A stretch of DNA of 64,000 nt from Mobula hypostoma. Lineage: Eukaryota. A program made the translations under genes and the position numbers. Under the pieces are notes generated by a model that saw nothing but the letters and a program-made list of their open reading frames with translations, made no database searches and was not told the DNA's origin. Below are positions 1 through 64,000 of the stretch, piece by piece. Position 1 is the stretch's first letter; the number at the start of each line of letters is the position of its first letter. Location of the stretch: the NCBI RefSeq assembly GCF_963921235.1, contig NC_086097.1:130388001-130452000 (forward strand), written 5' to 3'.

Positions 1-189
1 TTTTGCTGTAGCAGTCCTAAACGAAAATCTGTGATAATTCCCATTGGAGCTGCATGCAAAGAGATGTCACTTGTAGGTGCCATCTTGAAGAATCAATTTA
101 GTAAACACATGGCTGTTCTGGTGCTTCGTGTATTTTGCTATATCCCCATTTACTCAGTATCCAAAACAGCTGAGCAATCACAGACTTTT

Positions 190-545
190 GGGAAAGAGAA
201 TTCTGAAGATGTATACCCTTTCTGCAAAGACTTTTCTCCTCACCTTTCTTTCACAGTGTGGCGTGGTGACTATTGCTATTGCTACCATACATCCCAGGCT
301 AGTCCATATTAGCTGACCTCTTTCCCTGTAGCTGTGTCCCTTAGTTATAGCACTCCAACATTTCAGCATTTACCCTTTTGAATTCACTCTGAATTTAGTA
401 AGTCTAGTTGAGATACTTTATTATTCTTTCAGACTCCAGTGAGATTTAAACCATCTCACTCAATGTCTTCACATAGGGCAAGTCTTTCTTCCCAGAAAGC
501 AATCAAGCAATTCTATACCATGTTCCAGCCAAGTATACCCTCATC
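190..545 (-). mobile_element. Highly decayed CR1-type LINE 3' fragment
   Basis: Resembles the reverse-strand CR1 3' regions elsewhere in the window (e.g. 18560-19100). No ORF. Confidence 0.4.
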
Positions 546-639
546 GTAATAATGTCAAAATCAAATTTATTCAGAGGACAGAGTGCTATTATCTATTTGA
601 TCAGGGTGGCCAGTCATATCCTCACTAACTCCTGAACCA

Positions 640-733
640 TCTGTGCTGCAAATACCGCAGGGGTGTATGGGGTGTCCAGGGAAGGGCAGCACCCCTGGAG
701 AAGGGGCTTGTCGTGTCCATCCTGGGACAGCCC
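640..733 (+). mobile_element. 5' part of an RTE-like non-autonomous element, probably continued at ~3510-3950
   Basis: GAAGGGGCTTGTCGTGTCC resembles RTE-clade 5' UTR heads. It ends abruptly where a Rex1 tail starts. Confidence 0.4.
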
Positions 734-3260
734 AAGTTCAAGTTTAGTTTATTGTTATATTGCTTATATTGTTTATTGTTATATTAGTTTAAATTTGTTA
801 TATTGCTACTTTAATACTGGTTTTATGGCTGTCATGCATCTGAGTTGTGCTTTGGTACTGCTGGACATTGCTTGTACTGGCTGGTTACTTGACTTTATTT
901 ATTGTTTGTTTATTTTATTTGTTGTTTTATAGCACTGAGTATGAGAGTTGCGAACTCATTTTTGCTGTATTGGTGCACGACAAATTGTACTATGCAATGA
1001 CAATAAAGATATTTCATTTCATATTGTCATGCAACCCGTACCTCTTACACATGTATACCACCAAATGAAACAAGGTGCACAACACAGCACCTATAACTTA
1101 CACACATACTGTAACACATTAAGTCATATCACCAAAAATAAATTTAAAAATAATAAAGTGCATATATTACAGAAGTTAAAAAGTAAACAGTATAATGGGA
1201 CTGCTGCTTCATACATGATGAGACCTGGTCGGCAGCAGGAAGTTCAGTAGTCTTATGCACTGGGGGATGAAGTTTTTTCCCCATCCTAACAGTCCTTGTC
1301 TTAATGTGATAGTACCTCCTGCTTGACGTAGGGGTTCAAAGAGATTGTTGGAAGGGCGGGAGGGATCACTGACAATGCCAAGGGCCCTGCATACACAGAG
1401 CACCTGATAAGTATCTCTGATGGGTGGAAGAGAGACCCCGATGATCCTTTGTCAGGACTTGTGGTCAGATCCCTTGCAATTGCCATACAGGAGGTGATGC
1501 AGCTTGTCAGGACACTCTCAATATTGCACCTGCAAAAACTGGTTAATGCTGGGGGGGCGGATGCGTGTGGGAACCTCGCTCTCCTTGATATCTTCAGTAA
1601 GTGGAAGCATTGCTGTACTTTCTTGACCAAAGAGGCGGTGTTGAGAGATCCGGTGAGATCTCCATTATGTGCACATCCAGGAACTTGGTGCTCCTAACTC
1701 TTTCCATGGAGGAGCCATACATGCGCCGTGAGGAATGGTCAGCCTGCACCTTCCTAAAGTCCACAATCAGCTCTTTGGTCTTGTCCACATCGACACTCAA
1801 GTTGTTGTTCTCCCACAGTTCTACCAGGAGTTCCATCTCCTCTCTGTAAGCTGTCTCGCTGTCATTATTGATGAGGCCCTCCACTGTTCTGTCATCAGCG
1901 AACTTGATGATTTAGTTTGATTGGATCTGGCAGTGCAGTTCTGGATCAGCAACAGGCTGAGCATGCAGCCCTGGGGAGCGTGATGGAGCTAGAGATGTTT
2001 CTGCCAACTGCAGATTGACTGTGCCCTTTCCGTCAAGAAGTCCAGGGTCCAGTTACAGAGGGAGGCATTCAGACACAACGAGGACGGTCTTCCCACCTGC
2101 TTCTAAGGGATGATCATATTAAACATCGAGCTGAAGTCGTGAGCATCCTGACATATGACACACCTTTTTCCAGGTGGGACAGGACGAAGTGGTGTGCATC
2201 ATCAGTGAGCTGATCTGAGCATTCAGAGAACTGGAAAGGGTCCAGTGTAGCAGGAAGACGGGATTTAACGCAATCCATAACCAGCTGCACAAAGCACTTT
2301 ATTATTGTTGAGGTCGTGGCCACTGGACAGGGTTGTTAAGGCAGGTTACTGTAGTCCCCTTGGGCACCAGGATAACGGTGCTACTTTGAAGCCTGAGGAG
2401 ACAGTGCACTGTTCCAGAGAGAAGTTAACGATGTCTGTTAGAACCTCTGTTAACTGGGCTGCAGACCCCATCCAGGTTACGTGATCAGGCCCAGAAGCTT
2501 TACGTGGGTTGACCCCAGCTAGGGCCTTCCCCACATCAGATGCGGCCACAGAGCCTGCTCCTCGGGGGGAGGGGGCCTTCCTTGCTGACACAGCACTCCG
2601 TGCATCAAACCGAGCGTAAAAGAGATTCACCCTATCGGGAAGAGAAGTGTCACTGTTGCTGATGTGCGGGGTGGACTCGCAGTCCATCCAGATCTGAACG
2701 CCCTGCCATATGCACCTCATGCCTCTGGTGTCACAGAAATGGCTGCATGTTCTCTGTGAATAACCCCGCTGTGCCTTCCTGATGGCGTGGTAGAGCTCAG
2801 CTCTTGCTGACCTGAGAACTGTCTTACTGCCCGCCCCCACCCCCGATCCCAATCTCTCAGCCGTGCCAGGATCTCTGCTGTCACCTGTAGCTTCTGATTT
2901 GCCCTCACAGAGACGTGTTCAATAACAGCAGCATCGTCAATGCAATTCTCTCTGTAGCCAGTCACAGATCTTGCATATTCATTTATGTTAATATGATGTC
3001 ACAGGTAGCTGCCTCTCTGAACATGTTCCGATCTGTGTTTGCAAAACTGACCTGTAATGTTGGAGTTGCTCCTTCTCAACAAGTCATAATGCAGGAATTA
3101 GCACAGCAGATAGGCGGTCAGAGAAACCAAGGTGAAGGTGGGGAGCAGCTTGGTATCCAGCGGAGATGTTGATATAAACCAGGTCTAATGTGTTCTCACC
3201 TCTGGTGGTAAGGTCAACATACTGATAGAATTTAATTAAGACTTAATTTAGCATGGCTGA
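733..3260 (-). mobile_element. Rex1/Babar-clade LINE, degraded ORF2 (endonuclease end, RT and C-terminus) plus 3' tail; a second plus-strand tail is nested at ~750-1020
   Basis: Minus-strand peptides with many frameshifts and stops: FYQYVDLTTRGENTLDL, VNPRKASGPD, IIKCFVQLVMD..LPATLDPFQF, GLINNDSETAYREEM..NNLSVDVDKTKELIVDFRK, CNIESVLTSCITS. Confidence 0.9.
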
Positions 3261-3269
3261 AGCCAAAGA

Positions 3270-3420
3270 GTTCAAATAGGTTCAAAGTAGATTTATTATC
3301 AAAGTGCATATATGTCACCATAAAGAACCCTGAGATTCATTTTCTTGTGGGCATATTCTATAAATCCAAAAACCATAATAGCATCAGTGAAACAACAGGG
3401 CGGACCGCCAGCATGCAAAA
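3270..3420 (-). mobile_element. Rex1-family 3' tail fragment
   Basis: TTCAAAGTAGATTTATTATCAAAGTGCATATATGTCACCAT is the reverse complement of the tails at ~38750-38800 and ~62760-62810. Confidence 0.75.
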
Positions 3421-3509
3421 GTCACCATCAACAATAAAGAAGCCATTGAGGTGTGTGGATTGTAAAGCTCATGCAGTGCTTCCCCAGCATTGGCACAGGG
3501 TGGGGGAGT

Positions 3510-3950
3510 GCTCAGTCACCTTTGGTCCATTCTGAACATTCGACTCTCACTTATAGCTCCAAGTAGTTGTTTCCATGCACTGCTTCAACAGGTGGGTTAA
3601 AGCAAGTGAGGGTAGCCAGCAACCTCATATCCCGGTGAGATAGGGATGTGCCTGTTCTAGCGAGTGAAGTCAGTTCCAGTAAGCTGGGCAGATGAGATCA
3701 GCAGTGAGATCCGACGGCCAGGAAGGCAGTACTGTAATGCTTTGTGGAGAGTGAAGGGCATGACAAGGCACAGAAGATATCATGGTCCTCCACCGCAACC
3801 AAGGAAGACCCCAGATGTGATGACTACTTGTACCACTGGACCTGGACCTCTGAGGTTGAGAGAGTGGAACTGCCCCAGTGCAACAGCTTTTCCACTTTAA
3901 GAACTCTCCAACATAGGTCTCCTGTCATTGTTGGATACGATGGACAACCA
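3510..3950 (+). mobile_element. RTE-like non-autonomous element, 3' portion
   Basis: GC-richer non-coding block resembling RTE-derived short elements. Likely the continuation of 640-733. Confidence 0.4.
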
Positions 3951-5384
3951 ACAAAGCTTTCAACTCTTCTTACAGCAGAAGAGTACCAAACAGCTTTATT
4001 GCAGAGTTGGAGGAAGGTGATTGTCCATGAACTGAGTGATTGTTTGGCATTTTACTAACACTGTGACATTAGCTGCAGACTTTTAGGTAATGAGTTGGGG
4101 CAGAAGTAAATTCCCACCCCCTACTCCAGCCATTTAATTAACGCAATGAATAAATTTACAATGTTGTTTTATCCTGGATATATTATGCTAACATCAATCT
4201 CTAATTGTCACCACCATAAATAAACTTCATCTATTGGAGTCTATCTTTAGCAGAATTCCTGCTCTACCCTAACCCTTGATGCAAGATCTTTTTAGTTTTC
4301 ACACTTAAATAAAACAAAATATTTGGTCAATAAGAATAATTGCAAGCAGCTTGGTGAAGCAGTGTAATGGAAAATTGTTGTTTAAATCAAACCACTGTCC
4401 TTGAGAAATCTGTATCTCAGTCAAGAGAATGTGAGATTAGGAATCCCTCAGTAGAGATAGACTCCTGGGATAATATTGTTGACTAGCTCAGAGCAGTGCC
4501 TGTGGGATCCCAGCAGTAGGTCATTGAACCTCTCCCTATCTCAACTAGGGACTGAATACAAGACCCACAGGGAGAGAATAATTACAGGGTAAAACAAGGC
4601 TGAAGTTTAGATTAAAATATAAGATTTTTAGCAAGATAACTCTTAAATCTGAAGGTTGCTTCAGATCAGAAAAAATGCACAAAAATTAGAAGAAAGATAT
4701 ATTATGGGGTTGTATTGTAGTCATTAACTTCTCTCATAGCACTGATTATAAATTGAAATAACTTTGTAATTACTGTACCAAGGTCTCCAAAAAGGGTATT
4801 ATCGCTATTATTATCCTTATTGTTAATTATTTGTTGCAATGACAAATTTCTGCTTTCTTAGTGGCCGAATGGTTTGTTGTTTCATTTCTTGAATAGATGT
4901 CCGCGCGCACGTGTGTGTACATACATTACCAATGCTTATGACAAGCGATTTTAAATCCTTGGAGGTTCATTGTTGAATCACTGGGCTTGGCACACACCTG
5001 AGCTAATGTGTATGACTCTGATTGGTTAAATTCTGCCATAGTGTGAGTCATCTGATATGTGATAATTATTTGATTGTTCTACTGCCTGTGGCTTAAAGAT
5101 GGGCCTTTGAATGCTTTATTGGCGCCTACTATCCATACATAGTCTAAGCAGTGATTGTTGACAACTGCTGCTTGTGAACTACAATAATAAATAGCAGGTT
5201 TCTTTTTTTAAAGTCAAAACAAATGCAACATTGACATCAAATTAGGCATAAAAACATTATTACTTGAAGAGGAAGGGAAGCAATTGTGATTTGATGGGTT
5301 TTGTGGTCAGAAATACAAAAACGTTCCCACTTAGTGATTCCAACTTATCACACGTGCGTGGACCACAGAATATGGTTTATTGGA

Positions 5385-5600
5385 TGGCACTCTTGCTTTC
5401 AGGTCTGTAGCATTAAGACCTGCACCAGAGGGTAGAGTAAAATAAAACAGAGCTGATATTTTGATTCAATCTTGAGGGAATGCGGCCTCCTTCGCGAAAA
5501 CTTAACCTGAAATATTCCTATTTTCCTCCTTAGGTTACATAAAGGATCCCACAGCCATACTTTAGCAGAGTTGTCTGTAATATCCCCTCAAATGGATTAA
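5385..5600 (+). mobile_element. Decayed Deu-domain SINE (SacSINE1-like)
   Basis: TGAGGGAATGC ... TAAAGGATCCCACAGCCATACTT resembles the Deu-domain consensus. Confidence 0.45.
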
Positions 5601-5639
5601 GGAATGCTCTGGATCTTCAGGTAGGATTCAACAATTCTT

Positions 5640-5726
5640 CAGGCAGCATCTGAAAAAGGGTCTCAGCTTGAAATGTCGACTCTTCATTCATTTCCATAGA
5701 TGTTGCCTAACCTGCTGAGTTCCTCT

Positions 5727-5763
<37 letters not shown>

Positions 5764-5800
5764 GCTCTGGGTTTCCAGCATCTGCAGACTTCCTCATGTT
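5640..5800 (+). mobile_element. Penelope-derived short element with a decayed hammerhead motif
   Basis: CTGAAAAAGGGTCTCAGCTTGAAATGTCGAC..CATAGATGTTGCCTAACCTGCTGAGTTCC is homologous to the 3' ends at 23094-23195 and 26136-26266. Confidence 0.8.
5732..5762. repeat. (TG)n microsatellite, about 15 units
   Basis: Seen directly. It sits where the TTGTGTGTGTTGC motif of the Penelope-derived tail normally lies. Confidence 0.95.
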
Positions 5801-5989
5801 AATAATCAATGATGCTCAACATTTAACACTCAAATGATATGCCAATTCAATGTACAAGTTCCTGTTCTGGACTGACTGCTCCAGTTAATGTTACTGTGTA
5901 TCACATATCTTTATAACCAGAATACTATATATGGTAATTTAATGGAGACTTTTTAACAAGGCAAAATTACCTATCATTTTTAGTAAACC

Positions 5990-7020
5990 ACAGCACAGCA
6001 ACGTTGTATAATTTACAAACTGACTATAGTTTCAGTCCCATCCCAGGTTTACAAGAGTTGGTAAATTTTCTCAATCGATGTGTTTCCAGCTCAGAGGAAA
6101 TGGTCTCACTTGCAAACCTGTCTCAACAATCATGGACAAAGGGCTCATTTGTTGGAGCCATTCTGCTGTTTGAATTAGTCTTTCTGTAAGAGTGGGCCTC
6201 ACAATGACTTTGTTATTATTGCTCCCACTGTTGTTGAGGAGTTTGACAATGTGGTGGTGCCAGTTCTGGAATGCAATCTGATTCATAATCCATAAGAAAC
6301 TACATTCAGACTGAATTATGTATCTCTCTCCCTAGAACCATATGAACCTGGGGCACTCATCTGATTCCAACAGCAGTCTGAATGTGATACAAAAAAGAAC
6401 AATTTTCCACCCGTCTGCATTTATTTTGCTCCTGGTTCAGTAGAGTTGACAAACAACCTGTCCTCCAGGCCTTGTCCATCAAGTTTGGGCTTTTGTAATA
6501 TTTTGCTTTTACAATGGGTAAAATCACACATTGTCTATTTTATATCAGCAGGATAATGTTTGCAGAGTATCCCTTGAATATGTTCTGAATTGATCTCTGC
6601 TTGTCTTTAGGGGAGATTCTGTAAATCAGTTTACTGGATAAGAATAGCATAGTTGGTCTTCACGTCGGACTTGTTACTGATTAAAACCTGTGTCTTGAAA
6701 CATTGATTCACTTGGTTTTCTCTTTGTTCACTTACAGCATGCGATCTGTCTATGGGAATTTCTTTATCATTGCCAAGATCTGCACAATGCTTCTTCAGTC
6801 TGGGTGGTGACCTGCAAGTTGCTGCAATATGGCTCTTACACGGACATATGAGCAGCTGATGGTTTGAGTTTGCATTGCTGTTCTGGTTGATTGCCATTGC
6901 GTCTTGGATCAGCAGGCTCTGTCAACCTGATTAGTTGGCATAGTCTGTTATGTAGGGCTATAACGAAGTCTATTATGAGCCACTTGGAAATAGAGCTCTG
7001 ATGAGTTGAACGTTCCAATC
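5990..7020 (-). mobile_element. Very old RTE-clade LINE ORF remnant (endonuclease end and linker)
   Basis: Minus-strand peptides in the expected RTE order: KWLIIDFVIA (cf. WHxIDYVIV), NSNHQLL (cf. TDHRLL), WHHHIVKLLN (cf. RWxEHFxxLLN), AGNTSIEKIYQLL*TW (cf. AGG..EKLHQLF..IW). Confidence 0.55.
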
Positions 7021-7439
7021 TTCATTAAAGTTGCTGTCTGACGGTCTTTCTCAGAAGTAAATTCACACGCCAAATGACTTTAAATCCTTTCATCGGTGAG
7101 TTCACAAATTAACATGTTTTTTTAATGGCTCTGCTATGAAACTTTTGAAAGCTGCAAAGAGACATTCTTCAATGGCACACCAGAATTACAGACAGATTCA
7201 CTGTATCTTTGATTTTGTGTCGCAAACTTATCACCTTTGGTTATCTTTAAAGATATAGGGTTGAGGTGCTCCTTTAAGTTCTGATTAATTTGATTAAGTT
7301 CTGGTTTAGTATGGTACTGATGAAGGATAGTGACTTAATAGCAGAAAAAAACTGCTAATTACTTAATCACATATTTTCTCAGAAACGATCACTGCAATCA
7401 ATAGCTTGCAACTTCCCTTTCAGAACTGAGCATTTGAAC

Positions 7440-8010
7440 CTCCTGTACAACCTGCATTTTTGGGCGTGAACTTAGGTCTAGAAGGTGTGGGATGGTTGCA
7501 GTGTGGCATGTACCGGCCAAATCGAGGCAGCAGGGCATGGGCCTAAAAACAGGAAATGAGCCGATTTTTGGCTGCTGGAGCGGACTTGGAGGCGATCTGA
7601 AGTGGCAGAACTGAGGCACGGCTGAGTTGAGGCAGTGGCGCGCGAGAATGAGGAATAAGCCAGTGTTTGATCGATTTAAACGCCAGGGTGTAGGAGGCCA
7701 GAGGAGAGGGACAGACTGGTGTTCAGCTCGCTGCTCGGGGTGGCTTACCCATCTTTGTGATGAACTGAGGCTGTGGCTTACAACTAACTGGCTCCAGGAC
7801 TGATTGCACCGATGACTGGTTTTGTGGCTGTGGGACTCACTTTCGTGAACTTCAGTTCTGAATGTTATTTGCTTACTTTTATTGTTCTCATTATTTGTTT
7901 TTTTCTGCACATTGGCTATATGACGGTCTTCTTTTTTTAATGCGTTATATTGGGTTTCTTTGTTTTGTGGCTGCCTGTAAGATTGTATATGTACTTTGAA
8001 ACTTTTATGT
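7440..8010 (+). mobile_element. Non-autonomous retroelement with a GC-rich body and a Rex1-type 3' tail
   Basis: GGACTCACTTTC...TGCACATTGG...TATATGTACTTTGA matches the Rex1 tails at 38540-38800 and 43786-44040. Confidence 0.6.
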
Positions 8011-9184
8011 TTGTACCACCTTTGCCAAGACTGTGTATTTTGAGATAAATTCTTAAATTGCTTTGTTAACCACTGCCATTCATTTCTATACATCGCAAAT
8101 GACTCCAAATCCTGATAGAAAGCGCTTGGTTTCCCAATATTAAGAAATGAAGTAGCCTTCCTGTTATATTCTTCAAATTCTGTTGGTGCTCCTAGTAATG
8201 ATGACAGATACAATTGTGGAAAGTTAGAGGGTCTGTTAATTCAATTATCTCACTGTTCTGTCCACTGAGCCACTGGCAAAATTTTCTTCAGCATGATTCC
8301 CACTTCACAAAAAAATGTCAGGAGGCTTGTGATCCATTCTCCCGCTGTAGATTAAAACTGCCTCACGACATGTGCATCATTACAGGCCCTGTGTGATGAT
8401 GGTACCGCGGTCCTTACAGTCTCTAGATTATTTATAAAACTCAACACTTAATATCTAAATTAACTCCGTTAATACTACAAATTTTTAATCCAGACTGGCT
8501 GTTGTTGTGATTATTGCAAATTGGAAATATCACATAACTACTTGTCCAATATGAGAACAGCACAGGGAAGGGACTGTATTATTCCAGATGTCTGGCTAAT
8601 ATTTAGTTATCTGTTAATATTAAATTGTTTTCCATGGAAGCTTGAAATATGAAAATTGGTTACAAAAATATTTAATTGGCTGACACTTACGATGGGAGAT
8701 CCTGTGTTCACGTTCAGTGCTATTCAAATGCAAAGTGCTCTCACTTGCACGAAAAAACAATTTTTAAAATAAATTCGTAACTTAATCTCACTCTAAGGTA
8801 ACTCCAGAAATAATGCTCAAAGGCTATATGAGGTCATTCATGCCAATAATAACAGCTTCTTTTTGTCAGCTCATAGATTATTTCAACATTGATTTCACTC
8901 AGAAACACTTCTCTTTTGGTGGGATACTGTTATTATCATTTGCTTTATTTTAAAATTAATCTGAATGCCAGCACATTCATCTTATCTCAATACTTTTTAT
9001 GTGTTATAACCTTTGCTCATTTCCCACCTTCTTGCAAACACTCCCTCTCCACTAACAAAAACTGAGAGAAATGAGGACTAGTGCAAGCTTCCTGAATGGT
9101 GCCCATCACCTACCTGAAACTTGCGCAGACTCAGCACCAATTAGTGTCAGTCCAGCAGCTGAGTTAAGATGACAGCTTAACTCA

Positions 9185-9480
9185 TGGTAGTGCAGCAGTT
9201 AGTGGAATGCTTTATAGTGGCAGTGATCACTGATCGGGATTCAGTTCTGTCACTGTCTGTAAGAACTTTGCACATTCTCCCCCTGACTGAGTGGGTTTCC
9301 TCCCACACTCCAAAACCTTATGGGTTAGGGTTAGTGGGTTAATACATTGGTGAAGGAAGCATGGTGGCAGCCTCCAACACATTCTTGAACTGTGTTGTCT
9401 GTTGACACAAACAATGCATTTCTCTGTGTGCTCTGATGTTTGAATGTACATATGACAAATACAGCTAATCTTTAAACTCA
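9185..9480 (+). mobile_element. tRNA-derived SINE (HE1-like head and core)
   Basis: TGGTAGTGCAGCAGTTAG...GGGATTCAGTTC...TTTGCACATTCTCCCC...GGGTTTCCTCCCACACTCCAAA. Confidence 0.75.
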
Positions 9481-9639
9481 TCTGCTCCAGTCCACTATGT
9501 CAAAAATTTTCAGAGGGATTCACTTCATATATTGTCCGTTTTTGCATTCTTTAATAGATAAATTAGTCATTGCAAAATATTGTCAAAAGGATGTCATCTG
9601 ACCTAGTGTGTGCTATACAATAAATCTCAAACCCACATG

Positions 9640-9900
9640 ATCTTAACTGAAGCCACCTCTGCTCTCTCCAGTGGGTCTAAAAGGTCCCAAAGTACAATTT
9701 CAATGAAAAGTGAATATCTCTGCTTTCTGAAATGCTATTTATCTATGAAACCCTAAAACAAAATATCTGACTAGTTCTTTGTTGCCCTCTGTGGGATCTT
9801 GCTCTGAATAAACTGGTGACTGCGATTTCAGGGACTACAAAAGTACTTAATTAGTTTTTGAGTTGACCTTAAAATTCTAATGAAATGCAAGGCCTCCCTT
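9640..9900 (+). mobile_element. Decayed Deu-domain SINE
   Basis: TGTGGGATCTTGCTCTG..CAAAAGTACTTAATT..AAATGCAAG, as in the copy at 48700-49105. Confidence 0.55.
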
Positions 9901-9934
9901 TCTTCACAACTTTGCAGTTTTTTTTATGTATTTA

Positions 9935-10522
9935 CAGTGCTCCTTGGGTTACACAAGGTCGTATGGAAATTTGACATTACGCAAATTCTCTTATTCAGTT
10001 TTAAAGAATTTTTTTTCAAGATGTAGTAAAGTAAAATATACTTTGTGGTATTCATTAACAACTGGATACAGTACATAATTCATTGATATAATTATGAGTA
10101 GTGATATGGTGAAGAGGAAGAGTTACAGGAACAGGAACTCTTATAGTTATAGGAACTCTTTATCTCTTTTACCAATCGACTTCCCAGCTCTTTACTTCAC
10201 CCCTCAACTAACACGTTGTACTTCTTCCTCCCCTCCCCCCCACTTTCTTGCTCTTCTCATTTCTTTTTTCCAGTCTGGATGAAAGGTCTCAGCCCAAAAC
10301 AGGTCGACTGTTTACTCTTTTCCATAGATGCTGCCTGGCCTGCTGAGTTCCTCCAGCATTTTGTGTATGTTACTTTGATTTACAGCATCTGCAGATTTTC
10401 TCTTGTATGCAGAGTGATACGATATAGTTAGCTATAGAAAGGGGATGTTTCTGACTTTCAGAAAAATCATCTTATGGACAATTCTCAGGGGCAGAACCCT
10501 TCTATAATCCAGGGACTGCCTG
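9935..10522. mobile_element. Old Tigger/pogo-like non-autonomous DNA element, interrupted by a Penelope-derived insert
   Basis: Left end TA|CAGTGCTCCTTGGGTTAC and right end TAATCCAGGGACTGCCTG form degenerate terminal inverted repeats. Confidence 0.4.
10165..10410 (+). mobile_element. Penelope-derived 3' fragment with a decayed hammerhead motif
   Basis: Pyrimidine tract, then CAGTCTGGATGAAAGGTCTCAGCCCAAAACAGGTCGACTG, then CATAGATGCTGCCTGGCCTGCTGAGTTCCTCCAGC. Confidence 0.85.
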
Positions 10523-10819
10523 TCTTGCCCAGAATTTTATATCTGGGCCTCCTAGTCCTTGAACCATCCATCATTATCTCTCATCAAAGGTGATCAAAGG
10601 TAAACCAGCCACCTTGAACAAACTTCCTCTTAATTGTCTTTTGCTCTAACTCTTTTCTTTATGCAATTAAGCCAGCTCTTCTTCCTCAGAGCAATGAGAG
10701 AAAATATGATTCCGTTAGATCTATGCTGCTGTTGCCCGATCTATGGTTGTGCTTAAGTCAGCAGGAGCCAATAAACTTCTAATAGGAAGAAATCAGCATT
10801 AATTAATTAGGCTAATTAG

Positions 10820-11710
10820 GCTACAGATGTGCAGTAGCGAACATCCTAACATGCTGCATCATTGCACGGTATGGAAACTTCACTGCAGCAGACAGAAAGG
10901 CTCTACAGCAGGTAGTCAAAACTGCCCAACGCATCACTGGCATCAGCCTACCCACCATCAAGGACATACTTACAGAAATATGCTGGAAAGGGGCCAGTAA
11001 CATCATGAAGGATCCAAACCACTCTGCTCATGACTGTTTGTCCCACTCCCATCAGGGTGGAGGCTACATAGCATCCATACTAGGACCACGAAACTCAAAA
11101 ACAGTTACTTTCCCCAAGCAGTAAGGCTGATCAACACCTCCACACACTAACCCACCACTCGACAGCCCTCAAAACCACTACTTTATCATTTCCAGTCAGT
11201 CACTCCGTGCCTAGCTTCACTTTACAGATGAGGAGACACTGGCAAATTTCTACAGATGTAACGTGGGGAGCATTCTAACTGGCTGCATCACCGTCTGGTA
11301 TGGGGGGAGCAGCTAATGCACAGGATTGAAATAAACTGCCGGGATTAGTAAACTTAGTCAGCTCCATCATGGGCACTAGCATCTGTGGTATCCCGGACAC
11401 CTTCAAGGAGCGATGCCTCAAAAAAGTGGCATCCAACGTTAAGGACCCCGATCACCCAGGTCAAGCCTTGTTTTCATTGTTACCATCAGGAAGGAGGTAC
11501 AGAAGCATGAAGGCACACACTCAAAGATTCAAGAATAGCTTCTTCCCTTCTGTCATCTTATTGCTGAATATGTATATATTATACATATACTTACTGTAAT
11601 TCAAAGTATTTTTCTCAAATATTATGTATTGCATTGTATTTCTGCCACAAAGTCAACACATTCCAAGACATTTCTAAATTGGAAATGACATTAAACAATC
11701 TTGATTCTTT
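10820..11710 (+). mobile_element. Two adjacent Rex1/Babar LINE 3' fragments (~10820-11210 and ~11235-11710)
   Basis: Peptides ILTCCIIARYGN..DRKALQQVVKTAQRITG and FKERCLKKVASNVKDPDHPGQALFSLLPSGRRYRSMKAHTQRFKNSFFPS. Confidence 0.9.
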
Positions 11711-11879
11711 CATATTATTGAATCTAACCAATATATAAGAAAAGCAAAGCTCACTAAGGTCTCGTTAGAAGAGTTTGTAATAAAAATACTTGGTGTGATG
11801 AGGTGCTAGATGTTTACTTCATCTGAGCATGAGATAATATCCCTAAAACTCTGCAATAACAGGAACAGTTAACAGTCTC

Positions 11880-12115
11880 TTTGCCTCTAGGTGGTAATAG
11901 GACTATTTGCAAATCTGAGGATGCATTGCTTTTGCTCAAAGCAGCGGGGCAACAACTGAGGAAGTCTGCTTGTGCATTCCCAGGCAGCTGCTTTCACTTC
12001 GCAGTGCAAGTGACGAGGGATAAACAATTTCTCCAGATTTTCCCTGACGGTTGTGCAAAAGCCGGTTGGAATCCGAAAGCAGTATTTGTCCCCGGGGACC
12101 TATTTGCAAATGCAC
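11880..12115. promoter_or_regulatory. Candidate enhancer/insulator (dense transcription-factor motif cluster)
   Basis: CTCF-like TGCCTCTAGGTGGTA, two ATTTGCAAAT, GAGGAAGT, CAGCTG, CTTTCACTTC and GTCCCCGGGGAC in about 230 bp of non-repeat sequence. Confidence 0.4.
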
Positions 12116-12144
12116 AAGTCAGACAGATGTTGAGAGTCAGGGTT

Positions 12145-12560
12145 ACGGATACAGGTCCTTTGGCTCAATTCATCCATGCAACCATAGTGCTCACGTTTGT
12201 CCGCATTTGTCCCATATCCCTCTAAACTCCTCCTATCCAAGTACGTTTTCAAATGTCTTTTGAATGTTGTTATTGTACCTGCCTCAACCACTTTCTCTGG
12301 CAGCTCATTCTATGTTCACACCACTCTCTGCAAGAAGTTTCACCTCCAAACCCTTTTAAACCTTTCACCTCTTATCTTCAAACTATGCCCTCTGGCTTTA
12401 GTTCCTGTTTCTTTGGAAAAACACTGTGTGCCCCTCTACGTATACCCCTCATGATTTTATGCAGCACTATAAGGCTACCACTCCATATTGTATGTTCTAA
12501 TAAATTCAGACTACCCAACCTCTCTCTGTAACTCAGGCTCTTGAGTTTGGGCAATTGGTG
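12145..12560 (-). mobile_element. CR1 (HER1-like) LINE 3' end
   Basis: Minus-strand peptides LSYRERLGSLNL..GSLIVLHKIMRGI and VEAGTITTFKRHLKTYLDR. Confidence 0.9.
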
Positions 12561-12795
12561 AAAATGCTTGCAGATAGTGGATGTAGTAGAAATATGCAAT
12601 CCAGTCTGGACTTGAGGCAAGGAGGAACAAATGTCCAATTTTAGCTGCTGGGCAAGGGAGAAGGTCGGGACTGAAGCAGTGAAGCAGGAAAGTAAAATTC
12701 GGGAAATTGGAACCTCTTTGAACAAAGCATCTGACTGAAAAAGACACAAACAGAGGTAGAATATTGAAAACATTTCCAAAAAAGGTGAAGTGAGC

Positions 12796-13630
12796 AAATT
12801 TCTACAGATGTACAGTGGAGAGCATTCTAACTGGCTGCATCACTCTCTGCATAGGTCTGTGGTGCAGAAGGGAAAGCGGGAGAAGAGGGAGAAGAGGTGA
12901 GTGGTAGTGATGAGGAACTCAATGGTCAGAGGAAGAGACAGGAGATTCTGTGGACATGAATGGGACTTCCAGATAGCATGTTGCATCCCAGGTGGCATCC
13001 ACTGGTGTCTGCCCATTGCTTCTCCCCCTCTGGAACTATTGCCAGGTCAGCTTCCAGGGAGGACAGATGCTTGTTCCCCTTCCTCGATCTCGATTCTCCA
13101 CAAGGTATAGCCTCTTCACCACACCCTCTCCCCACTGCCTACCCAATACCTAATCTGGTACACCCACCGATACGAGCAGCTAATGCACAGGATTGAAATA
13201 AGCTGCAAAGAATTATAAACTTAGCTCCCTCATGGGCCTAGCCTCTGTAGTATCCAGGATATCTTCAAGGAGCAATGCCTCAAAAAGGCAGCATCTATAT
13301 ATTAAGGACCCCCATCATCCAGAACATGCCCTGTTCTCATTGCTACCATCAGGAAGGAGGTACAGGAACCTGAAGGTACACACTCAACGATTCAGGAACA
13401 GTTTCTTCCCCTCTGACATCCGATTTCTGCATGGACACCGAACCCATGAACACTACCTCACTACTTTTTATTTTTTATTGTTGCATACTTATTTAATTTA
13501 ACCATCCTGTAATACTTACTGTAATTCATGCTTTTTTCCCTCTATTATTATGTGTTGCACTGTACTGCTGCTGCAAAGACAACAAACTTCCTGACACACG
13601 CCGGTGATATTAAACCTGATTCTGATTCCA
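12796..13630 (+). mobile_element. Rex1/Babar 3' fragment interrupted at ~12856-13175 by an insert containing a CR1 ORF1 piece
   Basis: FYRCTVESILTGCIT ... KDPHHPEHALFSLLPSGRRYRNLKVHTQRFRNSFFPS; tail ends AAACCTGATTCTGATTC. The insert encodes VVMRNSMVRGRDRRFCG..CCIPG (CR1 ORF1 esterase-like). Confidence 0.85.
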
Positions 13631-14229
13631 ATTTTGAATGGGCAAGATGATGGCAGATGGCATACAACAAGGAATTATTCAAAATCATTGGATTTGGTTA
13701 AATAAAATAAAAACACTAAGAGGTTATATTTAAACAGTGAGAAATTGGGAGACGTTGGTATTTAGAAGGGCCTACGTCTCCTTGTAGCCAAATTTACTAA
13801 AAGAAGATCAATTACCAAAATTTAACATGTTAAATCAACAAGCAATTGATATGTTTGCCTTGAGTAAAAGAAGACCTCTATACTAGAGCAGAGACACCCG
13901 GCTTTAATTACTCAGTGCCCTGGTGAGATTGCATCTGGAAAACTGTATACAAGTCTGGTCCTCCTCGCTAAGGAGGCAGGACTTGTGGTAAATGGAGGCC
14001 AGTGAGGGTACGCCAATTTTATTTCTGGGATGTGAATATTTCATATAAGGAGAGATTCAGTAGACTAGGCCTATCACTTTATTCCAGAACAACACCAGGA
14101 ATTCAAATTTGATCAATTTTAATAGTTACCCTTTCAACTAATGTGTATTAGACCTGCCAACTTCTTCCTTCCTGAGGGACTTCTTCTGACCTGGGAGACT
14201 TCTCCCAGTCTGTCAGTGAAACAAGTTAA

Positions 14230-14915
14230 TTTCTTCTCTTTTAATGTCTCTTTTTCCCTTTTTCCAGGTGGTCGGAGTCCTGTTGGAGTCCATGATCTAC
14301 AGCTGCACTCAAACTGTGATTCTTCACTGGGGTGGGTTCTCACTGACGGAACTCGCTGAGCAGCCTTGCGTTTTCCATATCTCCAGCTGCCACCTGGAAG
14401 ACATGTGCCTTTGGGGTGCAGTTCTGTAGACCACTCGATTCCTTGCTGGTGTTGCCAACTGAAGCGTTGTAGAAGATTGAAACAGTATACGCTCTTATCA
14501 AAAGAAGGCCCTCAAGTTGTGGGATCTCAAATATGCGATGCTGCAGATTGTAACATTGGAACAGCGAACTGTTGGTCTTCCTCTCTTATGTTGCAGGAGT
14601 GATATCTCTAGCTCCCTCGCCAGTGAGAGAGAGAGAGAGAGAGTCTGTCTGAGATGTCAAAGTGTTGGGATGGACAGTAGTTTCTGAGGGTCTCCAGATC
14701 ATGGTTTCTGGGGGGCTTTGTTATTGCTTGCATGGTGGGTGGTGGGGGTGGATGCTTTTGCTGGAGAAAGTGGGGGGAGAGTTGATGCTTTTGCTACAGC
14801 TGGTGCATTGGAGGGGAAGGAGGGCTTTGGGTTTCTAACACTTTCTGCCATTCATTCTTTGGGTTTTTTTTCTGTTTCGTGGATGTCTGCGATACTCTGA
14901 TATTAAGTTGAACCT
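14230..14915 (+). mobile_element. Non-autonomous retroelement with a GC-rich body, a (GA)n tract and a Rex1-like tail
   Basis: Architecture similar to 7440-8010. Ends TTCTGTTTCGTGGATGTCTGCG..TTGAACCTT. No coherent ORF. Confidence 0.45.
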
Positions 14916-15884
14916 TTTTTAAAGTAATGATGTGATGAACCTCCATTCCACCAATCTCCAAACCTTGTGCATACTCTTGCTGAATATTGCACCGTTAACA
15001 GTTGTAAAGCCCTGGCTAATGAGTGACTAACTGTGACAGTGTGAGCAGAGCTCAAACCTCATGGGGGCCGGATATAAAAAGAAAGAATGGACAATATTTT
15101 GGGACAGAATTGTTAGTCTTTTTGACATCTGAATAGTGAGAAAAATATTTAGAGAAAACACTAGAAGTTCATGTCAATCTCTTTCCAGCCGTTCTTGGCT
15201 AGGAGAAAGCAAATAGATTGGAAGAAAACATAAATAACATGGATGGATGGGGAAAACTGATGACGGGTGGTAGGAAGAAGTTTGGATAGTGTTAGTGGAA
15301 TGGGCCATGGAGTAATAAATAATTGGAACCTAAACTAAATTGCCAACTATTGAAAGTCCAAATCCTTTGAAAAAGCATTGAAACTGAATGGAAAGTGGGC
15401 TCAGGTTTAATGTTGCTTGATCAGTTGCAATGTTGCAAGTTTATTCTATAGAGTAGGATTAGAGATTAAAAATGAAAATTGATACTATAAACTCTAGTAC
15501 ATAAATTCACATTCTGAATATTTTTGGAAGGCTTTCAAAAGGCGGGGGAACAGTTTGATGGATATGAGAAATATACATTTCTTAACTGATACATTCTTCT
15601 ACTAATATCCACCTTTATAAAACTTGACACTCTCAATCATTTTTTTTCCTGTTTTTACTAAACTGTACGTAATGAAAGATTATGCACTATACTTTATCCA
15701 TAATTGACCTGCCATTATCTGGTCTCTTACCACTTTTCATTCTGTATCTCCCATCTTACACGATGGTTCTTTCCATCTGACTGCCCATCCTAACATGATT
15801 ACATCAGCAAACTGGATCAATTTGAGCTGGTGTCTAAGTATAAGTCAGTGATAGAAGTTGGAAACAACCATGTTCCCAATACTA

Positions 15885-16700
15885 GAGATATAAGAGACTG
15901 TAGATATTGGAATTTGGACTCTAGAATAAAAACAAACAACTGCTGGGGAGCTCAGTTGATCTGTGAAGGGAAACAGATAGTTGCCATTTTGGTTTGAGAC
16001 TGGATGCAGGTGCTGCCTCAACCTAAGATATATTAACTGTCCATTTCCCTCCACAGATGGGGTCATAGAGAACTACAGCTCAGAGAGAGGTCCTTTGGCT
16101 TACCTGGCAAATGTCGAACTATTATTCTGCCTAGTCCCATTGACTGCAATCTGGACCATAGCCCTTCATTCCCCTCCTATCCATGTATGTATCCAAACTT
16201 CTCAAATATCAACATTCACTAATTCAGTCGATAACGTGTTCCACAAGCTCTCACCACCCCCTGAGTAAAGAAGCCCCTCTTCATGTTCTCCTTAAACATT
16301 TCACCTTTCTCCCTTAACCCACGACCTATAAGTCTAGTCTTATCCAACCTCAGAGGAAAGAGCCTGCTTGCATTTATCCCATGTATACCCCTCATCATTG
16401 TGTATATTTTTATCAAAACTCTCCTCATTTGCCTATGCTCCAGGAAATAAAATGATAATCTATTCAACATGGGTCCTCAAACCCCAAGGTTAATCTTTGA
16501 AAATTTTCTGTGTACTCTCTCAATCTTATTGATTGCTTTCATGTAGGTAGGTGAGCAGAACTGCACACTATACTGCAAATTAGGCTTCAACAACATTTTA
16601 TACAACTACAACATATAATCCCAGCTCCCGTGTTCAATAGTTTGATGCTGCTGATCTGTTGAGTTCCTCTAGCAGTTTGTTTCTTATGCTCCAAACAGCA
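15885..16700. mobile_element. Fold-back Penelope-derived short element split by a CR1 insertion
   Basis: The head AAACAACTGCTGGGGAGCTCAG is the inverse of the tail TGAGTTCCTCTAGCAGTTTGTTT. CCACAGATG|CTGCTGATCTG rejoins across 16060-16645. Confidence 0.65.
16060..16645 (-). mobile_element. CR1 LINE 3' fragment
   Basis: Peptide LNRLSFYFLEHRQMRRVLIKIYTMMRGI. Same subfamily as 37265-38090. Confidence 0.9.
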
Positions 16701-17723
16701 CACAGTGTCCAGCATGGACATCACACTCAGGTGTCCTCCTGTCCTTTGAAGTGGAGCAGTTATTTTCTGTTTTGTTATGCAGATATTGATCCCAAAGTTC
16801 TGAAAAAAGTCACTATAGATTAGAGCTTAACCAGTAACATCTCATCAAGTGTCACCCATCCACAGCACCTTTGAGGCTAGTGTTAATTCCCCAAAGAATA
16901 AGACAGGTGGTATCTCACTTTAAATCTGTATTATTCATTGTTTCAATTGAGCAAATTCACCTCATGATTACAGGTATGAATCAGTCCCATTATTATGCAC
17001 AGGGTTGAAGTTAAGATCAAGAGGGGCCTGCAAATGCTAGTGTTTAATTTGTCAGCACTTTTGACACCATGAACATCACTCTCAATGCAGCAGAAATCCT
17101 ACCACACAGCTCACATTGCCCTTAGTTTGAGACATCACCCGCATTATCCACAGCACCATATATTTAAACCAAGTATCTCCCTTTTCCCCACTTGGCATTA
17201 ACTGTTCTCGGCTATTTTAGTTCAGGAATTCAGTTTGTTGCCATTGTTTTTTTCATTGATTTATACCTAAAAATTGGAGATGGGGCCAAAGCTAAAAGAT
17301 GAAACTTTATTCTCAATCCAATTTTAGCTTACAGCTTCCATCTGCGACTATTTGGCTGCAGTCCCTCTTTACCTTCTTAGTATCTCTGGTTTCTCAACCA
17401 CAAGCACAGTTTATGCTGGCATGCAATTAGCATTCATATGCACAGCATTAATTGGGAAACAGAATATCACCACAGGCTCCCTTCATATCCTGCATTCACA
17501 TAGATCAAGCAGGTGCCAGGATCAAGAAGATAAAAGGAAGAAAGTAAGCCAATTCATGGGAGTGTTGCTCATTTCATGACTCTGGTTAGAATAATTTCTG
17601 CTTTGTTTTTCAGTAAAAAAATATGTGCTATTGAATTACTCATAGTAAGAATCTGGAGTTCCACCTGCTGTCTTTAGTGACTCTTAATTCAATAAATCAG
17701 AATTGGAGCTCAGCAGTCAAATC

Positions 17724-18000
17724 ATGGCACAGAAGCGTAGTGGTTAGCACCACACTTTACAGTACCAGTGACTGGGATTCAATTCCCGGCATTGTCTGTG
17801 AGGAGTTTGTCCGTTCTCCCCATGACTGCGTGAAGTTCCCCTGGGGCTCCGGTTTCCTCCCACAGTCTCATGACGTACTGATTGGTAAATTAATTGGCCA
17901 TTGATAATTCCCCTGTGATGAGGTTGAAACTAGGTGTTGCTGGGCTGCGCTGTTCAAAGGGTTGGAAGGTCCTGTTCCATGCTGTCCCTCAATAATAAAT
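17724..18000 (+). mobile_element. tRNA-derived SINE (HE1-like)
   Basis: TGGCACAGAAGCGTAGTGGTTAGCAC..GGGATTCAATTCCCGGC..GAGTTTGTCCGTTCTCCCCATGAC..CTCCGGTTTCCTCCCACAG and a CR1-like tail GAAGGTCCTGTTCCATGCTGT. Confidence 0.85.
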
Positions 18001-18559
18001 TAACTAAATAAAATCAAACAAGCCTCTCAGGATGACAGAAGGGGCAACGAGTGAAGAAAGACCTGGATTTACACAGTGTGACCACATTCTGATATTCCAC
18101 AGTGATCCACTTGTCGCAATGTGTGGTGGCAATGTCGGAACCCAGGCGTGGAGGAAAGACAGACTGCAATATAGAGATGGCAAACCCAGTTTATTCATAA
18201 GAATTCCGGCAGAACATCAGTGGCTTGATCGAGTGACACCATGAGATGTAACATTCGCAAAACTAGGACCACACGATTAGCACCTGATCAGATATCCGCT
18301 TAAATGATGCAAGTGACATGTAATCCCTGAGCCTATCAAAATAAACTTAACGAGTTCAAAGAGAAAGCACCAAGAGACTGCATTATCAAGAGCGAGTTGC
18401 TCGAGAAAAAAACACAAGGAGCTCTAAACGATTAATGACTCTTTTAAAGCAACAATTAGCCAATTCAGTGCTCTTAAAAACCTTGGAGTCCAATGCTCTC
18501 CGGCTCCCTGCACAAGCCTGAAGAGCTCATTACACTATTGCCAATGAACAGAAAAACAC

Positions 18560-19730
18560 ACAAAGAAAATAGGAGCTGTGGAAGACTCCTTGGCCCCTCA
18601 AGCCTGCCCTGTCATCCATAGGACCATGGCTGATCTGCCCTAGTCCTCGTCTTCCCTTCTGTGCCTGTTCCCCATTGTTCTTAATTCCCTGATCTCTCAA
18701 ATGTTTATATATTTCTTCTAGTTTTTTTTAGATCACTGGAAGAAGTCGGTAAACTTTTATCTATAGTGATTACAAACCTCCAGAGTAGAGAATTCCACTG
18801 ATGCAGCAAGCTCTCAAGATGCACTTTGGTTTTAAATAGTCATTCCCGTTTCCTGAAATGATGATCCCTCTTTCCACACCCTCCTACAAATGGAATGATC
18901 TCAACCACTACCCTTGTCATGCACCCCACTGAATCGTATATGCTCCAATATGATCTCTCCTCATTTTTGAAAAGTCCAAAGAACAAAGATGCATTTATTT
19001 AATCATTTTTGAAAGGACAAGCCTCTCACCTCAGGAATTAGCCCAGCAAACCTCTTTTGAACTTTTTTCAATGGCAGCTTACCCTTTCTTAAGTAAGGGG
19101 ACCAAACTATACAAGGTACTCCATTTGTGACATTACTAATACTTTATCAGGTATAACAAAACTTCTTTATTTCTAAGCTCCAATCCTCCTGCAATAAAGA
19201 CCCGCATGCATTTTCCTTTCCTGATGGTGTGCTACATCTTTCTGCTAACCTATTGTTATTCATGTACAAGAACAATTAGATGGTTTCTGTACCTATTTTT
19301 GGTCTCTCTCCATTAAGGTAATACAGTAATCTGACTTTCGATTTGCCCTACCGCAGTGCATGACCTTACACTTTCCCACGATGAACTTCACTTGCCAAGT
19401 TTTCTCCCACTCACTCAGCTTATCTATATCTTCCTTCAGATAGTTAAACATCTTCTTTGCAGCCTATCCTCCCACTTGTTTTTGTACCGTCAGAAAACCT
19501 GGATAGATTACACTTCTCCTCTCCTGCAAGTCATTAGCATAGATCATTAACAATTGGTGGCCAAGAAATCTTTGCAGCACTACCACAGTTAAGTCTTCCA
19601 GCATGAAAAAGATCCATTTTTTTCAACTCCATGCTAACTACTCTTCAATCCATGTTAATGAACCTCCTCCAATTGTGTGAGTTCTTATTTTGTGTAATAG
19701 CCTATCACGTAGCAGCTTATCAATTGCTTC
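18560..19730 (-). mobile_element. Old CR1 LINE, RT to 3' end
   Basis: 3' terminus AAATAGGAGCTG..TGGCCCCTCAAGCCTGC..CATGGCTGATCT. RT-region remnants extend to ~19730. Confidence 0.75.
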
Positions 19731-19789
19731 TACGTGTGGGCATTTCTGTAGTGTGGAGAGACACCATGCTCACTTTTCACATGAAGCCA

Positions 19790-20030
19790 CTGACTGCAAC
19801 AAGATAATGTCAAATCAATCTGCATAAATTGTGATGTGAATCAAGAGAGCAGTATTGGCCTGACAATCAGAAAGCACTCGACCACTCTTTTTGAGATACT
19901 GTCATCAGATCCTTTACATCCACCTGAATAGACAGACTGAGATTTGGTTCAATCCCTTGTTTGAAAAATGATACCGCTAGCATTGCAGCACTCTCTCAGA
20001 ACATCACATGAATTTCAGCCTCAAGTTAGG
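19790..20030 (-). mobile_element. Decayed Deu-domain SINE
   Basis: GATCCTTTACATCCACCTGA..GGTTCAATCCC..TTGAAAAATGATACC..TGCAGCACTCTCTCAG is the reverse of the Deu core. Confidence 0.6.
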
Positions 20031-20942
20031 GCACCATTGTACTCGATAGCTCAACAACAGGGAATACAAGAAGTCTTTTATTGCGTGTTGCCTGATGCCA
20101 AGACTCCTGATCAGCTTATGAAGACTCTTCAGTGCATGCAGATGAGGAAACTGGCACCACAACACAAGGGAAGCAGCAGAACTCTGCATATTACAAACAT
20201 TAAGCCAGTTTTTGTATGGCATGCCACTCAAGTACTTCAGCACATGTACTGTATAAAATGCAGTATCACCTAGTTGTAGTGAAAAATAATTAAAATATTA
20301 TTGCAAACAAAAATGTATAGTGCTGCTGTTAAAAGTAAAGCATGATCGACACTGAGCAAAGACCATGCCCGGGTGTAATCAACCAACCAAACTTTAGAAA
20401 ACAATTAACAGTTATGCACATTAATTCACTTATTTCAATTATTAAACAAAATAATTCGGCTGCAATAGAATGGTAACATGTCCACCAATTCAGAAAAACT
20501 ACAACTAAAAACTATACGGTTAAAAACTAAAATTTTAAATAATCTTTATGCTTAGATGAATTTCCCCATACCTAAAGCATTGATTATATTCCATATCTTT
20601 AAAGATTGCATGGGACTTAAGTGTTCAGGTAGAAGCTTGCATCACATCCATCTGAAAGAATTCTGATGTACAGTATTTATAGAAGGGCTTACAAATTTGC
20701 TCTGTGGGTTTTAAATGTAGAAATTTCTCTTCTATGCTTTGTACTCATAACACTTGAATCAAGTTTGGTACAGAATATACTAAGTAAAGAATGCTCGTTA
20801 ATTAAATCATTCCTGATTTGTCTATAGTCAATATTTCTATTCAATGATTGCAAATGAGGTTAATAATATAACCTAGCAGAAACATGGCTAAATTATGAAC
20901 TTGGACTGATCAGTAAGTATTGCAGTCCAACACAGGTACATA

Positions 20943-21430
20943 CACTCAATGGCCACTTAATTAGATACCACTCGTACCTAAGAAAGTGGCGACTGGTGCA
21001 TGTTCATGATCTTCTGATGCCGTAGTCCATCCACCTCAAGATTCAATGTGATGTACATTCAGAGATGTTCTTCTGCATACCATTGTTGTAATGCATGGCC
21101 ATTTGAGCTGCTGTTGCCTTCCTGTCAGCTTGGACTAGTCTGGCCATTCTCCTCTGACTTATCTCATTAACAAATCATTTTCGCCCACAGAACTGCTGAA
21201 CACAGGGTGTTTTTTTGTTTCTCACACAATTCTCTGTAAACTCTAGAGACTGTTGTGAGTAAAAATCTCAGATCAGTAGTTTCTCAGACACTCCAAACAC
21301 TCCCGTCACTTACATCACATTTCATCCCCATTCTGATAATTGGTCTGGATAACAATCGAACCTCTTGACTATGCCTACATGCTTTTATACATTGAGTTGT
21401 AGTTACATGATTGGTTGATTAGAGATTTGC
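20943..21430 (-). mobile_element. Tc1-like DNA transposon remnant (N-terminal HTH region of the transposase)
   Basis: TA|CACTCAATGGCCACTTAATTAGATAC terminal repeat. Minus-strand peptides MGMKCDVSD..TTVSRVYRELCEKQK..QRRMARLVQADRKAT, ATG at 21331. Confidence 0.85.
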
Positions 21431-22234
21431 TCCTCTGTCTGCGTCAGTGACTGCAAATCGAAGCCTGACATATCAAATTATCTAAACTGTGCAGCATCAG
21501 CCTGCACTACAGCTCACCATAGTGAATACTGTTGGCCATCTTTCAAACTAGATGGAAGAACATTTCACCAGAGAATTCACACTTAGCGAGGAACAGCACC
21601 TGAATCTATACAAATCTACATTGATTCAACTGGAACAATGAACATTTCTCACCCAGTTCCCCAACAACACTTAGTATTCAACCAACCACTGGGTTCAGTA
21701 TTCAGGTCTTAACTAGAAGTACAGACCTTTTCATTATATTTATGCCACAATTCCACTGCAACTTCTTTTGGAAAAGCATAAAATTTGCAATTACCTTGAC
21801 CTGTTTTTGAAGTTTCAAGCAAATAACAACGACTGTATCGGCATGGTAGTCATCACAGTTAAAATTTGAAAAAGAAATTGAAAATGACTGTGTGGCTAGG
21901 CATACTGTAGCTCAAATGGCATCTATAACTTTGCCAATGATACTATCACTGTAGGCAGAATCTCAGATGGTGATGAGAGGGCGTACTGGAGTGAAATATA
22001 CCAACTAGTTCAGTGGTGTTTTACCAATAACCTTGCACTCAACATTAGTAAGACCAAAGAGCTCATTGTGGACTTCAGAAAGGGAAGAACGAAGGAACAC
22101 AAACCAATCCTCATAGAGTGATCTGAAGTGGAGAGAGTAAGCAATTTCAAGTTCCTGGATGTCAAGATCTCAGAGGACCACCTGTTCACAACATATTGAT
22201 GCAGCTATAAAGAAGGCAAGACAGTGGCTATATT

Positions 22235-23195
22235 GTCCAACATATAATTCTCCATAACTTCCGCCACCTCCAACGGGATCCCACCACTAAGCACATCTTT
22301 CCCTCCCCCCCTCTCTCTGCATTCCGCAGGGATCGCTCCCTACGCGACTCCCTTGTCCATTCGTACCCCCCATCCCTCCCCACTGATCTCCCTCCTGGCA
22401 CTTATCCTTGTAAGTGGAACAAGTGCTACTTCCTCCCTTACCACCATTCAGGGCCCCAGACAGTCCTTCCAGGTGAGGCGACACTTCACCTGTGAGTCGG
22501 CTGGGGTGATATACTGCGTCTGGTGCTCCCGATGTGGCCTTCTATATATTGGCGAGACCCGATGCAGACTGGAAGATCGTTTCACTGAACACCTAAGCTC
22601 TGTCCACCAGAGTAAGCAGGATCTCCCAGTGGCCACACATTTTAATTCCACGTCCTATTCCCATTCTGATATGTCTATCCACAGCCTCCTCTATGGTAGA
22701 GATGAAGCCACACTCAGGTTGGAGGAACAACACCTTATATTCCGTCTGGGTAGCCTCGAACCTGATGGCATGAACATTAACTTCTCAAACTTCCATTAAT
22801 GCCCCACCTCCCCCTCGTACCCCATCCGTTACTTATTTATATACACACATTCTTTCTTTCTCTCTCCTTTTTCTCCCTCTGTCCCTCTGACTATACCCCT
22901 TGCCCATCCTCTGGGTTCCCCTCCACCCTTGTCTTTCTTCCCGGACCTCCTGTCCCATGATCCTCTCATATCCCCTTTGCCAATCACCTGTCCAGCTCTT
23001 GGCTCCATCCCTCCCCCTCCTGTCTTCTCCTATCATTTTGGATCTCCCCCTCCCCCTCCCACTTTCAAATCCCTTATTCACTCTTCCTTCAGTCAGTCCT
23101 GACGAAGGGTCTCAGCCTGAAACGTTGACTGTACCTCTTCCTACAGATGCTGCCTGGCCTGCTGCGTTCACCAGCAACGTTGATGTGTGTTGCTT
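22235..23195 (+). mobile_element. Penelope-like element, 5'-truncated: linker, GIY-YIG endonuclease, 3' UTR with hammerhead
   Basis: VQHIILHNFRHLQRDPTTKHIFPSPPLSAFRRDRSLRDSLVHS; after a frameshift, FTCESAGVIYCVWCSRCGLLYIGETRCRLEDRFTEH..PVATHFN..RLEEQHLIFRLGSLEPDGMN; stop at 22799. Confidence 0.95.
23094..23131 (+). ncRNA. Minimal type-I hammerhead ribozyme motif (Penelope-associated)
   Basis: CAGTC-CTGACGA-AGGGTCTCAGCCT-GAAA-C-GTT-GACTG: stem I CAGTC/GACTG, CUGANGA and GAAA boxes, NUH triplet GUU. Confidence 0.75.
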
Positions 23196-23682
23196 ACTTA
23201 AGACATCTACAGACGTACTGTGGAGAACATTCTAACTGATTGCATCAGCATCTGGAACGGGGAGGTGGGGGGGGACGTCTACTGCACAGGATCGAAGTGA
23301 ATTGAAGAAAGTTGTAAATTTAGTCAGCTCCTTCATGGATATTAGCCTCTGTAGTATCCAAGACATCTTCACGGATTGGTGCTTCAGGAGTTGCGTCCAT
23401 CATTAAGGACTCCCCCACCACCCAGGACATGCCCTCTTCTCGTTGTTACTGTCAGTTAGGAAGTACAGAAGTCTGACGGCACACATTCAGTGATTCAGGA
23501 ACAATTCTTCCCCTCTGCCATCGATTTCTAGTTGGACATTGAACCCATGAACACCACCTCATTACCTTTTTTAAATTTATTTCTCTTTTTTGCACTACTT
23601 ATATTAACTTAACTATTTAATATACATTATATACTTACTGTAATTCAGTTTTTTCCTGTATTTATCATGTATTGCAAAGTAC

Positions 23683-24308
23683 TTGCATAATTAAAATAAA
23701 ATATTGCATACACATCACCGAGGATCTTATGTGGTCTATACATACCAACTGTCTGGTGAAAAAAGCACAACTGCATCTCCTTCACCTCAGACGGTTGAAG
23801 AAGTTTGTTATGGGCCCCCAGGTCCAAAGAACTTTCTACAGGGGCACAATTGAGAGCATCCTGACTGGCTGCATCACTGCCTGGTATGGGAACTGTACTT
23901 CCCTCAATCGCAGGACCCTGCAGAGTGTGGTGCGGACAGCCCATTGCATCTGTAGTTGTGAACTTCCCACTATTCAGGACATTTACAAAGACAGGTGTGT
24001 AAAAAGGGCCCGAAGGATTATCGGGACCCGAGTCACCCCAACCACAAACTGTTCCAGCTGCTACTATCCGGGAAACGGTACCGTAGCATAAAAGCCAGGA
24101 CCAACAAACTTCTTCCACCAGGCCATCAGACTGATTAACTCATGCTGACACAACTGTATTTCTATGTTATATTTACTATCCTGTTGTACATACTGTACTA
24201 CTTATTATAAATTACTATAAATTGCACATTGCACATTTAGACAGAGACGTAACGTAAAGATTTTTACTCCTCGTACATGAAGAATGTAAGTAATAAAATC
24301 AATTCATT
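23683..24308 (+). mobile_element. Nested Rex1/Babar 3' fragment (relatively well preserved)
   Basis: HITEDLMWSIHTNCLVKKAQLHLLHLRRLKKF..FYRGTIESILTGCITAWYGNCTSLNRRTLQSVVRTA. Confidence 0.9.
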
Positions 24309-24374
24309 ACTGCTGCTGCAAAGTTAACACATTTCACGACATATGCCAGTGATACTAAACCGGATTCTGATTTA

Positions 24375-24640
24375 AGCCAATCTGCACACAACAACTCCTA
24401 TGACAGTGATATGATAATGACCAGATAGTTCTTTTTAATTTAATGTTGATTTAGGGATAAATATAGGACAGGCAACCAGGAACCCTGCTTCTCATCAATA
24501 TGTTTCAACAATGCAGAACTCTCTCTGCATGACAGCAGGCTGTAAGCTTTGATTTTTTTTTTCCCACTTAAGGGTCTAATCGTGAGATTTGAACATGCAG
24601 CCTTCTGATTCTGAGACCAGGATGCTTTCCACTGAAAACC
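24375..24640 (-). mobile_element. Decayed Deu-domain SINE
   Basis: ATCTGCACACAACAACTCC..GATATAATGACCAGATA..AGGGATAAATAT..; tRNA-like head inverse GATTTGAACATGCAGCCTTCTGATTCTGAG. Confidence 0.6.
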
Positions 24641-25329
24641 TGCAGCCATCAAGCTGCAGAAAATACCACTTAAGAGGGGGCATTGATCTGTGCAGCAGAT
24701 AGGACTCACTTCTGTGTGGTTCTGCTGGGTTCTTTCTATTCCTATAGACACCTAGTAGGAGCTATGAAGCACAAAGAAACTACAAACAATTTCTGTTGAT
24801 AGACAGAAATCACAGGAAACAGACTGAATTTGCAAGTTTGGATAAGCTGTGTGCTGTAATTGCATAGCACAGCAGGCACAAAAAGATTTTAAAAACTGAG
24901 CTACCGAATAAAAATCAGAAGAGAAAGGGAACTGATGGCAAAGGATAGTGATATTGCTCTACTCCCAGCATTGCTCCAGAACATCACAGCTCTCTCTCGT
25001 TCAGAACTAAATTGGCAGGTAAGGAAGTAAAAACACAGGAAAAGCAGAAACCTTTCAGATGGTTATGGAAGCTGAGAAAAATGTTGGAAATGCATCTAAA
25101 GTTAAAGGCCAAAAAGAGTCATAATTATTTAGCAAATATTGGAAAGGGGAATGTAAAGTTGCGAAGGAACAGAAAAGACATTTTCTGAAGATGCTGGCAA
25201 CTAGTAAATTAGTTCTTTAAAGGATTGGGAGAGATGATATGAGAAGAAGGTATTTTTCCACTTTATGTGCCCTGCATACAAGAAATACTAACTTGTTCTC
25301 TTTAAATGGGTTTCTGATTCAAATGCACA

Positions 25330-25442
25330 CATAGAACATAGAAGAGTACAGCACAGTATGGGTCCTTCAGCCTATGATGTTGTGCTGACCTATAATCCAT
25401 CTAATCCATCCCCACTATACAGCCCATAACCCTCCATTTTCA
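25330..25442 (-). mobile_element. CR1/HE1 3' terminal fragment
   Basis: CATAGAACATAGAAGAGTACAGCACAG..GGTCCTTCAGCC is the reverse-strand CR1 3' end. Confidence 0.75.
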
Positions 25443-25689
25443 CTGGGAAGAGAGGAGGCCTCCCCAGGTGAAATGCACTTCTTTACTTTTTTTCCACCAT
25501 CCTTGTCAACTTTCTATTTTGCAACATAATGCAGGTTGGGAGAGGTTTTGACACACTTGGACTTCATGCACAAGTGTGTTAATATATGTCTTTACTGCAC
25601 ACCTCGGTCCTCCTTTTGTTGTTCTGATTCTGGGCACAGAAATTTTGGATCTTGCAAAACAGTCACAAAACCAACAACCTTTTCACATG

Positions 25690-26266
25690 GTCTCCACAAC
25701 AGACAGGATCTCCCAGTTGCCACCCACCTCAACTCTGCTTCACATTCCCATTCGGATATGTCCATACATGGCCTCCTCTACTGCCATGATGAGGCTAAAC
25801 TCAGGTTGGAGGAGCAACACCTTATATACTGTCTAGGTAGTCTCCAGCCCCTTGGTATGAACTTCTGGTAATTCCCTCCCCCTCCCTTCCCCTATCCCTA
25901 TGTCACTCTGCCCCCTCCCCCAGCTGCCTATCACCTCCCTCATGGTTCTGCCTCCTTCTACTACTCATTGTGTTTTCCCCTATTCCTTCTTCACCTTTCC
26001 TGCCTATCACCTTCCTGCATCCCCCCCCCCCACCCCTTTATCTTTCCCCTTACTGGTTTTTCACCTGGAACCTACCAGCCTTCTCCTTCCCACCCTCCTT
26101 CACCTTCTTCATAGGGCCTCTACCCCTTCCCTCTACAGTCCTGACGAAGGGTTCTGGCCCGAAACGTTGACTGATCGTTTCCATGGATGCTGCCTGACCT
26201 GCTGAGTTCCTCCAGCTTGTTGTGAGTGTTGCTTTGACCCCAGCATCTGCAGAATATTTTGTGTTT
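25690..26266 (+). mobile_element. Penelope-like element 3' end (GIY-YIG C-terminus and 3' UTR)
   Basis: QDLPVATHLNSASHSHSDMSIHGLLYCHDEAKLRLEEQHLIYCLGSLQPLGMN, followed by a pyrimidine tract and the hammerhead motif. Confidence 0.95.
26136..26173 (+). ncRNA. Minimal type-I hammerhead ribozyme motif (Penelope-associated)
   Basis: CAGTC-CTGACGA-A-GGGT-TCTG-GCCC-GAAA-C-GTT-GACTG. Core, stem I and stem II (GGGU/GCCC) are intact. Confidence 0.8.
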
Positions 26267-26704
26267 ACTTTCCACATGGTGCTCAGCAGAGGTTCACCCA
26301 TGACGAAGGTGAAGGAAGAACTGAGGAAGAGCATTAGTACATAGAGAGCTGAGAGAAGTAGAAAGCAGCGTCCCTCTATTAAGTGGAGAACCTCAAACAA
26401 TTTCAGACAAGAGCAATGGGATCTATGACAGTACCCTATAAAATCCTGACAGGTGAAAAATACCAGTCTGATTGGCAGAGAATAGGGATGAAATTTATCT
26501 TTACTAACTGGAAGTAAAAGGGATCAAAAATCTAATTTGACTATAGCTTAATAGTCAGATACAGCAAAGTAAAAGTGAAATATCTCAAAAGGTAGAATAA
26601 AACCGTGTGCATGCATTTGCACAGAATTCTTCTTCAATTGCTATTTGAAAGTCTAAAACAAAACTGCAGATGTGAGAAATGCGAAATAAAAACCAAAAAT
26701 GCAG

Positions 26705-26850
26705 GAGATACTTAGAATCCTACATGCCTTTGGGGTGTGTGAGGGAAATTGGTCACAAGGAGAAGATGTAAACTCTACACAGGTAGCACCCGAGGTCAAT
26801 TTTGAAGATCACTGGTACCACGAGGCAGTGGCTCTGCTAGCTGTGCCTCC
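26705..26850 (-). mobile_element. HE1-like SINE 5' fragment
   Basis: AAACTCTACACAGGTAGCACCCGAGGTCA..GAGGCAGTGGCTCTGCTAGCTGTGCC is the reverse of the SINE head. Confidence 0.7.
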
Positions 26851-27189
26851 CAAATTGGCATTGATTGTGGCACTGCACTGCCAACATTTTAAAGGGCCAA
26901 TACAGGCCCAAAGGAGCCAAGGGCACTTGGGTTTGGTACTAGATTTCTGCTCCTGGCTACATCCAGCAAGGGAAGTGGAACATTTGGGAGTGAGAAATAG
27001 ACGCAAGATATCTTCCTGAAACTAGGTGACGGAAGACAGAGTCCCCCCCCCCCACCCCCACCACTAGTGAGGTTAACCGTGTTTCTTGGCAGACCACACA
27101 CTTGCTTATGGAAAACAGGTTTTGGATCACTGAAGATAAGCTGACACTACATTCGTATTCACAACCTTGCGTTCAATATTGCTGAAGAA

Positions 27190-27825
27190 AATAGTCATAG
27201 TCATACTTTATTGATCCCGGGGGAAATTGGTTTTCATTACGGTTGCACCATAAATAATAAATAGTAATAGAACCATAAATAGTTAAATAGTAATATGTAA
27301 ATTATGCCAGTAAATTATGAAATAAGTCCAGTACCAGCCTATTGGCTCAGGGTGTCTGACCCTCCAAGGGAGGAGTTGTAAAGTTTGATGGCCACAGGCA
27401 GGAATGACTTCCTATGACGCTCTGTGTTGCATCTCGGTGGAATGAGTCTCTGGCTGAACGTACTCCTGTGCCCACCCAGTACATTATGTAGTGGATGGGA
27501 GACATTGACCAAGATGGCATGCAACTTGGACAGCATCCTCTTTTCAGACACCATCATCAGAGAGTCCAGTTCCATCCCCACAACATCACTGGCCTTACGA
27601 ATGAGTTTGTTGATTCTGTTGGATTTTTATTGAAGATAAATGTACTATTATTATTATTCAAGGTGAAATATAAGGTTTGACCTTTGGTTCCTTATTCTAA
27701 CGGTTACAGTCCACATGTGCTCAATGGTGGAGAGGGCTTTGCCTGTGATGGACTGGGCTGTGTCCACCACTTCCTGCAGGCTTTTCTGTTCTTAGGCTTT
27801 GGTGTTTCCATACCAGGCTGTGACA
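27190..27825 (-). mobile_element. Rex1/Babar LINE 3' fragments (well preserved 27190-27622; older ~27700-27825)
   Basis: VGMELDSLMMVSEKRMLSKLHAILVNVSHPLHNVL..STFSQRLIPPRCNTERHRKSFLPVAIKLYNSS; 3' terminus (ATGACT)n after AATAAA. Confidence 0.9.
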
Positions 27826-29116
27826 CATGAGGGAGAAATGAGTACAATATTATCGTGAAATGAAGTCAGGTAGAAGGAACCTTGTGCATCAGGACTAGCA
27901 TGCCACAGTGGGCCAAATGGTCTCTTTCATTTGCAAATACTGTCTATTCTGTGATGTGCCCATAATTGCTCTCCTGGTGGCAACTCAGAATGATTAATGG
28001 CCTAAAAAGAGGCTATGCAAATGTTGCTGAAGACTGAAAGAAAATAAGCAACTGACAAACTCTTCATTTCAATAAAAAAATCCCTTTCTTCAACAATATT
28101 GAGCAATCAACACATGGATTTTATGTTATGGTAGTTTGCCCTCCGTGATTCTGAATCTGTTTTTCATAAGCAAGCACATCCCCTGCCAAGAGGTACAGTC
28201 AACCTTACAGGTGATGGGGAGACACTGCTTCCTCTCAGTCAGTCTCAGAAATAGTGTCCGCCACATAATTTTCTCCATTCAGACTTTTGAGTAGTGAACT
28301 GCCAAGGGGAAATAACTTCTCTGTAATGGGAGTCTGGCAAATGTGGAACTGCTGCACACAAGATGAGATCTTCAAGTAGTTTAAGATCCGTGAAAAATAT
28401 TCAAGCAGTTTTTATTCTTCTCAGAAGTGCCTGATTATATTTTAACCTTCACTTTAATGTCAACAGAGTATAAATTGTGCAGTAATGTGTGGAGCTCGAA
28501 CCGGGTATAATATCTGATGGTTTACTGTTGCCTCACAGGAGCCACTGTGAAAAGTAGTGCTTTCAAAGACTGCCCGAAAGATTTAAGCTGCGAAAAAGAG
28601 GGAGCTGAGCCAAGAGCAGCAAACAGCATGGCTTCCCCCATCCTGCCCAGCTACACACTGTACACTGCTGACATCCTTCCTTAGGGATCACATTTCACTG
28701 CTGTAACAAGTTTCATCTGGAGTCTGATTAAACTGAGAAACAGCTTAAAAATGGAGTCAGCAGTCCAGCAAGGTTTTGTTTTATTAGTATCTGCTTAAGA
28801 AAGAGACAAAGGATTTTTTTATATATAAAAGTTTGACACAGCTTCAATGTTTTACAGCTTGATGAAGTGTTTTTAGGAGTGTGCTCATCAGTCATCACTG
28901 TTGCTTTGTAGCAAGTAAAGCAGGCACGGCAAGATCTCAGACACTTGAGAAGATGGATACCATCCAGGACGACACAGTGCTGCCCAAATATTCTCTGCTT
29001 CACTGGGGCATTGTCAGAAAAGGGTGCTAGCTTTATTTTGACACTGTAGGCTGACACTACATTGCCAGAGCAGCCAGGGTGAGTGTCTGCAGGTTACTTT
29101 GCAGATGGCACACATC

Positions 29117-29162
29117 CAGTTCTCGATGAGCGTGTGCTACAGTTCTCGATGAGCGTGTGCTA
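29117..29162. repeat. Perfect 23-bp direct tandem duplication
   Basis: CAGTTCTCGATGAGCGTGTGCTA x2. Confidence 0.95.
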
Positions 29163-29199
29163 TTTTGTAGAGAGCACATAACGTTGAGAAATTAGTGTG

Positions 29200-29510
29200 T
29201 GCCAGTCTATTCCAACATCTCCTCCAAATCTCATGACTCTAGCTGACTAGACATCAGGCTGCACAGGAACACCACCAGGTGCAAATTCTCTTCCAAGTCC
29301 ACTGTGACTTGGAAATTGCCATTGCCCCTTCATTGCAGGGACAAAATCCTGAAACTCCCTATTCCACAGCATCACGGGAACGCCTTCACTGAAAGGACTA
29401 CAGCAGTGCAAGAAGAAAGCTTGCCTCCAAGCACTTACTGCCCATGAGAAGGGCAGTTAGGGAAGGGCAACAAATGATTGACTTTCTAGCAATGTCTACA
29501 TCCTGTCCAT
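29200..29510 (+). mobile_element. Ancient LINE 3' end (related copies at ~35770-35960, ~42290-42495, ~47240-47460)
   Basis: Shared motif GGACT(G/A)CAG..CAAGAAG..GGGCAATAAAT..GCCAGC.ATG across the copies. Confidence 0.6.
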
Positions 29511-31182
29511 ATGTAAGATAAATAATAGATTTAGTCTACTTGTTTTGATTTTGGTAACAAAGAGCTTAAATCAAAATAATACTCTGAAGTACTTTAGTTA
29601 ATAAAATAGCAAATATTTTGCAGCTGAAAGATTCCTTTAAAAATGAATGAGGCAGGCATCTCTTCTGGAGCTAAGCGCAGTTATATCTGAACAGTTTTTC
29701 AGGAGGACATATCTATGGGCTTTGCTTAATAATGTTTACTTTGTGAGTGATCTGTGTACTATGCTTTCATAAGAAAAATCCTCTTTATTTTCCTTTCTTT
29801 GGGTCAAGGATTCATATTTTAAACTCTAGACTGTCCAAATGTGATTTTCAATCTGGCAACAAGATTGGGAGCCTCTGATGCATTTGGAGTATTTTCTGAC
29901 TTGTATAATCAGCATGCAAAAATGGTTTCTCTCTGATCATTCTGCACACGTGTCAACTGAATGGTTGCTTTACTTGAGAGCCTCTTAGAGCCAAAATGCA
30001 CTTTGGGATTCAAACACTGCTATCAAATAACGTCAAACATCTCCCTACTAGCCTTGATTGCTTGCATTCACTTGTATCAGACACCACCAGACAGCAGTCT
30101 GTTAATCACTGCAACCAGTTTTTTTTTGTTTCTTAGGAATTTCTAGACTTTTTTTCTTTCGGGTTTGCTCTTTTCCGGAACCTACTTCCTGCTGCATCTA
30201 AAATAACACCAGCTGCAGGGCTTTGATTGTAAAGAATCCCATGGTAAATATACCATGAGAGGGACTGGGAAAGTATTGCTTATTATTAAACTGATAACAT
30301 TTGTCATATCAAACTCGCATTATCAGAAAGATAATTTTAAATACAATCAGTGACACATGAAGTGAAAGAAAACAGCCAGAGATACCATTTTTAAACTCAA
30401 ATTATAGATACATTTCATAGCTGTTTTTTCATAAGCAATATGAAAGTAGCTCAACTTTCCGTGTATGGGATTTTCGGTGATGAGTGAGAAAAGGGGTGAG
30501 CAAATGGTCCCCATCAAACCTGGATTAAGTCAAAGGAATGGATTTCTTCAATCAGCTCAATAGTAGGATGCAAAATCTAGCCAGATCTCAGATGTCCATT
30601 GGATCACACAGGGATAATGAGGAAATAATAGTCTACATAAGTTGTTGAAGTTATGGACTCGTCATGCGACAAAACCAGTAAAATGTTAGTGCCATCTTTA
30701 TTTTTAACTATTAACCAGCTGGGTAGAATTGCGACACAAGAGACTACAGATGCTGGAATCTGGAGTGGAAGGTAGAAATGCTCTATGCTGATTATCATGG
30801 GACGAAGAAGGGAGAAGGAAGAAGATGGAGTTTTACCCCTAACATCCCTTTATCCAGAAGCTTTATTTGGCTATTAAGAGGTGATTTTTTTTTCCCAGTT
30901 GAATTGGTCCACCTTTTTATTCATTCCAGATCTCTCCTGAGTGAGGTATATGTGATAGAGTCTGCAGGTAGTCCTCAAGTTCTGAAATTTGTGGCTGTTG
31001 GGATCAGTAGAACTGAATTTTGCAAGTGGAGTATATTTGTGACCATTTCACATACAATATATAAAGTTTATAAGGGAGCACAATTTTTTACTCATAGTTC
31101 TTAATTTCAATAAAATGACAGTTCCCTATTTGAATAAACAATCAATGATTGTGGTCTTTTTGAATCAACCCGTTCCTCTGAG

Positions 31183-31515
31183 GTGGCACAGTAGTGCAGC
31201 TAGTAGAGTACTGCAACATAGTGCCATAGAATGGGTTGAATCCTGACATCACCTGCTGTGTGGAGCTTGCAAGTTCTCCCTGTGACCATGTGGGATTACT
31301 CTGGCTCTTCTATTTTCCTTTCATTTTCAAAGACATGTGGATTGGCCACGGTTAATTGCCCTGAGTGTGTCGATTAATGGGGAATCTACAGGGAACTGAT
31401 GAGAATGTGGGTGCATAAAACTGGGATTAATATAGGTTAGTGCAAATGTTGATGGTTGGCATGGACTCAGTGAGTAGAAAGACCTGTTTCTATACTGCAT
31501 CTCTCTATGACTCTG
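31183..31515 (+). mobile_element. Near full-length HE1-like SINE
   Basis: GGCACAGTAGTGCAGCTAGTAGAG head, GGGTTGAATCCTGAC B-box-like, core GTGGAGCTTGCAAGTTCTCCCTGTGACC, CR1-like tail ending CTCTATGACTCT. Confidence 0.85.
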
Positions 31516-31734
31516 TTCACTCTTCAGTATATTCAGGTTATTGTCTGCACAAAATGGATAAAGTGGGTTTCAGTGGTTAAACAAGGAAAGTATGGGATAT
31601 AACATTGCTTCCCCAGTTCTGGCAATTTTACTTCACCTCCCTGTGGTTTCCCTTTCAAATTATGAATCTCATCTCAAGCATTCTGACCTCCTTTCTTGTG
31701 AAAAGGAAGGGAAACACAACACATCTGAGGAACT

Positions 31735-33155
31735 GGTAATGGGGCAGGCAGGTAATGTAGTACACCTGGATTTTAGTAAAGTCTTTGATGAAGTCTCACA
31801 TGGCAGACTGGTCAGAAAACTTAAAGCTCTTGCTATCTAATGAATAGTGGCAAGCTGAAGCCAAATGTTGGCAGAGAGTCAGAAAGCAAAAGATATATAG
31901 TCTTTTAACTGGAAGTTGCTTTCAGTGAAGTTTTGTGAGGCTCAGTATTAGGTTCCTTGCATGTGGTTTCTATCAATTAATACAGGGAACATAATTAAGT
32001 TCTTTGCAAATGATGCCAAACTTGGGCATGCAGGGATGAAGATGAAAAGCTATAGACTGTATGAATGTAATAATGGATAGATTTGGTAGGAAATGGAATT
32101 CAATCCAGAACGGTGCACTGAATGGTGAAGTGGAACACAGCAACATCTGGTAGAGCTGTATCTGATGGCACCGATGATCTGGGCTCAGTCCTGACCTCCT
32201 GTGCTATCCTTGTGGAGTCTGCATGTCTTCTTTGACTACATGGGTTCCATTGGGGTAGGAAGTTCCAGGTTCCTCCCATATCCCAGAGATATGCAGATTG
32301 GAAGGTTAACTGACCTGCATAAATAGCTCCCAATGTACAGTGAATGGTAGAACCTGGGCAGAGTTGATGAACATATAGGGAGAATTTTAAAAATGACATA
32401 AGCATAGGGTTAAGTGGAAATGGGTGGCTGATGGTCAGTGCAAACTTGGTAGCGTGAAGGCCCAGTTTCTTTTTTATCATTGGGAGAACAAAGAAGACAC
32501 AGACATAAACAAAAAGTTGGAGGACAATGGGAAGTTTAGAGTAACAGAGGGCAGTCGAAGCACATGGAGATAGCAGGAGAGATGGGTAAGGAATATGGGA
32601 AATGTTTTTTTTTGCCAGAGAATATGAGGGTAGGGAACAAAACATTGCTGGAGCACTGTGTACAGTTCTGCTCACATTACAGTTGAGATGTGGTCTATTC
32701 GGCAACAGAATGGGGAAAATTTACGGGTATGAGGTGAGGAGTGGAGATATTGAGCTACAAGTAAAGACTGGATAGGTTGACATTATTTTCTCTGGAACAG
32801 AAGGGGAGGGAATTAAACTGGCTCCTACAAAATTAAGAAAAGGACAGAGCATGGGTAGGAATAACCTTTTTCTTTGTGCAGAGAAGTCAATCGCCATAAG
32901 TAACTGGTAGAAGGAATAAAGAAGCATTGAGTGAAAATACTTTCATTCAGTAGGTGATTGGGGCACTTGGAACTCATGCCCCAAAGACTAACAGATACAT
33001 ACTGTCATCATATTAATACTGTGCTTAGACGAACACTTGGATTGTTGTAGCATGCAAGGCTACAGACCAAGAGCTGGAAAGCAGAATTAACCTGAGGATC
33101 ACTTCTTCTGTGACCAAGTGACAGTGGGCTGAAAGGTGTCCTCTGGAGCCATATG
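31735..33155 (+). mobile_element. Old CR1 LINE (RT to 3' end) interrupted by an HE1-like SINE at ~32130-32470
   Basis: VVHLDFSKVFDEVSHGRLVRKLKA; MEFNPE at the break point; LEHCVQF after it. Confidence 0.8.
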
Positions 33156-33524
33156 TTTCAATACCTGCTGAGATTTTGTTTTAATCCAACAATCAATACT
33201 TTTCAACATTTGCTTCTTTCTTGATTCTATATTTATCTATCAATAGGTTTTGAATATTGGGATATTGGACAAGGCTAGCCACTAAGTCTATCATTTGAGA
33301 AAAGTCAAATTAAAAAGGCCACCTGAAGATCCTTGGGCAAATGATTACAATTTGATGGTAATGTATCATATTCAAGCTAATGGTCTTAGTATCTTCTGAC
33401 AAGCTTATCCTCTATAGTCAAAATATATTGTCAAACAAAGTTAATTGAAATAAAGAGAGAAGGAATGAAGGCATTTAATTGTCACTGTTTATAAAAATTA
33501 AAGAGTTGCACAGATGATTTCAAG

Positions 33525-33750
33525 AAAATCTGTGGAATGCACTGCCTCAGAGGGCAGTGCAGGCCAATTCTCTGGATGCTTTCAAGGAAGAGTTAGGTAG
33601 AGCTCTTAATGATAGCGAAGTCAAGGGACATGAGGAGAAGGCAGTAACGGGGTACTGATTGTGGATGATCAGCCATGATCACAGTGAATGGCGGTGCTGG
33701 CTTGAAGGGCTGAATGGCCTACTCCTGCACCTATTGGCTATTGTCTAAAA
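33525..33750 (+). mobile_element. CR1 LINE 3' end
   Basis: LWNALPQRAVQANSLDAFKEELGRAL; tail GAAGGGCTGAATGGCCTACTCCTGCACCTATTG. Confidence 0.9.
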
Positions 33751-34129
33751 TAATGCTGTCTTGTATAAGCTACAAAAATGCTAAATGACTGCATGTGGTA
33801 AATGTAAAGACATCTGACCCCTGGAGGAACTGCTGAGCTCAATGGAGAAACACTCCATTCCTATTCAGATCTTCAGTTATGACTGTTTAATAAAAATATT
33901 TCTCAATAAATAGATTTGCATTTAGTTTGCAGCAAATAGTATCCCTTGGAAATGTTTGTACATACAGTTATCGATTACAAGAGTAGATACTATCGTAGGT
34001 CTAACAAATGGTTGATATTATGAACACAAGGTCTATAAACTTGCAGTGAATGAACTGTTCATTTTTTATATGTGAAGGAGCAGAATGGCTCATTAACCCA
34101 GGTTCACGACACTCAAGTATAGAAGAAGG

Positions 34130-34880
34130 AATATAGAACAGCAGAGCACAGGAATAGGCACTTCAGGCTTCGATCTATGTGCCAACCATGATGCCATTAC
34201 AAACTGATCCACGTACATGCACTTCATCCATATGATTGCATTCCCCACCCATTCGTGCTCCTGTCTAAATTTTTCTTAAATTTTGCTATTGTATCTACTT
34301 TCACCTCTACCCATGGAAACACTTTCCGAGTACTTCCCACTCCATGTGAAAAGTTTGTCACACACCCCTTTTCCACTTTCTCCTTCTCACCTTAGAGTTA
34401 TATCCTCAAATATTTAATAATTCCTCCCAGGGAAAAAAAGATTCTCACTATCTATCCATGCCTCTCATGAATTTATGAACTTCTATCAGGGACCCCCTCA
34501 GCCTCTGATATACCAGAGAAAAACAATCCAAGATTGTCCTGCCCCTCCTTATAGCACATATCCCACTAGTCCAGGCAGTATCTTGGTGAACCTCTGCAAC
34601 TTCTCCCAACACCTCTACATTCTTCTTGTAATGCAGCAACCAGAAATACACACAATACTCTAAATGTGGCCTAACCAAGGTTCTACATAAATGCAACATG
34701 ACTTCCTGATTTTTACACCCAATACCCCAATGAATGAAGAATGCTGTATGCCTTCTTTACCAGCCTATCTCCACTTTCAGGGAGCTAAGGACCTGCACCC
34801 CCAAATCCCCCTTTACATCAGAGTTCCCAAGGGTCCTGCCATTTACTGTATACTTTACTCCTGCATTTAAACACCTCACC
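34130..34880 (-). mobile_element. CR1 LINE 3' fragment
   Basis: MLHLCRTLVRPHLEYCVYFW..RLRGSLIEVHKFMRGMDR. Confidence 0.9.
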
Positions 34881-36024
34881 ATAGTTCAATGTGTAGAGAT
34901 GTTTCACGGGATCCATGAAATAATATGGTCAACAATAATATCTTCCTCTGTCTGATTCACTTAGACAAGATGAGATGGATTTAAGCTGGTTTGATGCCAT
35001 CTGTATGACTGTGCTTCAATCACATAATGAGGCAGAGTAGTGGTGAGTTGATATTGCACTGTTCTCTCTGAGCCAGTACAGTGGAAGTGAGGGAAATAAC
35101 CCTGGTTTAATACTAAAAACATGAGCGAGACTTAACAGGTACAGTACTTCATACTAAATAGAATGAACAGATTTTGCTATGAGAAACGGGCACACCCATC
35201 ACAGATATCCTTGAGGAAATACCTTAAAAGCATTATTAAAATATACTTTCCAGGCAGCACTGTATAGCATTACAATGTGGACTAATCCATTTGAATAGGA
35301 CTCAAAAAATTTGACAACCAGTCTTACAGCTGAGTCTGGAAAATTGGTTAAATCTTGGGGAGAGGAACCATCTTCTATGAATAGTGTATTTAAGAACTAT
35401 CCACAGACAAATGTGAAGCTGGTTCAGCACAGCAGAGAAATAGCTCCCCTGGTAAAGTCTGAGAGCTGTGTTAACGTACCAGCCTCAGTTACATATTCAA
35501 CTTGGGGATAGCATTTGAATTCACACCTTTTGAACACAACAGTATTAACAGGGTGAAAACAAAAACGTAAGAACTGAAGTTCACTATAATTTGTTACAAT
35601 GCTCAATTAAAAGAAAGTGCATTAATTCTAATAATAGATAGTAAGGTTATTATTACTTGCTTGGTGTTTCATCAATCCATGCACACAAAATTAAACTCAC
35701 CCTGGAAATAGGGAACTTTAAAATCAGCTGATTAAATACATCTGGAATTAAAAAGTATGCATTCACGAAATTATTGCATTGTTTTTAAGACTTTTCTAGT
35801 TCACCGATACCCTTCAGCAAAGGTAATTTGCTAACTAATATGTGACTCCAGACCCACACCATTGTCCTCTGGAATGGTCCAGCAACCCACTTGGCTCAAG
35901 GATAATTAGGAATGGCCAATAAATATTGTCTTTGCTAGTGATGTTCCAATTCTGTGAAGACATTTGTTAAACAAGTTTTAAATTATAACATTTGATTTTT
36001 ATCCTTATTTACAGTGAGTGAAGA

Positions 36025-36340
36025 TATTCAGTCCATCCCACCCTTGCTAGCTTCAAGCAGAGAAATCTCATCTCTTCCTTTCCCCCTCTCCTTATTTCTC
36101 TGAAGCCCCATGATTTATTCTTACTCACATGCGCATCGACTCTCCTCTCTTTCTTTTGCTAGCGTTTACACTAAGGACAATTTTCAGAAGCCATTTAACC
36201 TAAAAACATATCATAGGGTTGTGGGAGGAAACCGGAGCCCCTGTCAGAGACTTAGGAGCAAGACTGTGCAAACTCCACATACACAGCACCGGAGGTCAGG
36301 ATCAAACCCAGATCCCTGAAGCTGTGGGACAGCAGCTGTT
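36025..36340 (-). mobile_element. HE1-like SINE
   Basis: GTGGGAGGAAACCGGAGC..TGCAAACTCCACATACACAGCACCGGAGGTCAGGATCAAACCCAG. Confidence 0.8.
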
Positions 36341-37264
36341 ACTTTGGGTAGTACTTAGAGTGGACAGTAATGAAAAATAGTCTAATCCAAAGACTGGAGA
36401 GAAAAAAAATCGGCAGATTCTAGAATCTGGAGCAACAAAGAATCTGATGAAGCTCAAGTAGCATCTGTGGGAGGAAACAGATACCGCCTGCCCAGATGGG
36501 TATTTCCAATAGCTTTCTGCTCTTATCTCAGATTTCCAGCTTTTTCACTATTTTGGTGTCACAGTCTTTGATTTACCCTACTTTACAGGTTTAAAGAGCT
36601 TTAAAAAGAAACACAGCTGCTGTAGAAAGATGAGGACAGCCTTGTTGAGAAGATAAGTTCCCCTACAGAGCTGTTTTTGGGCAAAGGGTGCAGCCACAGA
36701 AGTCCCCAAACTACATATCCACCATCACAAATGATTGTAATATCAGGGATTTGTCTCCGAGTTTGAGAATCAGAGCAACTAGTTTTTGCAGTCAGATGGC
36801 AAGTTGATTTCTGGATAGGAAACTGTTCCAGAAAGAATATACGCTGTGTGGAGATGAAATTTCACATGCCTTGGAAAATTACATCCACTCTGTATAACCC
36901 ACTGACTAAAACTAAGCCACTTCCCAAGGGGTTGCTGTCTCTTAGCAGCTTGCTGATACAGTGCTTGCTCATACTACCATTTCTACACACACGTGCCTTT
37001 GTGGCTCATTCCGTAACAGGGCACTTTGCAAAATATGTAATTTATTTTCTTTTTAGTTTTACAACATGGGTGGTCTGAAGTTTGTGTTTAAAACATCCAC
37101 AGTGGTTCCGAACATGTTGCCTGCAGCTGTGAGATCTGAAAATAGCAGAGAGACCAACAATACAAACTACTGGATCAGACAATTAGCATTGTACTTGGTA
37201 ACTTGCAATCATCTGCTGATTTAAATAATCCAAAGATATACTAATATTAAATCATTTTTAATTA

Positions 37265-38090
37265 GAGTCATAGAGTACCATAGCATAGAAACAGGCCCTT
37301 CTGCCCATGAAGTCCATGCCAAACTATTATTCTGCATAATCCAATTGACCGGCACCTGGACCAAAGTCCTTCATAACCCTCCCATCCATGTACTCATCCA
37401 AACTTCTCTTGAATGTTGAAATCAAACCCACATCTACCACTTCCACTGGCATCTCATTCCACACTCTCATCATCTTCTGAGTGCAAGTATTCCCCCTCAT
37501 GTTCCCCTTTCACTCTTAACCCGTGATCTCTAGTTCTAGTCTCACCCAATGTCAGTTGAAAAAGCCTACTTACATTTACTCCATCTGTACCACTCATAAT
37601 TTTATATACCTCTGTCAAATCTCCCTTTATTCTTCTACATTACAAGAAATAACATTCTAACCTATTCAACTTTTCCCTACAACTCAGGTCCTCAAGTCCC
37701 TGCAACATGCTTAAAAATTTTCTCTGTACTCTTTCAGTTTTATTGCTATCTTTCCTGTAGGTAGCTGACTAGAACTGCAACCACACTCCAAATTAGCCCC
37801 ATCAATGTCTTATACAACTTCAACAGAGCATCCCAACTTCTGTACTTAATACTTTGATTGATGAAGGCCAATGTGCCAAACACTCTCTTTATGACACTAT
37901 TCATCTGTCACATCACTTTTGAGGAATTATGGATCTGTATTTCCAGATCCTTCAGTTCTACTGCACTCCTTAATTCCCTACTGTTCATTGTGTAAGTCCT
38001 CTCCTAGTTTTGCCCTCACAAAGTGCAACACCTCACACTTGTCTGCCTTAAATTTCATCTGCCTTTTTCAGCTCATTTTTTTCCAGCTGG
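37265..38090 (-). mobile_element. CR1 LINE 3' fragment
   Basis: Terminus AGAGTCATAGAG..GAAACAGGCCCTT; collinear with 16060-16645. Confidence 0.9.
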
Positions 38091-38299
38091 AAAATAAGTA
38101 AGCTGAACTAAATGATTATTCATTCAAATTTAAATACAAGTATAATTTCACCTATCAGTGATAGAGACTGTGCTGGTGGTCCACAACCGGGGAGGAGATG
38201 TTTTAATGTGTGAATAGGTAAGCTAAAATTGGAATTGGTGGATGCACTACCCCTTTACCTGATGCCACATGGCCCAGTCGATCATGGGTAAAGCCCTCC

Positions 38300-38805
38300 T
38301 AACGACTGAGCACATCTGCATGAAACGCTGTCATAGGAAAGCAGCATCCATCATAAGAAACACCACCATCCAGGACATGCTCTCTTGTCATTGCTGCCAT
38401 CAGGAACAAGGTACAAGAACCTTTTGACTCGCACCACTAGGTTTAGGAATAGTTACTATCCCTCAACCACCAGGCTTTGGAACAAAGAGGATAACTTCAC
38501 TCAGCTTCACTTGCTTCATCACTGAAATGATCCCACAACCTATGGGCTCACTTTTAAGGGCTCTTCATGTCACGTTCTTGATACTTATTATTTATTTATT
38601 TATTGTTTCTTCTTTTTGCATTTGCACAGTTGTTGTCTTCTGCACTCTGGATGAAAACACTACTTTGGCAGTTGTTCATTGATTCTGATATAGTTACTAT
38701 TTTATAGATTTAGTGATTACACCCACAAGAATATGAATTCCAGGGTAGTATATGGTGACTTATATGTACTTTGATAATAATAGTTACGTTGTACCTTTGT
38801 ACTTA
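38300..38805 (+). mobile_element. Rex1/Babar 3' fragment
   Basis: RKAASII..HHPGHALLSLLPSGTRYKNL..RFRNSYYPSTTRL, plus tail. Confidence 0.85.
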
Positions 38806-38984
38806 ATCATTGTTTCCTGAGTAGCCAATAACTCAGGCATTGGTAGGAGTATAAGAGGATCTGGAGAAGGCCACAGAGCTGCTAAAGCCTCCTCCACCAT
38901 TCAACATGACCAGTTCAGATCCTTCGCTAAGGATCCCCTAAGAGGTACCATTGACAATAGATGAGCTGGTACAGATACTGATTC

Positions 38985-39200
38985 ACACCAACGGAGTCTG
39001 CACCTTCTCCCTAGGGTCCAACCCTTTGTTAATTGGCCTGTGTAAATTTTCCTTGTGTGGTAGAATGTTGGTGAGCTGATAACAATAATGTGAAGAATAA
39101 AAAAATTGGATTATATAATTGGAATTAAAAATGGGATTGCATAAATTGATGTAACTGAATTGATGCAACCTCAGTGAGCATATTTCTGTGCTGTATGTGA
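38985..39200 (+). mobile_element. Decayed HE1-like SINE 3' part
   Basis: GGAGTCTGCACCTTCTCCCT..GTTAATTGGCCTGTGTAAATTTTCC..TTTCTGTGCTGTATG. Confidence 0.55.
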
Positions 39201-41179
39201 CCTGACTTCACATTCAACTGTCATATTTCTTGATTTAAACATCTTATCTCTTTAACAGAATCAGTGACTGAGAATCCATAGATCTACTGACGAGAGAACT
39301 AAAAAGGGACCCTACTTCCCAAGAAGAGAAATCTCTCTTCATCTCAGTCCTAAAAGCCCTTTATCCTAAACCAAATGTGGCAACCTTTTGATCAACTTGA
39401 ATCTTGATAGTTAACTAAGAGGGTCACAAGTTGCAGATGTATGCTAAGCAAAAGCCAAGGATGTGGCTCAGGAAGGATATTCTGGTGTCTAGAACTGATC
39501 TTATATAAAAACGAGGACAGTTGCTACTCAAGACAGCACCCCATCCCTTCATGATCTCACCTCAACATAGTCAACCTACCCCAATACAAAGCAGGATAAT
39601 CTTTGCTCAGTACCGATGAGGAACTTTTTTAGCTTGCTGATGGCATGATAATGAGCTTCTCAAAGTTGACCAGGTCACCCATGAAGAGCAGCAAATGGGT
39701 GACAATCATCTTTTGTTAAAATTCAAAAAGGCTCTTTCACATGCATGTGATTTAATTAGGTGAAATGGCCCAGCAAGACACACTTACAGTGACATTTAAA
39801 GGGAGAGGACAAATGTCCTTACCTGCAATGCTCACATGGCAAATAAATGTATCATGACTAAGAGAACACCTGACCTTTCACAATGCAGTAGAATGAGGTG
39901 TGGCCTACCCTAGTTCACCAATGCAACAATGTGTGCCTTTTGCAGAGAAGTCATATGCAAAGTTGGAAATGAAATACCCAATTGATGTCTTCCTCCAAGG
40001 TTTGGACTTGCAGTGCTGCCACTCACACCAAGAATTCAGACTGCAGCTGTTGTGGGCAGATTCATGGCATATCTCACATGGGAGATGCATTGAGTTCTCA
40101 GACCCCGCTAGGGGAACTGTCACTTCATTACATCATCTAAACCTGGTGTTATGCATTTGCTTAAAAACAATCATATTTTCTGCTCTACTAGCCAGGCAGA
40201 GACCAGGTTAAGTAAAGCACATATGCTTAAGATTCTTTGTGCCTCAAGATGAAAATCTCTCAAATCGTTCCTTTTCTTTAAAATCCTAATTAATTGCCAT
40301 CTCTGTTTTCTCTTTAGATAGCCCATAACTAATTATACCTCTTATTAGTCATCACTTATGATTTACAGGCATAATGTTATCAACTCTACAGGTTTTACCC
40401 CAGCATGTGAAGTCTCTTTTCAGTTGTTTCAAATACAGAAGACTTGAGCCTGGGCCAAGTGCCAGATGAGTAAAAGTTTCCATGAGGAAACCCTTTTGTT
40501 TTCCTAAGGGGAAGGAAACTTTAACTGGCTAGACTGGTGGGGAGACTGATCTCCGTACTCAGTGGCATACCTGCTCAGGACCTATAATATCTCTCACATC
40601 TGGACTACTTAGTATAGTCTACCACACCAAAAAAAAAGTCAGCATTTCTGAAGTTAAAAGTGTGGTGTCAGCAGAAAATATATCACTGTAGCTTTCAAGC
40701 ACACTCTTGTGCTGCACACTTGTCGTTAAAAAGTTCTATTTAAGTACAGGAAATGAAATCAATTTCAAATAATTCAGGCAATAATCCCAGTACAAGTAAA
40801 TTATTTTCTTCCAGCAGTGTCAACTGCAACAAATATGTTTACCTATTTACTCTGATTCACAAAATTGAATTATCTGATTGAAGTACTCAAACAAATGTCA
40901 CAGAAGTATTCATTTCTAGGCAGGATAGCAGTACAACTTGTGCAAGTATTATTTTAAATTTGGTCATTAACATTAAGCACATTAAGCCCATTTAATTCTA
41001 CTAGCTTCAAGGGAACTGGATTTGATGAGGTTAGTTCAACTATTGACCAATATTCTGCACTTGAATAATGTTCATGACCGCAGGCAAATCGTTCCCTTTT
41101 TTTTCAACTTTATCAATTCATTGACATGCAAAGTACCAGGATCCTGGTGCTAACCTTAAAGTTCACGAAATTGATGGAA

Positions 41180-41800
41180 GGTTGGGTATGGAAGCCTGAA
41201 ATCCCAAACCACCAGGTTCAAAAGCAGTTACTACACTTCAACCATTTAGTTCTTGAACCAACCTGCACAACCCGAAGCACCATCTGATAAAAGCAACACT
41301 TTGCATGACATTGTTCCAATTGTGCTCTTTCTTGTTTAATTTTGTATAATTTAAGTCTTCCAAGAGGTCCAGAACCTTGTCATATTTCGAAGGTTTCCCT
41401 GCCTCAATGACCTGGAGAGCTATATTGGCTGGAGTCAGGGCCTTGTGCTTTGGCTCTTGGTATAGTCACCCATGCCAAACAGGTTAAAGGTGAGAGGCTA
41501 GACTAAGAGTGGTCCACCGGTCCTCCGGCTTCCGGTGTTCAGCTCAGGGCTAATGACTCTAACCAGTCAAAAAACAATTATTATGGAAACAGCAATGAAA
41601 AATCTTTCTACATAGACAGAGATGGAGGACTTTCATTGCTACCCTAAACGCCAGCAGTGGAACAGGCAGGTACTGTGCTATAATGTTAATTTATGATTTT
41701 CTTCTGAATGTTGTGTTTCTGATACTACATACATTAGTTTTTCATTGGACATGTGCAGACATGTATTTGTGCACATGATAAGAAATCTGACTTTTGACTC
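41180..41800 (+). mobile_element. Rex1-family 3' end hosting an RTE-derived short element
   Basis: LKSQTTRFKSSYYTSTI; the tail resumes after ~41670. Confidence 0.7.
41365..41670 (+). mobile_element. Bipartite RTE-derived non-autonomous element (RTE 5' UTR plus RTE 3' end)
   Basis: AACCTTGTC..CCTCAATGACCTGGAGAGCTAT head, AAAAAAC..ATGGAAAC, then a tail encoding RWRTFIATLNAS. A related 3' end lies inverted at ~42875-42990. Confidence 0.65.
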
Positions 41801-43659
41801 CGTAATGGTTCAAGCTATGGAATTTCCTCACTTCTAAACAAAACGTCAGACTTTGAGTCCAAGACTTGTGCCTTCATCTGTGTGATCTAATTAAGAGAGT
41901 TTTAATTCTCAGCCAGAATGGTAAGTGATACCCTGGACAAAGAGAAACATTCAGTTTTGGAAAATAACTTTGGAATCTAACAAGGATTGCTACAACCACT
42001 TTAAATAGATCTTTGCATGACAGAATTTATTGATGATGCTTTTAATATTTAAGGGCTGCAACAAAGATTTTGCTCTTGAGATGTGTGTATTGTTGGAATG
42101 ACAAGTTAAATCACTGCAAAGCAATGCATATATGAAGCAACTAACCACATAGGAACTTAAAATGGAATCAGAATAGTACTTCAGTTCCCAACCCAGTAAT
42201 CTGAACCTTAGATTTCAATCAGGATTCAAGAGTTTGAATCATTGGAGAAATTTAAATTCAGTGAAGGATGTGTGGAAGAAGATACTGGTTCCAACCACAA
42301 TAAAATTATGGGGTTGTCATAAGAGCCCATGGGGTTCAGGGAAGGAGATTTGCACCTTTCCTTAGCCATGACTCAAAATCCAGTAGTATAGTTGACTTTA
42401 ACCAAAATGACCCAGCATAACACTAACCTCAGGCACTTATTAGAAATGGACAATAAACTTTGATCTTGCCAGCACGAGCCACACCTTGTGAATAAGTAAG
42501 TAACAAGTACTGTGATATAATATAATTACCTGTTAATTTGAATATACTACGAATGTCAATGTCTTGTATTATTTTCCTGCACCTAGTTATAAACTTCTGT
42601 CTTCCTCAAATAAACTTGGATATTTCCCTTTCACTCGCTGCTCCCCTCTCCTACTTGGCCCATCCTCAGTCTACCAATCACCTCAGTCTCTGTTCTCACC
42701 ATTCCTCATTAAACAGGCTGTCGCCCCTCTCCACTCTCAGTCCTAATGCAATGGAAACACCTGAAAAATTGAGAGCTCATTCCCTCCCACAGATGGTGCC
42801 CAACTAACTGCTGAGCTCCTCCCGTACATTGTTTGTTGGCATTTATTAAACTGATTGTCTTCCGTATTATTATTCTTTTACTGCTGTTATGTTGCTGTCA
42901 TTTAGAACAGCAATGAAGGTCCTTCATCTCTGACAGGGTTCAGGGTTTCCTTCATCGTGACAGTAGCTTCCTCTTGGTTTTGTATTATTAGGTGATGTAA
43001 AATCTTCCAATTGAGTAAGGTTGGAGGAAAAGAGATACTTGTTCTTTGATTCTAAGTGTAATTTGGTTCTATATTAATGTCACATATATCACAGAGTGGT
43101 TTATATTTGCATAATAAATTCCTCAGTCTACATTTACAATGGAAACTCCTTGCAGAAATTTGGCCTGGTATAAATATGCCCTTCCCTTTCTCTGGCAGCC
43201 ATTCGAACCATGCTCCAGTGGTGGTTTTCAGGGCCTCAACTGGTTGAAATGTTATTAACAAGCAATATATTTAAATAGTTTATAATGGAAAAACTCAGAG
43301 GAAGTTCACGCTGACCACATTTTTAATATATTGCAAATGCTGTTTATTTTCAATTCTCAGTTGGGTGAAGGAGTGGCTAGCAATGTTAGCATGTAAGTGC
43401 CCATCCCTTGACTATTCTTGAGAAGCTGGTGGTGAACGACTTACTTCAGCTCTGCAGTCTGTGTGGGGTAGGTCCTAATAGCTTCAACTACTTATTAACG
43501 CTATTTTACAGAATACTTATGAGTCAACCTAATTGACATGGGTCTGGACAGAGTTAATTATTGGGCAAAAGGGGCTGGAGTACAAAATTCCTAATCTGGA
43601 AAACATTAATGAACTAGAAAGATTTTTAATGGTAAATTAGTGTTTCTTCCTCTTCATCT

Positions 43660-44040
43660 AGAAGATGATACAGGAGCCTCACCATATTCAGGAACAGTTA
43701 TCACCCCTCAACCATCAGCCTCTTGGACCAAAGAGGATAACTTCACTCAACTTCATTTCATTATTGAAATGTTCCCAGAGCCTATGGACTCACTTTTGAG
43801 GATTCTTCGTCTCATATTCTCAATATTTATTGCTTGCTTGCTTGTTTGTTTGTTTGTTTGTTTGTTTATTTATTTATTTTTGTACTTGTATGGTTTGTGT
43901 CTATTGGGTTGAACTCCCAATATTGTACTTATTATTCTGTTTTAGATGTATTGAGTATGCCCACAAGAAAAGGAATCTCATGGTTTCAAATGGTGACACA
44001 TATGTACTTTGGTAATACACTTACTTTGAGCTTTGAACTC
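43660..44040 (+). mobile_element. Rex1/Babar 3' end with a (TTTG)n/(TTTA)n tract
   Basis: GATACAGGAGCCTC..TTCAGGAACAGTTATCACCCCTCAACCATCAG and a tail homologous to 38450-38800. Confidence 0.85.
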
Positions 44041-44219
44041 CTTCGTCAATTTATTGCTACAGCCTTTCAATTCCAAATTATCTTAACTGAATTAAAATTT
44101 TCTAGCTATTTTGGCAGGATTTGAACTCACTTCTCCCAACCATTTAGCTCATACTTACACCTTAGATGCAATCACCTTCAGTTTATTTCAGCAAAATACT
44201 GACATACATAGGTACTGCT

Positions 44220-45460
44220 CATAGAGTCATACAGCACAGGAACAGGTCTTTGGTCCATTGTACACAACTGTGGCCTCACCAGGATTTCTAATCAGTTGGA
44301 AAGATACCTTTCTTTTTCAAAACTCCAATCCCCTACTGGTAAGACCAATATGACCTTTGCCTTTCTAAGTAGTGGCTGGATCTCCATGCCAAGATCTTAA
44401 TGTTTCATGCACGAGAACATTATGGTCCTCTATACTTCATTCATTTGCATTCCCTCTCCATTTAGATAACCATCTGCCTTTTGATTCCTCCTATCGAAAC
44501 GCATGACCTCAAACCTTCATACATGAAACTCAGAGTCAGAAATTAGCACAATGCAGAAACAGGCCCTTCAGCCCACTACTTCCATGTCGCCCATCATAGC
44601 TGCCTACATGCATCCCATTTACCTGCATTAGTCAGAATCAGAATCGTTTAATATCACCATCATACGTCATTAAATTTGTTGTCTCTGCGGCAGCAGTACA
44701 ATGTAATACATAATAATAAAGAAAAAACTTACAATAAGTATATACGTATAAAAGAGTTAAATTAAATAAGCAGTGCAAAAAAAAAAATTAAAGAAAGTAG
44801 TGAGGTAGAGTTTATGGGGTCAATGTCCATTCAGAAGTTGGACAGCAGAAGCTGCTCCTGAACTGTTGAATGTGAGCCTTCAGGCTCCTGTACCTTCTTC
44901 CTAATGGCAGCAATAAGAACAGGGCATGTCCTGGTTGAAGGTAGCATCGCTCCTTGAAGATGTCCTGGATAATACGGAGGCTAGTGTCTGTGACGGAGCT
45001 GACTACGTTTACAACTCTCTGCAGCTTATTCCGATCCTGTGCAGCAGCCCCCACCCTGCCCATACCAGACTGTGATGCAGTCTGTAATATTTTGAGTTTG
45101 TTAATTGAAGTATGTACATAGATTAGATGCTTCTTAGTCATTTTAAATTGTTTTTGCCCACTCACTCAGCTTATCCATGTCCTATTGCAGAATATAAATG
45201 TCCTCAATGTAGCATACCCTCCCACCTATTTTTGTGTCATCAACAAACTTAGATACCTTATGCTCTGCCCCCTCAGCCAAGTTACTGATGTAGATAGTAA
45301 CTTACTGAGGACACTACACTAGTCAAGTCTCTCTGACCTGAAAAACACCTACTTATTCTGACTTTCACTTCTCTTTGTTTTAACCAGTTTTTGATCCAAG
45401 TTAATGCAATTCCCCTGCAAGTTAATGCAAAGATGATGCTTCTCTTATAGCACCTCCTAA
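44220..45460 (-). mobile_element. Old CR1 fragments interrupted by a minus-strand Rex1 3' end (~44632-45085)
   Basis: CR1: ALTWIKNWLKQREVKVRISRCFS. Rex1: AQDRNKLQRVVNVV..GHALFLLLPLGRRYRSLKAHIQQFRSS, terminus (CAGAAT)2. Confidence 0.8.
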
Positions 45461-45649
45461 CACTTTGAATACCAGCACCCAAAATGATGAGGGCTATGAG
45501 CTGGGTTAGCCGTTGATGCCTCTATTCTTTTATGGTTTTCCTGACCTGGATTATCAACAGCACAAATTTTAACACAAAATTATATTGAAAGTTGCTCTAA
45601 AACAGGGTGTTGGGTAGAAATCTTCAGGGTGAAAAACAATAAACAATCA

Positions 45650-46345
45650 TAAGACCATAAAACATAGGAGCAGAATTAGGCCATTCAGTCCATTGAGTTT
45701 GCTCCAGTATTTAAACATGGCTGATTTATTTTCCCTCTCAACCCCATTCTCCTCATAACCTTTGACTCTTTTATTAACCAAGAATGTACCAATTTCAGCT
45801 TTAAATATATCCAGTGACTTGGCCTCCCACAGCCGCCTGTGGCAATAGATACCACAGATTCGCTACTCTCTGGCTAAAGAAATTCCTCACCTGGGAATAA
45901 AGAAATAATCCTTCCACTTCAGGTGAAATATCTTGAAAGGCCTGGACAGGATGGAAGTGGAGAGAATGCTTCCATTACCACGAGAGTGTAGGATCTCAGA
46001 GAACAACCTCAGAATAAAGGGAGGTCCTTTGAAACTGAGATAAGGAGGCTTTTCTTTCAGCATGTGAAACTCATTGCCAAAGAGGGCAGTGGAGACCAAG
46101 TCATTGACAATACTTAAGGTAAAATCTGATAGATCCTTGCTTAGTAAGGGAGTCACAGAAGAAAGCAGGTGAATGAGGTTAAAAGAAAAACCAGACATGA
46201 TTGAATTTCTGAACACTTCAGATGAGAAAACAGTCTAATTTCTACTCCTTTATTTTGTGGTCTTATGGAATTCCATAGAGATGTACTTGATGGTCATCAC
46301 AGAACTGGTAGGCTGAAGGGCCTATATCTGTTCTATATGTCCATA
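45650..46345. mobile_element. Two CR1 3' ends in opposite orientation (minus ~45650-45890; plus ~45925-46270)
   Basis: CATAAGACCATAAAACATAGGAGCAGAATTAGGCCATTC on the minus copy; ILKGLDRMEVERMLP on the plus copy. Confidence 0.8.
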
Positions 46346-46519
46346 AGACAGTAATCACATACAAAATTGCTCCCTCACCCCTAAAACTGTACCACCCACA
46401 ATCCACCACCCACCCCAGAACATGTTGCAGCAGCAACAGTTCAACATCAATGCTTGACAGTTGAATGGATCAAGGTCATGGCTTAGCTGACTGACCAAGA
46501 CTGACATCTAACTGTAGAT

Positions 46520-46875
46520 GTACAAGGAGAGGAGGAGGGAAAAGAATGAAGGAGGAAGGATGGGGAAGGTAAGGAAGGAAGAAGATGGGAAAGAGAAAGT
46601 GAGGAAAGGGAAAAGAAGAAGACAGGAAAAAGGCATGGGAAAAGAGGAATGTTTTTAGGTAAAGATGGAGGAAAGAGGTAGGAAGGTGGAAATGAGGGAG
46701 GAGACAAAGTTGCAGGGGGAAAGACATGAAAGTGAGTGGGATGGAGGGAAGGGAGAAGGGATAGGAAGGAGAGGTAAAGGGAGAAAGATGCATGAGTGAG
46801 TGAAGCAGCAAGGGATAAAGGACAGATGCATATCAGAGTAAGGAGGGAAGAAAGAAGGTAGTGAATGGGACAGAG
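46520..46875. repeat. Purine-rich (GGA/GAA) low-complexity tract
   Basis: Seen directly. Confidence 0.9.
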
Positions 46876-47699
46876 AATGCCAATAGCGCTATATTGGATT
46901 CTCCATATTTGACTAGAAATTAGTTGTGCCATTTGATATCAACATAGGACATCACAAGGTTGGCAAAGCGGGTGTCCGGGGTAGGTGCTGGACTGATGCT
47001 TTCCGGGACAGTACTCTTCCAGAGATAATTAACACACTCAGTGGTCAGTTCTCTGTTTCCCTCTGGATATTGAAGTGAGTTGAGATTAGGCTGGCAACTT
47101 TACTCCCTGTGAGGACTTTTTGGAACAATTATGGATGGTAGGGTTTTGGTAAAGTGAACAATTGACGCCCACAGCAAGCACTTCTCACAGCTTGTCCCTT
47201 ATGCCTGAAACAGTGCGTTGGCAATCTCACAGAGAACACCATAATCTGTGGGTCACATACAACCTTGACTTGTAAGTACAATGCTGCTCCATCAGAGTCA
47301 CCAGGCCAAAGTCCTGACATTCACTTCACAATGCATTATGGGATCACCTTCACCAGATGGACTGCAGTGGTTCAAGAAGACAGCACACCAACACCTTCTC
47401 AGTTCAGGATGGGCAACAGGTGTTAACTTCACAAGCGATGTCTACATCCTAGGTATGAATAAAGAGCAAATTTTCCAACCTTGCCACTATGTCAATCTCT
47501 TCCCCGTACACCCTTTCTCCCTCTTCTGACTGCTCACCACACTATACACAGTTCCTCTCCATTCTCTCCTCACTTTATCAGTCCAGGTGCAATGAAACAC
47601 TAAAAGTCACCTCCCGTCATTCATGGACACACTGTAACTATTCCCCTTAATTTCCCACCCTTCAGCACTCTGCTATCTTCTTCACTTATGTAGCCACTA

Positions 47700-48045
47700 C
47701 TGAACAGTGGCCGTGATAATATACTACTCGCTATATAGAAGTGTAATTGACCCCGCCGATTAGTGGCAACAGAGGAAGAGGTCAGGAAATTGAATTGGGT
47801 TACTGAATAGCAAAACATTTCCCCCTGAATTAAAACACGCCGCAACAACTCTATCTCGGGGGACCAACTCTGTATTAAACTTTTGTGTAGAAAGGAAAAA
47901 TACGGCAGATATTGGAAGTGTCGGAGTGAGTGTTTTTGTAGAGGGAGAGTGTGAGGTTTTTAGTGGCTGTGGAAACTTCATTATACCAGAGAACCCAGCA
48001 GCTGCGTTAAGTCTTGGGTTTTGTTTCTGGGAGAATCGGGTAAGT
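47700..48045 (+). promoter_or_regulatory. Possible promoter or non-coding first exon
   Basis: Unique and CpG-retaining. TATATAGAA at 47732, ETS-like GAGGAAG/CAGGAAAT, donor-like CGG|GTAAGT at 48039/48040. Confidence 0.25.
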
Positions 48046-48189
48046 CTGGCTGAACCCCCTTTACCATTGCTCCCATCTTGGTGCATAAACGAACTGAAGC
48101 CGTTTCACATCTCACTCACTGAAGGCAATTGGCCACGGCACATAAAGGCGTGTTGGGGTCAGCTGGGGCAAAATTGCTGCTCTAATGTA

Positions 48190-48640
48190 CCGAGAGATCT
48201 TGTTGTCCAAGTCCATAACTGCCTATAAGTGGCCATGCAAAGAGATATGTTGGTAAAGAAGGCATGTGACACGTTTGTCTTCTCTGGACACAGCCCCAGA
48301 ATACAGAGGCATCCTTTTAGAATGGAGGAGGAGGAATTTCTTGAGCTGGAAGGTGGTAGATCTGTGGAATTCTTTGCCATCAGCAGCTGTGGAGGTTAAG
48401 TCTTTATGTATATTTAAGGCAGAGGTTGATAGATTCTTAATTGGTCAGGGCATGAAGGGATATGGGGAGAAGGCAGGAGATTGGGGATGAGAGGAAAATT
48501 GGATCAGCTATGATGAAATGGCAGAGCAGACTCAATGGGCCAAATGGCCTAATTCTGTTCCTGTATCTTATGGTCAGGACTTTGAGTATAAGAATATGGA
48601 CGTTACAATGCAACTTTGGTTAGGCTGTTCTGTGCTCCTT
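48190..48640 (+). mobile_element. CR1 fragments (one 3' end nested in another CR1 piece)
   Basis: RRNFLSWKVVDLWNSLPSAAVEVKSLCIFKAEVDRFLIGQGMKGYGEKAGDWG. Confidence 0.9.
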
Positions 48641-48699
48641 GTTCAAGTCTGAAATGAGTTTCTTTAGGGTGGAACTTTCCAACCAACGTCGTGCATAAT

Positions 48700-49105
48700 T
48701 GTGTCAGCATTGAGTCAGGGTAAGTGAGCCAGAAAGTTTTAGGTTCAAGTCACACTTTGGAGGGTCGAACATCAAAGTCCAGGTTGATGCAGAAGTGCAG
48801 TGCCAATGGGGGTGCTCTCTTTCAGGAGAGATGTTAAACTGAGGTCTGTCTGCTCCCTCAGGTGAGTGTACATGTGCCATGGCAGATTTTGGAGAAGAGC
48901 AGAGGCACAATTTCCATTAGCCTAGCTCTACATTTGCCCTGCATTCACCATCACAGTGAAGTACAGACACTGCAGCCATTATTACACTACGGTTTATGGG
49001 ATCTTGCTGTGCATGTTCTGACTACCCAGTTTCCACAATGCACTAGCATCTAGACTTCAGAAGTACTTTATTGGCACTTTGGGATAATGTGAATATATGA
49101 AAGCA
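48700..49105 (+). mobile_element. Deu-domain SINE (SacSINE1-like), best-preserved copy in the window
   Basis: GGTTCAAGTC B-box-like; CTTTCAGGAGAGATGTTAAACTGAGGTCTGTCTGCTCCCTCAGGTG..CCATGGCAG..GAAGAGCAG; TGGGATCTTGCTGTGC..CTTCAGAAGTACTTTATTGGC. Confidence 0.75.
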
Positions 49106-49170
49106 ATTTGAAAAATGTGGGAGTTATTAATTGAAAACCTCCTCAATGAGTAAAATCTGCTTCCACCAAG

Positions 49171-52100
49171 TGTATTTAATATTTTAGAAATATTTGAGTA
49201 ACATTGTAAACATATTGTTTGATTAAGCCTTCTTTGTTTGTTTAAATAATTCATTATGGGTTATATGTAAAAGTATGTGAATGGCATATATCATTACACC
49301 ATTATGTCACAAGTGTGAGCCTTGCTTAAAGTAAAAACGTAGTTAGACATGTTAATCCCAGCTCTGTGTTTTTAGTTCAATTAGTTTTATGTTCTAGAGT
49401 AAAGAGTAAGTTTTAAATGAACCTGAGATGATGACCCACTTGTTGAAGCACAGTGAGATGTTTGAGTTTTTAAAAAAGTTCAGCGAAACATTCGAGTTAA
49501 AAAAGGCAGAAAACGAGCAAATTCTTGGGTTCTTAAAAAGTGAGTACCAAGTGAGAATAATCATAATTTTTTTTAGGAAAAGGTGAAATGGCTGGGTACA
49601 TCAGAAAGACATACACATTTGACTGCACAAGGGATAACTGGATATTGCATACTGAATGAATTGAACATTATTTTAATGCAAATACAATATCCAATGAAAA
49701 GCAAGTGCCACTTTTGTTGAATGGCATACAGTTTACTTAAAGTTTACCTGCTCCAACCAAACCAACTGAAATGAGCTTTTCTGATATCGTGAAAGTAATG
49801 CAGGGTCATTTAGAACCGAAACCATTGTTGATTGCAGAATGTGTTAGGTTTCACATTCACCATCACAAACAAAAGGAGTCCACTTCAGTGTAGTTGGCTG
49901 AATTGAAGAGATTGTCTGAGCATTGTCAGTTCAGTGACGGGCTTAATGATATGCAGTGTGATAGTTCAGTTTGTGGAATCTTACAAGAATGTATTCAAAA
50001 TGGCTCCTAAATGAAGTACAACTGACATTTAAAAGAACATTTGAAACTACTGTATCAATGGAATGAAAGTGAGCATGAACAAAATTGCAACATCTAAACA
50101 GAAGCGAGCCTGGCCAAACAAATTGTGTTTCCCTTAAGGCAGGGACTTCAGTATGCTAGATCAATGCAGATTTAAAAGACGAAACTTGAAGAAAATGCAA
50201 CAAAGTAAGACACATCAATAGTACATTGGTTAGACAAAAATAAATGAGCTCCACAGGGAAGAGAAAAAGTTAAAAAGTCAAGTTGCAGTTTCAAAAAGAG
50301 CACAGATCTTCATGCTGTTGATGAAAAATCAGATAATAATGAGAATGACATAGGGTGGGTAGCCTTGAGATTTATAATATGAAAACTAACAATGATGTGA
50401 TATGGCTTATGCCATAATTGTATGGCAAATTAATTAAAATGGAATTGGACACTAGCTCAGCTGTCTCAGTCGTTCTCCAAAATGAGTGAAAAGGTATTTC
50501 AAATATACTAAACTGAACCATGCGGATATCTTACTAAGAATTTATACAGGAGAATAGGTAACTCCTGTGGGAATGACATTCATAACAGTGAAAAAACAAC
50601 AACCAACAAGCCAGTGAGCTAAATCACATGGAGACTGAAGGAATTTTTTCCAGGCTTGACCGGAGCCCCATGTGCAATGCGAGTGGTCTCAGTAGCCAAG
50701 AACAACTTGTCTGTCAGGATCTGTGGTGGTCTTAATGTCACCATCAAACCAGTACTGAAAGTAGATCAATATCCTCTGTCCAGAGGATATCCTCGCATTC
50801 CTTTCTGGAGGGAAATACTTCAGCAGAGTTGACATAGCTGAAGCTTACTTAGAGATGGAGATGGAAGAAAAATCCAAAGTGTTTCTCACCATAAACATTC
50901 GAAAAGGGCTTTATTGCTATAGTAGCCATATTTCTGCAGTAGCACCTGCACCTGCACTTTGGCAGAAAACTATGGACCAGGTGCTGCAAGGTTGCTCAGG
51001 CATCATCCCAGTAAAGATGACAAGGAACACATTCAAAATCCCAAAACAGTCTTACGAAGATAATAAGGTTATGGGCTCAGAGCACAATACAAGAAGTATG
51101 AATTCTTCAATCAAAGCAACACTTACTGTGGTCATACTATTGATGTGCAAGGATTACACAAGTGTGCTGAGAAAATTCAAGCAGCGGTGGAGCCCCCAAG
51201 GCCAAAGGACATGTCACAGTTGTGGTTCTTTTTCGGATTTGTCAATTATTATAACAGGTTCCTGCCAAACCTGGCTACCATGCTCCACCCCTTGAACTCA
51301 TTATTACACATTGGGAAGAAATGGCAATGGACAAAGCAGTGTGAGGAGGCTTTCAAAAGGTAAAGGAAATGGTGACGTCAAACACTGTATACAGGTGTCC
51401 CCCACTTTTCGAACATTCGCTTTACAAAACCTCACTGTTACGAAAGATCTATATTAGTACCCTGTTTTCGCTTTCAGAAGGTGTTTTCACTGTTACGAAG
51501 AAAGGCAGCACGCGATAAAAAAATCAGCGCGCTGCCTTTTATCGCGCGCTGATTTTTTTATCGCGTGCTGCCTTTCTTCGTAACAGTGAAAACACCTTCT
51601 GAAAGGCAGCGCGCGCCCCGAGCAGCTGCTCTGCCCCAGATTCGGAACCGCATTGCTGAAACACGTTGCATTGAGCAGCCGTTAGCAAGATGAGTTCTAA
51701 GGTGTCGGAAAAGCCTGAAAGAGTAAGGGTGTTACACTTAGCGTAAAACTAGACATAATTAAGCGTTTCTATCGTGGTGAATGAAGCAAGGACAAAGTGA
51801 GTTTGGCTTGTGGAAGTTGACGAAGATGATGTTGAAGAGGTTTTGGCATCCCATGACCAAGAACTGATAGATGAAGAGCTGATGCAATTGAAAGAGGAAA
51901 GGATAACAATCGAAACCAAGTGCAGAAAGTGAAGCAACTGCGTGAGATTTTCGCTGCGATGATAAAGTACGACTTTAATTTTGAAAGGGTACGTAGGTTT
52001 AGGGGATATTTGCAGGACGGTTTGAGTGCTTACAAACAACTGTGTGATAGAAAAATGCGCCAGGCTCAGCAGTCAAGCAAGCTTTCCACATCAGCCACAG

Positions 52101-54042
52101 CAGACGACGAACCTCGACCTTTGACATCGAGGCAGGCAGTCATAGGAGAAGATGAGCTGCCTGCCCTGATCGACGATGAGATGACACCCCCTGTATCCCA
52201 CCACCCGGGCCCCGGACAGATATTGTACTGCTTCGCGAAGAACGCAGCGGTAGCCGGGAGGCACACAGCACATCTTTAAGAAAAAAGCCAAAATAAACAT
52301 GCTAATTAATTAGGTGCTGCCAAGCATGTAATTGTCGGCTCAGATCAGAGGCGATGCAATTGGCAATTGCCTCTGATCTGCGCCGACATTTACGTGCCGG
52401 GCAGCATCTAATTAATTAGCATGTTTATTTCGGCTTTTTTTCTTAACAGTGTGCTGTGTGCCTCCCAGCTACCGCTGCATTCTTCGCGGCAATGTATCGG
52501 ATAGGCGGCCCGGAGGGTGGGGGCCACTGCACCACCCAGCCTGCGACGACTCAGTCTAACACACCATCATCAGTGTGCTCGGCACTGTTTTCCCAATTCC
52601 GGTAAGTGATACTACACTGTACATACATTATTTCTACTTTATATAGGCTGTGTATTTTTACGTGTTATTTGGTAGATTTGGCAGCTTCATAGTTTAAAGG
52701 TTACTGGAGAGCGCATTTATGCCAACAGTGCTTGCGTGAGATTTTCTGCCGAGAGCTTGCGTGAGATTTTCGCTACGGAGATCTGTGCAGGCAATTGTTG
52801 TAGGGAAGTATTTCTACTTTATATAAGCTGTGAATTTATCATATCATTCCTGCTTTTACTATATGTTACTGTTATTTTAGGTTTTATGTGTTATTTGGCA
52901 TGATTTGGTAGGTTATTTTTAGGTCTGCGAACGCTCACAAAATTTTCCCATATAAATAAATGGTAATTGCTTCTTCGCTTTACGACATTCCGGCTTACGA
53001 ACCGTTTCATGGGAACGCCCTACCTTCGGATGGTGGGGGAAACCTGTATACACATTATGATCTACATTGTCCAGTGAAGCTTGCCTATGTGGCCTCACCT
53101 GTGGTGCAGGTGCAGTCACGTCACATGTTATGAGTGATGGAAGTGCCTTTGCACCACGTTCCCTTACTGCTGCAGAGAAAAATTATGCACAAATTTACAG
53201 AGGGGCCTTGAGTCTGGTTTGGGGTGTAGAATGTTTCAACCAATACTTGTACAGGAGAGATTTTACCCTCATTACTGATTATCAACCACTAATGTCCATT
53301 TTCAATGCACAGAAGGGTGTTCCACTAACAGCAGCAGCACGAATACAGAGAATGCAGAGCTTCTGGGAGGACATAATTACAAAATCGAATTCAAGAGGAT
53401 GACTAGTCATGGAAATGCTGATGGAGTGTCCCGTTTATCCTTGGAAAAGGAAGTATCTGAAAAATTTACAAAGGAGGACACTCCTCTTGATGTACCGTAT
53501 TCTCCTGAATGCAGATTGAAAGTCTCCCTATTACGGCAGAGATAATCAAAAGGGAAACCAGGTCTCAGGTCTACATGACCACCCAAAATGGCTGGAATGT
53601 GCAGCAGAAATCCCATTTCTCCCATTTTTAACAGTGCCTGGATGAACTTGCCTTTGACGGGGGTTGCCTTATGTGGGGATTGAGAGCTGCTGTACCATCC
53701 AAGCTGAGAGCTAAAGTGTTGGAGGAGCTACATGCTGGTCATCTAGGTGAAAGTATTGGCTCTAAATTTTGTCTGGCGGCCTGGGATAGGTCAGCAAACC
53801 AAGCAGCTTGCCATACATTGTCCAGAAGAAAGGTATCCAGAGTCGTCTAAACCACTTCTTGCAGTCTCAGAGTTAACTACTACAACTAGCATAGTGGAGG
53901 CTCTTGAACCTGAGATTGTTTCACAGCCACAACACCATAAGCGCATGCCATGCTTAAAGTAAAAGCAAAGTTCAACACATTATTCCCATCTCCGTGCTTT
54001 TATTTCAATTAGCTTTATGTTTTGGAGTTACAAAATTTAACA
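49171..54042 (+). mobile_element. Decayed Ty3/Gypsy LTR retrotransposon (gag, protease, RT, RNase H; integrase mostly deleted)
   Basis: 5' LTR ~49171-49405; partial 3' LTR ~53933-54042 ending ACA. Gag MAGYIRKTYTFDCTRDNW (ATG 49588); protease MELDTSSAVSV; RT VDQYPL..FSRVDIAEAYLEM..APALWQKTMDQVLQG; GFVNYYNRFLPNLATMLHPL; RNase H RSLTAAEKNYAQI..FTLITDYQPL. Confidence 0.92.
51392..53046 (+). mobile_element. Tigger/pogo-family non-autonomous DNA transposon with both termini and TA target duplication
   Basis: TA|CAGGTGTCCCCCACTTTTCGAA ... TTCGGATGGTGGGGGAAACCTG|TA. Transposase N-terminus KGVTLSVKLDIIKRF..GE joined to C-terminal EVDEDDVEEVLASHDQELIDEELMQL.. with no DDE core. Confidence 0.92.
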
Positions 54043-54294
54043 ATGGACGAGAATGGGTCCCACTGTTTCCTTTGTTGTGTAACTGCCTGTGGGGAAGACG
54101 AATTTCAGGATTGTATACAGCATACATATTTTGATAAGAAATGTACTTTGAATCTTTGAAGCTGACATTCATGTTAAATATGTAACATCAGGTAACTTGG
54201 ATTGCATAAGATTCATACCCTGATGTGTTTCTTGTTTGTTGCTCATCAAGCATACTGTACTCTTCCAACATTAAATCAAAGCAGATTTTAAAAG

Positions 54295-54660
54295 GAAACT
54301 TTGCATTTATATAGCAATTTTCACAAATCCAAAATATTTAACTTTCAACGAATGAAGTATATTTGAAGTGTAGTTACTGTTGCAAAATAGGGAATGCAGG
54401 CATTAGTGTAACATCACAGGCCCAACTTGCTGAACGCCTATGGCATTTTCTCTTTAATTTCAGGTTTCCAGCATTGGAAGTACTTAGGCTTTCGATTACC
54501 TGACAATTGTTTTGCTAATTTGCTCACAGCAAGTAGCAATGTAAGGATGAAAGATGATCTGATTTTAATGATGTTGCATGAGGGCTAAATATTTGCTGGG
54601 ACTTTGTGGGAAATTCCCCTGCGCTGTACTGTGGGGTTTTTACAACCTCCTGAGAGACCA
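54295..54660 (-). mobile_element. Deu-domain SINE with a small internal insert
   Basis: TTGCATTTATATAGC..AATGAAGTATATTTGAAGTGTAGTTACTGTTG..AATTTGCTCACAGCAAG..GAGGGCTAAATATT. Confidence 0.7.
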
Positions 54661-54744
54661 GAACCTCAAGTCACAAGCAAGAAGTGAGAGATAACCGAGA
54701 TGCAGCAAACTGAATGATACAAAGTGCAGCTGGTTAAAGATGGA

Positions 54745-54920
54745 GAGACAAGAGACTACAGATGCCGGAATCTGGAGCAGTGGGTCATGCAGTACCTGTG
54801 GGTGGAAAGGAGCTGTTGATGTTTCAGATCCATCAGAGATCTTGATAATTTATACACCCCCCCCACCCCCACAGATGTTGTTTGACTTCCTGAGTTCCTT
54901 CAGCAGATTGTTTGTTTCTG
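54745..54920. mobile_element. Fold-back Penelope-derived short element
   Basis: ACAAGAGACTACAGATGCCGGAATCTGGAGCA head; CCACAGATGTTGTTTGACTTCCTGAGTTCCTTCAGCAG tail. Confidence 0.6.
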
Positions 54921-55279
54921 GTTGAAGGTGGCGATGTGAGAGAACATCACCGACCAAATGGACATATTTACTTGCAGAGCAGCGAATTTAATTGTACTTC
55001 TTTCTCTTTTTAGTCATGAATGCATAGATTTTTCTCAATCCATTTTAAAAAATGTTGGCATTGCCCAACAGGTCAACAGTGACATCCACTCCTTAATGCT
55101 GAGAGAAGTTGGTAATGAGTCTCCTTCATGAAGTTCTGTGGTCTGGGTGTGGAAGTCCTCTCTGAAGACCATTGGATAAGAATAAAGATTCAGAATTGTG
55201 TTCAAAACCTCAAAAGAACATCCCTACTGAGTCCTTAATATTTCTGGGCCATTAAAGTGCATTCAGAATCTTACCTACA

Positions 55280-55540
55280 TGCATTGCGAGCACATAGAAA
55301 CTCAGTATAAATGGCAATCCTTCCTAAGAAGTGACTTGGATCCACTCCAATTTGCCTGACGTCATGACAGGTCAAAAGCAAATGTTATTTCCTTGGCTCT
55401 GCACTCAATCCTGGAACATTTGGGCAGCAAAAGTGCATATTTCAGGATGCTCTTCATTGACTACAGCACAGCATTTAATACTATCGTCCCCTCAAAATGA
55501 ATAAGCTACAAGACCTCAATACCTCCTGGTACAACTGCTC
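55280..55540 (+). mobile_element. Rex1/Babar RT fragment
   Basis: LRSDLDPLQFA*RHDRSKANVISLALHSILEHLG..FRMLFIDYSTAFNTIVPSK. Confidence 0.9.
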
Positions 55541-55659
55541 CATCTTGCTTTAACATTTTAACGATAAAACTAATCATAATTTCAGAATATTTTCTGTTTG
55601 GGTTCTAGTGAGTTCATCTGATCTAATGCTAATGCCATGTTTTGAACAGATGGGCATAA

Positions 55660-56990
55660 GGGTGTTGGAGATAACCATAAATCCCATCCAATTCCTCCTG
55701 ATTGACTCACCCAGCACTTCTTTCAGCCTGGGTTACTCCTGGCTCTTAATTCACCACCCTCACTTCACATGGTCATCTGGTGTCCTGCTGAGTTGGGGAC
55801 CCACCCATTGAACCAGCTGCCTGCAACCTCAGTTGACTTCTCCCCATAAATCAGTGGAGACAGAGGAAACACTTGACAAAAATCAAACTCCCACAGGAAT
55901 ACCATCGGCTTATTAAAAGGGAGGCCAGCACCCTGGCGCCTCACAGTCCACAGTATTAATGTCCTCCCAGGCACCATCCCTCTCCTAGGTGATCTGTTTT
56001 TCCTCTCCCCTCCTGAGACCCATCCTATGAATAAACAACACAGCCAAACCCAGACGGTGCCGGATTCTTTGTCAAAAGGTACAGTGGGGGTTTTCATCAC
56101 TGCATTGACTGCCATGTACTCAACAAAATCACTATTTAGAAATGGTGCCTTCTTCCCTTGATGGACAGTGTATTTGAAACACTCCATGGGGCCCAGATCT
56201 GTGGCGTGCATACAAACTGATCCGCATCCGCTAGGGGTTGATCAGAGGCTGTTGATGAGAAGACAGCCTTCACAACACCCGCTGGCTACTACAAAAACTT
56301 TGTGATGCCTTTTGGACTTTCCAGTAGTCTAGCCATTTTCCAAGCCTTTATTAATGACATCCTCCGAGACATACTACACAGGTATGTGTTCGTCTACCTC
56401 AATGACATCCTCATCTTTTCCAAGGACCCGCAAGACCACATCTGTCATGTCTGTTCAGTCTTTCAGCGTCTTCTCAAAGGCCATCTGTACTGCAAGCTAG
56501 TGAAATACCAGATCTATGTCCCAGTCATTTCCTTCCTGGGTTGTTAACTATGACCCAGAGAAAGTGCGTGCTGTCATTGAATGTCCTCAGTTGGGCTCCC
56601 TCGAACAGTTACAGTGCTTCTTGAGCTTCTCTAGCTTCTACTGCCGTTTCATCAGGAACTACAGCCAAATGACTGCTCCTCTCACCTCCCTCACCAAATC
56701 ACCTACTCATGGACAACCTGGTCTGCTGCCATGGACCATGCTTTCAAGGAGCTTCACCAACACTCCCATTCTACACCATCAGAACCCCTCTGAACCTTTT
56801 GTGCTAAAGGTGGACGCATCCGACATGGGTGCTGGGGTCACACTCTCCCAGTGAGGACCAGACAGGAAGACACACCCTTGTGCCTTCTTCTAGTGCAAGT
56901 TCAACTCTACACAGCACCATTACAGAATAGCAGACAGGGAGCTACTTGCTATTAAATTGCCTTGGAAGAATGGAGACATTAGCTTGTAGA
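55660..56990 (+). mobile_element. Ty3/Gypsy pol remnant (RT and RNase H), a different lineage from 49171-54042
   Basis: GAGFFVK..CIDCHVLNKITI..LPLMDS; VMPFGLSSSLAIFQAFINDILRD..VFVYLNDILIFS; FYCRFIRNYSQMTAPLTSLTK; PFVLKVDASDMGAGVTLSQ; DRELLAIK. No LTRs seen. Confidence 0.92.
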
Positions 56991-57249
56991 GAATACAAGC
57001 CAAAATTTTCTTGCTAATTTACAAAACGCGAAAACTAAACCAGATGCTGAATATTTCTGCAAAGTACTTTTTTGAAACATTTGTCTTTAAAGCAACAATC
57101 GGTTTGAATTAACCTAGTGAAGGATATTTGTAGCCTGTTCTTGGAACTCAAAGTGAATCAGTGACCCACTTTCGTAACTGACAAATGATAAAAAAAACTG
57201 TGAAATGATAACACCTGAGAAACTACTGGACAATTAGATTTCCAGTAGT

Positions 57250-57715
57250 TTCGAGCATCTTCACTCTACTTGCTAAAAGCCGAACTTCCCAGTGACTAAA
57301 CATTTCAATTCCAATTCCCATTCCTGTTCTGGCGTGTCACCTTATACACCATCTTGATAGCTTCCAACCTGATGGCATGAATATCGATTTCTGATTCAAG
57401 TAAAATCTCTCCCTCACCTCCTCTCTTCTTCTTGTTCCCCATTCTGGCCTTTTACCTCTTCTCACTTGCCTACCACTTTCTCATGGTCCCTTCCTCCTTC
57501 CCTTTCTCCTATCAGATTTCTTCTCTAGCCACTTGACTTAACCCATCACCTTCTAGCTAGCTTCCTTCCCCTCCCTCCAACTTTTTATCCTGGCATCTTC
57601 CCCCTTCCTTTTCAGTTTTGAAGAAGGATCTTGGCCCAAAACGTTGACTGTTTATTCATTTCCATAGATGCTGCCAGACCTGCAGCATTCTTCCAGCATT
57701 TTGTGTGTGTGTGTA
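57250..57715 (+). mobile_element. Older Penelope-like 3' end with a decayed hammerhead
   Basis: FEHL..FPVTKHFNSNSHS..LDSFQPDGMNIDF; CAGTTTTGAAGAAGGATCTTGGCCCAAAACGTTGACTG. Confidence 0.85.
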
Positions 57716-57934
57716 TCTGTACCACGTGTGTTTTTGTTTTGAGAACCAGATTGATATGATATTATTTTTCAGAAATGACTCAGCTTGTGTTGTCTCTTTG
57801 CTTGGGCTCACACAGGTTGGTTGTATCTAAACTAATTTACAAAATCACACCTTAATGAAGGGTGTAATTTGAAAATACTGAGCAATATATCCTATGAGTC
57901 AGTGTGTGTGCTCACACTGCATGAGAAATGACTT

Positions 57935-58030
57935 AATGCTGGCACTTCAGTGCAGTCTTGAGGGAGCGCTGAACTGTCGAAGGAGCCACCTTTTGGATAA
58001 GAAGTGAAAATGTGGTCTGTTTACTCTGAA
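57935..58030 (+). mobile_element. Deu-domain SINE fragment (further pieces at ~59310-59480 and ~59865-59930)
   Basis: CAGTGCAGTCTTGAGGGAGCGCTGAACTGTCGAAGGAGCCACCTTTTGGATAAG; later GATCTCACGGCAGTATTTGAAGAAG..TTTCCTACATTACAACAG. Confidence 0.65.
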
Positions 58031-58044
58031 AAAAACAAATAGGG

Positions 58045-58890
58045 TGTCTTATTGACAGTGAAGCAGGTTGCAATGAATTACAAAGCGACCTTGATCAAAT
58101 AGGGAGATGGGCTGAGGAAGGGCAAATGGATATCAACTTAGATAAGTGTGAGGTGTGCTCTATTTCAAACCAGGGTAGTACACATACACTGAATGATAGA
58201 ACACTGATGAGTGTTGTGGAACAGAGAGAATACTAACAATAAAAGGAGCGGTGAAAGTAGATGGGGGGGGGGTTAAAAAAGACATTTAGCGTACTGGTTT
58301 TCATCAGTCATGCATCAATTTATGAGTGGGGCATTATGCTGCAGTTATATATGTTGTTGGTAAGACCACACTTGCAGTATTGTGCACAGTTTTGGTCATC
58401 CTGTTATGGGATAGACATTGTCAAGCTGGAGGTCATGCAAAAGAGACTTACGATGCAAAGAGACAGAAGGGCTTGATTTATAGGGAGAGGCTTGTTACTC
58501 TGGATTACTATTCCTTGGGACGCAGTTGAATGAGAAGAGACCTCATTGAAGTTTATAAAATCACAAGGATAAAGTGGACATTTATAGTATTTTCCCGAAG
58601 TTGGGGAGCCCAAATTTGGAAGATACAAATACAAGACAAGGGGAGAGAGATTTTAAAAAGACCTGAGAGATCACTTCTTTTCCTAGAGGGTAGTGAATAC
58701 CTGAAATGAACTACCAGAGGAAGTGGTTGAGGTGGGCACAGTTGCAACATTTGAGAGGAATTTGGATAGGTACATGGAGGTGTGGGGCTTAGTTATAGGC
58801 TGAACTTGGGCAACTGGGACTAAAAGATGGGATACTGTGGTTGGCATGGGCAAGTTGGTCCATTGTGTATTATATTATGATTCTATGTAC
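58045..58890 (+). mobile_element. CR1 LINE 3' part
   Basis: LQSDLDQIGRWAEEGQMDINLDKCEV; IMLQLYMLLVRPHLQYCAQFWS. Confidence 0.9.
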
Positions 58891-59969
58891 ATTAAAAAAA
58901 ACAGAAAATGCTGGAAATATTTAGCAGGTTAAAGTTCAAATAAACTTAAATTAAAGTCAAATAGCATCTACGCAGTTAATGTCTGTGGTTGTCAAGCTTA
59001 CATCCCAACTAAGAAAAGTTGGAAAACGGGGTTGTTTTAAAATGCAGAGATGGAAAAAGCAATGGAGAGAACAAAGAGAATCTTTCTGGCAGGGTGGAAA
59101 TTAAGGGAAGATGGATGACAAAGATTGTCTTTCATTAAGGGAGGGAAATGAAGGCTCGTTAATGGAGGAAGCAAAGGGAAGAGAGGAGAGAGAGAGCAAG
59201 AGAGAAAGAAAATTTACTGTAAGCTAGACAGTATCTCTGGAGAGATGTAACATGTTAGAATTAGAGACTGATGATCTTATATCACAACAGGCTAGTTCCA
59301 ACATAGATTGCTTCCTCTCTCAAGCAAAGTGAAAGATCTCACGGCAGTATTTGAAGAAGTGTTCCTAGTATCCTTGTCAATTTTATTCCCTAAGCCAAAC
59401 CTAAAATAGATAAACTGTGAGAGCTTACTGCGTGTTAATTGGTGCATTTCCTACATTACAACAGAGATGAAGCTTTATGTATCTTTGGTAGTGTTACTAA
59501 CAAAGTTCACCTACAAGGGGACTAGGAAGGGAATCTGTGTGCTGACAGTTTAATAGGAATGGGGATGAGCATTCAAGAACCAAATTTCATGGAGGGTACA
59601 GGAAGTGAGATAGGAGAGAATGTGGAGAAGGGGACCAGGTTAAGTCCTTGGAAGCTTGGCTCAAGCACAGATGATTTTTCTCTTTGTCATTACACTGTCA
59701 GGGTTAGAATGCCTCAGGATTGAAGTTAGTGTGGCTGAAGTAAGGAAGATGAGATTGTTGTATTACAAAGATAACTGAATTAATCCAGGTGGTATAGTGC
59801 AAAAAAATCTAGCGTCTACCTTCACATAACATAAAAAGGATCAGCCTTCAATACAACCTCTTCATTTATAAAGTGCTTTGCAATGTCCTGTAGTCAGAAA
59901 GGTGCTGAGTAGCTGCAAGTTCTTTTTTCTATACTCATGAAGTTCCATTCCGATTACAACAAAATAATA

Positions 59970-60172
59970 ATGAACCTACCCTCACCCTATCAGGACTTTT
60001 CCCTTTGTCCTATCTAACCCTCCCCTACCCTTCTCTAACTTATAGTCTCTTTCCCAGTTTTGATGAAAGGTCTTTGACCTGAAACGTTAATGACATTTCT
60101 CCTGCCATAGATGTTGCCTAACCTGTTGAGTTCTTCTAACATTTTCTGTCTTATATTTCTGATTTCCAGAAT
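59970..60172 (+). mobile_element. Penelope-derived 3' fragment with a near-intact hammerhead
   Basis: CAGTTTTGATGAAAGGTCTTTGACCTGAAACGTTAA..ATAGATGTTGCCTAACCTGTTGAGTTCTTC. Confidence 0.75.
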
Positions 60173-61289
60173 GAATCTGTCATCCCGGTAAGTCAGTGCT
60201 GCTAGTTAAATAGATGCAGTTTCAAATTATGACTTAAATTTATTTTCCTTAAGAAGTAAACAAATTTCATATAACTGAATGATCTTGTTTCAATTATATC
60301 TGGAAAAAATTTAAATGTAAATTGTGGCAATAACACTCTGGAGGTAAATAACATGGAAATTTTAGCCAAAGAGGCATCTGAAGTATATAGGGACATATGT
60401 GGCAGGTTTTCCTCCAGAACTACTTGGGTGATATTTTAGCTTTATTAGAGTTTTAAAATAGTTTTTTTTCAGACAATATAGCTTCTTGCACAACAGGATG
60501 ACATTTGATGTGTGGTCTCAAATCTGTGGGGTGCTGGGAGGTGTCAGTTTTTCCATGAAAATCCCAAATTGCACCCATGGGAGACTTGGTCTTTGACTGC
60601 TTAAAGCAGCCTCAGCAAAGGTGGCATTCAATAGATGGTATTCAAGGACTTCCCAGACCACACACATGGTACTGATTCAAAACCCTGAGGTAGTCTGCAA
60701 GTATTTTTTAAGGATCAGTTCTGTTTTTATAAACAGTGCAGTTGACATTCTTTACAGTATTGGTCACCAATCTGTGCACCAGAATGTAAAATGAAAGGCA
60801 GCCAAAGTGATGTGGCGACCTTAATGCTGATGGATGACGCATACAAATGTAATGACTAACCATTTGTTCTAATAATATCCATATAATTCATAGGATTGCA
60901 TCCTTGCAATGACCTGATTGGTATAACAGATAATCTCTTCTGCAAATGTTGGTAATTATTAATTTTTAACTGTATTTCTTTCTAAGAGGTTTGTGCTCAA
61001 CAACATAAGCACTGCCGATGAGATTGACTTGCATTTCAGACGGTCTGTAACCATTTCAAACATCTCATGCAAGTTGCAGATACAGCAGAAGATGGAAGAA
61101 ATGCTATGACCCAGGCAGTTGATAGTTTTACCACAAACCAACATTTTGGGAAAGGGCGCTTGAGGGCAAGATGGAAGTTAACAATGTTGTTTTCAAGTGC
61201 AACCTCTTTTATCCTTTTAAGCATTTGAAATACAAAAGCATGTTTTTTATTATTTAGTAGTACCAGACCACATATCTGGCTAAGTACTA

Positions 61290-62810
61290 AAAACCTGGCC
61301 TAATCAACTGACTGGAGTATTTACAGATATTTTCGATCTCTTGCTTCAACAGTCTGTGGTAATTAACTGCTTTAAGCAGGCTTCAATCGTACGGATGCCC
61401 GAGAAAAATGTGGTGACCTGCTTCAATGATTGTTGTACAGTAGCACTTACATCCACTGAGTTGAAGTACTTCCAGAGGTTAGTTATGAAGCATGTGAACT
61501 TCCAGCTGAGGAATGATCTGGATCTGCTCCAATTCTCTACCTTCACAACAGGTTAACAGCAGATGCGTTTTCATTGGCCCTTCACTCATCTCTGGAGCAT
61601 CTGAACAATGAAGGTGAATATATCAGAATGCTCTTCATTGACTACAGCTCAGTATTCAACACTAACATCCCTTCAAAATTCATTACTAAGCTCTAAGGCT
61701 TGGGCTTCAATACCTCCTCCCAATTTCACACTCCAGCCACTATAGACTGGCAACAACATCTATTCCACACTCACCATCAGCACAAGGCTATGTGCTTAGC
61801 CTCCTACATTACTCACTTTATACCTGTGATTGTGTGGCTAATTACAGTTCCAATGCTGTATTTAAGTTTGCTGACGACACCACTGTTGTTGGGCAATATC
61901 AAAGTTGGTGACGAAATGGCATATAGGATAGAGATTTAAAATCTGGATGAGTGGTGCCACAACAATGACTTCTCACTCAATGTCAGCAAGACCAAAGAGC
62001 TGATTATTGACTGCAGAAGTTAAAAGCTGGAGGTCCATGAGCTAGTCCTCATTAGAGGACTGAAGGTGGAGAGGGGCAGCAGCTTTAAATTCCTTCATGT
62101 CATAGGAGGATCTGTCCTGGGACCAGCATGTAAATACTATCACAAAGAAGACACTACAGCACCTCTACTTTCTTAGAACTTTGCATAGATTCAGCAAATA
62201 TGTTAACAAACTACTATAGATGCACAGCGGAAAGTATCTTGACAAGTTGCATCATGGTCTGGTATGGAAACACCAATGCCCAGGAAAAGAAAAGTCTACA
62301 GAAAGTCGTGGATACAGCCTAGTCCATCATAGGCCAAACTCTCCCCACCATTGAGCACATCAATAAGGAGAGCTGCAACAAGAAATCTGCATCCATCATA
62401 AAGGACCTCCACCATTCATCCCATGCTCTCTTACCATTACTACCATTGGGTAGGAGGTACATAAGCCTAAGGTAACGTACCAGCAAGTTCAGTAACAATT
62501 ATTACCCTCCCTCCATCAGACTCTTGAAACAGCATGATAACTACATTTATCACCATTCTGAACTGATTCTATAAACTACAGACCAACGTTCAAGGACTCT
62601 TTACAACTCATGTTCTCAGTATTTTTTTACTATTTGTACAACTTGTTTTGTTTTGCACATTGGTTATTTATCAGTCATTAGTTATGTACCGTTTTCTGTA
62701 AATGCTATTGTATTTATTTATTTTCCTTTAAATACCTGCAAGAAAACAAAGCTCTAGGTAGTATAGGGTGACAAATACCTACTTTGATAATAAGTTTTAC
62801 TTTGACTTCA
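61290..62810 (+). mobile_element. Rex1/Babar LINE, RT to 3' end, degraded
   Basis: QLTGVFTDIF..CFKQASIVRMPEK..VALTSTELKYFQRLVMKH; RMLFIDYSSVFNT; FKFADDTTVVG; SLNVSKTKELIID; YRCTAESILTSCIMVWYGN. Confidence 0.92.
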
Positions 62811-63589
62811 AGATACAGCATGGTAACAGTCTCTTCACGTCCAAGGATCTCATGCTGCCCAATTACACCTGTAGAACTAATTAACCTACTAACCATTATG
62901 TTCTTGGAATGAGACAGGAGGAAATCCACATGATCACATGGCACATTTGTGACAATATTTTCCCTCAACAAGCTGGGTGGAATTTGAGTGTGACTAATTC
63001 TTTATAAATATTCCTTAGATACAAATAGTTTGTTGCACACCAGAATGGAATTTGAGGTGTGGTCATATGGGATTGTTTGAGTGTAGCTCTGGGACTACAG
63101 ATAACAGTGGAAAAATCATGGCTAACTGACGCACAGAATTAAGTCTAACTGCATTAGTGAATGGAGTTCAGCAAAATCAAGGACAAAGGATGGCAGTGGA
63201 TATGGAAATCAAGGCTTGTACATGTCTATGGATGGTTTAGCAGTGGAAGCAGGAAGGAAGAGGATGGAAACAATCTGGTATCTATGAAGGCTTCAGTGAC
63301 AAAAGTCCAACCCTGGCTGACACGCATAACCTATTTCCTTTATATTAGAAGTCACACCTGCAAATAATAAAAGGTAATTATCAATTGAATAGTGTAATCT
63401 TGATTTTTATTCCACTCATGCAAAGTTCTGAAAAAGTTGGAGCATTTATGATGATTCTTTTTAACAACAATCCAGCCAATGGATTGACTGGGATTGTTTT
63501 CTTTAGAACAGAGAATGGTGAGGAAATATTTAATTGATGTGTTAAAGTTCTGAGATACCAATATATAGGAAATTAGAGAGGTCATATTT

Positions 63590-63910
63590 TCCAATAGGAT
63601 TAAAAATCAGGGGGTGAGGGGAGGCGTAGATTTCCGATAATTGATAAAAGGAGAATGACTATGAAAAGGACAAGAGGGTGGGTGAGGACAACCTGGTTCC
63701 CCCAAAGGTCACATGGAACTGGAACAGGGTGGGGAGGGGTTGATAGAGGCCTCGGCTGTCAGGATATACAAAAAATATTTGGATGCGTACTTGAATAGCA
63801 TGATATGTTGGGCAGTAGACCAAGAGATGGAAAGTGGGAGTACGTTAGGTAATTCTTTGTGAACAACCTGGTCACAGTGGGCTGATGGGCCTCGTATGCA
63901 TCCTAAATTT
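63590..63910 (+). mobile_element. Decayed CR1 3' end
   Basis: AAATATTTGGATGCGTACTTGAATAG..GATGGAAAGTGGGA..GTGGGCTGATGGGCCT. Confidence 0.6.
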
Positions 63911-64000
63911 TCATGACAGAGTAATTAAGAATGATGGAAATTCATGAAAACTGTTGAAATATTTTTTAAATGTTGAGAAGATATGTGCCCTGCTAAGAAA

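Follow-up and report, generated by a model that had tools for sequence, protein, structure and literature searches.

Penelope-like elements of metazoans, among them Xena, Poseidon and Neptune of fishes, carry minimal hammerhead ribozymes (min-HHRs) in their pseudo-LTRs (Cervera and De la Pena 2014, PMC4209133). Helix III of these ribozymes is not stable, and their design suits action as dimers (PMC4209133; PMC6765202). As described in PMC4209133, the motif is of type I, with a helix I of 4-5 bp, positions 9 and 10.1 separated by an unpaired base, a G10.1-C11.1 pair and a palindrome at 15.2-16.2; it follows a GIY-YIG open reading frame in the same orientation, mostly as a single motif in a truncated copy. 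The locus examined here, which we call the 26136 copy after its first position in the window (the whole 64-kb stretch of Mobula hypostoma DNA that was analyzed), resembles that description on each of these points. It differs in its host, a ray, which is absent from the hosts named in the main text of PMC4209133. Helix II is 4 bp long here versus 7-8 bp in Schistosoma, and the ray family seems to exceed by far the 4,000-9,000 motifs that the same source gives for coelacanth and Xenopus.

Neptune and Nematis Penelope-like elements, as Craig et al. (2021, PMC8557442) present them, are marked by a CX2-5CxxC linker and a CCHH endonuclease. Close relatives of the ray element share this layout, with a reverse transcriptase (RT), the linker and, at the C terminus, a GIY-YIG domain of CCHH type, and the hammerhead is canonical in both; unlike those elements, the 26136 copy retains only the last 56 residues. 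PAc, a Penelope-like element of Anolis carolinensis (Poseidon), also carries a hammerhead in its pseudo-LTR (Frangieh et al. 2024, PMC11167929). It belongs to a different clade, Penelope/Poseidon, which lacks the linker zinc finger, and its hammerhead has been assayed. Animal non-LTR retrozymes likewise carry a Penelope-derived type-I hammerhead, and the preprint describing them reports them in one chondrichthyan genome (bioRxiv 10.64898/2026.07.22.740005). Retrozymes are tandem non-coding units, whereas the 26136 locus is a single insertion with a coding remnant and a target duplication, and no tandem head-to-tail hammerhead units occur in 21000-29000.

A motif of this kind has thus been described since 2014, also from fish Neptune elements, and the 26136 copy is an ordinary additional member. 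We found no literature on the hammerheads of this ray family, although supplements outside our search may include chondrichthyan examples. The single copy matters little, as one of very many in a known motif class. The family has some use, since so many related motifs in one genome make it suited to asking if selection acts on Penelope hammerheads in active lineages and if introns are depleted of intact copies in sense orientation. The 26136 motif itself is very probably a neutrally decaying passenger of a truncated Penelope-like insertion, and most likely performs no cleavage that matters in the cell.

The hammerhead motif and its carrier insertion

Table 1. Features of the 26136 locus and its sister copy (window positions)
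Feature	Position	Strand	Basis or remark
5′-truncated Penelope-like insertion (Neptune/Nematis-type, judged by relatives), 576 bp	25692-26267	+	bounded by target duplication; homology
Target-site duplication, left copy, 13 bp	25679-25691	+	direct repeat
Target-site duplication, right copy, 13 bp	26268-26280	+	direct repeat
C-terminal remnant of GIY-YIG endonuclease ORF, 56 aligned residues	25695-25871	+	homology
Minimal type-I hammerhead motif	26136-26173	+	sequence read, descriptor, fold
Stem I arms CAGTC/GACTG, 5 bp	26136-26140/26169-26173	+	
CUGANGA box, reads CTGACGA, = C3-A9	26141-26147	+	
Single extra A between 9 and 10.1, unpaired	26148	+	
Stem II GGGT/GCCC, 4 bp (3 G-C + 1 U-G), closed by G10.1-C11.1	26149-26152/26157-26160	+	
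Stem II loop TCTG, 4 nt	between 26152 and 26157	+	
GAAA = G12-A13-A14-A15.1	26161-26164	+	
CG, then U16.1, then U17 (= H17)	26165-26166, 26167, 26168	+	
ACGU palindrome = A15.1-C-G-U16.1 = reduced helix III	26164-26167	+	
Second intact-core hammerhead	23094-23131	+	descriptor; G-U for G-C at base of stem II
Longer sister copy, linker remnant + full GIY-YIG domain	22235-23197	+	Pfam, tblastn

The letters of 26136-26173 are exactly those given in the initial annotation, and stem I, the CUGANGA box, stem II, GAAA, the GUU triplet and a predicted cut directly 3′ of 26168 are all present (Table 1). The core in type-I order, a 5-bp helix I, a 4-bp helix II, the extra A and the palindrome are all features of a min-HHR. 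That annotation had read the palindrome as AACGUU. In standard numbering only ACGU is the palindrome that pairs; since A14 and U17 are part of the core, the longer form is a by-product of U17 in this copy.

A descriptor comprising the core, a stem II of at least 3 bp and a stem I of at least 4 bp matched the 64 kb twice, at 23099 and 26141, both on the plus strand. The same descriptor applied to 200 dinucleotide shuffles gave a mean of 0.01 matches, with one match in 2 of the 200 and two in none. The initial annotation had proposed a motif-model search, and in this descriptor version it recovers the site. The covariance-model version came back empty: Rfam gave no match at E<=5 within 24000-28000, to hammerhead families or otherwise. 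The fold energy of the 38-mer is also ordinary (z -1.87; equalled by 10 of 200 shuffles). The last two results are what a chance arrangement of letters would give, a reading we nevertheless regard as refuted, and its probability as close to nil, in view of the descriptor shuffles and of stem I pairing among metagenome relatives. Two matches against 0.01 per shuffle confirm 26136-26173, at the level of sequence, as a genuine minimal type-I hammerhead motif.

The relatives were collected with a core pattern made of the core and the first two stem II pairs, leaving stem I out and allowing only U17 or C17. It matched at least 121 metagenome loci and one viral-contig locus. Stem I, although outside the query, reaches at least 4 bp in 51 of the 108 distinct motifs among the matches listed, against 4.3 ± 2.0 (maximum 11) in 1000 shuffles of the arms, and all four Watson-Crick pair types are found among these matches at each of the first five stem I positions. 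Penelope-like protein matches, obtained with ray proteins as query, lie at 24 of the 122 loci listed, 21 of the 24 on the strand of the motif, which further argues against chance. This combination of stem I covariation and protein linkage among the listed metagenome motifs confirms the hammerhead architecture as a conserved Penelope-linked structure, covarying in related families elsewhere. It is the dimer type reported for Penelope-like elements (PMC4209133), as the initial annotation had it.

The match in the viral contig (L122:601-628) was the only one there to the core pattern and is probably chance, since its stems are only 2 bp long. In one metagenome contig (L080:601-681) the core pattern matches both strands, once each, some 25 nt from one another.

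Duplication bounds and homology likewise support placing the motif in a Penelope-like element, within its 3′ terminal repeat. The hammerhead lies inside a duplication-bounded insertion, sense to the ORF remnant, and the order within the 576 bp is endonuclease tail, pyrimidine-rich 3′ region, hammerhead and 3′ tail. The two copies of the target duplication are identical at 12 of 13 positions, and no third site in the window comes within one mismatch. The endonuclease remnant is identical at 51 of 56 residues (91%) to P0003, a Hypanus sabinus protein (E 1e-33), and at 46 of 56 to P0001, a Mobula hypostoma protein; just upstream of the stop it is five residues shorter than its relatives. Its stop codon occupies 25869-25871, and the hammerhead begins 264 nt downstream on the same strand. 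A GIY-YIG remnant about 270 nt upstream in sense had been claimed. Distance, strand and homology hold, whereas the remnant itself has no GIY...YIG motif, no RT and no Pfam match of its own. The copy as a whole lacks an RT, a 5′ repeat and a tandem partner.

These features fit a simple history. An active Neptune/Nematis-type Penelope-like retrotransposon would bear the minimal hammerhead in its pseudo-LTR. In a tandem full-length transcript of this parent, two motifs would pair via ACGU, exchange the strands of stem I and cleave 3′ of H17, probably helped by the element's protein, as is established for relatives and would extend to the ray family. Reverse transcription from the 3′ end of the element presumably halted after 576 nt, leaving the insertion and the 13-bp target duplication seen in the sequence. 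The copy would have been decaying neutrally since then, its 11 strict core bases remaining by chance.

A 20-nt inverted repeat, 90% complementary, links 26096-26115 in the element with 26297-26316 in the 3′ flank. In a transcript, the hammerhead would lie enclosed between its arms; the repeat may be a chance product of pyrimidine/purine-rich sequence. In addition, a contig from a second organism begins 27 nt inside the 3′ end of the element and runs on through the flank (26241-27214). This is a weak hint that the insertion predates the split of the two organisms, from an overlap of 27 nt that falls below the 31-letter bridging rule.

The ray family and the decay of its copies

The sister copy at 22235-23197 places the carrier within a family. 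Its Pfam GIY-YIG match (E 1.7e-4) scores 22.2 bits, just below the cut-off of 22.6, and tblastn with P0001 finds it at E 1e-105. A LINE remnant flanks it in two pieces, at 21900-22234 and 23200-23600. In a protein search with this copy, 12 of 71 candidates reached E<=1e-10, and eight of these 12 are named from Mobula hypostoma and Hypanus sabinus. In the relatives from these two species an RT is followed by a C-X4-C-X2-C linker and, at the C terminus, by a GIY-YIG domain with CxxC/H/H. P0001 and P0002 carry the linker CKRNKCYTC, a CxxC between GIY and YIG and two histidines, that is, the CX2-5CxxC linker together with CCHH; in P0001-P0004 the Pfam GIY-YIG match falls below cut-off and the RT motifs were read by eye. 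By the domain features of these close relatives, the carrier family is of Neptune/Nematis type, the 26136 copy itself being truncated.

In the window, 13 fragments of the family reach E<0.01 in a profile search. The hammerhead region is kept in seven window copies, and the core is intact in two of the seven. The best preserved of them is the 26136 copy, with core, extra A, G10.1-C11.1 and both stems intact. Decay is of the CpG type. At C11.1-G12 one of the seven still has its CpG; the other six have undergone CG>TG or CG>CA, and in two of these the catalytic G12 is lost. At C17-G1.1 two of the seven have kept the CpG. Across these few, decayed copies 82.5% of the stem cells are paired and covariation is 0.275, no more than shuffles give (127 of 500 reach it).

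The family is hugely abundant in public contigs. Contig depth summed over the bin 25742-26402 is 804,421, a figure that is not a copy number, against 11.7-15.1 in seven single-copy-like bins of DNA run X5. The longest family contigs over the coding remnant differ at 12-13 of 134-141 bases. At the loose ends of family contigs the cleavage triplet reads GUC, so the GUU of the 26136 copy is probably a CpG-type change from the family form. The chance of keeping all 11 strict core bases is 0.57-0.31 at an assumed divergence of 5-10%. The intact core requires no selection, because its occurrence in two of seven window copies is about what neutral decay gives.

An opposite-strand contig joint at 26216/30765 prompted a wider family profile, and with it an apparent plus-strand bias of the family weakened. 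The first profile had placed nine of nine matches on the plus strand (two-sided p 0.004), whereas the wider one gave 10 plus and 3 minus (p 0.09), or 10 and 5 with two weaker matches added (p 0.30), and we rejected the bias as a finding. The minus-strand copies of the wider profile at E<0.01 lie at 30858, 36479 and 54832, and two of the three had been added as seeds. The seven best-kept family copies (5644, 10268, 23092, 26134, 42735, 57610 and 60052) are all on the plus strand, with a post hoc p of 0.016; older family fragments lie on both strands, as LINE remnants do. The 3′ tail of the family also forms back-to-back inverted pairs at 54754-54924, 15928-16060 and 5624-5744, in which a minus fragment adjoins or overlaps a plus one. 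The minus-strand matches are weak at 15999 (E 0.5) and 5681 (E 0.2).

Predicted folding and likelihood of cleavage

The isolated 38-mer is predicted to form both stems (P 0.98); in its best fold the palindrome pairs with the core, which is favored over an open core by 2.4 kcal/mol. With up to 10 nt of native flank the predicted stems persist at P 0.96-0.98. With at least 25 nt of flank, and in the whole element, stems I and II drop to a predicted P of 0.00, and forcing stem II and an open core in this context costs 8.9-9.5 kcal/mol. The 23094 copy behaves likewise, its in-context stems having P 0.00 (0.01 at most) with at least 25 nt of flank. The active dimer fold is predicted at -19.3 versus -30.7 kcal/mol for the best fold of the homodimer, and at -16.7 versus -31.5 for the heterodimer with the 23094 copy. 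Since folding models ignore tertiary contacts, co-transcriptional folding and proteins, undervalue hammerhead cores, and were here applied in context to the 26136 and 23094 copies and not family-wide, these predictions lower the odds of activity without proving inactivity.

Published relatives are sluggish as well. The Schistosoma min-HHR is described as not cleaving as a monomer and as showing low activity in dimers and trimers (PMC4209133). In purified Anolis Poseidon, the account in PMC11167929 is that hammerhead cleavage required the protein of the element, while insertion in vitro could proceed without it; the same source finds no RNA-seq reads starting or ending at the hammerhead site. 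One of nine Xenopus retrozyme dimers was reported to cleave (preprint 10.64898/2026.07.22.740005). Because the 26136 copy is solitary, predicted to misfold in context and akin to ribozymes that are inactive, weak or protein-dependent, its self-cleavage appears unlikely. The initial annotation had proposed that this copy could still self-cleave; the lack of a tandem partner, the predicted loss of its stems with 25 nt of flank and the record of its relatives speak against that.

The triplet is no obstacle. We considered whether GUU disables the 26136 copy and rejected the idea, as U17 is found in 55 and C17 in 53 of the 108 distinct related motifs listed. U17 is natural in this motif class, and one argument against activity is thereby removed. 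GUU is given among the active cleavage sites in PMC3138052, GUC and GUA being the fastest.

A milder form of activity deserves separate weighing. The 26136 copy might be competent and cut rarely in vivo whenever a plus-strand transcript crosses it, invisibly to selection, either by forming a heterodimer in cis with the 23094 copy or by teaming up in trans with family RNA or protein. Its core and stems are intact and its GUU is common among the natural relatives listed. The 23094 hammerhead, on the same strand 3,042 nt upstream (the cut sites are equally 3,042 nt apart) and with the same ACGU, is the one hammerhead in the window that could partner it in cis; the intervening sequence is unrelated. 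Trans partners would not be scarce, given the abundance of family sequence in two putative RNA runs. One contig of a run guessed to be RNA covers the unique flank 24978-25229 with no differences at depth 2.1, a weak and unstranded signal that could be DNA. Among the sequencing runs containing window sequence none is recorded as RNA, and public runs were used as contigs, which reveal neither molecule ends nor strand, so a plus-strand transcript of the locus is hypothetical. With this, the in-context misfolding predicted for both copies, the unfavorable dimer energies and the low activity of published relatives, we judge such rare cutting unlikely, and prefer the reading of a decaying passenger without cleavage of consequence.

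If a plus-strand transcript did span 23094 and 26136, a double hammerhead formed via ACGU could excise a 3.04-kb RNA with 5′-OH and cyclic-phosphate ends, which might be circularised. Given the abundance of the family, chance pairs of copies or protein-switched pairs in trans would then act genome-wide, as a retroelement-gated layer of RNA cutting in rays. We hold this to be distinctly improbable.

Host transcripts and surrounding sequence

The initial annotation had further suggested that the 26136 copy could cut a host plus-strand pre-mRNA or lncRNA spanning it. Neither a host exon nor a transcript strand was identified in the window, and the suggestion finds no footing there. All 476 stop-free frames of at least 48 aa yielded no convincing non-transposon Pfam match, although short exons could escape such a search; the matches consisted of transposon domains, five isolated ones far below cut-off (E 0.003-0.009) and RWD at E 0.005. 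A splice-site scan of the window gave nothing recognisable.

A further reading is co-option of the 26136 copy as a host regulatory element, cutting or terminating a pre-mRNA or lncRNA and kept by selection. Were this copy to cut a host transcript, it would be a rare example of host RNA as the target of a minimal Penelope hammerhead. Its core is the best kept among window copies, and the second-organism contig across the 3′ end of the element hints weakly at a shared insertion. That core is nevertheless within neutral expectation, H17 departs from the family form by a CpG-type change, the family is extremely large, and the window offers no host exon. Co-option is consequently very improbable, and neutral decay within a truncated insertion accounts for the copy far better.

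Two CpG-rich stretches with long open frames, 11890-12250 and 47700-48150, have no Pfam or PDB match and are possible exons or conserved non-coding elements. The candidates tested within them, 11890-12099 and 47763-48104, gave no PDB match; no homologue was found for the former and no Atlas match for the latter. Elsewhere in the window, 50765-53400 and 55768-56851 hold RT and RNase H remnants of LTR-retroelement type, and the remnant at 50765-53400 is broken by a CpG-rich region with long palindromes at 51471-51605 (92%) and 52234-52488 (87%).
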